Below, piece after piece: positions 1 through 64,000 of a stretch of 64,000 nucleotides of DNA. This DNA is from Azolla caroliniana. Its lineage: Eukaryota; Plantae; Polypodiophyta. Within the stretch, counting starts at the first letter, position 1. The number at the start of each line of letters is the position of its first letter. Made by a program: the position numbers and the translations under genes. The DNA lies in the NCBI GenBank assembly GCA_043228905.1, contig JBHGNT010000008.1:8680001-8744000 (forward strand), read 5' to 3'. Below the pieces are notes generated by a model. The model was given only the letters and a program-made list of their open reading frames with translations, made no database searches and was not told the DNA's origin.

Positions 1-186
1 TTCTCTGTATAGTGTTGGTTTGGAGTCTTGTACTCCCGTGGTTTTTCCCGTACAGGGTTTTCCACGTTAATCCCTGTGTGTTCGCGTTTTGTTTCTCTTT
101 GTGGTTCCTATTTTCTGCTGCATTGATTCGCGCTTACTCGGTTGTGGCCGAGAGAAGAAGGAGAATCGAAGCGTCGATTCCTAACA
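1..186 (+). repeat. 5' LTR (distal part) of copia A
   Basis: Appears identical to 4735-4920; ends in CA just before the PBS. Confidence 0.95.
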
Positions 187-189
187 AAC

Positions 190-201
190 TGGTATCAGAG
201 C
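190..201 (+). other. Primer binding site (tRNA-iMet)
   Basis: TGGTATCAGAGC, 3 nt after the LTR end. Confidence 0.95.
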
Positions 202-216
202 GGGTTGCTGCAGAAA

Positions 217-3200
217 ATGGAAGGCGGCGGCAGCGGGCAGCCGGGGATGATGGTGCTGACTGCGCAGAATTACGCCGACTGGAAGATCAAGATGGAGGAT
301 CTTCTGATTGTTCGGGACCTGTATGAACCGATTGACAGGTCAGAAATACCGAAGGGGGTACTTGAGTCGGAGTGGAAGCTCCTGAACCGGAAAGCCGTAG
401 CGACGATCCGACAATATGTCGATGTAAGCGTCCTACAACATGTGGCGAACGACACCAACGCATATGAGATGTGGAAGAAGCTGTCGGGCCTCTATGAGAG
501 GAAGAATGCATTGAACCGGACCTCCCTGATGAGGAAGATAGTGAATCTCAAGTACTGGGACGGCGAGAGTATGGTGGAACACGTAAGCACGTTCATGGGA
601 TTCGTGAATCAGCTTGCGGCGATCAAGTTCCCGTTGGAGGATGCAATGCAAGCCATCATCCTGATGTGTACTTTGCCGGAGAGCTGGGAGAACTTGGTGG
701 TGACTCTCAGCACCTCCTGTACCGAAGATAACTTGTCCTTACAAACGGTAAAGACAAGTATTTTGAACGAAGAAGCGCGTCGGAGAGATAAAGAACCGGC
801 CTCCGACTCGAAGGCGCTGCTTACCGAATCGGATCGGGGAAGACAATGGAACCGGAGTCCGCAAAGACGGGAGAAGTCGGGGACCCGGTCGCAGTCAAGA
901 GGAAGGCCCACATGCTTCCACTGTGGGAAGCCGGGGCACTTCCGAAAGAATTGTCGGCATTACCGAAAAGACAACGGAGCCGACGACACCGATTCGAAGA
1001 AGTCACCGGAGAGAAACGGTGCATACCGGGGAGCCACGGACCGGAGAGGTTCGGATCGGCGAGGACAGGACAGGAAAGGAATGACGGCACTCGCGGCAAG
1101 TGAGGAAGAAATCATGGTCATCACCGAAGAAGGTGAACTAAACATTGCCGGCGATGAGACGACCTGGGTGGTCGATTCCGGAGCATCATTCCACCTGACC
1201 CCGGAGAGAAGATACTTCTCATCCTACACAGCCGGTGAGCACGGCTGTGTTCGGATGGGAAACGAAGGTACGTGCCGGATTGCCGGCATAGGAGACGTGT
1301 GGTTGACAACCCCGACCGGATGCAAAATGCTGCTGAAGAATGTCCGACACGTTCCGGAGGTTCGATTGAACCTGATTTCGGCCGGGAGGCTAGACGATGA
1401 AGGCTACACAGGTAGCATCCGGAACGGCGTAATGAAGTTCAGCAAGGGGAGCCTGATAGTGGCTCGGGCCCGGAAAGACAACACACTGTACCTGATGAAT
1501 GCCCGGTTATGTCCGGAAGAGCTGAATGTGGCAGCCGACACTGCCAGTGAGCTGTGGCACAAAAGACTGTGTCACATGAGTGAGAAGGGGATGAAGAGGC
1601 TTGCAGAAGACAACCTTATTCCAGTGAAGCATGTGCACCTGGAGAAGTGCACCGATTGCCTGGCCGGTAAGCAGAACCGAACCTCCTTCCACTCAAGGCC
1701 ACCGACGAGACGTAGCGCACCATTGGAGTTGGTGCACACCGATGTGTGTCAAGTAGAAACGAAGTCACATGGCGGAGCCCTGTACTTCGTAACATTCATA
1801 GATGATCATAGCCGAAGACTGTGGACGGCACCGATGAAGACAAAGGACCAAGTGTTGTCCGTTTTCAAAGAACTCCACGCGAGAGTTGAAAGGGAATCCG
1901 GCAAGAAGCTGAAAGCGATACGAGCGGATAACGGAGGGGAATACCGGGGACAGTTCCAGGAGTACTGTCGCTCGAAGGGAATCCGGCTCGAGTTTACTGT
2001 GCCGAAGACGCCGGAACTGAACGGGCTGGCCGAGAGGATGAACCGGACCATAATGGAGAGGGTCCGGAGTATGCTGGCGCATGCGAAATTACCCAAGGGG
2101 TTTTGGGCTGAGGCAATGTCGACAGCGACATATGTGATAAACCGATCACCCTCAGTACCTTTAGACGGAGACACGCCGCAGAGAGTGTGGACCGGTAGGG
2201 AAGTATCCTACCGGCATCTGAAGGTGTTCGGGTGTCTCGCATACGTGCATGTGGCAAAGGACCGGAGAGGAAAGCTAGATCCAAAGACCCGGCCATGCAT
2301 ATTCCTCGGTTACGGCGACGACGAGTTCGGCTACCGAGTATGGGACCCGGTCGACAAGAAGATATTCAGGAGTCGAGACATCATCTTCATGGAGGACAAG
2401 ACACTCGCCGACTGGGAGTCGGAGAAGAAGATGAAGAGCTCCAAGTCGACCGGTGAGGATCAACTCTATGAGGAGCAGTCCCGACCGGCAAGGGACCGGT
2501 TAACACTCGAAGATCCGGCCGAAGACGGTGAAGAAACAGAACCGGCTGAAGAAGATGAAAATGATACCGGAACCGGCCCCGATCCCGAAATGGATTCGGA
2601 TGAAGAAGAAGAATCGGAAGAACCGGCTACCGAAGCTCCCGAACGGAGATATCCTCTAAGAGAGAGGAGGGCCCCCCGGAGATTTCCGGATCCAGAGCAC
2701 GTGCTGCTAACCGACGAGGGGGAGCCGGAGAGTTTTGAAGAAGCAAAACATGACACCCAAAGCCGCAGGTGGTTGAGTGCCATGCAGGACGAGATGGATT
2801 CCCTGCATGAGAACCACACATATGAACTTGTGGAGTTGCCGAAAGGAAAGCGGGCACTTCGAAACAAGTGGGTGTTCAAGCTGAAACCGGGAGATGCCGG
2901 AAACCCCCCGAGATACAAGGCCAGAATCGTGGTGAAGGGGTTTCAGCAAAAGAAGGGCGTCGACTTCGACGAGATATTTGCCCCGGTAGTGAAGATGACC
3001 TCCATCCGGACGGTGCTGAGCATAGCGGCAAGCATGGACCTCGAGGTAGAACAGATGGACGTGAAGACGGCATTCCTTCACGGTGACCTCGAAGAAGAGA
3101 TCTACATGCAGCAACCGGAAGGATTCGAGAAGAAAGGGAAGGAGCACCTGGTATGCCGGTTGAAGAAGAGCCTTTACGGACTGAAGCAGGCTCCCCGGCA

Positions 3201-4293
3201 ATGGTACCGGAAGTTCGACTCCTTCATGACCGACGAAGGGTACCTCAAAACGCAGTCCGACCACTGCGTGTTTGTGAAGAAGTTCGAAGGAGGAGACTTT
3301 CTAATACTCCTCCTGTACGTGGACGACATGTTGATCGTCGGACGGGACCAGGTCAAGATACGGATGCTGAAGAAGGCTCTTCACCGAACCTTCTCAATGA
3401 AGGACTTGGGTCCGGCGAGACAAATACTAGGGATGCACATCATCCGGGACCGGAACAAGAAGCAGTTGTGGCTGTCACAGGAGAAGTACGTGACAAAGGT
3501 ACTTAAACGGTTCAACATGTCGGAAGCAAGACCGGTCGGATCGACCCTCCCGGCAAACTGCAAGCTGTCCAGCAAGCAAAGTCCCAAGACAAAGGCTGAA
3601 AAGGAGGATATGATGAAAGTGCCGTATGCCTCAGCCGTCGGGAGCTTGATGTACGCCATGGTGTGTACGAGACCGGACATCGGATATGCAGTCGGAGTGG
3701 TGAGCCGGTACATGAGCAATCCCGGCAAAGAGCATTGGAACGCGGCCAAGTGGATACTCCGATACCTGAAGGGCACGGCAAACGTGTGCCTCCGATTCGG
3801 CTCCGGTAAGCCCGAACTCGACGGCTTCACCGATTCGGATATGTCGGCTGATGCAGATACCAGCCGGTCCACATCAGGGTATGTGATGACGTATGCAGGG
3901 GGAGCCGTTTCGTGGCAGTCGAGGCTGCAGAAGACGGTTGCGTTGTCGACCACGGAGGCGGAGTACATGGCGGCTGTTGAAGCCGGCAAGGAAATAATAT
4001 GGATGAAGGACTTCATTAGAGAGCTCGGTATCCGGCAGGAGGAGTACCGACTCTACTGCGACAGTCAGAGTGCAATCCACCTTGCGAAGAACGCGGCCTA
4101 TCACTCCCGGACGAAGCACATCCAGCGAAGATATCACTGGATCCGGGAAAGGATAGAAGACAAGGAGTTCGTGCTGACGAAGATCCACACGGACGAGAAC
4201 GGGTCGGATATGCTGACCAAGGTGCTCACACCCGACAAACTGGACGCATGCCGGAAGAGGATCGGATTGGAAAGACATCCCATGCCGAAGTGA
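217..4293 (+). CDS. Copia Gag-Pol polyprotein (gag, CCHC knuckle, protease, integrase, RT, RNase H)
   Basis: Uninterrupted ORF with CFHCGKPGHFRKNC, WVVDSGAS, HKRLCH..C..C, DNGGEY, YVDD and DSQSAI in copia order. First ATG after the PBS is at 217. Confidence 0.96.
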   Translation: MEGGGSGQPGMMVLTAQNYADWKIKMEDLLIVRDLYEPIDRSEIPKGVLESEWKLLNRKAVATIRQYVDVSVLQHVANDTNAYEMWKKLSGLYERKNALNRTSLMRKIVNLKYWDGESMVEHVSTFMGFVNQLAAIKFPLEDAMQAIILMCTLPESWENLVVTLSTSCTEDNLSLQTVKTSILNEEARRRDKEPASDSKALLTESDRGRQWNRSPQRREKSGTRSQSRGRPTCFHCGKPGHFRKNCRHYRKDNGADDTDSKKSPERNGAYRGATDRRGSDRRGQDRKGMTALAASEEEIMVITEEGELNIAGDETTWVVDSGASFHLTPERRYFSSYTAGEHGCVRMGNEGTCRIAGIGDVWLTTPTGCKMLLKNVRHVPEVRLNLISAGRLDDEGYTGSIRNGVMKFSKGSLIVARARKDNTLYLMNARLCPEELNVAADTASELWHKRLCHMSEKGMKRLAEDNLIPVKHVHLEKCTDCLAGKQNRTSFHSRPPTRRSAPLELVHTDVCQVETKSHGGALYFVTFIDDHSRRLWTAPMKTKDQVLSVFKELHARVERESGKKLKAIRADNGGEYRGQFQEYCRSKGIRLEFTVPKTPELNGLAERMNRTIMERVRSMLAHAKLPKGFWAEAMSTATYVINRSPSVPLDGDTPQRVWTGREVSYRHLKVFGCLAYVHVAKDRRGKLDPKTRPCIFLGYGDDEFGYRVWDPVDKKIFRSRDIIFMEDKTLADWESEKKMKSSKSTGEDQLYEEQSRPARDRLTLEDPAEDGEETEPAEEDENDTGTGPDPEMDSDEEEESEEPATEAPERRYPLRERRAPRRFPDPEHVLLTDEGEPESFEEAKHDTQSRRWLSAMQDEMDSLHENHTYELVELPKGKRALRNKWVFKLKPGDAGNPPRYKARIVVKGFQQKKGVDFDEIFAPVVKMTSIRTVLSIAASMDLEVEQMDVKTAFLHGDLEEEIYMQQPEGFEKKGKEHLVCRLKKSLYGLKQAPRQWYRKFDSFMTDEGYLKTQSDHCVFVKKFEGGDFLILLLYVDDMLIVGRDQVKIRMLKKALHRTFSMKDLGPARQILGMHIIRDRNKKQLWLSQEKYVTKVLKRFNMSEARPVGSTLPANCKLSSKQSPKTKAEKEDMMKVPYASAVGSLMYAMVCTRPDIGYAVGVVSRYMSNPGKEHWNAAKWILRYLKGTANVCLRFGSGKPELDGFTDSDMSADADTSRSTSGYVMTYAGGAVSWQSRLQKTVALSTTEAEYMAAVEAGKEIIWMKDFIRELGIRQEEYRLYCDSQSAIHLAKNAAYHSRTKHIQRRYHWIRERIEDKEFVLTKIHTDENGSDMLTKVLTPDKLDACRKRIGLERHPMPK

Positions 4294-4303
4294 AGGGGGA
4301 GTT

Positions 4304-4920
4304 TGTTGGGATTACGGTCCCTTCGGATGGGATGGTCGGATATCGGAGATGAATACCGACCAGCCCGGTTTCGGTTTCGGAACCGGATGATGAAGACCCC
4401 GACTTCGGAGTCGGATGACGAATGTACCCGAAGAAGAGATCCGGATGCAGGGACATATCCGTGAATATGTTTGCTAAGGGCCCCCTGAGGCTATAGTTGT
4501 AAATAGCCCCAAAGTCATATATGTATAAATATGACTTAGGGCAAACAGTTTTACTGTTGCTTCTCATTTTCTTGTTTTTCCACTCAAGAGGAGTGAAGAG
4601 AGAGCAGCCGTGAGAGAGAGAGAGAGAGAGATAGAGCGCGAGAGAGGAAGAGGTAGACGCCTCTCTGTATTTCCGCCGTCTGTGGCGAGGATAGCGAGCT
4701 CAAGGTCGTCGCCTTGTAGCTCGCCATTGTATACTTCTCTGTATAGTGTTGGTTTGGAGTCTTGTACTCCCGTGGTTTTTCCCGTACAGGGTTTTCCACG
4801 TTAATCCCTGTGTGTTCGCGTTTTGTTTCTCTTTGTGGTTCCTATTTTCTGCTGCATTGATTCGCGCTTACTCGGTTGTGGCCGAGAGAAGAAGGAGAAT
4901 CGAAGCGTCGATTCCTAACA
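4304..4920 (+). repeat. 3' LTR of copia A (617 bp)
   Basis: TGTTGG...CTAACA after the PPT; contains a TATA box (~4524) and (GA)n. Confidence 0.95.
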
Positions 4921-6379
4921 CAAGGAACCTTCGAACCTCCGTTTGGTTTTCGCATTCTTCTTTCATGTCTTGGATTGTGTTCACTTTGGATGGCGAGGGC
5001 TTTCGGCCGTATGCTCCACACAAGTGACCTATCACCATGATCTCCGGTTGCCCGAATGCGGATTTTTCTCCCGAAAATGTCAAATTCGCATCTTCGAGCC
5101 TTTGAAGCACCTTCTCGCAATCTTTCATATGATCCGCAACGAACTTTCTACAACCTTCCTTATCTTTTGATTCATCTTTCTCCTCATCTGAACATCCTTT
5201 TATCGGAATATCATCCAAGAATGGCATCGTGATGTCCGGAATGCAATCCTTCAAGACTTTATTCATGGCATTCACCATATGAGCCACCGAGTTCGTTGCG
5301 CCTTGGGGTAAGGTACACATCCGCACAAGCCCGAGCGGAGTCCTCATGGTTGTAATGTCCCGACTGTCGATCGCCAATTGGAATTGGTCATATCCGGAGT
5401 AGAGATCGCCAATGGAGTAGATGGACCGGCCCGCAAACGCTTCGGCAAATTCGTCCACGCTCGGACCGATTCCGGCATTTCGAATTGTCACCTTGTTGAC
5501 GGGTTGAAGATCTTGGATGAATCGCAATGATCCATTCTTCTTCGGCACCGTGAACCACCTATTGGAATAAGGAGCATTCGACGGTTCTAGAATTCCCATA
5601 CTCACCTTCTCCTTTAAGAGCTCGATCAGCTTCGGAAGGTGTGCTCTCGGAACCGGTATCGGTTTCAAGTTCCAAGGCACATGAGGCACCGTGAAGATCA
5701 CCCTCGGCTCTATAACCTTTGGGTCGGCGCATCCGATTTCTCGTGGGAAGAATGCGAAAGCCTTCCCATGTCTCTCAAGCATATCGCGAAACATTCACTC
5801 CTCTTTAGGGAGAAGGAAATCCTCCTTTCCAACTCGTAGCTTCCCCTTCTTCTCTTTGGTGAAGTCATGACCTATCTTCTTCGGATCTCTTAAGCTTGGA
5901 TCGTTAGCGACTTCCTTCATCTTTTGCCAGCTATCTTCCGGTAGCGGAACCGCAACTGGCTTGATCTTCTTATCCACCGTTTTATATTTCGTGTTGATGT
6001 CAGCTTCCTTCATCGAGATGCCACGACAGTATTCATCGATGATAGCGTACATGTTGACGGAGTTAACCGAAATCGCGCGTTGGTTGTGAAGATAGCTCAA
6101 GTCCACGACGTCCTCGATTTCGCCGATGGTGTCATTAAATGAGGCTTCTTCCATAATATGAGTCATGAACTCTCCTTCTTCTATTATATTCTCTTCTTTC
6201 AGCATCTTCTCGAATTCTTGTATCCGGCGCTTGTGCTTCTTGTCGGGTAGTACTAGTTTACATGCGCCACTAGGTGTGACACATGTTGCTTCTCCTTGCA
6301 ATCCACGCACTCTTCTTTCTTGTGGGGTCTTGTGATTTCTCGGACTATTTGTGCCCCATGCTTCAATAGTCCGCTCTAA
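4921..6379 (-). pseudogene. Reverse transcriptase ORF of gypsy B (-1 frame relative to gag-PR), one internal stop, cut by copia A
   Basis: ORFs 5795-6310 and 4868-5794 are in one frame; RT motifs are present; the frame ends at VRRFL at the copia LTR. Confidence 0.88.
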
Positions 6380-8580
6380 AAATCCGAGGATTCGCCTCCG
6401 AGACTATCTCGATTCCTTTCATGATTGGCTCTCACCGTTAGGAATTGGACTGATCTTTGGTTGTCAAGACTCTTTATTCGTGCGAAGGCTGCTCCATTAT
6501 CAAACACTCTGGTCTCCATCCGAGATGATGTGATATAAGGTTGCCCTAGGATGACAGGATGTGACGCCGATTCTTGTACGAAGAAGTGTTGATCCATCTC
6601 CACATCCCCGATCGTGACTTTGACATTGGGACAAGCTCCGTACAAGTCCTCCGTAGACTTTGTTGCCACGTGAATCTTCCATCCATGGTTTGTATTGATT
6701 GGCCATCTTCCCTTTTTGTAGAAGTCGGTTGACATGAGGTTGATCTCCGAGCCGTGGTCGATCAAGGCTACGACGGTCTCTTTCTTCTCCCCGATCTTCA
6801 CCGGCGTCTCCGTTGTCGCTCGTGCCCAATGAGGTCGAGTGTAGTGGTTGTCCACCATATCTTCATCGATTTCGTCTCTTGCCATTGTTATGGCATTCGT
6901 TTTTGCTTTCTGCGGCTTCTCTTCTTCCTCGTCCGATTGTTGTCTCTTTCTCTTTACAAGGTCCACGATCGTGTCATGGAACTTCTTCTTCGTAATGCCA
7001 AGCAATTCCCTCAAGGATAGAGTTACGTGGCTATCAAGAACTCGTTCTTCGAGAATCTTCTTTAGGTCCATCGTCTGCTCTATGTCCGACCTTAGCTTAT
7101 AAGTAGGTATGGTCCTTGTCCTCCGAGCGGGGTCTTCGACACCAACCTTCACGGGCCGAACCGTTTCTTCAACTCGTATGCTCGGCTCCCCTTTTCGGCT
7201 TGATTCTCGTTCCTCCATTTGTAAAGGTCGACTCATCTCCGCATCGTCCTTCTTTTTCGCGTTCCTTGTTTCATGTCTTTTTGATGGCCCTTGCTCATCT
7301 ATTCTCTTTCTCTTTTCGTCGACAAACACCTCGTGGTTGTCGCACATCACCTCTGCGAGTATGGTGTTGTCGTCCACCGGATCCGACCACCCGGTTATGC
7401 TTTGCACGCTTCGGTTCGCAAGCTCTACCTCGTTCGATGTGATTTTTCTCTTCTTCTCATATTCGAGAACGGAAGTCCAAAACTTTGCTCCCGCTCTAAC
7501 AATTTCAGTCTTGTCTTTCCCGACTCTTATTCCGGCCGACGCAGCATAGTGCATCGCATCCACATGAGTCGCATCGGCATCCTCCATAGATCTCTTCATT
7601 CCTCCTCTTCCGAAATTCACCCGTAGGGGTCTTCTAGTCTCGCTTGAGCAGATCATGTTGTCCTCTATGTATACGATATTTTGTCGAATCGCCTCTCGAA
7701 GGCTCGCACAATCCCTTCTCATGTGCTACATGCTATCGCACCACACGCATCTAAAGGGTTCTTTTCCTTTAGGGCCCCGACGATTCATGTTGGCTAGAGT
7801 GACCTTCTCGAACTTCTTCGTTAGCTCTTCAATGATGTCGTCATCAATCTTCTTTTCTTCCACGTTACTTTGTCTTGGCAGCTCAGCTACTTTCGGCGGT
7901 CTTACTTTCTCCGTGGTAGTCGGTCCCGTCAAGTCGGTGTCATCAACCCATTGGCGATGCTTGTCGAGCCTATTGCATGCCCGCTTCACCGCGATCTAGT
8001 TCGCTACGAGCCCATTTTCTTGGGTATCATCTTCGAGAAGAGTCCCCAACTCCCGTCTATCCTTTATGTCCACGGCCTTCAAGAAGTACAAAGTCTTGTC
8101 CTCTTCAAGCAACACTTGGTCCGTATTGGGGAGACGACTAAACATCTGGTCGAATTCGTCGTACACCCTCGAGACGCTCATCTTATTATTCTTCTTCTCT
8201 ATCCACTTCATCAGGGCATGTCGAGTCATCCTCGTTGAGTCTTCAGTCACGAACTCCGCTAGTATCGTTTTCTCGAACTCGGACCATGTTGTCTTTCCTT
8301 CTTGAAGCTCGATGACGCGTCTTTGGATGTTGTTGGCGACAACTCTCTTGAAGCTTGCGATTTGACGTGCCTCGGACACGTCCCTTTGATTCATCTCCCT
8401 CTTATATGCATCAAGGAACTTCGTAACGTTCCTTCCATCGAATTGGCCCTCGAGCTCTACGACACGATCGACAGCCTTCTCCACGCTCGCGTCGTTGTCC
8501 CGAGATCTCATCATTTGCTCGACGATTAGCATCATCCTTTCGAGCTCTCCTGCTTGGTTGCTTGAGGACGCCATCTCCAA
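6376..8580 (-). pseudogene. Gag-protease ORF of gypsy B, interrupted by stops
   Basis: Collinear ORF pieces 7996-8580, 7726-7989 and 6376-7722; C-x2-C knuckle split by a stop; aspartic protease motif. Confidence 0.85.
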
Positions 8581-9035
8581 GTATTAATCTCGACTTGATC
8601 CTTCCTACCGCCTCTTTCACCTCGGGTTCACCACTTCATTATGTCGTGAAGATCCGTCACTATGCGCGGATCGTGAGGCGGAACCGCCGGGGTTCTGGAC
8701 CAGAAGGATTTAGAGTCGATACAAGATTTGGCGAGAAAGTACTTAAGATAGATTGGGAAAGAGAGAAGTTGAGATTACACGATTGATTTGAAAACGAATT
8801 TCTTCCTCTTAATTTTCATAAAAAAAACTGTGTTTTTTCTCCTCCCCCTTCCCTCTTTTATAGATGCTCTCATGCATATGATGCATGTGAGGGTACAAGA
8901 CATGCATAAATTGCATGTTTGCCATTTGGCGCTTAAGTATTACATGTGGTGCATGCTAACCATGTCACTCATTTTAGTTCTCATGTATGAGAATTTACAT
9001 GTAAAAGTACAATGATAGAAATATAATTTCAACTA

Positions 9036-9107
9036 AATAGCATGGCTTAATGGTAAGCCAATTGACTCCTAACTTGGAGGTGCAAGGTTTGAATCCTTAC
9101 TTGCCCT
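9036..9107 (+). other. tRNA-like A-box/B-box module in the putative LTR of gypsy B (antisense to the element)
   Basis: TGGCTTAATGG (9043), CTCCTAA loop (9066-9072), GGTTTGAATCC (9086) with CAAGG/CCTTA T-stem. Not a complete cloverleaf. Confidence 0.6.
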
Positions 9108-9150
9108 CCTTGTATATGTAAATATGTATATATATTTATATATTTATTTA

Positions 9151-9308
9151 TCTAGTCGTCGGACGCCTTACTGCCATCCTTGTCCTGTCAAGCTCCGCGA
9201 GATGGTAGGTCCCGTTGTCATTGGCACTCGTCACCACGTAAGGCCCGAACCATCTCCTTGCGAACTTCCGCATTGCCTTGTGCTGGTTATTGAGGTTGCT
9301 ATCATATA
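9151..9308 (-). pseudogene. Gypsy integrase C-terminal fragment (GPY/F region)
   Basis: RKFARRWFGPYVV...NGTYHLAELD. Confidence 0.75.
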
Positions 9309-11632
9309 TGTTGAGAGACAAGCTCAACATCGGCCGGATCGGCTGAAGAAGCCGAGGACCGGATCGGTTGGGACCGATCGGTTAGGCCGAATGCGTAAAC
9401 CGATACGCAGACCGGTGCGTAGGTAGGGCCGGATCGGTGCGTAAACCGGGAGGCTGTTAGGAAAGATATTCCGTGAGGAATATATTTGGGAGTTAGTGTA
9501 GGAGCTCTCAATGAGCATTGAAGTACTGTCAGTACTTCGGTCAGTCCTTCTAGGACTTGTATAAAAGTGTTCATTGAACACACATATGTATAGAGTCGAG
9601 AATAGAGGTTGAATATAGTTCTTGTGTTTTTCTCTCTGTCTCTCCCGCGTATACTGCGTAAGCTCAAGCTCTCCATTAAACCTGAGTGTTCTTCCTTTTG
9701 TTCGGTCTTCATAGTTGCTTCCGCACGCTACTTTTTACATGGTATCAGAGCGCGAGAGTTGAGAACCTCTCTGCAGCCGACAGAGCTTGACGAAGAAGAA
9801 CAAGAAGAACGATGGATAGAGGCATGGCGAGCTCGCTTCCAACAGAGAAGCTCGACAGAACCAACTACGCGTCTTGGTCCTACAAGATGCACCAGTACCT
9901 GCTCGGGCACGGCTACTGGAGTTATGTCAAAGGAGCTAATGACGCGGCACCCGAATCGACACACAGAGACTTCCCGTCGTGGGAGCAATAGGCGAGCAGG
10001 GTATTATACTGCTTCGCGTCGTGTGTGGGTGAACAGCTATTGAGCTATGTTCGGGATGCAAAGACGTCGAAGGGTGCGTGGGAAAGGCATATGATAATTT
10101 AAGTTGGTCTTTTATTACTCAACTTATGTCTTATATGGGTTTTGGGGAAAGGATGTCTCGAATATCACTGTTGGTGGGATTAGATGTAGAGTCACACATT
10201 ATGTTAAATGGTGGAGTTACTAAGGCAATACCATTGAAAAGATCACTTAGACAATGGTGCCCATTGAGTCCATTATTATTTGCAATTGCTACACACCTGA
10301 TTTTGGCGAAGATGCATGAGTTGGCAACAGCGAGGAAGCTTCAGCTCCGACAGGAGTTGAGCAACCTACGACAACGCGACTTGTCGGTGGCAGACTATAC
10401 CTTGAAGATCAAGGATATCTGCGACTCCCTTGCCTCCATAGAGGTGAACATCGAGGAGAGCGAGATGGTCCAGATCTGTCTCGGAGGTTTGGCGTCGAAG
10501 TTCGGAGCGTTCCGAACGGCTGTGTGTACCCGGGAAAATACGCCGTCCTTTTTCGACTTACAGTCAATGCTCCTGGTAGAGGAGAACCACGTGGGTGCGT
10601 CTACAAGCACGCACACCAACAGCAAAATGTTGTACGCGGAGGGAGATAGGCCCCGTGGACGTGGAGGACGAGGCGAGTCGGTGCGCAATGGAGGCGGCCG
10701 ACGAGATCAAGGAAGAAGGCACCGAAGTGATGCCGACAGCAACTCCGGACCCTCCGGAAACAGGGGGAGTCGAAGCGATGAGAACCGGCAAGGGAAGGCC
10801 ATCGCGGAGTGCTGGTACTATGGCAAGAACGGCCACAGGGAAAGTGAGTGCTGGAAGAAGCGCACCGATTCGGAGAGGACCGGTTCTGGAAACGGCTCCG
10901 GACATACCGACAAGGGAAATCGGCAGCGATCGCACTACGCCGAAGACTCCGGGAGAGCCGGAGAAGGGTCTGCCTTCGTGACGAGACACGAAACAACCTC
11001 AATGAAACGGACCACCCCGAGATCGGACGAGGTGTGGTACGTAGACTCCGGCGCGTCAAACTACATGACGAGCCATAAGGAGTGGTTCTCGTACCTTGAA
11101 AAACCGATACAACCTGGAGTAGTCGCAACTGGAGACGACACTCCGCATCCGATCGCGAATGTTGGAGAAGTTCCCCTTAGCCATGTCGGGCAAAAAGGGA
11201 AACTCATGAACGTGCTGCACGTTTCGACAATCACAAAGAACTTGGTATCGGTCGGACAGATCGTCGACCAAGGGATGGAGGTTTGGTTTACACACCTCGG
11301 GTGCTTCATTGAGGAAGAAGGCCGTGTGATTGCGCAAGGGCGCAAAGACAGGAGGATGTTCATCCTTGACTCCACTGACGGTGGCACCGCAATGTTCGCG
11401 AAGGGACGAAAATCCGAGTCAGACATCAACTTGTGGCACAAGCGGATAGGCCATGTCAACTACCAGCGACTTCAAGATTTGCAATCAAAACAGGTAGTGT
11501 TCGGATTGCCAAAATTTACTGGCCGAAAGGCACAAATTTGTGAAGCCTGCCAGCTCGGGAAGCAACACCGACTTCCTTTCCCCAACGAGCGAAACCAGAG
11601 CCAGAACCAGCTCGACCTTATACACTCCGATG
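9309..11632 (+). mobile_element. Ty1/copia element C, 3'-truncated (LTR 9309-9739, PBS 9740-9751, gag-PR-start of IN)
   Basis: TG..CA LTR, TGGTATCAGAGC, gag from ~9812, WYVDSGAS, LWHKRIGH..CEAC, ending at DLIHSDV. Confidence 0.9.
10081..10328 (+). pseudogene. LINE (L1/Tx1-like) reverse transcriptase fragment embedded in frame in copia gag
   Basis: KAYDNLSW...LRQWCPLSPLLF matches non-LTR RT motifs (KAYD, RQGCPLSPLLF); AT-rich relative to its flanks. Confidence 0.8.
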
Positions 11633-13914
11633 TAGCGTTATGTCGGTGAATCGATGTCCTATGCTGTCCGGATCGCGTAAAGTTGGGTCCAACGCGACCC
11701 CTTTCATCTGTAACTCGTTGCCCTCCGGCAAGGGTGCCACGACTGGCCTCACCTTCCGGTCCACAGTCTTCTACTTCGTGTCGACTCGGGCCGTCCGATC
11801 CGACTCGAGTCCTCTACCGAAGTCGGCGATGACTTCGTACATCTTTTCCGAACATACCGGAATTGTTTGGTCTTCACTAAGACCCTCTCCGAATACCTTC
11901 CGTAACTTCCCCAAGGTGTTGTCAAGAGAGATCGCCCCCACAGCTCCGTTGATTTCCTCTTCAGGGGCGAGGACTCCACATGCCCTGAATCGCTCTTCTG
12001 CCCGCTTCTTCTCCCGGCCAATGACGCCGGTTATTGTACAACCTCCGCTGTCGGAGAACCAAAACTTCCTACCTATGGTACAAGGTTTCTTCCCTACAGT
12101 ACATCCATGGGGTTTTCTCGAGGTGTTCGGACTATCGCGGCCCCACGCCTTGATAGCCCTCTCTAAAAATCCCCTCGGCTTTCGCCGCCGAGGGTCTCTC
12201 GGTTCCGCTCATGGTTCGGTCGTACCGTCAGAAACTGGACGGAGTGATGCCCGTCCTGGCTCTTGACTCGTGTGTACGCTGAACCGTTGTCCAACACCTT
12301 CATCTCCATTCGTGCCGTTGTGATGTACGGTTCCCCGAGTATCACCGGATGCGAGGATGTCTCCTGCACAAAGAAGTGATGATCGATCTCGACATCACCG
12401 ATTTTCACTCGTACATTCGAGCAGGCTCCGTGTAGCTCCTTCGTGGCGCGTGTCGCCGCTCGTATTCTCCACTCGTGCTTGGTGTTGATCGGCCCCTTGC
12501 CGTTCTTGTAAAAGTCCATGGACATCAAGTTGATTTCCGAACCGTAGTCTACCAATGCCACCACCGGTTCTTAGACATCTCCGATCTTAATGGGGGTCTC
12601 CGTAGTGGCCCTAGCCCAATGTAGCCTCGAGTAGTGGCTTTCCGCCAACTCGTCTTCCAGGGCCATGTCTTCTAGGTGCGTCATTTGCACCTCCACCGGC
12701 TTCTCTGGCACCGGCTCCATCGAAAGCCTTTTCCGCTTCACCAAGTCTACGATGGAGTCGTGGAACTCCTTCTTCGCAATACCGAGCACCTCCCTCAGCG
12801 ACAACTCCACTTTGCTATCGAGGATCCGTTCCTCCAGGACCTTTTGTAGGTCCGTGGTCCTTTCAATCTCTGTGCTCAGCCGGTAATCGGCCTTCTTAGC
12901 CTTGTCCGGTGCGCCGGATGCACTGACATCATTCTGCTTCGGCCCGAACCGGGTCTCATACAGTTGTGAGGGCCCAGCCCCCCCCCCCCCCCCCTCCTTT
13001 CACGCGCTTATCTTCCACCAGAACCTCGTAGTTCTAGCATGCGGCTTCCACGAAGCTCGTCTTCTCTTCGACCGGATCACTCCACCCGATTACCTCCCGG
13101 ACCCGTCTTTCCGCGCGGTCCGCTTCCTCTTTCCTTAGTCGTATGCCTCGTATGCCGGCTAGGCCTTCCAGCACCAGCTACCAGAACCCGAAGTCCTTTG
13201 TTCTCTGGACTTCATCACTCCCGACTCGGATTCCTACTGACGCCGAGTAGTGGATGGTCTCCGTGTGGCGAGTCGCCGCTTCCTCCATCAGCCGTTTCAT
13301 TCCCCCTCGTCCGACGTTCAAATCCAGGGCCCTCCGGCTTTCGCTAGCGTGTATCCGTCCATTCCACAGGTACACCACGTTGGCCCTTATCGCTTCGGCG
13401 AAGTCTCTGCAGTCCTTTCAGGCGTGGCCGACCGCATCGCACCACAAGCATCGATGCCCAGTCGGATGCCTTCGATCACGGGCTAGTTCGTTGTCGTCCC
13501 TCTATGCCTGTGCAATCTAGAGGTCCCTCACCATTTGAGTCAGCTCCTCCAGAGCCGCTCCTCCGGACGGGCCTCTGACCACGCCGGTCGAAGTCGAGCC
13601 AGCCTCAAGCCAGTCTCGGGTCTCCTCCCTTCGCGTCGATGGGGGTACCTTGAGCTTCCTTGCCGCAACAGAGCCTGCTCCCGCCGAGCCTTTATCGACC
13701 CAATCTCGTCGTTTGTCGAAATGGCCGCAGACTCTCTTCACCACGGTCCAGTCGGCCGTCAGCCCGTCGTTGGTCTCCAGCAGGAGGCCCACTTGCTCCC
13801 GGTCCCTCACGTCCACCAATTTAACAAACAATAGGACACGACTTGTATCCAGTACGGTCTGGTTCAGCGCCGAAAGACACGCGAAGCGTTCTTCAAACTC
13901 CAGGAGGAGCACCG
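11633..13914 (-). mobile_element. Degenerate gypsy fragment B' (gag-protease-pre-RT), same lineage as B
   Basis: HWARATTETP, ALVDYGSEINLMS, ...GGESRGDF* parallel the B protein. Confidence 0.85.
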
Positions 13915-14255
13915 TGTTGTTGGGGTGGGGGGTGAAGCCTAGAATGGCTTCACCCCCCTCCCAAGGGGGTTACGATAGAGAGAGAGAAGGAGAGAGTGAA
14001 AATAAGAACGACACCAAAATAAGAGGGAAAAAGTTATTCATTAGATACCCCATAGGGGGTTTATATAATACATCCAATGTAACGATTACATGACCGTTAT
14101 AAATAAGACCGTTACACATTCTTGTACACATGCACATAATTGTGCATGTGTCCATACACATACTCATCCTCACACACTCATTTACTTTACACATACACAT
14201 CAACCACATCATTACACATACCCTTATGCTTCCCCGTATATTCTTACGGGTAACA
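13915..14255 (-). repeat. LTR of an otherwise unresolved element (probable 3' LTR, minus orientation)
   Basis: TGTT...AACA termini; minus-strand TATATAAA followed by a CT-rich tract; interrupts the B' gag. Confidence 0.65.
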
Positions 14256-15789
14256 CATGGCACACCTGTGGGACAGTGCATTGCAGGATGAACCCACTCT
14301 CTAGGGCAACTCTTCTCGACTGGAACTGCATCGGTCGTCTCAACGGTCGGAAATCCCTCGACCGGATCACTGCTCTATGATCGATAACTTCGATCGGAGC
14401 TTTGCTTGACTCGAACCTTCTCGTTCAGTCATCACAAGTCACGATTGCATCATACATCAATCGGCTAGTACAATGTGGCATGGGTCGTGAAATCATGTTG
14501 TGCTTTTGTGTATTCTTTCTTTCATCATGTGAAGTGAGTTTTATATTTTTAACCTTTTGGTCTTTAAAATTTTTTACCCTTAATTTTTTTGAAATTTTAT
14601 TTTTGGCCCTTTAATATTCAAAATTTTGTATTCTGCCCTCCAACTTTTGGAATTTTCTCTTCATACCCCTCTTCTCTTTCGTGTTATCTCTTCGTCTTTT
14701 GCTTGGCTGTCTTCGCGGTTGTCACTCGACCGTACTCTTGGTCGCGCATCACGGCCGTGTGGCTGTCTGCTCGGGATGAGCTTTACTATGGCCGCCCACT
14801 TGCAGTCTATCTTCCGTCCAGAACTTTGCGCTTGATGTGAGGCCTCATATGGTTTTGCCTAGGTTGTCTGGATCGAATTGATATCATAGAGAGACAAGTG
14901 TAGAGAGTTTGCTAAAGGAATTGATTTTGTGGTGACATCAATGATTTCCCTCATGTATACCCTTTCTTCTTGTTCTTTTTCTTCTCTGCTTCAGTCATGC
15001 CCTCTATCTTCTGTGGTGGCGGTGGTCATGATCATCATCTTCTTCTTCTTCATTCTTTGATGATCACCTTCTTCTCCCGCTTGTTGTCTATCTCTGGCCG
15101 TCTCGGTTCGTAGGCTGTCCATAGTCGTCTCTCTGTGGGTTGTCTCTGTCCGCTCTGTCCTGCGGCCACCTATGGGACCCTTTGTTCGACGGTTGTCACC
15201 GTTTCTCCGGCCGTTCTCTGTCGGACGTCAGTCGACGCCGTCTGGTTCACTGGTCAGCTCGGCTGGTCGGCTCTGCTTGTGACCGTTTGCCGTCGGTCGG
15301 TTCTGTCCGACTGTCTCCGCCTTCTGGTCATGGTCGTCTTTCTATTCGGCCGGCTCTCTGGTTCAGCCGTGCCTTTCTGGCCGTTGCTGTCAGACCGTCA
15401 GACCGTCTCTGTCGTCGTTGATTGTCGGTTGTCGTCATTCATTGTTTGCCGAATGTCTCTAGGTCGTCGCTGTCTGTCTTGCCGACCCTCTCTCTGTTCG
15501 GTTGGCTGTCAAACCTTCTATCCGGCCGTTGCCATCGTCGTTCGTCGGTTGCTGGTTGCTGGACCTTCGTTTTACCAACTGTCTCACAGACTGTCCGACG
15601 GCCTCTACCGGCTGGCCATGGCCGTATGTTCAGTTGTGGATGTGCACACCACATGGCTATGGCCACCATCCTTTTTATTTGCTTCTACTCAGACAAAAGC
15701 AACTCTTTCACCTCCACCATATGGACACCGCTCTTCAGCATCTCTGCATAGTAGTCAACAGGTCTCAAAAAAGGAATTTTGAGAGACTT

Positions 15790-15971
15790 GGAACTTCATG
15801 ACTTTCGTCAAGATCTTGAGTGTAGAAAGCCATCTTTTTTAGTGATATCATCGTGTTCACATTGACCTCTGCATCATTGATGTCAAAGGTAACAGAGATC
15901 GATTGGTGCCAATCGAGTTCTTTAGGCCATCCAATCTCTTCGAGCTTCCCATGGATGGCGATGGAGTACAT
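15790..15971 (-). pseudogene. EBP2: Fragment resembling rRNA-processing protein EBP2
   Basis: KLEEIGWPKELDW...EVNVN...MAFYTQ resembles, from recall, the plant EBP2 segment KL.DI.WP..VDW...VDVNDDLARE.AFYTQAL; degenerate. Confidence 0.55.
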
Positions 15972-16242
15972 ACCTTTCGGACAGAGATTCGCCTCAATTT
16001 TCTACCTAACAAATGCGTGCTACCTAGGATATTCACATCTGCCGACTTGTACCTAAATATATATATTACAACAAAACGTGTGCCTACGTATAAGGGCAAA
16101 TTCGCGCACATTATTCTCCAATTCCTCCTAGGGACGGTTTTCTCCACGACACCACGTTCCAATGCTCTTTGCAAGGATTGCTCATGAACCGGCTCACCAC
16201 CCCGACTGCATATCCAATATCCGGTCGAGTACATACCATCGT

Positions 16243-19200
16243 TGTAAAGAATCAAGAGATGGATTATGTGCAGCGGAATAGATATGAACTCTGTGTGTAT
16301 GAGAGAGAGAGAGTGAGTGAGAGAGAGACAATGAGTAAGACATAGAGAATACGCAAGGTAAAGTATATTAATAAAGGAGAAAGACTCAACATTATACAAG
16401 GTGGGAGGAGGGTGGTTTATATAGTCACCCTCTCTCTTCATTAACTACAAGACTCATAGAGCATGGGGAAAGTGAAAGCTCATAAGTTATGTGTCATAGA
16501 ATATGATTCTATGACTCATACTAAATGCTAGAATACAAAGTGGTGACATAATGGTGACTCTTGACTGTTGGAGTGTCTATTCACTCTCAAGGTGAGTTCA
16601 CACAGTAGACCAAGTTGAGCTTGATTCTCAACACACCCCCTCAAGCTCAAGTCGGGTTGGTTTCAGACAATATCCGTAATCCGCTTCGACTCGCGTTCCA
16701 GAGTCCTCGTCAACTCGCGTTTATGCGGAGTTGCGGAATCCGTGCTCCAGCTTGCATTGTGCGTAGTTGCGAAGTCTTTGCTTCGGCTTGCGTCTTTCTT
16801 CGCGGCTTTGCGCGGTAGATCAGATCTTCTCGGATCCGTTGCGCGGTTGCGGAATCCAGGTGTTATTGCGTAGTGTCTTCAGTACTCCCCCTCAAGCTCG
16901 GCAAGTCAGGGATCGTCAATCCGTGATCAGTCATGAATTGCCATAGCTTGTCGGCTCCTAAGGCTTTAGTGAAGATGTCAGCCGTTTGAAGATTTGTGCT
17001 AATGTGTTGTAGGTCAACATCGCTAGGTAGAACGCGCTCTCGGATGAAGTGATAGTGCACTTCGATGTGCTTTGTCCGCGCGTGGAACACCGAGTTCCAA
17101 GCCAGATAGATATTGCTCATATTGTCGCAATAAAGGGAAGTTGGATCCTTGATGGGTACGCCCAGATCCTTGAGTATCCTTCTGAGCCATACGGCTTCAC
17201 ATGCGGCCATTGCCGCGCCCCTGTATTCCACCTCTATGCTCGAAAGAGCGACGGTTGGTTGCTTTTTTCTGCTCGAGGATATTGCTCCGCTGCCGAGGGA
17301 AAAAACAAATCCAGAGGTTGATCTTCTATCAGCTTTGTAGCCGGCCCAATCGGCATTTGTGTACCCCTCGAGTCGTATTGGCATCGCGGTCTTGTAGAGG
17401 ATGCCGCAATCCATTGTGCCGCTCGCGTATCGTAGAACTCGCTTAGCGCAATCCAAATGAGTATCACGTGGTGTTTGCATGAATTGACTAAGGAGACCGA
17501 CCGGATAACTGAGATCGGGTCGTGTGATCGTGAGGTAGATGAGACTCCCGATGAGTTGCCGATACTGAGTCGGCTCACACACTTTGGTGCCGGAGTTCGC
17601 ATCTAGTTTGAGATTGCGATCGAGCGGAGTTTCCACGTATTTGCACTCAACCATACCGAACTTGTATAACAAGGTGAGGATGTAGTGTCGTTGAGAGATC
17701 ATAATTCCGGCCGGAATCCGAATTACCTCGATACCGAGGAAGTAGTGGAGCTCCTTCATGTCCGTCATCTCGAACTTGTCGAAAAGGAGGGATTTGACCT
17801 TATTGATTTCAACGAGATGCTCACCTCCAATGACTAGGTCATCCACATATAAGATGATGAATGATCGGACTTGTGGAATCGCTTCGTATGTAGAGGGAGT
17901 TGTCCGATTTTGACATACGGAAGCTAATTTCATGAAGATATTGCGTTATCTTCGAATGCCAAGCACATGGTGCTTGCTTGAGGCCATAGAGTGGCTTTTT
18001 GAGTCGGCATACAATTTTCGGATGGGTGCTCAAGTTGAAGCCGGGTGGTTGTATCATGTACACCTCCTCTTCTAATTCACCTTGTATAAAGGCGTTCTTG
18101 ACGTCCACTTGATGGAGGTGCCACCCTTTCGCCGCGGCAAGCGCAATTACGGTCCGTACTGTCGTCATCTTTGCCATCGGGGCAAAGGTCTCTTCGTAGT
18201 CAACTCCCGTGTGTTTGTGCGTAGCCTTTCGCTACGATTCGCGCTTTGTAGCGGTTGACGGAACCGTCGACGTTGTACTTCACTTGGTAAATCCATCTGC
18301 ATCTGATTGCCTTTTTGTGTGGTGAGGTGGGAACGAGATCCCATGTCTCGTTATTGCGTAGTGCCTACATCTCCTCGTTCATGGCTTCGATCCATCACAG
18401 ATCCTTGGCTGCTTCGGATAATGTTTCCAGCTCACGTACTGTCGCCACCTTCATCATAAAGGCAGAGTGAGATGCCATGTAGTCGTTGTAGCCAAATCGG
18501 CTGACTGTATTCTTATCATGGGTGGAGCGACAGAGCTTTTCATTTGCAAAGATGAGGGCTTTCTTAGCTCCGATTGGTACATCGAAGCCGCCGAAGTCAC
18601 TGTCAAGTGAGTGAATCAATTCATCGTCATCGAAGCGATCATCTTCGTGTTCCGACATTTTTGCCTTGCCTTTGTCCATCTTCGGGCTAGGCCGTGATGT
18701 GCTTTGATCGCTCAAAGGCTCTTGTGGTCCGCTTAGTCGGGTCGTGATCAGACTTTCTTCGAACATGCGCGTAAGGCGATCTTCATCCTCTATCTCTTGT
18801 TCGGCGGATTCTGGGTCGAGCGAAGTCGGAGTCAAAGTTGTCTCTGGTGCGTACCAGGATGCGGACTTGTCAAAAACGATGTCTCGACTTACTCGAGATT
18901 TTCGAGTTGAGGGATTGTAGCACTTGTACCCCTTTTGCTCCAGTGAGTATCCTATGAGGATACATTTCTCCAACACCGTGTCAAGCTTTTGACGCTTCTC
19001 ATCGGCGAAGAAGGAGGGAGATTTCTCCCTTGCTAGAACGGCGGTTCGTATCGCGCCGAACCATGGTGCAAGGCTGCCGAGGCATATTTGCACCATCTCA
19101 TCAACATCAATGTTTACACTTATTGAGCCGAGCGAGTCGCAAAGCTCATTGATCTTCAAGGTGTATGCCGTGATGGACATGTCCCTTTGTTTAATGTTGT

Positions 19201-20077
19201 TCAACTCTTGGCGGAGTTGAAGCCTTCTTGCGGTTGTGTTCGCTGCGAAAATCTTTCGTAGATTTTCCCATGCCTCCTTCGGTGTCTTGGCTTCGCGAAT
19301 GTAGCCGAGCATGTGATCGTGAACACATGTCGCCAAGCAATACATCATGCGGCTTGCGGCTTGCTCCCATGTTGCGTATCCGGGAGCCGTTTCAATGGGT
19401 CGGTCTTTGTGCGCTCCTTTGATGTAGCTCCAATAGCCTTGTCCGACAAGGTATTGGTGCATCTTGTACTCCCAAGATGCAAAATTGTTTCAATCCAACT
19501 TCTCAGTACGGAGAGCACTCCCCATTTGAGTATTCATTATGTCGATTCTTCTTCTTCTTCTTCTCTCTTCGAATGTGAGCTATGTAGCAAAGCTACAATA
19601 GCGATGGGTTGGTTCTTGGTCGTCGGCATAGGACACAACGCACGCGGATGGGCTAGATCGAGCTACCAAGCCGCTCTAATACCATGTAAAGAATCAAGAG
19701 ATGGATTCTGTGCAGCGGAATAGATATGAACTCTGTGTATGTATGAGAGAGTGAGAGAGAGAGAGAGAGAGACAAGGAGTAAGACATAGAGAATACGCAA
19801 GGTAAAGTATATTAACAAAGGACAAAGACTCAACATTATACAAGGTGGGAGGAGGGTGCTTTATATAGTCACCCTCTCTCTTCATTAACTACAAGACTCA
19901 TAGAGCATGGGGAATGTGAAAGCTCATAAGTTATGTGTCATAGAATATGATTCTATGACTCATACTAAATGCTAGAATACAAAGTGGTGACATAATGGTG
20001 ACTCCTAACCGTTGGAGTGTCTATTCACTCTCAAGGTGAGTTCACACAATAGACCAAGTTGAGCTTGATTCTCAACA
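16243..20077 (-). mobile_element. Ty1/copia element E with internal deletion
   Basis: LTRs 16243-16633 and 19685-20077; TSD ATCGT at 16238-16242 and 20078-20082; PBS 19673-19684; RT/RH 16863-18300. Confidence 0.93.
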
Positions 20078-22734
20078 ATCGTGTACATCAAACTCCCAAC
20101 GGCAGAAGCATATGGTATCTTCATCATATCCATCTTCTCCGCCTTTTTCCTCGGGCTTCGTTTCCCGGATAGCTTGCAGTTTGCTGGAAGCGTCGATCTA
20201 ACCGGTTTCGCCTCCGACATGTTGAATCTTAGAAGCACCTTTGTCACATACTTCTCTTGTGACAACCACAATAGCTTCTTCGACCGGTCCCGGATGATGT
20301 GCATTCCCAATATCTGTCTTGCCGAACCCAAGTCTTTCATTGAGAAGGTCCGGTTTAGAGCCTTCTTCAGCATATGAATCTTGCCTTGGTCTCATCCGAC
20401 GATCAGCATATCATCCACATATAGGAGTATCAGGAAGTCTCCTTCATCAAATTTCTTCACAAACACACAATGATCGGCTTGCGTCTTGTGGTACCCTTGG
20501 TTGGTCATGAAGGAGTCAAACTTCTGGTACCATTGCCGGGGGGCTTGCTTCAGTCCATATAGGCTCTCTTCAGTCGGCACACCAGGTGCTCCTTCCCTTT
20601 CTTCTCAAATCCTTCTAGTTGATGCATGTAGATCTCCTCTTCGAGGTCACCATGGAGGAATGTTGTCTTCACGTCCGGTTGCTCTACCTCGAGGTCCATG
20701 CTTGCTGCTATGCCCAATACCGTTCGGATGGATGTCATCTTTACTACCGGCGCAAAGATCTCATCAAAGTCCACTCCTTTCTTTTGTTGGAATCCCTTCA
20801 CCACGATTTGGGCCTTATATCTTGGTGGATTCCGGATGTCTCTCGGTTTCAGTTTGTACACCCACTTGTTCCGGAGTGCTCTCTTCCCTTTCGGCAACTC
20901 CTTCAGTTCATATGTGTGGTTCTCATTCAGGGAATCCATCTCTTCCTGCATGGCACTCATCCACTTGCGGTTGTGGGTGTATCTCTTTGCTTCTCCGAAG
21001 CTTTCCGGCTCCCCCTCCTCAGTTCGCAACACATGCTCTGCATCCGGAAATCTCCGGGGGGCTCTTCTTTCACAAAGAGGATATCTCCGTCCTTGGCTTC
21101 TGACTACCAATTCCTCCGTTTGTTCCGAATCCGAATCCAATTCGGGATCTTGTCTAGTTCCGGTGTCTTCTTCTTCTTCTTCTTCTTCTTCCTCTGTCGG
21201 TTCGGTTTCTTGTCCCTATCCGCCCGACTCGTCGAGTGTCATTTGGTTTCCGGCTAACATCTGGTTTCCAACTGGGTAGGTCCTTGTGTCCTCAGGCCAG
21301 TTTTCATTGGATGATCTAGAGTTAGTCATCTTCTTCTCCGACTCCCAGTCGGAAATGGTCTTGTCTTCCATGAAGACTATGTCCTGACTTCGGAACACCT
21401 TCTTGTCGACCAGATCCCACACCCGGTAACTGAACTCATCATTGTCGTATCCAAGGAATATGCATGGCCTGGACTTCGGATCCAGCTTCCTTTGCCACAT
21501 GTACATATGTGAGACACCTGAACACCTTCAGATGCTGGTAAGAGACATCTTTACCAGTCCATACTTTCTGAGGTGAGTCTCCTCCCAAGGGTACTGAGGG
21601 TGATCTGTTTATCACATAGGTCGTTGTCATCAGCGCCTCAGCCCAAAACGTCTTAGGTAACTTGGCATGTGTGAGCATGCTCCAGACTCTCTCCATTATG
21701 GTCCGATTCATCCTTTCAGCCAGCCCATTCAATTCCGGCGTCTTCGGCACGCTGAATTCAAGCCAAATTCCCTTCGACTAGCAGTACTCCTCGAACTGCC
21801 CCTGGTATTCTCCTCCGTTATGTACTCAAACCGCCTTTAGCTTCGGGTCAGATTCTCTTTCCACTCTCCCGTGGAGCTCCTTGAAGACGAATAGCACCTG
21901 ATCCTTCGTCTTCAACGGCAAGACCCATAGCTTCCGGCTGTGGTCATCAATGAACGTCATGAAGTACTGCAATCCGGCATGTGACTTCGTGTCCCCTTGA
22001 CACACATCGGTATGCACCAACTCCAGTGGTGCATTCTGTCTCATCGATGGTCTTGACCGGAAGGAGGTTCGATTTTGCTTTCCAGACAAGCAATCGATGC
22101 ACTTCTCAAGTTGCACATCCTTCACCGGAATGAGGTTGTCATCAGCAAGCCTCTTCATCCCCTTCTCACTCATGTGACACAGTCTTTTGTGCCACAGCTC
22201 ACCGGTAGTGTCGGATACTACGTACAGTGTGTTGACCTTCCGGGCTTGTGCCACTATTAGAATCCCTTTGTTGAACTTCATGACTCCGTTCCGGATGCTA
22301 CCTGTGTAGCCTTCATCATCCAGCCGGCCGGTTGATATCAGGTTCAGTCAAACCTCCGGAACGTGTCGGACATCCTTTAGCAACAGGTTGCATCCGGTTG
22401 ATGTCGTCAACAGCACATCTCCTATGCCGATAATGTTAGGAAACAGGTCCCTTCGGATGGGAAGTGAAAAGAACAGTGATATGGAGTACCCGGCAACGGA
22501 AGACCCGGTGAGAGCCGGATGACGAGTACCCGGCAAGAACCGGATGGTGAAGACCCAGTGAGAACCGGACGACTTGTGCCCGGCAAGCGCTGGATGATGC
22601 AGGCCCAGTGAGGAGTGCTCACCGGATGAAGGGACATATTTGTAAATATGTTTCTGAGAGTTCATCGGGGCTATATTTGTAAATAGCCGAAAAGTCATAT
22701 TAGTATAAATATGACTTAGGGGAAACTTAATATG

Positions 22735-22735
22735 C

Positions 22736-22777
<42 letters not shown>

Positions 22778-22780
22778 AGT
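22735..22780. repeat. (GTT)n microsatellite in the 5' LTR of F
   Basis: Direct reading. Confidence 0.9.
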
Positions 22781-23163
22781 TGTAGTCATTCTTGTTGGCG
22801 CAAGATTAGAGCGCAATAGTGTACACACAGAGAGAGAGAGAGAGAGAGAGTAAGAGACGAAGAGTTCGTATCTCTGTTGTAACCGCCGCCTGTGGCGAAG
22901 ATTGTGAGCACAAGGTCATTGCCTCCATTCACTCACTGTTGTATATTGTTACATAGTGATAGTTAGCAGTCAGTGGACTGTCGTGGTTTTTTCCCGTGTT
23001 CGGGTTTTCCATGTAAACATCCTGTTTACTCTTCTCTCCATTGTATCGTGCATTCATTCCCATTTTTTCTGTGTTTGATTTTAAGCTTGGTTGTGGCCGA
23101 GTGTTGTTCATCGAAAGCGTGCAGTTCCTGTCAAAGTGGTATCAGAGCGAAACGACAAAGAAA

Positions 23164-26100
23164 ATGGACGAATCGTTGGGAGGCATGCTCAAGCTTACCG
23201 GCTACAACTATTCAGTGTGGAAGTCGAAGATGAGGGACATGCTCGTGGTTAAAGATCTTTGGTTTCCGGTTCAGTTCGAGGACAAGAGACCGGACAAAAT
23301 CAACGCCACGATATGGGAGGTGATGCACATGAAGACAACGGCGTACATACGGTGCTTCATTGACATGAGTCTATACAACAACTTCAATGAAGAGAGCAAG
23401 GCTCATGAGCTCTGGGAGAAGATCGGCATTATGTTTCAAAACAAAAATGTTGTTAATCAGGTTTCGGTATTTCGGAAACTAGTAAGACTCCGGTACCAAG
23501 ATGGCTCCAGCATGGCGGAGCACATGAATGCCTTCCAGGGGCTGATCCACCAAGCAACATCATTGGAAGTACCTCTCGCCGACGAAGTACTAGCACTACT
23601 CCTACTCGGTTCCCTCCCAGATAGCTGGGAGATGTTGGTTGTCACTTTGGGCAACGCCGGGCCGGAAGGGAAACAGTTATCCCTAGCAAGAGTGAACTCG
23701 AGCTTGCTAGATGAGGAGGCGCGTCGGAAAGATAAGGATATGAGCTCCGACTCCAAAGTGCTCCTTACCGAATCAGAACGCGGAAGACAAAGGAACCGTA
23801 GCCCCCAGAACCGGGAAAAGTCGGGGACACGGTCAAAGTCAAGGGGGAGGCCTACTTGCTTCTATTGCGGCAAGCCGGGACACTTCCAGAAGAACTATCG
23901 GCACTTCCGAAAAGACAAGGAAACTGACAGTACCAATTCGAAGCAGACACCGGACCGGAACGGTAAAGACCGGAGGGGGCCGGACCGGAAGGGAACAACG
24001 GCAATCGTGGCAAGTGAAGAAGAGTCGATGCTCATCACCGAGGAGAGTGAGCTAAACCTTGCCGGCGACGAGATGACTTGGGTGGTCGACTTCGGAGCGT
24101 CGTTCCACCTTACCCCGGACCGGAAATGCTTGTCATCCTACTCAGCCGGTGATCACGGCTGTGTCCGGATGGGGAATGAAGGTACATCTGAATTGTCATC
24201 TTAGGAGACGTGTGGTTGACAACACCAACCGGATGCAAGCTGCTGCTGAAGGATGTCCAACACGTTCCGAAGGTTCGTCTGAACCTGATATCAGCCGGTC
24301 GGCGAGATGATGAAGGCTATACGGGTAGCATCCGGAACGGTGTTATGAAGTTCAGCAAAGGGAGCCTGATTGTGGCTCGGGCCCAGAAGGTCAACACGTT
24401 GTACCTGATGAAGGCCCAGTTATGCCCGGGAGAAGTGAACGTGGCATCCAACACTGCCGATGAGCTGCGGCACAACAGGTTGTGTCACATGAGCGAGAAG
24501 GGGATGGAGAGGCTTGCAGACGACAACCTCATTCCAGTGAAGAACGTGCACTTGGAGAAGTGCATTGATTGTCTGGCCGGTAAACAAAACCGGACCTCCT
24601 TCCGATCGAGGCCACCGATCAGACGTAATGCACCACTGGAGTTGGTGCATACTGATGTATTTCAAGTGGACACAAAGTCACATGCTGGATCGCAATACTT
24701 CGTGACGTTCATAGATGACCACAGCCGGAAGCTGTGGGCCAGACCATTGAAGACGAAGGATCAGGTGTTATCCGTCTTCAAAGAGCTCCACGCGAGAGTG
24801 GAAAGAGAAACCGGCCAGAAGCTGAAGGCGGTTCGAGCAAATAATGGAGGTGAATACCGGGGGCAGTTCAAGGAGTATTGTCGCTCGAAGGGAATTCGGC
24901 TCGAATTTACCGTGCCGAAGACGCCGGAACTAAATGGGATGGCCGAGAGGATGAACCGGACCATAATGGAGAGGGTCTGTAGTATGCTGGCACATGCAAA
25001 ACTACCCAAGAAGTTTTGGGCTGACGCACTGTCGACGGCGACATATGTGATAAACAGATCACCCTCAGTACCCTTGGACGGAGACACACCACAGAGAGTC
25101 TGGACCGGTAAGGAAGTGTCCTACCGGCATCTGAAGGTATTCAGGTGTCTTGCGTATGTGCATGTAACTAAGGACCGAAGAGGAAAACTAGATCCAAAGA
25201 CCTGGCCAGGCATACTCCTCAGTTACGGCGACGATGAGTTCGGCTACCGAGTGTGGGACCTGGTCGACAAGAAGGTATTCCGGAGTCGAGATATTATCTT
25301 CATGGAGGACAAGACGCTCGCCAAATGGGAGTCGGTGAAGAAGATAATGAACTCCGAGTCGACCGGTAAGGATCGATTCTACGACGAGCAGACCAAACCA
25401 GCAAGAGACCGGTTAGCACTCGAGGAACCAGCCGGTAACTGTGAGGATACCGAACCGGCAGAAGAAGAAGCAGAGGAAGCTGAAACCGGAACCGGCCAAG
25501 ACCCCGAATCGGATTCGGATGAAGAGCAAATGGAGGAGCCGGTTACCGAAGCCCAAAGACGGAGATATCCTCTCACAGAGAGAAGGACTGCCTGGGGATT
25601 TCCGGATGCAGAGCATGTGCGGCTAACCGATGAGGGGGAGCCAGAAAGCTTCGAAGAAGCGAAGGATGACACCAATAGCCGCAAATGGTTAAGTGCCATA
25701 CAGAATGAGATGGATTCCCTGCATGAGAACCATACGTACAAATTGGTGTAGTTGCCGAAAGGAAAGCGGGTACTCCGAAACAAGTGGGTGTACAAGTTGA
25801 AACCGGGAGATGCCGGAAACCCCCCGAGATACAAAGCCAGGATCGTGGTAAAGGGGTTCCAGCAGAAGAAGGGCGTGGACTTCGACGAGATATTTGCCCT
25901 GGTAGTAAAGATGACCTCCATGTAGACGGTGCTGAGTATAGTGGCAAGCATGGACCTCGAGGTAAAGCATCTGGACATGAAGACGGCATTCCTTCATGGT
26001 GACCTCGAAGAGGAGATCTACATGCAGCAACCGGAAGGATTCGTAGAGAAAGGGAAGGAGCATCTGGTTTGCCGGTTGAAGAAGAGCTTGTACGGACTGA

Positions 26101-27209
26101 AGCGGGCCCCCCGACAATGGTACCGGAAGTTCGACTCCTTCATGACCGATCAAGGGTACCACAAGACGCAGGCCGATCACGGCGTGTTTGTGAAGAAGTT
26201 CGAAGGAGGCGACTTCCTGATACTCCTTCTGTATGTGGACAACATGTTGATTGTCGGACGGAACCAAGCCAAAATACGGATGCTGAAGAAGGCTCTCAAC
26301 CGAACCTTCGCGATGAAAGACTTGGGTCCGGCAAGACAGATGTTGGGGATGCATATCATCCGGAACCGGCCAACGAAGCAACTATGGCTCTCACAGGAGA
26401 AATACGTGACAAAGGTGCTTTAGCGGTTCAACATGTTAGAAGCGAAACCGGTCAGATCGACACTCCCGGCAAACTGCAGACTATCCAGTAAGAAAAGCCC
26501 GAAGACGAAAGCGGAGAAGGCTGATATGATGAAGGTTCCATATGCCTCTGCCGTCGGGAGCTTAATGTACGCAATGGTGTGTACCCGACCGGATATAGGA
26601 TATGCAGTCAGAGTGGTGAGCCGGTTTATGAGCAATCCCGGCAAGGAGCACTGGAACGCAGTCAAATGGATACTCCGGTACTTGAAGGGCACTTCAAATA
26701 TGTGTCTCCGATTCGGCTCCGGAAAACCTCAATTTGACGGTTTTACCGATTCGGATATGTCGGTTGATGTGGATACCAGCCGGTCTACATCCGGGTATGT
26801 AATGACATATGCAGGGGGAGCTGTTTCGTGGCAGTCAAGGCTGTAGAAGACGGTTGCATTGTCAACCACGAAGGCGGAGTACATGGCGGTTGTGGAAGCC
26901 GGCAAGGAAATATTATGGATGAAGGACTTCATCAGAGAGCTCGGTATCCGGCAAGATGAATACCGGCTCTATTACGACAATCAAAGTGCCATCCACCTTG
27001 CTAAGAATGCGGCCTACCATTCCCGGACGAAGCATATCCAGCGAAGGTATCACTGGATCCGGGAAAGAGTAGATGACCAGGAGTTCGCGCTGACGAAGAT
27101 CCACATGGCCGAGAACGGGTCAGATATGCTGACCAAAGTACTGATACCTGACAAGCTGGATGCATGTCGGAAGCGGATCGGACTAGTAAGACATCCCATG
27201 CTGGAGTGA
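23164..27209 (+). pseudogene. Gag-Pol of copia F with several stops and frameshifts
   Basis: ORF pieces closely parallel the protein at 217-4293; catalytic motifs altered (DFGAS, YVDN). Confidence 0.92.
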
Positions 27210-29927
27210 AGGGGGAGTTTGTTAGGAAACAGGTCCCTCCGGATGGGAAGTGAAAAGAACAGTGATATGGAGTACCCGACAATGGAAGACCCGATGAGAG
27301 CTGGATGACGAGTACCCGGCAAGAACCGGATGGTGAAGACCCGGTGAGAACCGGATGTGTAGTACCCGGCAACGGAAGACCCGGTGAGAACTGGATGAGG
27401 AGTACCTGGCAACGGAAGACCCGGTGAGAACCCAATGACTTGTGCCCGGCAAGCGCCGGATGATGCAGGCCTGGTGAGGAATGCTCACCGGATGAAGGGA
27501 CATATTGGGTAAATATGTTTTTGAGAGTCCATCGGGGCTATATTTGTAAATAGCAGAAAAGTCATATTAGTATAAATATGACTTAGGGCAAACTTACTAT
27601 GTTGTTGTTGTTGTTGTAGTTGTAGTCATTCTTGTTGGCGCAAGATTAGAGCGCAACAGTGTACAGAGAGAGAGAGAGAGAGAGTAAGAGACGAAGAGTT
27701 CGTATCTCTGTTGTAACCGCCGCCTGTGGCGAAGATCGTGAGCACGAGGTCGTTGCCTCCATGCGCTCACTGTTGTATATTGTTACATAGTGATAGTTAG
27801 CAGTCAGTGGACTGCCGTGGTTTTTTCCCGTGTTTGGGTTTTCCACGTAAACATCCTGTGTACTCTTCTCTCCATTGTGTCGTACATTCATTCCCGTTTT
27901 TTCTGTGTTTGATTTTAAGCTTGGTTGTGGCCGAGCGTTGTTCATCAGGAGCGTGTAGTTCCTGTCAGATAATTCGGCATGTCCCTTCCTTCCCCATCCG
28001 GACACAACCATGATCACCGACTATCTAGGATGAGAAGCATATCCGGTTCGGTGTTAAGTGGAAAGAGGCTCCGGAATCGACAACCCACATTGTCTTATCG
28101 CCGACAAGGTTTAACTCATTCTCTTCGGTAATGCGCATCAATTCCTCTTCACTTGTCGCGATCGCCGACATTCCTTTCCGATCCGGGCCTCTCTGGTCCG
28201 AACCGTTTCTGTCCGAACTCTTCTTCGAATCGGTTGTGCCAGTTTCCTTCTCTTTCCGGAAATGCCGACAGTTCTTCTGGAAGTGTCCCGGCTTCCCACA
28301 ATAGAAGCACGTGGGCCTCCCCCTTGACTTTGACCTCGTCCCCGATTTGTCCTGGTTTTGGGGACTTTGATACCGGCCTTTTCCCCGGTTCTGGTCATCT
28401 TCCGTGACCAAGGACTTCAGATCGGTTTCGGACTCCCGGTTCTTCTGGCGAGCTTCTTCATCTAGCAAGCTTGACTTTACCCTTGCTAGGGACAGTTGTT
28501 TTCCCTCCGGCCCGACATTGCCCAACGTGACAACTAATGTCTCCCAGCTATCCGGGAGGGAACTGAGTAGGAGCAATGCAAGTACCTCATCGGCGAGAGG
28601 TACTTCCAATGAGGTTGCTTGGTGTATCAGCCCCTGGAAGGCATTCATGTGCTCCACCATACTAGAGTCGTCCTAGTACCGGTGCCTCACTACCTTCCGG
28701 AGTACCGAAACCTGATTAATGACATTCTTGTTCTGGAACATGATGTCGATCTTCTCCCAGAGTTCATGAGCCTTGCTATCTTCATGGAAGTTGTTGTACA
28801 GGCCTATGTCAATGAAACACCGAATGTATGTCGTCGTCTTCATGTGCATCACCTCCCACACTGTAGCATCGATCTTATCCGGTCTTTTGGCCCCGAACTG
28901 AACTGGCAACCAAATATCTTTAACCACCAGCATATCCCTCATCTTCGACTTCCACACTGAGTAGTTGGAGCCTGTAAGCTTGAACATGCCGCCAAATGAT
29001 TCTTCCATTTCCTATTTTGCTCGCTATGATACCAGTTTGTTGAGAAACAGCGCGGAATATTGCTCGGCCACAACTGAGACTTGAACACTTCGATGAGAAT
29101 GGAGAACACATAAATGGGAACTAAAGAGTGAACACAAGATGTTTACGTGGAAAACCCTAATAGGGAAAAACCACGGGAGCCCACAGACTTCGAACTATCA
29201 CTATAAAGAAAAGGGTTACAATCAGAGACTCGTAGGCAACGACCTCGAGCTCTGTATCTTCGCCAAGCGGCGGTTACAACAGAGTATCGCTCTATACCTC
29301 TCTCTCCCGCTCTGTCGCTCTTTGTACAGTAGTTATACGCCTACAATAATATCAACAACCTTACAAAGTGATTGCCCTAAGTCATATTTATACTTATATG
29401 AACTTAGGGCTATTTACAAATATAGCCTCAATAGACTTGCTCAAGACATATTTATAGATATGTCTTCTCTTCCGGTTCTCAACGGGTCTCCTCCGGTTTC
29501 CGGATCTCTTCCGGTTCTCACCGGGTCCTCTTTATTCATCACCGGATCCCATCCGGAGAGACCAATTTCCCAACAGAGAACAAAACATTAGGCACAAGAT
29601 GACCCCTTTTTGCTCAGGCTCAACGGCTCAATATATATAGAATGAACAAATACATCAATGCTCAACCTAGGTTGCAAAGTCAATTTATATAATGACTGAC
29701 TTAGGGCAACTGCCCTTCTTAGTATTTACAAATGTTGGGAGATCAATCTCAACTTAGTTTAGTTATTTAGTCAACCATGTAACTTCGTGGTTACCTAGAT
29801 AGAATCTAGTTAGGAGTGTTGACTATAAACCCTTAAATAGGATTTTGTACTTGTACGTAAGTGGGGATACATTTAGGATTCTCCACTACCAAGTATATTG
29901 AATATAAGACTTACATCCTTGTACCTG

Positions 29928-29992
29928 TCATAACTAGACTCGAACCCATAACCTTTTGTTACACGGGTCGAGACTTTACCATTAGGTTATGA
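29928..29992 (-). other. tRNA-like A/B-box module at the start of the 5' LTR of H (also 35223-35287 in the 3' LTR)
   Basis: Minus strand TAACCTAATGG (29989-29979) and GGTTCGAGTCT (29946-29936), 43 nt apart. Confidence 0.55.
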
Positions 29993-30210
29993 ATTGTAAT
30001 TTGAAGGATATTATTTTCATTTAGGTTTTATTGGAAATTGATGTATATTCCAGATTTCTCTGGAACATTCTAGAAACTTCAGGAGTATTCCTGAAGACAC
30101 TATAAAAGGAGGCGCAAGGCATTAGTTCGAACCAAATCGGTTCAACGCCAGTCTTAAGCCTTCTAACTACTGTTGTATATCTTCCTTCATATAATACATA
30201 TATCTTTCGC

Positions 30211-30270
<60 letters not shown>

Positions 30271-30480
30271 ACTCATTCCTTCTCTCAAAGTTCGACTCCT
30301 CTCATAGTACTAATCCTTCTCTGTCTTAGTACTATTCCCCAACAATAGTACTAATCCTTCTTTTAGTACTAATTCCTTCTCTGCCTTAATAGAGTTCCTG
30401 ACAGTTTGAACCGATTTCCTGTCTGGTCTTTTCTCTCCCTCCTTTCCTACTAGTCTCTTATTTCCCTTTTTCTTCATCCC

Positions 30481-31644
30481 ATGGCCACCGTTAGCGCTGA
30501 AGAGTATCAATCCGTTTTCTCGGAATTTCAATGCTTGAAAGAGAAGTTTCATGCTTTGGAACAAGAAAATCAACGCTTGTTGGGGGATCTTCAGCAAATT
30601 TCCTTAGAAAAGCAGCAAACGCAACAACAGCATGGGGAACTTGCGTTACGCGTGCAACAACTCGAAGCAACCATCGTAGCAATGCAACAACAAGGGCACG
30701 GAGCACAAGGGATTCATAAAGAACCCAAGATTGGCCTTCCCACGAAGTTCGATGGAACGCGATCGCAGTTTAGAGGGTTTCTTAACCAGGTACGGTTAGT
30801 TATTCAAATGCATCCGTCCCGATATCCCACCGATGCATCACGAGTGGGTTTAGTAGGCACGTTGTTAAATGGCTCAGCATTAGCATGGTTCGCTCCGCTA
30901 CTAGAAAAGGAATCTCCAGTACTAAATAATTTTGAAGAATTCATAAGTGAGTTTAAAGCATGTTTTGGAGATACTGACAGCATAAGGACTGCAATCAACA
31001 AAATCCGGCGATTACGCCAAGGTGACCGTCCAGCCTCCGCATATGCTGCAGATTTCCGCCTACTCGCCGCCGATATCCCCTGGGATGATCAAGCATTGAT
31101 GGAGCAGTTCCGCTATGGTCTACGCAACGATGTCAAGGATTTACTCTTGACTTTCCCTGAAGAGCCAAAATCATTAACAGAAGCAATCAGTCGAGCGGTC
31201 AGATGTGACAACCGCCTCTTCGAGCGACGTTCGGAACGACAATTTCAGATGCCAAGGGCAAGATCCGAGCCTACCTATGCCTCAGTGGTAGCAAAACCTT
31301 TTCAAAGGGAGTCACATAATGCGCCTCCAGTAAGTATTCCAACTCCAATGGAAATTGACACTACACGTCGTCGTGGGCCGCTATCGGAGGAGGAAAAGCA
31401 ACGACGCCGAACAAACCGATTATGCCTTTATTGCGGTGGACCAGGGCATATCGCGATAAACTGTCCCCATAGACCAAGAAGGCAGGTAAACCAAGTCGTT
31501 GTTAGTTCTGACTATACTAAACCCGAGTCTATTTCAGTAGGAATCTCTGATAGTCCTCATAGTCATAATAGTCCTAATAGTACTAATAATCTCGCAAACA
31601 AATTTGATGTCCTTAGCCAATTAGAAGAAGAGTTAAACGACTAA
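30481..31644 (+). CDS. Gag of chromovirus H
   Basis: Coiled-coil N-terminus, PTKFDG, LRQG..ASAY...F, PMEID, CLYCGGPGHIAINC. Confidence 0.95.
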   Translation: MATVSAEEYQSVFSEFQCLKEKFHALEQENQRLLGDLQQISLEKQQTQQQHGELALRVQQLEATIVAMQQQGHGAQGIHKEPKIGLPTKFDGTRSQFRGFLNQVRLVIQMHPSRYPTDASRVGLVGTLLNGSALAWFAPLLEKESPVLNNFEEFISEFKACFGDTDSIRTAINKIRRLRQGDRPASAYAADFRLLAADIPWDDQALMEQFRYGLRNDVKDLLLTFPEEPKSLTEAISRAVRCDNRLFERRSERQFQMPRARSEPTYASVVAKPFQRESHNAPPVSIPTPMEIDTTRRRGPLSEEEKQRRRTNRLCLYCGGPGHIAINCPHRPRRQVNQVVVSSDYTKPESISVGISDSPHSHNSPNSTNNLANKFDVLSQLEEELND

Positions 31645-34600
31645 GTCCAGCCAAAATAGGAGCCGTTTGGTTGGACAGCCCTAGATCTGTGCAGCCCATT
31701 AGTGGTTCCATTCCCTCTAAGCAAGTTAGTGATGTGTTCGTAGCCCAAGTAGCAGTTAGTACTAAAAGTACCCCTCCAGTACATACCTTAGCCCTTCTAG
31801 ATTCCGGAGCTAATTCTTGCTTCATGGATAGGAATTTTGCCCGAGCTCATCAGATATCTCTCAGAAAGCTCCCATGTCCAGCCTCAGTAGTAGTCATTGA
31901 TGGTCGTCCCATTGCTTCTGGTAATATCATAGAAGAGTCGGAACCCGTTAATATTGTCCTAGATAACTTAACATGTGTAGTATCATTTAATATTATTAGT
32001 ATTCCAGAACACCCCATAGTTTTAGGATTACCATGGTTCGAGTTACATAACCCAGACATAGATTGGAGGACAAGGGAAATCCGGTTGCAACAAACCCAAG
32101 GACCTACCCAGAAGGTTGCAACCATTTCGCTACGTCAGTTGCGTGAGGAAGGGCGCAAGGAGGAAATGTTTCTCTTCGCAATATCAGTACAACCCTCCAG
32201 CACCACCAAAGAGGAGTCCACCGTTCAACTTCCCGAGAAGTATCGTCAGTATGCTGATGTGTTCGATAAAGTACAAGCCAACACACTTCCTCATCATCGG
32301 CCGTACGATTGCGCCATCGACTTACAACCGGGAAAAGAGCCGCCATGGGGGCCGATCTACAATTTGTCACCAACCGAGCTAGAAGTCCTTCGAGCCTATA
32401 TAGAGGAGAATTTGGAGAACGGTTTCATTCGGCATTCGAAATCTCCAGCCGGCGCACCCATTTTCTTCGTCAAGAAAAAAGATGGCTCGCTTCGACTCGT
32501 TGTAGATTACCGTGGCTTGAATAAGGTCACAGTAAGAAATAGGTATGCTCTTCCCCTTATCTCAAGTCTTTTAGAACGGATCAACGGTGCCAGGTTCTTC
32601 ACGAAGATCGACTTACGAGGAGCCTATAACCTCGTACGGATCCGACCAGGAGATGAATGGAAGACCGCGTTTCGCACCAGATATGGGCACTTCGAGTATA
32701 CGGTCATGCCGTTCGGACTCACTAATGCGTCGGCAGTCTTCCAGCACATGGCGAATGATATATTTCGAGATCTCTTGGATGATTTTTTGATCATCTATTT
32801 GGATGATCTACTGGTTTATTCAAAGACCCAAGAAGAACATGATTCTCATGTACTATTAGTACTAAAACGACTTCGAGAACATGGTCTGTATGCAAAGTTA
32901 GAGAAATGTAGTTTCGGGTGCAACCAAGTGGAATTTCTCGGCTATGTCATCTCCTCAGAAGGCATATCTATGGACCCAGCCAAGGTCAAAACGGTGATAG
33001 AATGGCACACTCCGCATTCGGTGCGGGATGTGCAATGCTTCCTAGGCTTTGCAAATTTTTACCGGAAGTTCATACAAAATTACTCAAAAATTGTGCTGCC
33101 TCTCACACAGCTCACCAGGAAGGGACAATCATTCATTTGGTCTAAAGAGACGGACATGGCTTTCGAGAGTCTTAAGAAGGCGTTTACATCAGCTCCAATT
33201 TTAGGTCATGTGGATCCGGAAAAACCATTCATTATCGAAGCTGACGCATCGGATTTCGCATTGGGGAGCATTCTGTCACAACAGGGTAACGACGAGAAGC
33301 TACATCCTGTGGCTTTCCACTCCCGTAAGTTTGACGCCGCCGAAATCAACTACGAAATTCATGATAAAGAGCTATTAGCAATAGTTGATTCTTTTATGCA
33401 ATGGAGGCATTTCCTGGAGGGATCTCCTCATCAGGTCACTGTATTCAGTGACCACAAGAACCTTGCCTACTTTCAAGATGCTCGTGTACTGAATCGACGT
33501 CAAGCTCGGTGGGCCCACTTCCTCACACGCTTCGACTTCAAAATTACATATCGTCCGGGGAAGCACCAAGGGAAGGCAGATGCATTATCACGGCGTTCGT
33601 ATCTAACACCACGTCCCGGTGAGCCAGCTTTCGATAACCAGAAGCAAGTAATCTTGGGTCCAGCACGACTGCAAGCAGCACAGGTCTTTGACATACCCGT
33701 GGATTCCGACATTACCAATACTATACGTGAGGACTTGAAGACTGACGCTTTCGCCCAAGCTATACTAGCACAAATTGACCCCTCTCGAGCGTCATGTTCA
33801 CAATCACAATCACCAGGTACGGATTATCGGCAATTCAAATACTGTGATGGATTACTCTTCTTTAAAGAACTTTTGTATGTTCCTAATGGTTCTTGCCGCC
33901 TTCGAGTAGTACAAAATTGCCATGACACATATACAGCAGGACATTTTGGTAGTACTAAAACATTAGATTTAGTACAACGATCATTCTGGTGGCCCCGTAT
34001 GCGACAATTTGTCGAAGATTTTGTTCGGACTTGCGATACATGCTGCAGAGCGAAAATGCCAAGACATCATCCATATGGTTTATTAGAACCATTACCAATT
34101 CCAAGCAAGCCATGGCAATCCATTGCTCTTGACTTCATTACAGATCTTCCAGTCTCTAAGGGATTCAGTGCGATTCTCACAGTGGTGGATCGATATACGA
34201 AGATGGCTCATTTCTTACCATGTACTAAAGAAATATCTAGTGAAGACACCGCCGAAATTGTCATGCGGGAAGTATGTCGGCATCATGGACTCCCTGATAA
34301 TATCATCAGCGATCGTGGACCCCAGTTTGTGTCAAAATTCTGGAAGCACCTTTTTAAAATGCTGAAGGTCACTTGTAACCTCTCCTCCGGCTACCACCCA
34401 CAAACCGACGGTCAAGCCGAACGAACAAATCAAACACTGGAGCAGTATCTGCGGTGCTTTCTCAACTATCATCAGGATGACTGGGCAGATATTCTTCAGT
34501 TCGCCGAATTTGCCTATAATAACGCTATCCACGCATCGACTAAAGTCACGCCATTCTACGCTTATACGGGATATCATCCCCGGTGGTGTATCCTTGAAAC

Positions 34601-35228
34601 CCCAGAAGTGTCCACAAATCCTTGCGCGGAGGATCGTTTGGAGCGGTTACGCAAGATACAAGCGGATTTATCTACTCAACTCCAGCAAGCTCAACAATCA
34701 CACAAGGACTACGCAGATCGTCATCGACTTCCATCCAGTTTTAACATTGGAGATCGGGTGTGGCTGCTACGACGACACATCAAGACTACTCGCCCATGTG
34801 AAAAGTTGGATTATCGGCGATTAGGTCCTTTCCGTATTATCGGGAAGATTAATGATGTCGCTTTTCGTCTCGAGCTACCTCCGCAACTTCGGATACATCC
34901 GGTGTTTCATAGTTCTCTCCTCGAACCCTATCACGAGAGCACTATCCCAGGACGTACTATACAACCACCACCTCCTATCGAGCTCGAAGATGGACCTGAG
35001 TATGAGGTCGCTGCCATCCTCGATTCCAAGATTGTTCGCAACAAGCTCTACTATCTAGTCGATTGGCTAGGATATAGTCCCAGCGAGCGTACTTGGGAAC
35101 CGATCGAGAATGTGACCAATGCTCGTGCTCTTCTAGAAGACTTCCATCGACGATATCCCGAGAAACCGGGTCCTCAATCCAAAACGACTCATGGAACTCG
35201 TCGTTTTAAAGGGGGGATAGTGTCATAA
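31638..35228 (+). CDS. Pol of chromovirus H (PR, RT, RNase H, integrase, chromodomain); -1 frame to gag
   Basis: LLDSGA, YLDD, ADASD, H-H-C-C, SDRGPQF, GPF and C-terminal EYEV..ILD...YLVDWLGY....TWEP. Frame is open from the slippery site. Confidence 0.95.
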   Translation, partial: RLSPAKIGAVWLDSPRSVQPISGSIPSKQVSDVFVAQVAVSTKSTPPVHTLALLDSGANSCFMDRNFARAHQISLRKLPCPASVVVIDGRPIASGNIIEESEPVNIVLDNLTCVVSFNIISIPEHPIVLGLPWFELHNPDIDWRTREIRLQQTQGPTQKVATISLRQLREEGRKEEMFLFAISVQPSSTTKEESTVQLPEKYRQYADVFDKVQANTLPHHRPYDCAIDLQPGKEPPWGPIYNLSPTELEVLRAYIEENLENGFIRHSKSPAGAPIFFVKKKDGSLRLVVDYRGLNKVTVRNRYALPLISSLLERINGARFFTKIDLRGAYNLVRIRPGDEWKTAFRTRYGHFEYTVMPFGLTNASAVFQHMANDIFRDLLDDFLIIYLDDLLVYSKTQEEHDSHVLLVLKRLREHGLYAKLEKCSFGCNQVEFLGYVISSEGISMDPAKVKTVIEWHTPHSVRDVQCFLGFANFYRKFIQNYSKIVLPLTQLTRKGQSFIWSKETDMAFESLKKAFTSAPILGHVDPEKPFIIEADASDFALGSILSQQGNDEKLHPVAFHSRKFDAAEINYEIHDKELLAIVDSFMQWRHFLEGSPHQVTVFSDHKNLAYFQDARVLNRRQARWAHFLTRFDFKITYRPGKHQGKADALSRRSYLTPRPGEPAFDNQKQVILGPARLQAAQVFDIPVDSDITNTIREDLKTDAFAQAILAQIDPSRASCSQSQSPGTDYRQFKYCDGLLFFKELLYVPNGSCRLRVVQNCHDTYTAGHFGSTKTLDLVQRSFWWPRMRQFVEDFVRTCDTCCRAKMPRHHPYGLLEPLPIPSKPWQSIALDFITDLPVSKGFSAILTVVDRYTKMAHFLPCTKEISSEDTAEIVMREVCRHHGLPDNIISDRGPQFVSKFWKHLFKMLKVTCNLSSGYHPQTDGQAERTNQTLEQYLRCFLNYHQDDWADILQFAEFAYNNAIHASTKVTPFYAYTGYHPRWCILETPEVSTNPCAEDRLERLRKIQADLSTQLQQAQQSHKDYADRHRLPSSFNIGDRVWLLRRHIKTTRPCEKLDYRRLGPFRIIGKINDVAFRLELPPQLRIHPVFHSSLLEPYHESTIPGRTIQPPPPIELEDGPEYEVAAILDSKIVRNKLYYLVDWLGYSPSERTWEPIENVTNARALLEDFHRRYPEKPGPQSKTTHGTRRFKGGIVS

Positions 35229-35513
35229 CTAGACTCGAACCCATAACCTTTTGTTACACGGGTCGAGACTTTACCATTAGGTTATGAATTGTAATTTGAA
35301 GGATATTATTTTCATTTAGGTTTTATTGGAAATTGATGTATATTCCAGATTTCTCTGGAACATTCTAGAAACTTCAGGAGTATTCCTGAAGACACTATAA
35401 AAGGAGGCGCAAGGCATTAGTTCGAACCAAATCGGTTCAACGCCAGTCTTAAGCCTTCTAACTACTGTTGTATATCTTCCTTCATATAATACATATATCT
35501 TTCGCATCATCTC

Positions 35514-35559
<46 letters not shown>

Positions 35560-38070
35560 ACTCATTCCTTCTCTCAAAGTTCGACTCCTCTCATAGTACT
35601 AATCCTTCTCTGTCTTAGTACTATTCCCCAACAATAGTACTAATCCTTCTTTTAGTACTAATTCCTTCTCTGCCTTAATAGAGTTCCTGACAGTACCTAT
35701 ATTCTACTCACACATGTGCACCGTTGCACATGTGTTGTATATATACCTCATTGTGGGTATTTTTGTATTTGATGATGCTAATTTAATATAGAGTTAATCA
35801 TCCCCCATCTTGTGTTGCTCATAAGTGTAATTCTCTCTCTCTTCCTCTCACACACATATCACTTAATCTTTCGCTTAACTTAAACACATAATTAGGTACT
35901 AGTTAACCTTTGCTTAATTACCTAATTCTTAACATGGTATCAGAGAGTGTGGTTTAGCACATCCACTAAGCCCATCCACCTCTTCGTAATTGTGTGTTTG
36001 AAACGCCGACGACAAATTCCAGTTATACACTACCATAGTGCCGCTACGTAGCACGAGTACGTGATTGAGGGAAGGAAATCGAAAAAGGAAGATACTACAT
36101 CAAAATGAACACACAAATGGGTAGCTCGCTCCCTAGTGGAAAACTAGACCAAACCAATTATTCAACTTGGGAGTACAAGATGACCCAATACCTCATTGGC
36201 CAAGGGTATTGGAGCTACATCAACAACGCACAAGAACATCGACCCGACCTGAAAAATGCCGACTACGCAACATGGGAGCAAGCAGCGAGTCGAGTCATGT
36301 ATTGCTTGGCAACATGTGTCGACGATCACATGCTTAGCCACATTCGAGACGCCAAGTCACCTAAAGAGGCGTGGGGGAACTTGAAGAAGATGTTCGTCGC
36401 CAACGCAACCGCCCGAAAGCTTCAACTCCGACAAGAGTTGAACAACATTCTGCAAAACGACATGTCTGCGTCAAACTACACCGCCAAAATCAAGACCATT
36501 TGTGACTTGCTTGGTTCCATCAAAATAAATTTCAATGAAGACGAGATGGTTCAAGTATGCTTGGGCGGCCTCACACAACGATTCGATCCATTACGGACGG
36601 CAATCTTGGTGAGAGAAAACCCTCCTTCATTCTTCGACCTCCAATCAATGTTATTGGTCAAAGAGAACCACGTCCGAACCAAGACGAAGAAGTCAGAAGT
36701 AAAAATGTTCTCCTCAAGTTTGGACGGTGGCCGAGGACGAGGTCATGGCGGATGAGGTCACAACGGTAGAAGAGGTCAATTCGGTCCATCACACAAAGGG
36801 AACTCAAACCTTCACGGAAGCCATCGAGGAACCTTCGGAAGAAGGGGGAGCTTTCATGCTGAACAAGGTCGGCAAATGAGGCCTGCAACTTGCAAACTAT
36901 TGCAGAAAAATCAGCCACCGCGAGGAGGAGTGCCGAAAAAAAAGAAGCGAATTGGCTCCGACAAGTCGACAACTCACGAATTACGCCACCAACTCCGAAT
37001 ACGACGACTACAGCGGACTATTCGTAATGATGCATAGAGTGAACTCTATGTTGGCCTCGGACTCTGCAAGCACCTCCAATTCGGAAGACGTGTGGTTCAT
37101 CGATTCCGGCGCCTCACATCACATGACATCCCACAAAGAGTGGTTCAATCATTTGCGTACGCCACACATCCCATTCGGCACATCGGCAACGTTCCATTCG
37201 GCAACGACGACAAGAACAATTGCATCAAGAATGTCTTGCACGTGCCTACGATAACGAAGAATTTGGTCTCAGTACACCAAATCGTGGAGCAAGGAATGGA
37301 AGTTGTGCTTCAACAATGAAGGTTGTTTAATTGAGAAAGATGGCCGACTCATAGCCAAGGGACGGAGAGATGGTCGCATGTTCATCCTTGATTCGAATGA
37401 GGTGAAATGGGCCATTTATTCCAAAGGCCTCAAAACCGAGACAAGCATCGAGTTGTGGCACAAGAGAATCGACCACATAAACCTCCAACGGCTCCGAGCT
37501 ATGCAATCAAAGGGAGTCGTCATCAGACTTCCGAAATTCAAGTCGAAACGAGTTGATCGATTGTGCGAAGCATGCCAACTTGGCAAACAAAATCAACTTT
37601 CATTCCCGAAGGAGAGCTCCGCAAGAAAAGGCCTCCTCAGATGTATGGGAACCAGCTCAAACGTCGACGATCGGCAGATGCCAATACTACATCACCTTCA
37701 TCGACGACTAATCCCGTTACACGTGGATCTTTCCGATGAAGAAGAAAAGCAAAGTGCTCTCCCACTTCCAAAAACTCAAGGGCCAAGACGAAAAAGAAAC
37801 TGATCAGCACATTCGATGCCTATGATTAGACGGAGGAAAGGAGTACTTCTCCGATGAATTCGCCTCATACCTCCAAAGTGAAGACATTCGGAGAGAATTC
37901 TCATGCCGACACACACCCCAACAAAATGGAGACGCCGAAACAAAGAATCGGCACATACTCGAGGTAGCACACGCCATGATGCATGAGAAGCACATGCCGA
38001 ACTTCTATTGGGCCGAAGAGGCATCCACAGCCGTCTATCTCATGAACCAATGCACCACTAATGGATTGCA

Positions 38071-39898
38071 TGTATTTAGAGACAAGCTCAACATTGGGAG
38101 CATAAATGGGTGCATAACCCAGTGCCTAGACTGGATGCGTAAAACCGTGTGCAAAATATGTCTATAGCAATATGTAAACCGAGAATCTGTTAGAATGTTA
38201 TTACTTGTAAGGAATAATTTTGGGTGTAAGTGTAGGATGCTCATTTATGAGTAGTCAGGTACTGTAAGTACTTGTGTCAGACCAATCATCAGGGCTTGTA
38301 TAAAAGGTGCTCACTAAGCACCAAGTATGTACAGAGAATATTCAGAGAATTATTTTTTAATATAGTTATGTTTCTGCTCTCTCTCTCTCCCTCTCCTTCT
38401 CTATGATTTCTGTGTTTTATCTATCTGTCGTAATTCCAAACTATGTACTCTTTTGCATGGTATCAGAGTGCGAGGGTTGAAACTCCTCTGCAACTGACAA
38501 AAAAGCTTGCGATAAAGACAGAGTTAAGTTATTGTTTTTTATCGGAAAGGATAAGACAGCAGTATGGACAAAGGAATGGGAAGCTCGCTACCGACTGAGA
38601 AGCTCGACAGGAGCAACAATGCATCTTGGCCATACAAGATGCACCAGTATCTACTTGGTCATGGTTACTAGAGTTATGTCGATGGAGCTAATGATGCAGC
38701 ACCTGAATCGACACACAGAGATTTTCCGGCTTGGGACCAAGCGGCAAGCAGAGCTCTTTACTGCTTCGCATCCTATGTCAGCGACCAGCTCTTGAGCTAC
38801 ATTCGGGATGCTAAGACACCAAAGGACGCGTGAGTGAATCTCAAGAGGATTCTCGCCGCTAGCACAACGACTAGGAAGCTGCAGCTCAAGTAGGAGCTCA
38901 ACAATGTCTGACAGAAAGATCTATTTGTGGCTGATTACACAGCCCGAATCAAGGAGATTTGCGACTCTCTCGCCTCCATCAACGTAAACGTTGAGGAGGA
39001 CGAAATGGTGCAGGTGTGTCTTGCTTGGTTAGCATCAAAGTTCGGAGCGTTTCAGACGGTGGTCTGCACAAGGGAGATTACGCCTTTGTTCTTCGAGCTT
39101 CAGTCGTTGCTTGTGGAGGAAAATCACGCGGGTGCGTCTACAAGTACGCACGCCGACGGTGGGATGTTGTACACGGAGGAAGATAGGCCCTGTGGTCATG
39201 GTGGACGAGGAGGATCAGCGCACAGTGGAGGCAGCCGAAAAGAGCAGAACGTGTGGCATAATCGAAATGCCGGAAGCAGGGGGAGTCATAGTGGCGTCGA
39301 AAGTCGGCAAGAGAAGGTCGCGACAAAATGCTGGTATTGTGGCAAGAAAGGCCACAAGAAGAGCGAGTGTTGGAAGAAGAGAGCTGATTCGAACAAAGCT
39401 GAATAAAGCAGAAGAGACACAGGAAGGCATCAAAAATCACACTACGCCAAAGGCTCCGAATGAGCTGGAAATGGATCGGGCCCAACGTTCATAATGAAGC
39501 ACAAGGCCAATTCGATGGCCGTGAACACCTCGAAATCGAGTGAGGTGTGGTATGTTGATTCTAGAGTGTCAAATCATATGACGAGTCATGAGGAATGGTT
39601 CTCATATTTGGAGAAACTGGAAAAGCAAGGAGTGGTCGAAACGTGAGACAACACTCCGCATACCATCGAACATGTCGGAGAAGTTCCTCTCAACCATGTC
39701 GGGCAGAAAGGGAAACTTACGAACGTGTTGCATGTCCCGATAATAACCAAGAACCTGGTGTCGATCGGTAAGATCATCGACCAAGGGATGCAAGTTCGAT
39801 TCACGTGAGGAAGACCAAGTTATCGTGCAAGGGCGCCGTGAAGGGAGGATATTCATCCTCGACACCAATCAAGCCGAAACCATGTTGTTCGCAAAAGG
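38071..39898 (+). mobile_element. Ty1/copia element I (relative of C), degenerate 5' part
   Basis: LTR ~38071-38457 shares AGAGACAAGCTCAACAT with the C LTR; PBS at 38458; gag/PR remnants; cut at MLFAKG by J. Confidence 0.85.
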
Positions 39899-39918
39899 TG
39901 TCATAGACAGGATGCCAC

Positions 39919-39990
39919 ATGGAATGGTGGGGGTTGAACCCATGACCTTCTAGTCTTATTGGGCAACCTTACCAATTGAGCTACATCCAT
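39919..39990 (-). other. tRNA-like module at the start of the J LTR (antisense)
   Basis: ATGGATG-TAGCTCAATTGGTAAGG...AGGTC-ATGGG-TTCAACC-CCCAC-CATTCCAT: A box, T-arm and a bulged acceptor-like stem. Confidence 0.7.
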
Positions 39991-42900
39991 CTACGCATCA
40001 TTGTATTGTGCAAGACTCAACTTATTTCATTATAGATTGATCACTAGAACTTTCAAGAACCTTCTAGAGAATGCATCTTCATGCACTCTCTAGAAGTCTT
40101 CTAGCTTTCGTGCATACCTCCACATTCTTGTATAAATACTGGGGTGCACCTTGATTACATTCAAGGTGAACAACACCAGTTACGAAAGCATATACATTTC
40201 TTGTTTATTTGTCTATCCTCTCTCTTGCTCATTCTCTTGTCTATGCTCTCTCTCCCGCTATCTCTTAATATTGAGCCTCTTCTACTTGTCCTTAACAATC
40301 TTGTGATCTTGCTTATGCTCTCGCTCTCTCTTAGTACTTAGCCTCATTCCACCTGTTCGTGACAGTTTTATTCACCTACCCATTTTCTAAGCCTCAACAT
40401 GTCGGATCTTACCGAGAGAATAAATCACCTCATGGAAGCCATGCATCAACTTCAACTTGAGAATGACAACCTTTGGGAATCATTACGGAAGCTTCAAGTT
40501 GGAACACCGATGGAACTCGAAGAAAAAAACAACTCTCCTCCTACATCAACAAATATTCTACCTATAGAGCCTGGTTCCTCATCTATGCTTTCTCTTACTC
40601 CTTCCCATCCCACTACAAGTTTGGAGCCCAATATTAGTTTACCTAACAAGTTCAATGGCACGAGGAAGCACTTCTGAGGGTTCATAAATCAGATCAAGCT
40701 TATTATCCAACTACAACCTCAACGGTATACGGGTGATTTTCATCAAGTTGGTCTCATCGGGACCCTTCTGTCCAGAGCTGCACAAGCCTGGTTTGCACCG
40801 TTGGTCGAAACTTCATCACCACTTCTACAAAATTTTCTTGCCTTTTTGGCAAAGTTTGAGACAACATTTGGGGATATGGACCGACGCCGAACTGCCATCA
40901 CCAAACTCTATTCATTACATCAAGGTATGCATCCGGTATCCGTTTATGCCTCTAAATTTAGACAATTAGCATGTGATGTTCAATGGGATGGCCAAGCTCT
41001 CTGCGACCATTTTCGTTGGGGCCTTCGAAGCGAGATTAAAAATTTACTACTCAACTTTCCGGAGCCTACGTCATTGTCGCAAGCAGTTAGTTGTGACAAT
41101 CGGTTGTTTGAGCTTCGTCAAGAGGAACAAGAAACTTCAAGGTGGAAACCCTCTTCGAGATCTTCTCCATCGTCATCATATGATGACCCTGTGTCGATGG
41201 AAATTGATCGAGCTCGCACCCCGCCACTCATCGAGGGTGAACGGAGGTATCGCCGAACCAACGGACTATGTTTATATTGTGGTGCATCCACCCATCTCAT
41301 TCATTTTGCCCAATCAAGAATAATCAATGACAAATATCTACAAACAATACGACAAGACGGCCCCAACAACGGGAAAACGACGATGTCCAACTACAGTAGG
41401 AGCCATGTGGTTGGACAATCCGCATTCATGTCGCTCCCATAGTTCGGCTACATCGATAGAAGATTTCTCCTTTCCGGTAAGCATCCATTTCAAATCGATT
41501 TCAATTAGATCCTTAGCACTTCTAGATTCTGGGGCAACAATGTGTTTTATGGACAAAATGCTCGTTCTTAAACACAAATTCCCAGTTGTCCGATGTCCAA
41601 GCCAATCCAGTGGAGCAGTCACCGGAGCCACTGTCCCACTTATCTTACAGCTCAAGGACCACCAGGAGACCTTAATGTTTTATGTTATCACTTCATCATG
41701 ACATCCAGTCATCCTCGGTTTGTCTTGGCTTAAGGCACAAAATCCACTTGTTGATTGGTGCAATCACTCAATTACTTTCTACCAAACCAGCTCGGAGGTG
41801 CAAGCAATATCTCATGTTGTTGCATGCGCTCACCTTCCCATTAATGCAGGAATCAACTCCAAAGCGGATGCTCACATCCCAGTCACAACAAGGAAAATAG
41901 TGCATAGTGCCTCATCGAGCAATCCAATGAGGACAACTATTGACTCACTACCATCCAAGTATGAAGACTTCAAGGACGTATTTGAGAAAAAGAATGTTGA
42001 TCACTTGCTTGAGCATCGACGCTATGACTGTCTGATCGATCTGCAGGAAGGTGCCAGTCCTCCCTTTGGCCCAATTTATGGGTTGTCGGAACCAGAACTC
42101 CAGGCACTCCGAACATATCTCAACGAGAACCTTGAAAAGGGTTTTATTCAACCCTCAAAATCACCAACAGGAGCTCCTATTTTGTTCGTGAAAAAGAAAG
42201 ATGGATCTGTACGCCTCTGCGTCGACTATCGGGGTCTAAACAAGATTACTATTCACAACCGCTACCCACTGCCTCTCATCCCAGAGCTATTGGATCGACT
42301 CCGGACTGGGAAGATCTTCTACAAGATTGACCTACGAGTAGCATACAATCTAGTACGGATCAAACCTGGAGATGAATGGAAAACCGCCTTTAGAACGCAC
42401 TATGGACATTTCGAGTATAAGGTAATGCCCTTCGGCCTCACTAATGCTCCTGCAGTATTTCAGCATATGATGAATGACATATTCCGAGAATATCTAGATC
42501 ACTTTGTTGTGATCTATCTAGATGATATCTTGGTCTTCTCTTCGAACATCAAGGAGCATACTCGACATGTCAGGTTAATCCTCACCAAACTTCGCAAGCA
42601 CAGACTCTATGCTAAAACTGAAAAATGTGAATTTGATCGTACTTCTGTAGGGTTTCTTGGGTATGTCATTTCGACACAGGGAATCACAATGGACACACAG
42701 AAAGTCAAGACTATCCAAGAGTGCGTTGTCCCAACTCGGGTACGAGATGTGCAACCATTCCTTGGTTTTGCCAATTTTTATCGTCGCTTCATCAAAGAAT
42801 TCTCAGTGATCGCACAACCTCTCATTTCTCTTACCCGCAAGGATGCTACTTTCGAATGGACAACAGATGCCCAAAACGCGTATGACTTGCTTGTTACCGC

Positions 42901-43377
42901 TTAGGAACACGGTCTGCGGTCAGTCCTTCGACCTAGACCTCCAAGTGGTTGTCGAACAACGAATAGGTGTCTATGCGTAATGCGTAGGGGAATGTTCCCT
43001 GTAACCTATCAGCGTATAAGGGAGACGGCTACAAACGACTCCTTAGCAATGGTTACACTTATGTTCTTACATGCTCAAGTATTCCAGACATACAGTAGAT
43101 TAGTTGTAGCTATACACAGACTTTCAAAGAAGATAGAATTCTTATTATGATACGTTCCTTTACATTCCAAAATTACACACACCTCTATCAGAGGTTTTCT
43201 ACCCTTTATATATGCATGGTCTATTTAGCCATTCACGCTTCCTGCGTGAACCGTTACATGCGTTATATGATCTTATATTATTTCTTATTCCTACGCTCTT
43301 GTCCGTCGGTTACTATTCCGGCGGACAACACCTGGCACGCCTGTGGGACAGTGCCCTGGCACGTCGGACCCATCCCG

Positions 43378-45964
43378 TTAATCTTCTTCCAAAATGGCCC
43401 GGATGTTTGGCTCTGTTGTGGTGTCCACGTCTGGAGGCGACATAGGGCCCGTAGGTGCATCATGGTGGGGCTCCCCTATTTGGTCGGAATGGTTTCTCCC
43501 AGTGTCGCAGTCGTCGTGTGTGGTCGGTTCGGGTACGGTGGGCTCTTCTTGAGCTAGTGGGTTGGGCTCCGCCGTCGTTGTGCTTGCGGTCGGTCGCGGC
43601 TCTGTCTCAATCGTTACTTCCTCCGTAGTGTCGGCCATCTTTGTACGTTCCAGGGACTGGGGCTGCGATTCCGCCTAGCCCACACCGTTCTCCGTGTGGT
43701 CCGATGATAGCGTGGGCTCGTGCAGATGAACCTCCTCTTGGGTAGTGGTTTCATTTTCTGGTACTATGGGGGACTCCGCTCGTCGGTCCACGTTGTTCAC
43801 CGTCGTTGTAATTTCTGGTGATCTGGCCTGAGGTTCCTGTTCTTCGGTCGTGCCCGGAATTGGCGTCGCGCAGGATTCCTCATTTGTTCACGTGTTGCCG
43901 GTTTGTGTGATCTGGTGAAATAGCTCCTCCTGGCTTTCACCAAAATCGTCTAAGAGTTGCGCGAGTTCTTCGGAGTGTTGGTCCGCTAGCGCACGATAGT
44001 CTTGCGCTAGGTCCTCTCGTACTGCCGCAATGCTCTTGTCATTTAGTTTATAGAAACCTCGGCCATCTTTTCGCCGATTCTCCCAGTCCGCACGATACGC
44101 GTGCAATTCCGTTGCCTGGGTTGCCCACGCCATCCATCCTTTGTCCAGCACCGTTTTCAATTGCGTTGTGAACCTCTCCCAATTTGTTTGGAGAAGGATA
44201 CGCACGTTTTCTGTGATGGCCTGGCAACAGTTGCGTGCATCCTCCATTGACTTCTAGAGGTTTGCAATTTCTTGTTGTTTAACCACCGCCGCTTCTTCGT
44301 ACGTGGCCTTCAGGCCCGCCCATAACTGGGATTCCTTTGCATGTTGTTCTTCTAATTTCCCCATTTCATTGTTTAGGCGGATTTCGAGTTGATGCCTTCT
44401 TTCCTTTTCGACCACTAGTTGCTCGTTGAACCATACCTTCTTTTTCTCTAATAAGGCCCGAAGTCCTACGATTGCCGCCTCCGATTTCTTCGCTTCATCC
44501 TGTAATTGGGTGTTTTCGTCTTTTGTCCGGATGTACTGAGCTACCTCCGTAGCAAGTTTGTCTTCAAGGATTTTTACTGCCTTCTGGTCGTTAGCCCATA
44601 TCTCCATTTCTCTGTCTGAGGATTGGCGCAGTTCAGCTCGAAGGCGGTCAATTTCTGATTCCACAAGTTGCACGGCCCTTTTTGCTTTCGAGGCGATGGC
44701 GGTCTGAGCCTCAATTTCTTCCTTCAAAGAGTCGATGGCGTGGTTTGGTGGCGGAGTTGTGTGTTGCGCCGTAGTCGCGTTAGCTTCCAACTCCGCGATG
44801 CGTTTGTTGGCTTTTTGCAGTTCGGCTTGGGTCATTTTCACCTTCTTCCAGACATTCTTATTTTTAATGGCCATCTCCTTGGCGCCCGGCTGACCTTTGC
44901 CAGTTCCCTATGGATTTCGACTAGGTCCGTATTTAATGGGGGTAGCTCCATCCCTACTCGGCGTACCCCGGCGTTCCTCTATCTGCTGACCCTGGCTAGC
45001 CAGTCCTCAACGTCGCTCTCCGTCGTTTGTGTCAAGGCGCGCTCGATCATCTGGCACTCTGCGTGCTCCTCGGCCATTCATTGGGAGACTTTTATCTATT
45101 GTGTTGCCAGGAATTCCATGATCTCAAAAAAGGTTCCGAATTGTAAGAGGGCGCTGAACTCATGGGTCGTATCCAGGATATCTGGATATGCCAACTCATG
45201 GGTCGTAATGATCGGTCGTGGCTCTTGGATGATTTTGAAAGTGGTATTGTGCTCCGTAGCTGTGGAGCCATCGCCGTCAGTCGTTGTTTCTACCACCGTG
45301 GGGACGTCTTTGACCAATCCCCACCCATCTTTCCTGTCCAATCTACATCGTTTTGGTCTAGGGCTATCCTGCCATGTTTCGGTGTCGGGCTCTGGGGTTG
45401 CTGCCACGGAACGTGTCGGCTGTTCCTCTTGCGTTGCCCGTGTGTTTGGCTAGGCGGGAGGTGTTGTCCGCGTGTCTGGCTGGGCGGGTCGGAGGAGGAG
45501 TATGGCCCGAAATATCGTTGCAGTGCCTCTACAAGAGGGATTTCGAAATGCCTTTCGCCTAGGGAGGACAGGTCCAACTTTTTCTGGATGGAAGAGTTGG
45601 TGACCGTGTCGATGTTCAGTTTCCTAGCGATGTCCATGGCATCCGGGTGTGGGGGTGCCTCTGCGACCCGGATGTACCCGTCCAGGCGTTTCTCCACGAG
45701 CCATCAACGTAAGGCAGTAGAGATGAAGATCAGCATCGCCAGAGTAGGTTCGTGGGAAGGAGACTGGTGGTTGCGGTGGGTTGAAGCTCTGTGATAGGAT
45801 GGAGGAGAAGGTGAGGGGGAGCGATGGGAGCGCTGATAGTTAGAAGGTGGGTTTCTGTTTTGTGCAGAAGATCTTCTATTTCCTTCTTTTTGTGGCTTAG
45901 GGTTCATTGGGCGGTGAGCCATCGTGGTGCCGCGTGTTCTTGAACTAGGAGTCTGTGCATGCAT
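43378..45964 (-). pseudogene. Extra sense-strand ORF 3' of integrase in K; coiled-coil-rich, unknown function
   Basis: Collinear ORF pieces (45704-45964, 45290-45697, 45096-45407, 44254-44874, 43888-44247, 43378-43638) with heptad-like E/K/Q/L/A composition. Confidence 0.65.
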
Positions 45965-45996
45965 TTAGTCCTTTTAATAGTCGCTATCTTCTCCTC

Positions 45997-46036
45997 TTCT
46001 TCTTCTTCTTCTTCTTCTTCTTCTTCTTCTTCTTCT
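45997..46036. repeat. (TTC)n microsatellite
   Basis: Direct reading. Confidence 0.9.
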
Positions 46037-48196
46037 TTTTCTTTTTTTCGTAACGGTTATATACAGCCTATTTTTACATTATGGTACAAGTGGGGCCGCC
46101 TATTTACGCCGCGGGTTCTCCGGCTTTGTCCTGTTTGGCGGTGAATGGGTTAGGTGGCGTAGAGCCCAGGCAAGGTTTAAGGCGAAACCCATTCACCTTT
46201 TGTCGTACTACTTCCCCGGCCAGCGTACCTAGTTGGAATGTGCCCTATTCCGCTCCAATTATCTAGTATGGGCCGGTCCAGCGGAAGCCTAACTTCCCTG
46301 GCATATGGCATGCGGGTTTGGAAAACCAGCACCGCCCGACCGACGGCGAACTCCTTTTCTCTTGCGTTCCGATGTCGATCCACAAACGCTTTACGCCGTC
46401 GTTGTTCCTGCTCCAACACAGCCATGTTGTGTATGCGTTTTTCCCCAAGTTCAAGTAGCTGGTGGAGCCATACCTCCTCCGACTTGGCTTTCGATAGTCA
46501 GTCCCATACCTGAATTCGCAAACTGGGTACCTAAAATTCGACTGGCATCACAGCCTCCAGCCCAAACGCTAGTCGAAATGGTTTTGACTGTATGCTTGTT
46601 TTGTAGCTAGTTCTATACGCCCATAACGCACTCTGTAATTTGGTATCCCGGTCCGTTCTATTTTCATTGACGATTTTCTTCAAGATGGTCTACAACGTCT
46701 TGTTGGTGGATTCCGCTAACCCATTCGCTTGTGGATAATATGGTGTACTCTTTTTATGGACTACGGCATAATTATTTGTTAGTTCCCAAACCACCGTATT
46801 GAGAAAGTGACTCCCTTGGTCACTGATGAGCTCGATCGGACAGCCGAACCGGCACCATATGTGCTCGTAAAGGAATCTGGCTGTGACGGTTGTTGTATTT
46901 TCACGTAGTGCCTTTGCTTCTACCCACTTGGTGCAATAATCCGTAACTACCAATATGTATTTATTGCCCATACGGGCTGCCGCCGGTGTGAAGGGGCCCA
47001 CAAAATCCAATCCCCACTTTTGGAAGGGGTCTAGCGGTAATACGGGTTGGTGTGGCATCCTTGCGCCCTCCGCGGGCTGGCCCATCCGTTGACACAAATC
47101 ACACTTTCTACAATATTCGGATGCGTCCTTTTGCGTTGTTGGCAACCATAAGCCCGCCTACCATACTTTCTAGGCTGTAACATCGCCTGCGTAATGGCCA
47201 CCTGCCGTGCCGCAGTGCGCCTCCCGTAAAACTGCTTCCTTCTCATCCTGACGTACCCCACGTTGCCAAATGTCGTCACTTCCTTTGTGATATAAAACTC
47301 CTTCTATGAGGCAGAAGTGACGGCTTCGAACGGCTAGTTGTTTCTTCTCGTCCATGCGTAATTGTGCTGGAGGCAGTCCCATAGTCAAAAAGTACGTCAT
47401 TTCCATAAGCCACCGGTCCGGAAAGGTCGATTCCGTTCTTTCTGCTAGTGCTGCTACCCGCAGGATGTCGGCGTCCGGAAAATCGTCGTCATCTTTCTGT
47501 ACTATTTCTTCATTCTCAAGTCTGCTCAAAAAATCTACCACTGTGTGTTGCGCCCCTGGTCGGTGCTGGATTACGAAATCGAATTCTTGGAGCAGCAGCA
47601 TCCATCGCGCTAATTTCCCTGTCAAGGCTTGTGTCTCCACCAAATACAGCAGCGCCGAATGATCCACGTGGAACGTGAATTTCCTCCCTAGTAAATAATG
47701 CCGGAATTTATTAATGCTATAGATCATCCCTAGCGCCTCCCGCTCCATTGTGGAATAATTACGCTCTGCTGTTGATAATTTACGACTAGCGTAGTACACT
47801 AGCCGGTACCAGTTTGGTTCGATGAGCTGCATTAGTGCACTTGGGTGAAAGCATGCGAGTGGAAACAATTAGCTATGTCCTTGACATAGCTAATTAGCTA
47901 TGCAAAAAGCTACCATTGATAAATAGTCATTTTAGTAAAAAGCCATCATTAATAAATTAAGTATGCAAAAAACTACCATTGAAAATACTACAGTGTTTTA
48001 ATTACATATGTAAATGAATGCCATAAATGTGCAACATAAATTGATGTGTGCACCATAAATGTGTACCATAAATTATATATCGAATTCCTAGGTCCATTAT
48101 GCATGATCCTTTGCCACATCACGTAGGCCATCTCTAGTTGAGTACTGTGGGTTAGTTGCTACCACTGTTGCTAAACCCTATCGAGTCCACCTGCCA

Positions 48197-48960
48197 CCAC
48201 TCTACACTGAGGGGCCGCTACTATGCGTTCCAAGCATCATCAAAGAGCTGCTCAATCTGACGGGGTTCTCTTCTCTGTGACACTCTACACTCAGGGGCCA
48301 TTACTGTGCATTCCAAGCATCATCAAAGAGCTGTTCAATCTGACGGGGTTCTCTTCTCTGTGCCACTCTACACTCAGGGGCCGCTATTGTGCGTTCCAAG
48401 CATCATCAAAGAGTTGTTCAATCTTATAGGGTTCTCTTCTCTGTGCCACTCTACACTCAGGGGCCACTACTATGCGTTCCAAGCATCATCAAAGAGTTGT
48501 TCAATCTTACGGGGTTCTCTTCTTTGCGCCACTCTACACTCGGGGGCCGCTACTGTGCGTTCCAAGCATCATCAAAGAGTTGTTCAATCTGACGGGGTTC
48601 TCTTCTCTTTGCCACTCTACACTCAGGGGCCGCTACTGTGCGTTCCAAGCATCATCAAAGAGCTATTCAATCTGACGGGGTTCTCTTCTCTGTGCCACTC
48701 TCACTCAGGGGCCGCTACTGTGCGTTCCAAGTATCATTGGTAATTGTTCAATCTGACGGGGTTCTCTTCTCTGTGCCACTCTACTCTCAGGTGCCTTCTA
48801 TGTGCGTTCCAAGCCTCATCGGTAACTGTTCAATCTGACGGGATTCTCTCCTCCATTGCCATCATTCTATACTCAGTTGCCGCTACTGTCCAGTCCCGGA
48901 TTGCTTCCACATTTCGATTTGACGGAGTTCACTCATCCAACGGTAACATTCTACACTCAG
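48197..48960. repeat. 83-bp subterminal tandem repeat, about 8 copies decaying rightwards
   Basis: Unit CCACTCTACACTCAGGGGCCGCTACTGTGCGTTCCAAGCATCATCAAAGAG...; ORF-track starts recur every 83 nt. Confidence 0.93.
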
Positions 48961-49182
48961 TTGTCGCCATTGGTCGGTCTTGGATTGCCTCCTCAACGGT
49001 TTGATCCAACGGAGTGAAATCCTCTACTGTTCGGTCTTGGATTGCAATAACTTTTCTGTCTATTGATTATCTTGTGTATTGTTGTGTCTAATCTTGTGTA
49101 TTGTGGAATATTTTTGTGTATTGTTGTTGCCCATAGCCATCTTTAATACTTGTTTTTTTTTCTAGAAATTTAGGGTTTTAAC

Positions 49183-52100
49183 ATGTCCAGCCAAATGGAA
49201 GGGGAAGAAGGGTGTTTAGAATTACCCCTCAATGATCATAAGGATAGGGATGATGCTATCAGGACACAACAAGCCATACGAAACTATTGGGCAGAAAAAA
49301 AAGGAAACATCGCCAATTGTTGAAGGATACGAAAGCCACACTCAGTAAAGGTAAGGATAGTTTAGCTGAGAATGTAAGTAATGCGACTACCATCATAGAG
49401 AGAAAGGTTGTAGACTATTTCAATGTTCAAACCAAGCACATCAGCAATGAAGAAAAGAAGGTAGTACTTTATGGAATATGTAATGATCCATCGATAAAGG
49501 ACTTAGTTGATTGTGATGGTCTTAATGCAAACATATCATCTATTTTAGTAAATAATCTTCGTAATAGTTTCGTATCCATGAGCAGGTCAGAAGATGATCT
49601 TGTCTTAAAAAGGTCTAGTCTAATGATGTTACTTAATAGTGATGTTGACGATATAAACATCAGTGAGCTATCTAAGGTAATCGGTGTTAGTAGAAAAACA
49701 GTGTACAATACAATGAACCGTATAATTTCCTCGGGTGAAGGAACTAGTCTACTAAAGCTAACTACAAGATGTAAGCCAATGACACCCATAACATTTGAAA
49801 TCAAGGATGTAATCACAATGTTTTGGACTAATGAGAGTAGGGTTTCACCCAATAAAAAGGATTTATGCAGGAAACGTGTTGGAAGAAATCAATACGAGGA
49901 CCATCCCATTCATCTTCTTGATGTACCTCAGGTATTTACATTTATCTCAACATTTGTTTTGACTCTACACGGAAAGTTAATTAGCTCAGTTAGCAGAAAA
50001 GCTAATTAGCTTATCAGTTACATTTACCTCAATTAGCTACTAGGATAGCTACTACATAGGTAACTGGCTACCCTCAATAGCTACTACCATGATAGCTAAT
50101 TAGCTATTCTCAATAGCTAATTTAGGTACTACCAGATAATTAGCTGTACTGGTAGCTAGTTAGCTATTTCGTTATTACCAGCTAATTAGCTACTAGGAAA
50201 GCTAATTAGCTACCATGATAGCTAATTAGCTACTAGGATAGCTACTACATAGGTAACTAGCTACTCTCAATAGCTACTACCATGATAGCTAATTAGCTAT
50301 TCTCAATAGCTAATTTAGGTACTACTAGATAATTAGTTGTACTGGTAGCTAGTTAGCTATCATGGTAGCTAGTTAGCTATTTCGTTATTACCAACTAATT
50401 AGCTACTAGACCAGCTAAATAGCTACCATGATAGTTAATTAGCTACTAGACTAGCTAATTAGCTACTAGACCAGCTAATTAGCTACTAGACCAGCTAATT
50501 AGCTACCATGATAGCTAATTAGTTACTAGGATAGCTAATTAGCCACCATGATAGCTAATTAGCTATTAGACCCGCTAATTAGCTACCATGATAGCTAATT
50601 AGCTACTACGACAGCTAATTAGCTACCATGATAGATAATTAGCTACTAGGACAGCTAATTAGCTACCATGATAGCTAATTAGCACTAGAATAGCTAATAA
50701 GCTACTAGAATAGCTAATTAGCTACTAGAATAGCTAATTAGCTACTAGGATAGTTAGCTAGTTACGAGAATAACTAATTCCCCTTTATTACGCAGGTCGA
50801 TTTATTTACTAGGTTCAAACGAATGCATCCAACTATCAAAGTTCAACTACAAACATTCGAGTCTCTTAAGACACACTTTGTGAGACGCTTAAAGGATCGA
50901 TACACATGTTGTTGCATTTACCATGTACAGATGGGTTTTCTGAAGGACTCTGTTAATCTACTACGTCACCATAGCGCATCCCTAACTAATACAGTTTGCA
51001 CATGTGGGTGCCCAATTTGTTGATCAAGCCCGCAAGAGGAGTGTAAATCATCTGAGCACGTTATCTCTTCCATGAGTTATTTATTAGATTCAATATTGTG
51101 TCCGAGAGAAACTGACGCTATCTTCCATATTCATAAATGTGTCATGGGTTTATGTCAAGATTGTGGCCCTACTAGATTTAGGTGGTGTCCAAATGAATTG
51201 AGTAGTGAAATATTGATCTCTGTGAAGTTCTTTGAGTCAGTGAACACCAATTTCGAAGGAAAGGTGTGTAAAAGAAAGGATCTAGTTCGGAAGATGCTTA
51301 AACCAAGGGATTTGGTGTCTCTGTTTGTAGTATCTCTAGGAAAGTTCATTAAACACAACTTCATTTATTCATGGCAGGCCCATCAGTTTAAGACTTGCAT
51401 ATCTGATTTCCCAAATGATGTAGTAGTCTCAGTAGTAGATTTCGCAGAGAATTATACTTTCAAGCAGCAGAATGAAATTCAATTTATGCATTGGTGTTCA
51501 GTTCAGGTAACCATTTTTGTGCACATAACATATTTTCGAGTTTCAGGTGATGTTAAAAAAGTAATTCATTTCTTTATTTCCGATGATAAGAAGCATGATA
51601 CCTTGTTCGTCCAACACTGTTTTAAGTTACATTGGCAGTGGTTATTAGCTCAACGTTTGGAGCTTACTCAACATTGGGTCTGGTCTGACGGAGCTGCATC
51701 ACAATTCAAGGCTCGACGTCCATTTTATTTTGTGGGGAGGTATCCTGCTATAACAGGTTTGGAGATGAGATGGAATTTTTTTGGGTCTGGCCATGGTAAA
51801 GGTGAACATGATGGTGCAGGGGCTGTTATAAAGCAGGCACTTACCCATGAACAACTAAAGACAGATGGTGTGCACATGAATTGTGCATCACATGTAGTTG
51901 AATTTTTAAGAACAAATATGTCAACGAGTGCCACAGGTGTTTATTCCTCGCAAGTCCGAGATATCAAACGTGAATTTTGGGAAGTGAAGATAGATGAAGT
52001 AAATAGGGAGAAGACCTGGGAGTGCCAAGGAATTCCCGAATTGCGATCTCTGCATGTTGTTCGCGGTTATTCCAGGTTGGATGGTCATTGTATTGCGGTT

Positions 52101-52637
52101 AGAGAATTGACTTGTTTTTGCTTCCATTGTGTGCAGGGAAATTGGAGATATTGTCTAAACAAAGCATACATTCAGAATTGGGAGTATCACACTCTGAATG
52201 ATAAGGAAGCAGTTGATGGAGAAACAGGGCAGAATGCTGACTTCACATATGAGGGACTTGGAGATACTTTGAGTGATGTCCTGAATGTTGGGGATAACTT
52301 CGTTGTAAATGCTGAAGAAGGCAATTCAGAGGGTGCTGATTTCTATATATTAAAGTGCACGGTTAGTAAACAATGTGCAAGGCAGAATATTGTAGATGCA
52401 TGGGGAAATTTTGTATCTGCCGGGACATTCTACATCGAAGGCATTTTTTATGCAAAACTAGATGACTACGAATATGTGTACAGGCTGTTAGAAGACAAAC
52501 CAGTGGCGTACATGTACTCTCATTTGGTCAGGTGCATCAACGTCCCAATGTCAGAATACAATAGCTGCTCAGGTTTATACACCGTTGGTGCTAATGTGTA
52601 TGAATGTATTTACAATAGTATGCCATGGAATTTGTAG
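49183..52637 (+). pseudogene. Sola2-type DDD transposase; exons 49183-49931 and 50796-52637
   Basis: Phase-0 GT-AG intron 49932-50795 with branch CTAAT. Motifs FW..SRVSP.KKD, TCCCIYH, Cys cluster, DFAENY, WSDGAASQFK, GHGKGEHDG. Frameshift in the A-run at ~49300 and an in-frame TGA at 51021-51023. Confidence 0.85.
49980..50780. repeat. Array of palindromic TAGCTAATTAGCTA units filling the transposase intron
   Basis: Dozens of copies separated by short spacers such as CTAGGA and CCATGA. Confidence 0.95.
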
Positions 52638-54759
52638 CTACAAGTAGCACTTACCATGTTCTCTTGTAAAACAAACATGTATTTCGCGAAAACAGTTAAA
52701 TAAATTCGTTTGGAATCAATTTCTTGTATACAGTTTGCTTTCTGTGCTTCTTTCTCAATAAAATCATGTCTTTTTTGTTAAGTTTTAAGTTATAAGTTAT
52801 AGCGAAATAGTCATCAATAGCTAATTAGTTGTACAAATGCAACTAATTAGCTGTCAATAGCTAAATAGTCATCAATAGCATGAAATCAACAATCTGCAAC
52901 ATATTCCTCAAATTACACAGTAGATAAGTACAATGGGAACAAGTAATTAAATTCTTCATTGAATAATGTCATCTCTTTACATATTTATAAATTACCATTG
53001 GAAATGTCTACAAATCTCCTATAAACAGCTAAGCTCTTGTTAGTCAGTGGAACAAGTCTACATATATTATCCACATATCGAGCTCGGTATGGAGTCCACA
53101 ACCATGCACCTAGTTGGCAGCTCACTGTTTGCACCAGGTACTGTTCAGGCATTTCCTCGGGTAGAATGAGACAGCATCTCCGAATATTGAAGTAGTGCCG
53201 GAAATGTTCTGTATCCAAAATCAATGTATTGTCGGCATTATATTCAGGCCAAGTAGCCCAAAAATCAGAAAGTCTCTTGTATCTTGCAGCTTCCATTTGC
53301 TCACAATTTTCTCATGCCCATTGACCTTTAAAACGACTTCGCCATTTTGGGAAGAATCTTGCCAAACACTTCCACACATCTGATTTTGGTTTTTCACTCC
53401 AAATAAACAAATCAAAGTATTGCACAGCCCACTCTAGAAACTGATTTGCGTCCTTCCTTGGTTGCATATATCTCACACTCATCAAGACTTTATCAAGCTC
53501 CAAGATCAAGGCTCTTCTTTCGACTTCTAGTGGTTTAGGTTTCCATTCCTGAAACTGAGCCGTTGTTACACCATTTTCTGGTAGGATACGATCAATCTCA
53601 ATCAGCTCAGGTTCGGCCGACACAACTGGCGTCCTTTTCCTCTTCAAACCCCTAGTCGATTGTGTTGGGCCTGGCTTCACATTCTGGTGCTCTTGTTTTG
53701 TCGACTTAGTTATCAATCCTTGGATTACCTCGGTGCATGTAGCTACTGATCTGTTCGATATCAGTCCACTGGTATCACATGCTGCATCTACCTACAACAC
53801 CAAGTCATCCGTGCAACATGCTTGATCAACTTGTGTGACCAGATCACTTGTGTTAGTTGCTACATCTACTTTCAAGATGGGGCCCTTTAAACATGCCGCA
53901 ACATCAACAGTATCCACACTGCCATTGGCCTTACGAGCAATAGAATCAAACCCTTTAGACTCTGCAACATCAGAAAACACCAACATATTCACACTCACAA
54001 AGTAACTAACAGTCTCACAAAACAATATCCTGAAAATCAAAGAGTTTCAGTCATAGAACAACACTCTTCAAATTATCTTGGAAAAACATCATAGAGTTCC
54101 ATTACATAATGTGGATCAAGCAACAACCAATTTGAGGTTTTACTTGTCCAACAGGATAGTAAAACTTCATAAAACCCTAGCAAAATCCCTAAGCTAACAA
54201 TCATATCCAACTAAACAGTATTTCGCTCCACTACGTCTGGGCCCCTTGACCGAGTAACTGGTCTTGTTCCCGATTGTGGCCCCTTCTTCAGCCTTTTTCT
54301 AGTCGGTTCCCCATTTAGCCTTGCTTCTTTCACCCAATGCGCAAGTGTGTCCTCCTCCGACAACCTTCCCATCACCTCAGCAGCTAATTGCACATCAGCC
54401 ATTTCTTGAACTAGCTTTTCAAGTACAGAGGGATCTGTTTGAACATTTTCAGTAGTTGGGCTCGGTGGGGTGGAATCAAGGTCTTGAGATTCGAAGAAAT
54501 GTTGCATCAAGTGTTCATAAACACTATTGTTGTGAACCTCAGTTTTACATGTTGTTTCCACTATTTCATGGCATTTCACATCGTTGCCTAATTCAGTACA
54601 CTGTTCCAAAAGAATAGCGTGGAGTTTATCTGAAGGAGATGTGATAGCAGGACTCTTACTTTCAGCCACGTTGGCAGCAGTATCCTCATCTGTTGCAGCG
54701 TCATCAGCACCAGACACATCATGTGCCGTCCTTAATCCACAAGATTCTACAATAACATG

Positions 54760-56200
54760 GCAGCTATTTAGGATAACTAATTAGCTACTTTACTAAACTA
54801 TGGTAGAAGCTAGGATAGCTAATTAGCTACTACGATAGCTAATTAGGATAGCTAATTAGCTAGTACGATAGCTAATTAGGATAGCTAATTAGCTAGTACG
54901 ATAGCTAATTAGCTAGTATGATAGCTAATTAGGATAGCTAATTAGCTAGTACGATAGCTAATTAGCTACTTTACTCAACTATGGTTGTAGCTAGGATAGC
55001 TAATTAGCTACTTTACTCAACTATGGTAGTAGCTAGGATAGCTAGCTAATTAGCTACTTTACTCAACTATGGTAGTAGCTAGGATAGCTAATTAGCTACT
55101 TTACTCAACTATGGTAGTAGCTAGGATAGCTAGCTAATTAGCTACTTTACTCAACTATGGTAGTAGCTAGGATAGCTAGCTAATTAGCTACTTTACTCAA
55201 CTATGGTAGTAGCTAGGATAGCTAATTAGCTACTTTACTCAACTATGGTAGTAGCTAGGATAGCTAATTAGCTACTTTACTCAACTATGGTAGTAGCTAG
55301 GATAGCTAATTAGCTACTTTACTAACTATGGTAGTAGCTAGGATAGCTAATTAGCTACTTTACTAACTATGGTAGTAGCTAGGATAGCTAATTAGCTTAC
55401 TAGGATAGCTAATTAGCTACAATGAAAGCTAATTAGCTACTTTCTCAACTATGTAGTAGCTAGGATAGCTTATTAGCTACTAGGATAGCTAATTAGCTGC
55501 CAGTAGTTAATTAGCTACTAGGATAACTTATTAGCTACTTTACACAACTATGGCAGTAGCTAATTAGCTACTATGATAGCTAATTAGCTAGTAGGATAGC
55601 TAATTAGTTGCCAGTAGCTAATTAGCTACTAGGATAGCTAATTAGTTGCCAGTAGCTAATTAGCTACTAGGATAGCTAATTAGCTTTTTTACACAATTAT
55701 GGTACTAGCTAATTAGCTAGTACCATAGCTAATTAGCTACTAGGATAGCTAATTAGCTACTAGGATAGCTTATTAGCTACTTTACACAACTATGGTAGTA
55801 GCTAATTAGCTACTAGGATAGCTAATTAGTTGCCAGTAGCTAATTAGCTAGTAGGATAGCTAATTAGCTTTTTTACACAACTATGGTACTAGCTAATTAG
55901 CTACTAGGATAGCTAATTAGCTGCTAGGATAGCTAATTAGCTGCTAGTAGCTAATTAGCTACTAGGATAGCTTATTAGCTACTTTACACAACTATGGTAG
56001 TAGCTAATTAGCTACTAGGATAGCTAATTAGTTGCTAGTAGCTAATTAGCTAGTAGGATAGCTAATTAGCTTTTTTACACAACTATGGTACTAGCTAATT
56101 AGCTAGTACCATAGCTAATTAGCTACTAGGATAGCTAATTAACTAGTAGCTCATTAGCTGCCAGTAGCTAATTAGCTAGTAGGATAGCTAATTAGAAAAG
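54760..56200. repeat. Large TAGCTAATTAGCTA palindrome array including a ~42-bp higher-order unit
   Basis: Unit ACTTTACTCAACTATGGTAGTAGCTAGGATAGCTAATTAGCT repeated ~54968-55400; lies within an accessory-gene intron. Confidence 0.95.
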
Positions 56201-57569
56201 ACTAAGCTTATTAGCTACAGTATGGTATATCTGTTAGTTTTCTGCACTCATTTGGTAGAGCTGTACTGCAATCTCCCAAATAGAATGCAGCAATTCGACA
56301 GGCATGTTGAAAACAAAGCAGATGGTATGTGTGGTTGCATGGTTGTAGGTGAACCAACAAAGACGCAGTTTTGTCCTCCACACCTAACCCGCAAGCAATG
56401 CAACGTGCTTGAACTGTCAATAAATCATTTTCTGGTTCTGCTTCATTTGGTAAGGGAGCAAGAATGTTCAGGTCTAAATCCTGTCTGGTCCTTACCATTC
56501 CCTCCACAAAATGTAGCTGCTTCTTAAGGCAGCTAACTACCTATTCTTGATGAATGTATTGTTCCTTCAACGCAACAGAGAAATTTACCGATTAATTATT
56601 CCTATTGTTGAAAGATACACCAACTTTGCTCAGGAATCGTTAACTTACTTGAAGCTTATCCAAATTGTAATCTACAACAGTATTTACACCTAGAAGGTCC
56701 AGGTTCATTGAAAGAACCTGGAACTCTATTTGCAGTTGTATTTTACGCTGGGGATCCAGTGGCCCCTCTAATTCAAGCTCCTGTTGCGCAACCTATTCCA
56801 GATAATGCTTGATTAGCACATTTTACCCTTAAAGTTATTTATAACACAATCACATAGCAGCAAAACAATAGTTACCTAAATCTTATTTCTAATCGTTGTA
56901 ACAGCGGAAGTAACTTTGCTCTCCATTGCAGAAGCCATTGTGGCTTTCTCTAAATCAGTCTTAAAAAATGCCAATGTCTCACAGGCTTCATGGACATTTT
57001 TTAGCATATAGCTAACCAATGTCTCACCTGTATCATCGACATTGGCTTTCCTTGGGTGTCGGTGTGTTGTATGCCCCCGGTCTTGCTGGGAGTCGGCAGT
57101 TGCATCAACAGCTGCCATGCTCCAAAATCTGTCTATTTCTTGTGCCAAGGTCCCCATCTTTCGGCATCTTTTTACCGATGCCTCACCATAGACTGCCCAA
57201 GCTACCCTATACATTTCAGGGTCTCTGGATTCCTTCGTTGTTTTGCAGTACTCATATGCAAATGCTCTAGCAAATGAAACTGACAACTCATTGTTGACTG
57301 GGATCTCCTGATGAACTTTCTGGTGCAGTCTCATGCAGTCATCGTACAAGTCGGCTCGTACATGCTTCAGCTTGACCTTGCCTTTGACTCTAGGCACTGT
57401 ATATACTGTCATCCAGTCTACATCACTGATCAATTTATCACTTAGGACAACAAGGTCAACACCCTCGAGTGACAGACCATAGGTGTTGTGGAAGTCCTCC
57501 TTTGTCTCGCAAAATTTTGCGAAGTTTAGCACTCTCGTATACGGAGGAACGAGCCATCTGAAATATCAT

Positions 57570-58130
57570 TTCAGAAATCAGAAATAGTGCAAAATCAGAA
57601 TATGTGAGAATCAGAAACCCCAATCAACAACAACAAAAATGGTGCAAAATCTTTAACTTAGCAAATCGGAAACCCTAATCATAATTTGTTTTCAAAAATT
57701 TGAAATCAGAAACCCTAATCAAAATCTGTAATCAGAAGTTTGAAATCAGAAACCCTAATCAAAATCTGTAATCAAAAGTTTGTAACCAGAAACCTTATTC
57801 AGAAATTCTAATCAGAAATTTATAATCAAAAACCCTAATCAGAAATTTCAATCAGAAACCCTAATCAGAAATTTCCATCACAAACCCTAATCAGAAATCC
57901 TAAACAGAAATTTATAAACAAAAAACCCTATTCAGAAATTCTAATTAGAAATTCTAATCTGTAATCAAAATTTGTAACCAGAAACCCTATTCAGAAATTC
58001 TAATCAGAAATTTATGATCAAAAACCCTAATCAAAAATTTCAATCACAAACCCTAATCAGAAATTCTAATCAGAAATTTATAAACAAAAACCCTAATCAG
58101 AAATTTCAATCAGAAACCCCAATCATCACT
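57570..58130. repeat. AATCAGAAA / AAACCCTAA (telobox-like) tandem array in the first coding intron of the accessory gene
   Basis: Nine perfect AAACCCTAA copies counted, plus variants. Confidence 0.88.
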
Positions 58131-61100
58131 AAAGACAGGATTAAACACAAAAAAAAGTAATATAAACACACCTGTTGCTACTCCCCGATTTGCGAGACAT
58201 CCTTGTATGGGACTCCAAGGACTTCGCCTTATTTGATTTTGGGGAAATATGAATTGGCACCAAAGTTCAGACAATAGTCAAAAAGAAAAAACAAATGTTT
58301 GGGGTTTTTGTAACTGAAACATACCTGGACGATGATCGAGCGGGTTCTGTGTTGTAGCTCTCAATCTGCAATGTCGATTTTCTGCTGTTGCGGGAGCTAC
58401 GTCTGCGTTCGTGCTCTAAGTACTCCATCTGCGTTCAAAATCAAAATTAGGCTAAACAGGAAATTGATGACATTGAAGTCGACCTTAGATGATGGTGCTA
58501 TTCCCCAAGTTCCACTACGTCTGAAACAGAAGTTCAAATATTTGAGTTTTTTCATAAATTAGTTTTTCAAATATTTGATTTTCCCACAAAAAAGACTAGC
58601 TAAACAAATAGCTAATTAGCTATGGCCATTTTAGTAGCTAATTAGCTATAATAGTGTTTCCACTCGCATGCTTTTACCCACTTCCTATTGCTATGTCTGA
58701 GGCGTCGACGAACACGTGGAATGGCTTCACCCAAACTGGGGGTTTTATGACGGGGGCATGTGTGAGCATTATCTTAAGTGCCTCATAGGCCTTATCCTCC
58801 ATTGCAATCCATTGGAAAGGAGTCCGGTGTACGGCAACATGTAATGGCCTAGCGAAGTCCGCCAAATATCGCATCATCCGACTGTGCCACCGTATTTGTC
58901 CTAAAAACCGGCTGAGCGATTTAGCGTTTGTCGGAGTTTTGGCTTGTGTAATCACGGAGATCTTGTTCGGATCGACCGATATCCCCTCCTTGCTGACTAT
59001 ATGGCCCAGGAGAGTCCCGCTGGTCACGGCGAAAGCACATTTCGCGGGATTCAAACTTAAGCGTGCGGTGCAGCAACGTTCCAAGTCTATTGTAAGTGCG
59101 TAAAATGGTCTATTGTTCTCCCATATATCGCAAAGTCATCTAAAAAAACTTGCATGAACGCCGGAATGTATTCCCCAAAGATCTTCATAATTGTCCGTTG
59201 AAATGTTGCCGGCGTCGTCTTTAGTCCGAAATGCGTCCGTAATAGTTACGGCGTTTAATTTTCGGTAATCTACACATACCCGTATTTTGCCGTTTTTCTT
59301 TGGAACGACCACTATCGTGCTTAACCATGTCGCTTATTTAACTGGCCGTATGAACCCCGCCTTCAGGAGCTTTTCAATTTCTTCTTTCACGCGAGTCGCG
59401 TAGTTCGGGTTCATGCGGTAGCAGCGCTACTGGACGGGTTTTGCGTCTGTTGCTAAATTGATCTTATGCTGATAGAACTTAGGATCTAACCCCTTCATGT
59501 CCTCATGAGCCCAAGCGAACACATCTTTATATTTCGTGAGTAGTGCGATCATCGTGTTTCTCTAGTCCGGCCTTAATTCCTTTACGATGGAGAGGAAACG
59601 GGGTTCCAACTCCGTACCCACATTTACTTCTTCCAAGGCGGAAGCGGTGACTCGTCGTGAAATCTCCTTTTGCCTTTTGAATTCCGCTCGTGCTCTACTG
59701 AGTTCCACTATGGACTCTAGGTTTGGTTCGTAAGCCTCGTCATGGAGAACAGTGGCCATGGCATATCCTGCCGCGGTTGCGATGACATCGATTTCAAACA
59801 GCAGAATGATTCGTGGGTGCTCATCTAGATATGCCTCTAATTCTGCATCCTCCACCCTAGCCAGCATATTTATTTCTTCTGCGTATAATGGTGTTATACC
59901 CTTAGGTTGTGGCATGCTTCCTTCCGTAGGTACGCGAACCTTGGTGCGTCCGTGTCGGAAACTAATACACTTGTGTTGCCAGCTCTACTTGATATTTGCT
60001 GCCCGAAGCCATGGTCTGCCCAGAAGCACTAGGTACGCCCTTGGGGCGTCCAAGGCGAGGACCACCGCCGAGATGTCGAAGCGATGTCCGCCCACGATAA
60101 TGCCTATTTTGCAAATTAACCCCAATGGTCGTATTGAGCGGGTATCTGCCATTCCGAGCCAGAATGGGCAAACCTCCCATTCTGAAATGCCTAACTGCTC
60201 GCAAGTTTTCATGTTAATTACATTGACGTCTAAGCTACCATCGATTACGCATCCAGGAATTTCCTGTCTGTGTTGAATACTAATGTAATAGTTGGGTTGT
60301 GCTAATCCACTACCGGCGGTTCGTCGCTAACGTCTATAAGGTTTGTAGCAATGCTCACCCCGGGTATGCCTATCACCCGTTCTTCCATGGTCTGGCGGAA
60401 GCGTGGGACTAGCTGCAATAGTTTCTCCATGGTTAACGTTATCTCGTAGCCCGCTAATGCCTGCCAAATGGGGTACGGGACCTGTCCTTCGTCCTCTGCT
60501 CGCTCCCTCGCGTTCGCGGACTCCTTCTGCATGCGCTCTGTATTGGTCGCGTTTGCTTTTTCCACCCATGCCTGGGCTTGTTATCGTATCTCGTCTTGCG
60601 TAGCTCAATTAGCCGTTTTTGTTTGCCGGCGTGTCGTGACTTGCTGCACTTCCGTCGTAATCGTATTGACGGTGGGCCCCTTTCCATTGCGTGTTGGGCA
60701 TTGCGTGGCATAATGTCCTGGCTGTTGACAAATAAAACAATGTATGCTTGATTAACCCTTCTCGGATCCTGGTGGTGTGTGCCGCTCCCCTGGTGCTACT
60801 TGCTCCTCGCGGTCCGGCCTTGTTTGTCAGAACGCACGCAGTGGTTGTTGTTGGTCCCATCGTTGTTCCTGGTGTTGCTGATCTCCCGAGCTTTCGTCGT
60901 AATGCGGGTGATCTCGATATTGTTGCGGCTTACCACGATAACCATTGAAGCCGCCCCATTTGTTTGTCGGCCGATGATTCTCGTAGCGCCAGCCCCCTTT
61001 AGCATAACTCGGATGTCCACGATAATCCTCGTCCTCTGGTTCGTCTTCCTCGGAGTCATTGTGATTTTGGCGATTCCGGTGGTGCCAGTCATCCCGTGGG

Positions 61101-63833
61101 TTGCGATCCACATACCGTGGTCGGTCTTCTTGCCTCCTTTGTTTAGTCCAGCGTGGTGGACACTGGGTGTCCATGCTGCGGACTACGGGAGTGGCCCTGT
61201 TCAACATATTGTATTCGCATTGTTCGACTGTGTGAGCCTTCGAGTGGCAGATTGGGAAGTGGATTCGCATATTGCACTCCACTGCGGAATGCCCCGAGTT
61301 CAAGCAAATCGTGCACTGGATTGTTTGACGAAACTAGCGTTCCTCGTCCTGGGGTAATGCTAGTCGTAAGGAGGACATAGAAAACCTTTCCTACTCCTCG
61401 TCCAACTCGAGCTATAATGCTCGTTCAATAACCATATCCGATGTTTCCCCTTTCACGCTATTGTTGTTGAGCGTTGCCCGGATGGGTCGGCGTAATGCTG
61501 CCAGAAATGTTTCTCGAGCCTCGTCCTCCACGGGGCTCCTTTCTAGTTTCCGCCGTAGATTTTGGAAACGTAACCTGAAATCTGCGATCGTCTCGGTCGG
61601 CAGTTGCTTAATCGTGTAGAACTGTCCGAGGATTTCACATTCTGGAACCCTCCGATGGAAGAACCGCAAGAAAGCGGACTGCAGCTGATCGAAGGTTGTG
61701 ATTGCTGGTAAATCCATCTGTGAATGCCAAAACGCCGCTCGCCCATCCAATATTAACCCGAACTCCGTCATTTTCGACTAGTGCGCTACCGCCTCCGAAA
61801 GGCTCTACACCATGTGGTTCGCATTCCAGACATTAAGGAACATGCGAATATGGGTTGCGGCGTCAGTTTCGCCGTTAAAGCGGGGGTAGGCAAAGGCCAT
61901 GCTAGGGGCTACGGCGGGTCGGGAGAGACCACAAGGTGGCTGTGGTGAGCGTACTCCCCGCATCTCATCGAGGTATTTGGAGAGCGAAGACTCAACTTTG
62001 TAATCACGGCAAGTAGTACTGAGGTCGCTGAGGCGAGGCTTTTGCCGTGCGCGTTCTTCTACCTAGCGTGTGATGGACCTTGTTATTGGACGGTCTTGTC
62101 GTGTTGGTTCTTTGGGGCGTCTGCGGCTAAACATCCATTCGTCGTTGCTCGTTTGTGAGAAGACACAGATTTGGCGTGCCAAAAGTGTCACCGCTTAGGA
62201 ACACGGTCTGCGGTCAGTCCTTCGACCTAGACCTCCAAGTGGTTGTGGAATAACGAATAGGCATCTATGCGTAATGCGTAGGGGAATGTTACCTGTAACC
62301 TATCAGCGTATAAGGGAGACGGCTACAACCGACTCCTTAGCAATGGTTACACTTACGTTCTTACACGCTCAGGTATTCCAGACATACAGTAGATTAGCCG
62401 TAGTTATACACAGACTTTCAGAGAAGATAGAATTCTTATTATGATACGTTCCTTTACATTCCAAAATTACACGCACCTCTATCAGAGGTTTTCTGCCCTT
62501 TATATACGCAGGGTCTATTTAGCCGTTCATGCTTCCTGCGTGAACCGTTACATGCGTTATGATCTTATATTATTTCTTATTCCTATGCTCTTGTCCATCG
62601 GTTACAATTCCAGCGGACAACATTGCTGAAACAACCCTTTACTATGGCACCAATCCTTTTACATCCTAACCCAACTAAGCCTCTCCAAGTCAAAACAGAT
62701 GTTTCCAATTTCGCCATTGGGGCGATCCTCTCCCAACCATATGAGGTCGATGTGCTTCACCCGGTGGCTAACTACTCCCGCAAATTCACGGCCCCAGAAA
62801 TCAACTACCCCATATACGACTAGGAGCTTCTCGCTATTATTGCTGCTTTTGAAGAATGGAGACCCTATTTAGCCGGGGCGCAACACCGCATCCAATTGAT
62901 TACAGATCACAAAAAATCTAATATACTTTTCTACCACACGAACCTTAAATCGTAGACAGACACGATGGTCGACCTTCTTGACAGACTATGATTTTGTGAT
63001 AATCTTTCAACCGGGTGCTCAACACACGACGGCTGATGTCTTATCCCATCGGTCTGAGTTCGAGCTCACTCCGGAGGAGGAAGCCTATGTTTAGCAGTCC
63101 CAGAGTTTGTTAAAGCCTAACCAATTCTACAACTTCGTGACTTGCTTGCTCTAGGATGACTCTTTGCTCAAGCAAATAGCAGAAGCCACTATAACTGACA
63201 AGTTCGCCACAGAGGTCAAGGGAGGTATCACAAATCCCTACCATGAGCCCAAAAGACCTGATTTAGCTCATTTTACAATTCAAGATAATCTTTTGTTTCG
63301 AGATAATATTTTTTATGTCCTAGAAGGTCCTTGTCGGACAACGGTGCTTCACGAGTGTCACGATGATCCACTTGTTGGTCATTTTGGCATTGCGAAAACC
63401 TTGGAGTTGATATCTCGGGGATACTGGTGGCCACAACCGTGGAAATTCATCAAAGAGTTCGTTAAGTCATGCGATGTTTGTGCTCGCTCTAAAGCATCTA
63501 ATCATCGACCATATGGTCTCCTTCGTCCTCTCTAAATCCCCAAACGGCTTTGGGCCTCTCTTTCCATGGATTTGTTTCCAATTTCAGGCAGCACCTTCTG
63601 CAAACCTTTGGTTGTACTGTGAATCTATCTTCCGCTTATCATCCGCAAACCGATGGACAAACAGAGCAAGTTAACCAAATCTTGGAACAATACTTGCGGT
63701 GCTCTCTTAGTTACCAACAAGACAACTAGGTTGACCTTCTCCCACTTGCTGAGTTCGTCTACAACAACTCGTTGCATGCATCTACGGGAGTTACTCCATT
63801 TTTCCCCAACTACAATCTCCACCCCCGCTTTGG

Positions 63834-64000
63834 TGTAAAACCAGGATGGAATGAGCGAGTCGGCAATGTGCAACATGTGCACATGTATAGTAGGAAAATG
63901 GTGTATAGAATAAGGGGGAGGATTTATCCCACATTCTAACGTCCCTCCCTCCTTGGGCTATAAAAGGAAGGGAGGGTCCCTTGTAAAAGGGTTGCCCATT
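63834..64000 (+). repeat. Probable start of another LTR interrupting the J integrase
   Basis: Integrase similarity stops; TG start; GGCTATAAAAGG near 63956. No partner in the window. Confidence 0.4.

Follow-up and report, generated by a model that had tools for sequence, protein, structure and literature searches.

Two systems of sequence-specific transposon anti-silencing are known, both from flowering plants. Both the VANC proteins of VANDAL elements and TnpA of Spm/CACTA elements target motifs that are specific to each family and densely clustered in non-coding DNA (PMC5735166; 10.64898/2026.08.24.746577), and the latter source also reports that the AtMu1 transposase by itself can activate cognate copies. 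VANC contains a coiled coil, and the structure of VANC21 is available as PDB 9LNK (PMC13547354). Among Sola elements, for which a target site duplication (TSD) of 4 bp is given (PMC3627910, PMC10741241), Sola2 elements with Fanzor1 cargo are known from amoebae (PMC3627910), so that Sola2 is not the transposase-only element of an earlier note on this DNA. That note also held Sola2 to be described mainly from animals and protists; for Sola, there are already published records from both moss and ferns (PMC10741241, PMC6786969, PMC6890710).

The locus described here lies in a window (the whole stretch of DNA that was analysed) of 64,000 nucleotides from the fern Azolla caroliniana. Its transposon shares with the Sola2 elements of animals and amoebae in Repbase the DFxENY / SDG..QxK / HGKG..DG motifs, upstream Cys motifs, a 4-bp TSD and short terminal inverted repeats (TIRs), but it belongs to a separate plant-associated clade, has a transposase intron with motif arrays and carries a convergent gene encoding an N-terminal domain (N-domain), a RING finger and a NIF domain. 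In Dictyostelium and Polysphondylium, the Sola2-Fanzor1 elements (PMC3627910) likewise combine a Sola2 transposase and a 4-bp TSD with a second gene, which lies in their 3' half; in our element, however, the partner gene is paired with the transposase across a whole clade, and its Pfam search gave RING-like and NIF matches only, with none to TnpB/Fanzor. The likeness to VANDAL/VANC (PMC5735166) consists of an accessory gene together with family-specific short motifs that have been amplified in tandem within introns and upstream DNA, to which the coiled coil of VANC (PMC13547354) may be added. VANDAL belongs to another superfamily; many of the motifs here are palindromes, some copies are subterminal, and the accessory protein carries RING and NIF domains, a common function being proposed by analogy; VANC has, moreover, been described as dicot-specific. 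TnpA (10.64898/2026.08.24.746577) is also a second element-encoded protein with clustered family-specific motifs near the termini, but it is transposase-derived and acts terminally, whereas our motifs are mostly intronic and the accessory protein has no transposase similarity. The plant mobile domain (PMD) proteins MAIN/MAIL1 with PP7L (PMC7156037; 10.1101/2024.09.27.615353) similarly join a transposon-associated helical domain to a phosphatase-like partner. We read the element as a decayed member of a two-gene Sola2-type family. Its accessory protein may bind the family's own arrays and keep cognate copies transcribed against silencing, a mechanism to which we give a probability of roughly 0.4.

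Element boundaries and insertion site

The transposon occupies positions 47843-58679 (10,837 bp) and is flanked on both sides by the 4-bp TSD ACTT (Table 1). Its 25-bp TIRs are identical at 24 of 25 positions with GGG at both ends, and no further TIR copy was found in the 64-kb window when up to 6 mismatches were allowed. Exact TIR/TSD boundaries had been claimed for a span of 47839-58683; the TSDs are indeed exact, the TIRs are near-exact (one mismatch), and that span takes in both TSDs. CACTA elements have CACTA termini and a 3-bp TSD, whereas this element has GGG termini and a 4-bp TSD, and its ends fit the 5'-GRG rule for Sola2 TIRs. The TSD likewise fits Sola2, but does not conform strictly to AWWT, the consensus of the amoebal Sola2 families (PMC3627910).

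When translated separately, the two flanks matched consecutive segments of RT_RNaseH_2, the right flank covering profile positions 1-42 and the left flank 46-99, and the insertion site is within a retroelement RNase H, as had been proposed. In run X15, depth fell from ~32,000 to 17 in the bin just past the right TIR. The window around the element is made up of nested LTR retroelements.

Table 1. Features of the transposon and its flanks (positions within the window)
Feature	Position	Strand	Basis or remarks
Left TSD ACTT	47839..47842	n/a	Sequence comparison
Left TIR, 25 bp, begins GGGTGAAAGCATG	47843..47867	+	Start common to distant families
Subterminal ATGTC-n3-GACAT inverted repeat, then family motif TAGCTAATTAGCTA	47873..47901	n/a	Sequence; similar in L002, L007
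83-bp tandem array, x8.3, 5' of transposase start	48197-48889	+	Repeat analysis
Transposase exon 1, ATG at 49183, HTH-like region	49183..49931	+	One-base frameshift in A-run near 49295
Transposase intron with palindromic motif array	49932..50795	+	Predicted, GT..AG and homology
Transposase exon 2: Cys-rich region, likely DDD core	50796..52637	+	In-frame stop at 51021 in this copy
Accessory last exon: 13-aa repeats, basic stretch, NIF/FCP1-SCP-fold domain	52985..54029	-	Predicted; two in-frame stops in this copy
Accessory acidic low-complexity exon, basic stretch at end	54214..54780	-	Predicted boundaries
Large accessory intron, palindromic array, 54 motif copies	54770..56210	-	Predicted
Accessory exon: coiled-coil end and RING-like finger	56214..56564	-	Predicted boundaries
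Accessory exon 4, coiled-coil region	56649..56792	-	5' junction in X20 contig; 3' end predicted
Accessory exon 3: conserved N-domain of ~150 aa and helices	56876..57557	-	Stop at last codon in this copy
Accessory intron 2: 13-bp array, 11 AAACCCTA (telo-box-like) motifs	57558..58171	-	Skipped in X20 contig
Accessory exon 2, likely start ATG at 58200	58172..58227	-	X20 contig and homology
Accessory exon 1, likely 5' UTR	58325..58562	-	X20 contig
Family motif, two subterminal copies	58609..58648	n/a	Motif scan
Right TIR	58655..58679	-	Sequence comparison
Right TSD ACTT	58680..58683	n/a	Sequence comparison

Transposase and assignment to Sola2

The putative D codons of the DDD core lie at 51438 (DFAENY), 51687 (WSDG) and 51810 (GHGKGEHDG). 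Residues D139/E142/N143/Y144, D222, H257-G258-K259-G260 and D263 are invariant in 38 aligned sequences, and the same blocks are recognisable by eye in a published Sola2 alignment (PMC3627910 supplement S10). The earlier description of a spliced, Sola2-like DDD transposase is therefore upheld in its motif series, while the DDD core is likely and the intron is predicted from GT/AG sites and homology. The exon 1 frame is open in the relative locus L001, in contrast to the frameshifted window copy, and transposase dN/dS against L001 is ~0.20.

In a tree of 59 rows, all from unlabelled sequences, a 47-row plant-associated clade (99/97) stood apart from animal-type relatives such as the rotifer protein P0116. 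Judged by its motifs, TSD and TIRs, the transposon is very probably of Sola2 type, and the Sola2-type motifs together with the plant-associated clade of relatives agree with the proposed plant Sola2 lineage. Membership of another superfamily had been named beforehand as the contrary outcome, and no sign of it was seen: the Sola2 motifs are present, and no MULE Pfam match indicative of a MuDR-type transposase was found in the element.

Motif arrays

As first described, tandem arrays of three kinds occur in non-coding DNA, namely the 83-bp array, the palindrome TAGCTAATTAGCTA in 20/40-bp units (~50030-50780 and ~54810-56195) and a 13-bp AATCAGAAA-type array (~57660-58125). With up to 2 mismatches allowed, the palindromic 14-mer has 86 copies in the element, of which the two large introns hold 82, another 3 are subterminal and 1 is intergenic, and none in exon compartments or in the 53,163 bases of the window outside the element. 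Arrays of other motifs occupy the same transposase-intron position in L002, L004, L006, L007 and other relative loci, so the short motifs in non-coding tandem arrays are family-specific, as in VANDAL/VANC. The intron motifs differ from family to family, whereas the TIR start is common (exact in L007 and L067; at most 2 mismatches in L002, L017, L045 and L073).

In three of the five families scorable for both intron array and left end, the family motif lies just inside the left TIR, at 45-60 bp (window, L002 and L007; shuffle p = 0, 0.002 and 0.018, respectively), no subterminal copy being found in the other two, L067 and L073. This placement fits binding by the transposase equally well, and the transposase is a candidate binder of the motif. 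The arrays might then be amplified subterminal sites for end pairing or autoregulation, with the accessory protein assisting transposition as a cofactor or adaptor, much as the second proteins in Harbinger and CACTA elements do. Such a role would suit the HTH-like stretch of exon 1 (Pfam HTH_11, E 6e-5, below cut-off), an exon that diverges fast (24-40% identity), and a dimeric HTH would go well with palindromic motifs. The 82 of 86 motifs that sit in introns, kilobases from the element ends, the two families in which a subterminal copy was not found, and a separate conserved TIR plus ATGTC-GACAT element that already offers a transposase site all speak against it, and we regard this alternative as rather unlikely.

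Accessory gene and its encoded domains

The accessory gene is convergent to the transposase gene and encodes, in order, the N-domain, a coiled coil, a RING finger and the NIF domain. Introns 1-3 are spliced in one contig of run X20, and the convergent spliced gene of the earlier note finds support in these exon 1-4 junctions; the RNA labels of runs X18-X20 are guesses, no element-carrying run being recorded as RNA, and the later introns are predicted from GT/AG sites and homology.

Pfam NIF scored 27.8 bits in the window (cut-off 21.8), and the model of the L004 homolog matched CTDNEP1 and SCP1 (E 1e-9 to 1e-8), which have the HAD FCP1/SCP fold. The FCP1/SCP CTD phosphatases possess a catalytic DxDx(T/V) motif, which is broken to ELDK in the window and to DLNG or DLNN in 7/7 homologs scored; judged by these residues, the NIF domain is likely a pseudo-phosphatase. 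PP7L is a PPP-family protein, whereas here the phosphatase-like domain has the FCP1/SCP fold and is fused to the accessory protein.

The N-domain matched no Pfam family, and with a mean net charge of +2.6 it is no more than mildly basic. Its model found no match in Foldseek PDB, VIA wide (best Z 2.4), VIA second look or the viral library, and comparison with solved structures by sequence returned coiled-coil noise only; an absent fold match does not establish a new fold. VANC21 did not appear in the fold-search listings, the presence of 9LNK in the searched library being unconfirmed. In the ESM Atlas, the N-domain of a homolog was linked to DUF1985, the domain of VANC, with a score of 0.86 and to PMD with 0.83. 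Both scores fall short of 0.9, which shuffled proteins frequently attain, and the N-domain from the window gave unnamed clusters only. Homology to VANC/DUF1985 is accordingly a sub-threshold, model-based lead, as is the PMD likeness. A complex prediction for transposase exon 2 with the N-domain scored 0.00 (alignments unused) and counts neither way.

Conservation of the gene pair

The window element is a decayed copy of a near-identical, deep-coverage family; X5 contig depth was ~3,300-4,500 for the main family and ~15-25 for most of the divergent variants, depth not being equivalent to copy number. The accessory gene of this copy has four in-frame stops, three of which are a sense codon in nearly all read depth from other copies. 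Open homologs, spliced or uninterrupted, were found (P0121, P0217 and P0230), and most of the distant accessory matches are pseudogenes.

Co-occurrence was scored by leave-one-cluster-out HMM searches over locus clusters, with reversed-sequence controls that gave 0 matches for RING and N-domain. An accessory domain (N-domain, RING or NIF) was present in 14 of the 24 distinct relative loci that extend at least 5 kb beyond the transposase on its downstream side, and in 3 shorter loci; none was found in the other 10 long loci. Of 35 domain match rows, 34 are minus-strand, convergent and downstream of the transposase, at transposase identities of ~32-48%. The partner gene is thus old and paired long-term with the transposase; it is found well beyond this copy and is not recent. 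The second contrary outcome named beforehand, an accessory gene confined to this copy and evolving neutrally, was accordingly not borne out. The N-domain lies ~1 kb upstream of RING in relatives, as in the window. Strict TIR+TSD pairing in the long relative loci yielded no convincing full element.

RING is the most widely retained accessory domain (12 clusters). Among 65 long N-domain proteins, 6 combine N-domain, RING and NIF and 20 N-domain and RING, and a Pteridium transcript encodes N-domain, coiled coil and RING. The N-domain has more than 100 homologs, many of which currently figure in fern genome annotations as 'hypothetical proteins' of the host. In Adiantum, some gene models with an N-domain are fused to retroelement parts, so the N-domain may not be Sola-specific.

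The breadth of RING retention and the broken catalytic motif of a CTDNEP1/SCP1-fold domain (E 1e-9) would also suit an accessory protein that acts on proteins only, as a RING ubiquitin ligase with pseudo-phosphatase docking that removes a silencing factor or tunes the transposase, the arrays (not all of them palindromic) being readerless intron satellites. We consider this improbable, as it leaves unexplained both the recurrence of unrelated arrays in the same intron across families and that of the motif beside the TIR in three families. Neutral drift of a captured host fragment (a Pack-type passenger), which the in-frame stops of the window copy and the mostly pseudogenic distant matches might suggest, is scarcely credible in view of the constant position, strand and domain order across those transposase identities, the sense codons in other copies and the open homologs. 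The accessory gene is very probably an integral, selected part of the lineage.

Discussion

In the preferred reading, in which the accessory protein opposes silencing, the transposase would cut and paste through the conserved TIRs, and the convergent accessory protein would bind the family's own motif arrays and counter host silencing of cognate copies. The N-domain would read the motif, the coiled coil could oligomerise on dense arrays, and RING with the optional CTD-phosphatase-like domain may act on the host's chromatin or transcription factors by recruiting or modifying them. The pattern, a partner gene combined with family-specific arrays, matches the logic of VANDAL/VANC and Spm/TnpA and may well reflect a self-activating anti-silencing system.

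Plant Sola elements and Sola2 cargo are already known. No description of the convergent N-domain/RING/NIF partner gene was found in the literature searched on plant Sola and Sola second genes; Repbase or the 2009 Sola paper may hold a second-ORF plant Sola2. More tentatively still, the family may represent an ancient Sola2 lineage of seedless plants with its own sequence-specific anti-silencing system, in which the N-domain (a new fold or a remote PMD/DUF1985 relative), RING and pseudo-phosphatase co-evolve with the arrays. If true, VANC and TnpA would be joined by a third such system, which would likely predate VANC by a long way and would be the first to have protein-modifying domains of its own. 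A conserved partner gene with swappable arrays, in another superfamily and in ferns and a sister clade, offers natural protein-motif pairs for testing repeated origin and the evolution of specificity, and supplies an unannotated, confidently folded and widely represented domain. Whether or not silencing is opposed, such long retention of a second gene by a Sola2 lineage constitutes a new architecture for the superfamily.

Element boundaries and insertion site

The feature is real and very probably of Sola2 type. Its 25-bp TIRs begin with GGG and differ from one another by one base, and one copy of ACTT lies on either side; of the exact TIR and TSD boundaries claimed in the earlier note, the TSD stands but the TIRs are near-exact. 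Translated separately, the left and right flanks match consecutive parts of a retroelement RNase H profile on the - strand, which places the insertion inside a Ty3/Gypsy-type pol that it splits. Depth in sequencing run X15 falls from thousands to tens of thousands over the right part to 17 in the bin past the right TIR, an independent sign of the element's end. LTR retroelements of Copia and Gypsy type are nested throughout the window (1-64000), and no host gene was noticed among its ORFs of at least 130 aa.

Coordinates of the element, its parts and neighbouring features
Feature	Position	Strand	Remarks
Sola2-type element	47843-58679		10,837 bp
83-bp array	48197-48889		upstream of transposase; no motif in common with intron arrays
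Transposase exon 1	49183-49931	+	weak HTH signal
Transposase exon 2	50796-52637	+	no Pfam family matched
Diverged NIF relative	53339-53653		803-nt contig of run X18 (RNA label a guess); 48 differences
13-aa internal repeats	53700-53900	-	short; ahead of NIF domain in accessory protein
Accessory segments joined	58562-58324, 58227-58172, 57557-56874, 56790-56749	-	one contig of run X20
Accessory intron 2	57558-58171	-	11 of the window's 17 AAACCCTA motifs
Copia-type gag-pol ORF	127-4293	+	uninterrupted; 1,388 aa (motifs, by eye)
Ty3/Gypsy element	30454-35228	+	apparently intact; gag 396 aa, overlapping pol 1,203 aa, chromodomain-like tail (by eye)
Interrupted retroelement	44254-45964	-	seems to have, past integrase, a further broken ORF with long coiled coil

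Transposase

Homologs of exon 2 numbered 124 among 4,049 candidates, the named ones coming from a liverwort, two conifers, ferns and a rotifer. DxxENY, the D of WSDG, QFK and HGKGxxDG are invariant columns in 38 sequences, and by-eye comparison with the published Sola2 alignment (supplement S10 of PMC3627910) found identical blocks in identical order, including the upstream SR.PxKKD, C.C..H.N and C..C..C, which supports the earlier assignment to Sola2. A tree of 59 rows, with proteins P0068, P0089 and P0117 left out for short coverage, separated a 47-row plant-associated clade (99/97) from animal-type relatives; inside this clade the window transposase belongs to a group of 16 rows, next to which stands a group of 21 rows made up of unnamed contigs. 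The window copy carries a one-base frameshift and one stop, both absent from the relative locus L001 and the homologous protein P0001, and its dN/dS against L001 is about 0.20.

Accessory gene

A 1,252-nt contig of run X20, whose RNA label is a guess, joins the segments in the table at GT..AG sites and skips the 13-bp array. From its N-terminus, the predicted protein has an N-domain followed by a coiled coil, a RING-like finger, an acidic region and a NIF domain (FCP1/SCP phosphatase fold). The N-domain, for which no Pfam family was found, has a confident predicted structure (pLDDT 95) and gave 134 matches at E <= 0.001 among 1.84 billion representatives, one being evident noise; named accessory homologs come from the ferns Adiantum and Pteridium, which makes a fern the likely host. 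In the ESM Atlas, one homolog's N-domain matched a DUF1985 cluster at 0.86 and a plant mobile domain (PMD) cluster at 0.83, two domains reported to resemble each other in structure (10.1101/2024.09.27.615353 and PMC13547354); we treat this likeness as a lead only. Four Adiantum gene models (P0161, P0225, P0270, P0277) join the N-domain to retrotransposon gag, and are either mis-spliced nested insertions or a sign that LTR elements also carry the domain.

Because only 10 of 65 long N-domain proteins score for NIF (RING is found in 20, both in 6), NIF is optional; it is lacking from a Pteridium transcript and from the convergent ORF of locus L002, whose tail is acidic and basic. The window NIF scores above the Pfam cut-off, and the structure predicted for the L004 homolog matches those of CTDNEP1 and SCP1, but at the DxDxT position homologs have DLNG or DLNN and the window has ELDK. 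Four in-frame stops break the window copy; at three of these sites nearly all read depth supports a sense codon, and two of the three can also be read as splice acceptors. As for the 13-aa repeats, VANC, the accessory anti-silencing protein of Arabidopsis VANDAL elements, is reported to carry tandemly repeated peptides in its variable regions (PMC5735166).

Copies and pairing of the two genes

Of the 22 listed runs, 20 contained the stretch or part of it; they come from 11 studies, and their labels name several coded organisms as well as metagenomes of leaves or plants. Both genes had high depth in all 30 bins of the DNA runs. In run X5, contig depth was ~3,300-4,500 for the main family and ~15-25 for most of the divergent variants, and the window differed from nine main-family contigs at a summed ~26 of 1,620 bases. 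We infer a young family with hundreds of two-gene copies, read depth not being true copy number.

The two-gene architecture is conserved. Among the best 80 of 359 confirmed loci, collapsed to 58 clusters and searched by leave-one-cluster-out profiles over 309 kb of upstream and 338 kb of downstream DNA, an accessory domain lay downstream on the opposite strand in 14 of the 24 clusters that have 5 kb or more on that side, and in three shorter loci (L004, L007, L012); the accessory gene is not confined to this copy, the case that the earlier note had set as a refutation. That position holds for 34 of 35 match rows, and N precedes RING by ~1 kb in the eight clusters with both. Reversed-sequence controls of the RING and N profiles gave zero matches. 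Ten of the 24 long clusters had no accessory domain, where loss, truncation and true absence look alike, and most accessory matches in relatives are decayed.

L002 (from 1790), a related family with 59% transposase identity, is apparently inserted in a LINE-like reverse transcriptase. A second, upstream NIF fragment (L067:1008-1328, -) and L067-like DNA within L068 (17764-19975) suggest clustered or nested copies of one lineage. At L062:6596-14516, a TIR-like pair ~7.9 kb apart surrounds a transposase; its 4-bp flanks do not match and it has no accessory match, so that it may be a member with one gene or with a deletion.

Motif arrays and conserved ends

The element holds 86 copies of the palindrome TAGCTAATTAGCTA (<= 2 mismatches) and the rest of the window none; no copy falls in exon compartments, in agreement with the non-coding location first proposed. 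Arrays of unrelated motifs lie just upstream of exon 2 in relatives such as L002, L004, L006, L007, L031, L035, L040, L067, L069 and L073; some others, e.g. L009 and L015, show none. The AAACCCTA motif is one we take to be telo-box-like. CG and CHG are absent from 13 of 15 hand-picked family motifs (15 loci), the two with CG being from the outer clade; AT-richness alone may be the reason. Relatives have the TIR start in common, with an exact match in L007 and L067, and also a short inverted repeat resembling ATGTC-GACAT. Eight families have a candidate left end; the intron array was scorable in five, and its motif lies within 200 bp of the TIR in three and not in two.

Interpretation

Sola is reported in moss (PMC10741241), and repeat tables list it for ferns (PMC6786969, PMC6890710); a whole-word search of nine text supplements of PMC6786969 found no 'Sola'. 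Sola2 is not transposase-only, as the earlier note had it, since PMC3627910 (with supplements S10 and S11) describes members carrying Fanzor1. Our literature search, with Repbase, the original Sola paper and bioRxiv supplements outside it, found no account of the partner gene; PMC5751038 and 10.1101/2021.09.26.461848 offered classification background only, and PMC12501142 nothing relevant.

Conserved ends combined with changing arrays suggest that recognition is of two kinds: one, slow to change, would serve transposition, and the other, specific to each family, would change fast. We favour (probability about 0.4) an accessory protein that would read the family motif and activate copies, because VANC binds motifs that are particular to each family and have been amplified within introns (PMC5735166), and TnpA, the second protein of Spm/CACTA, activates copies and binds family motifs that occur in clusters (10.64898/2026.08.24.746577). 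The main rival, in which the transposase reads the motif with the accessory protein as cofactor, is somewhat less probable; a role purely at the protein level is doubtful, and a neutral passenger highly improbable.
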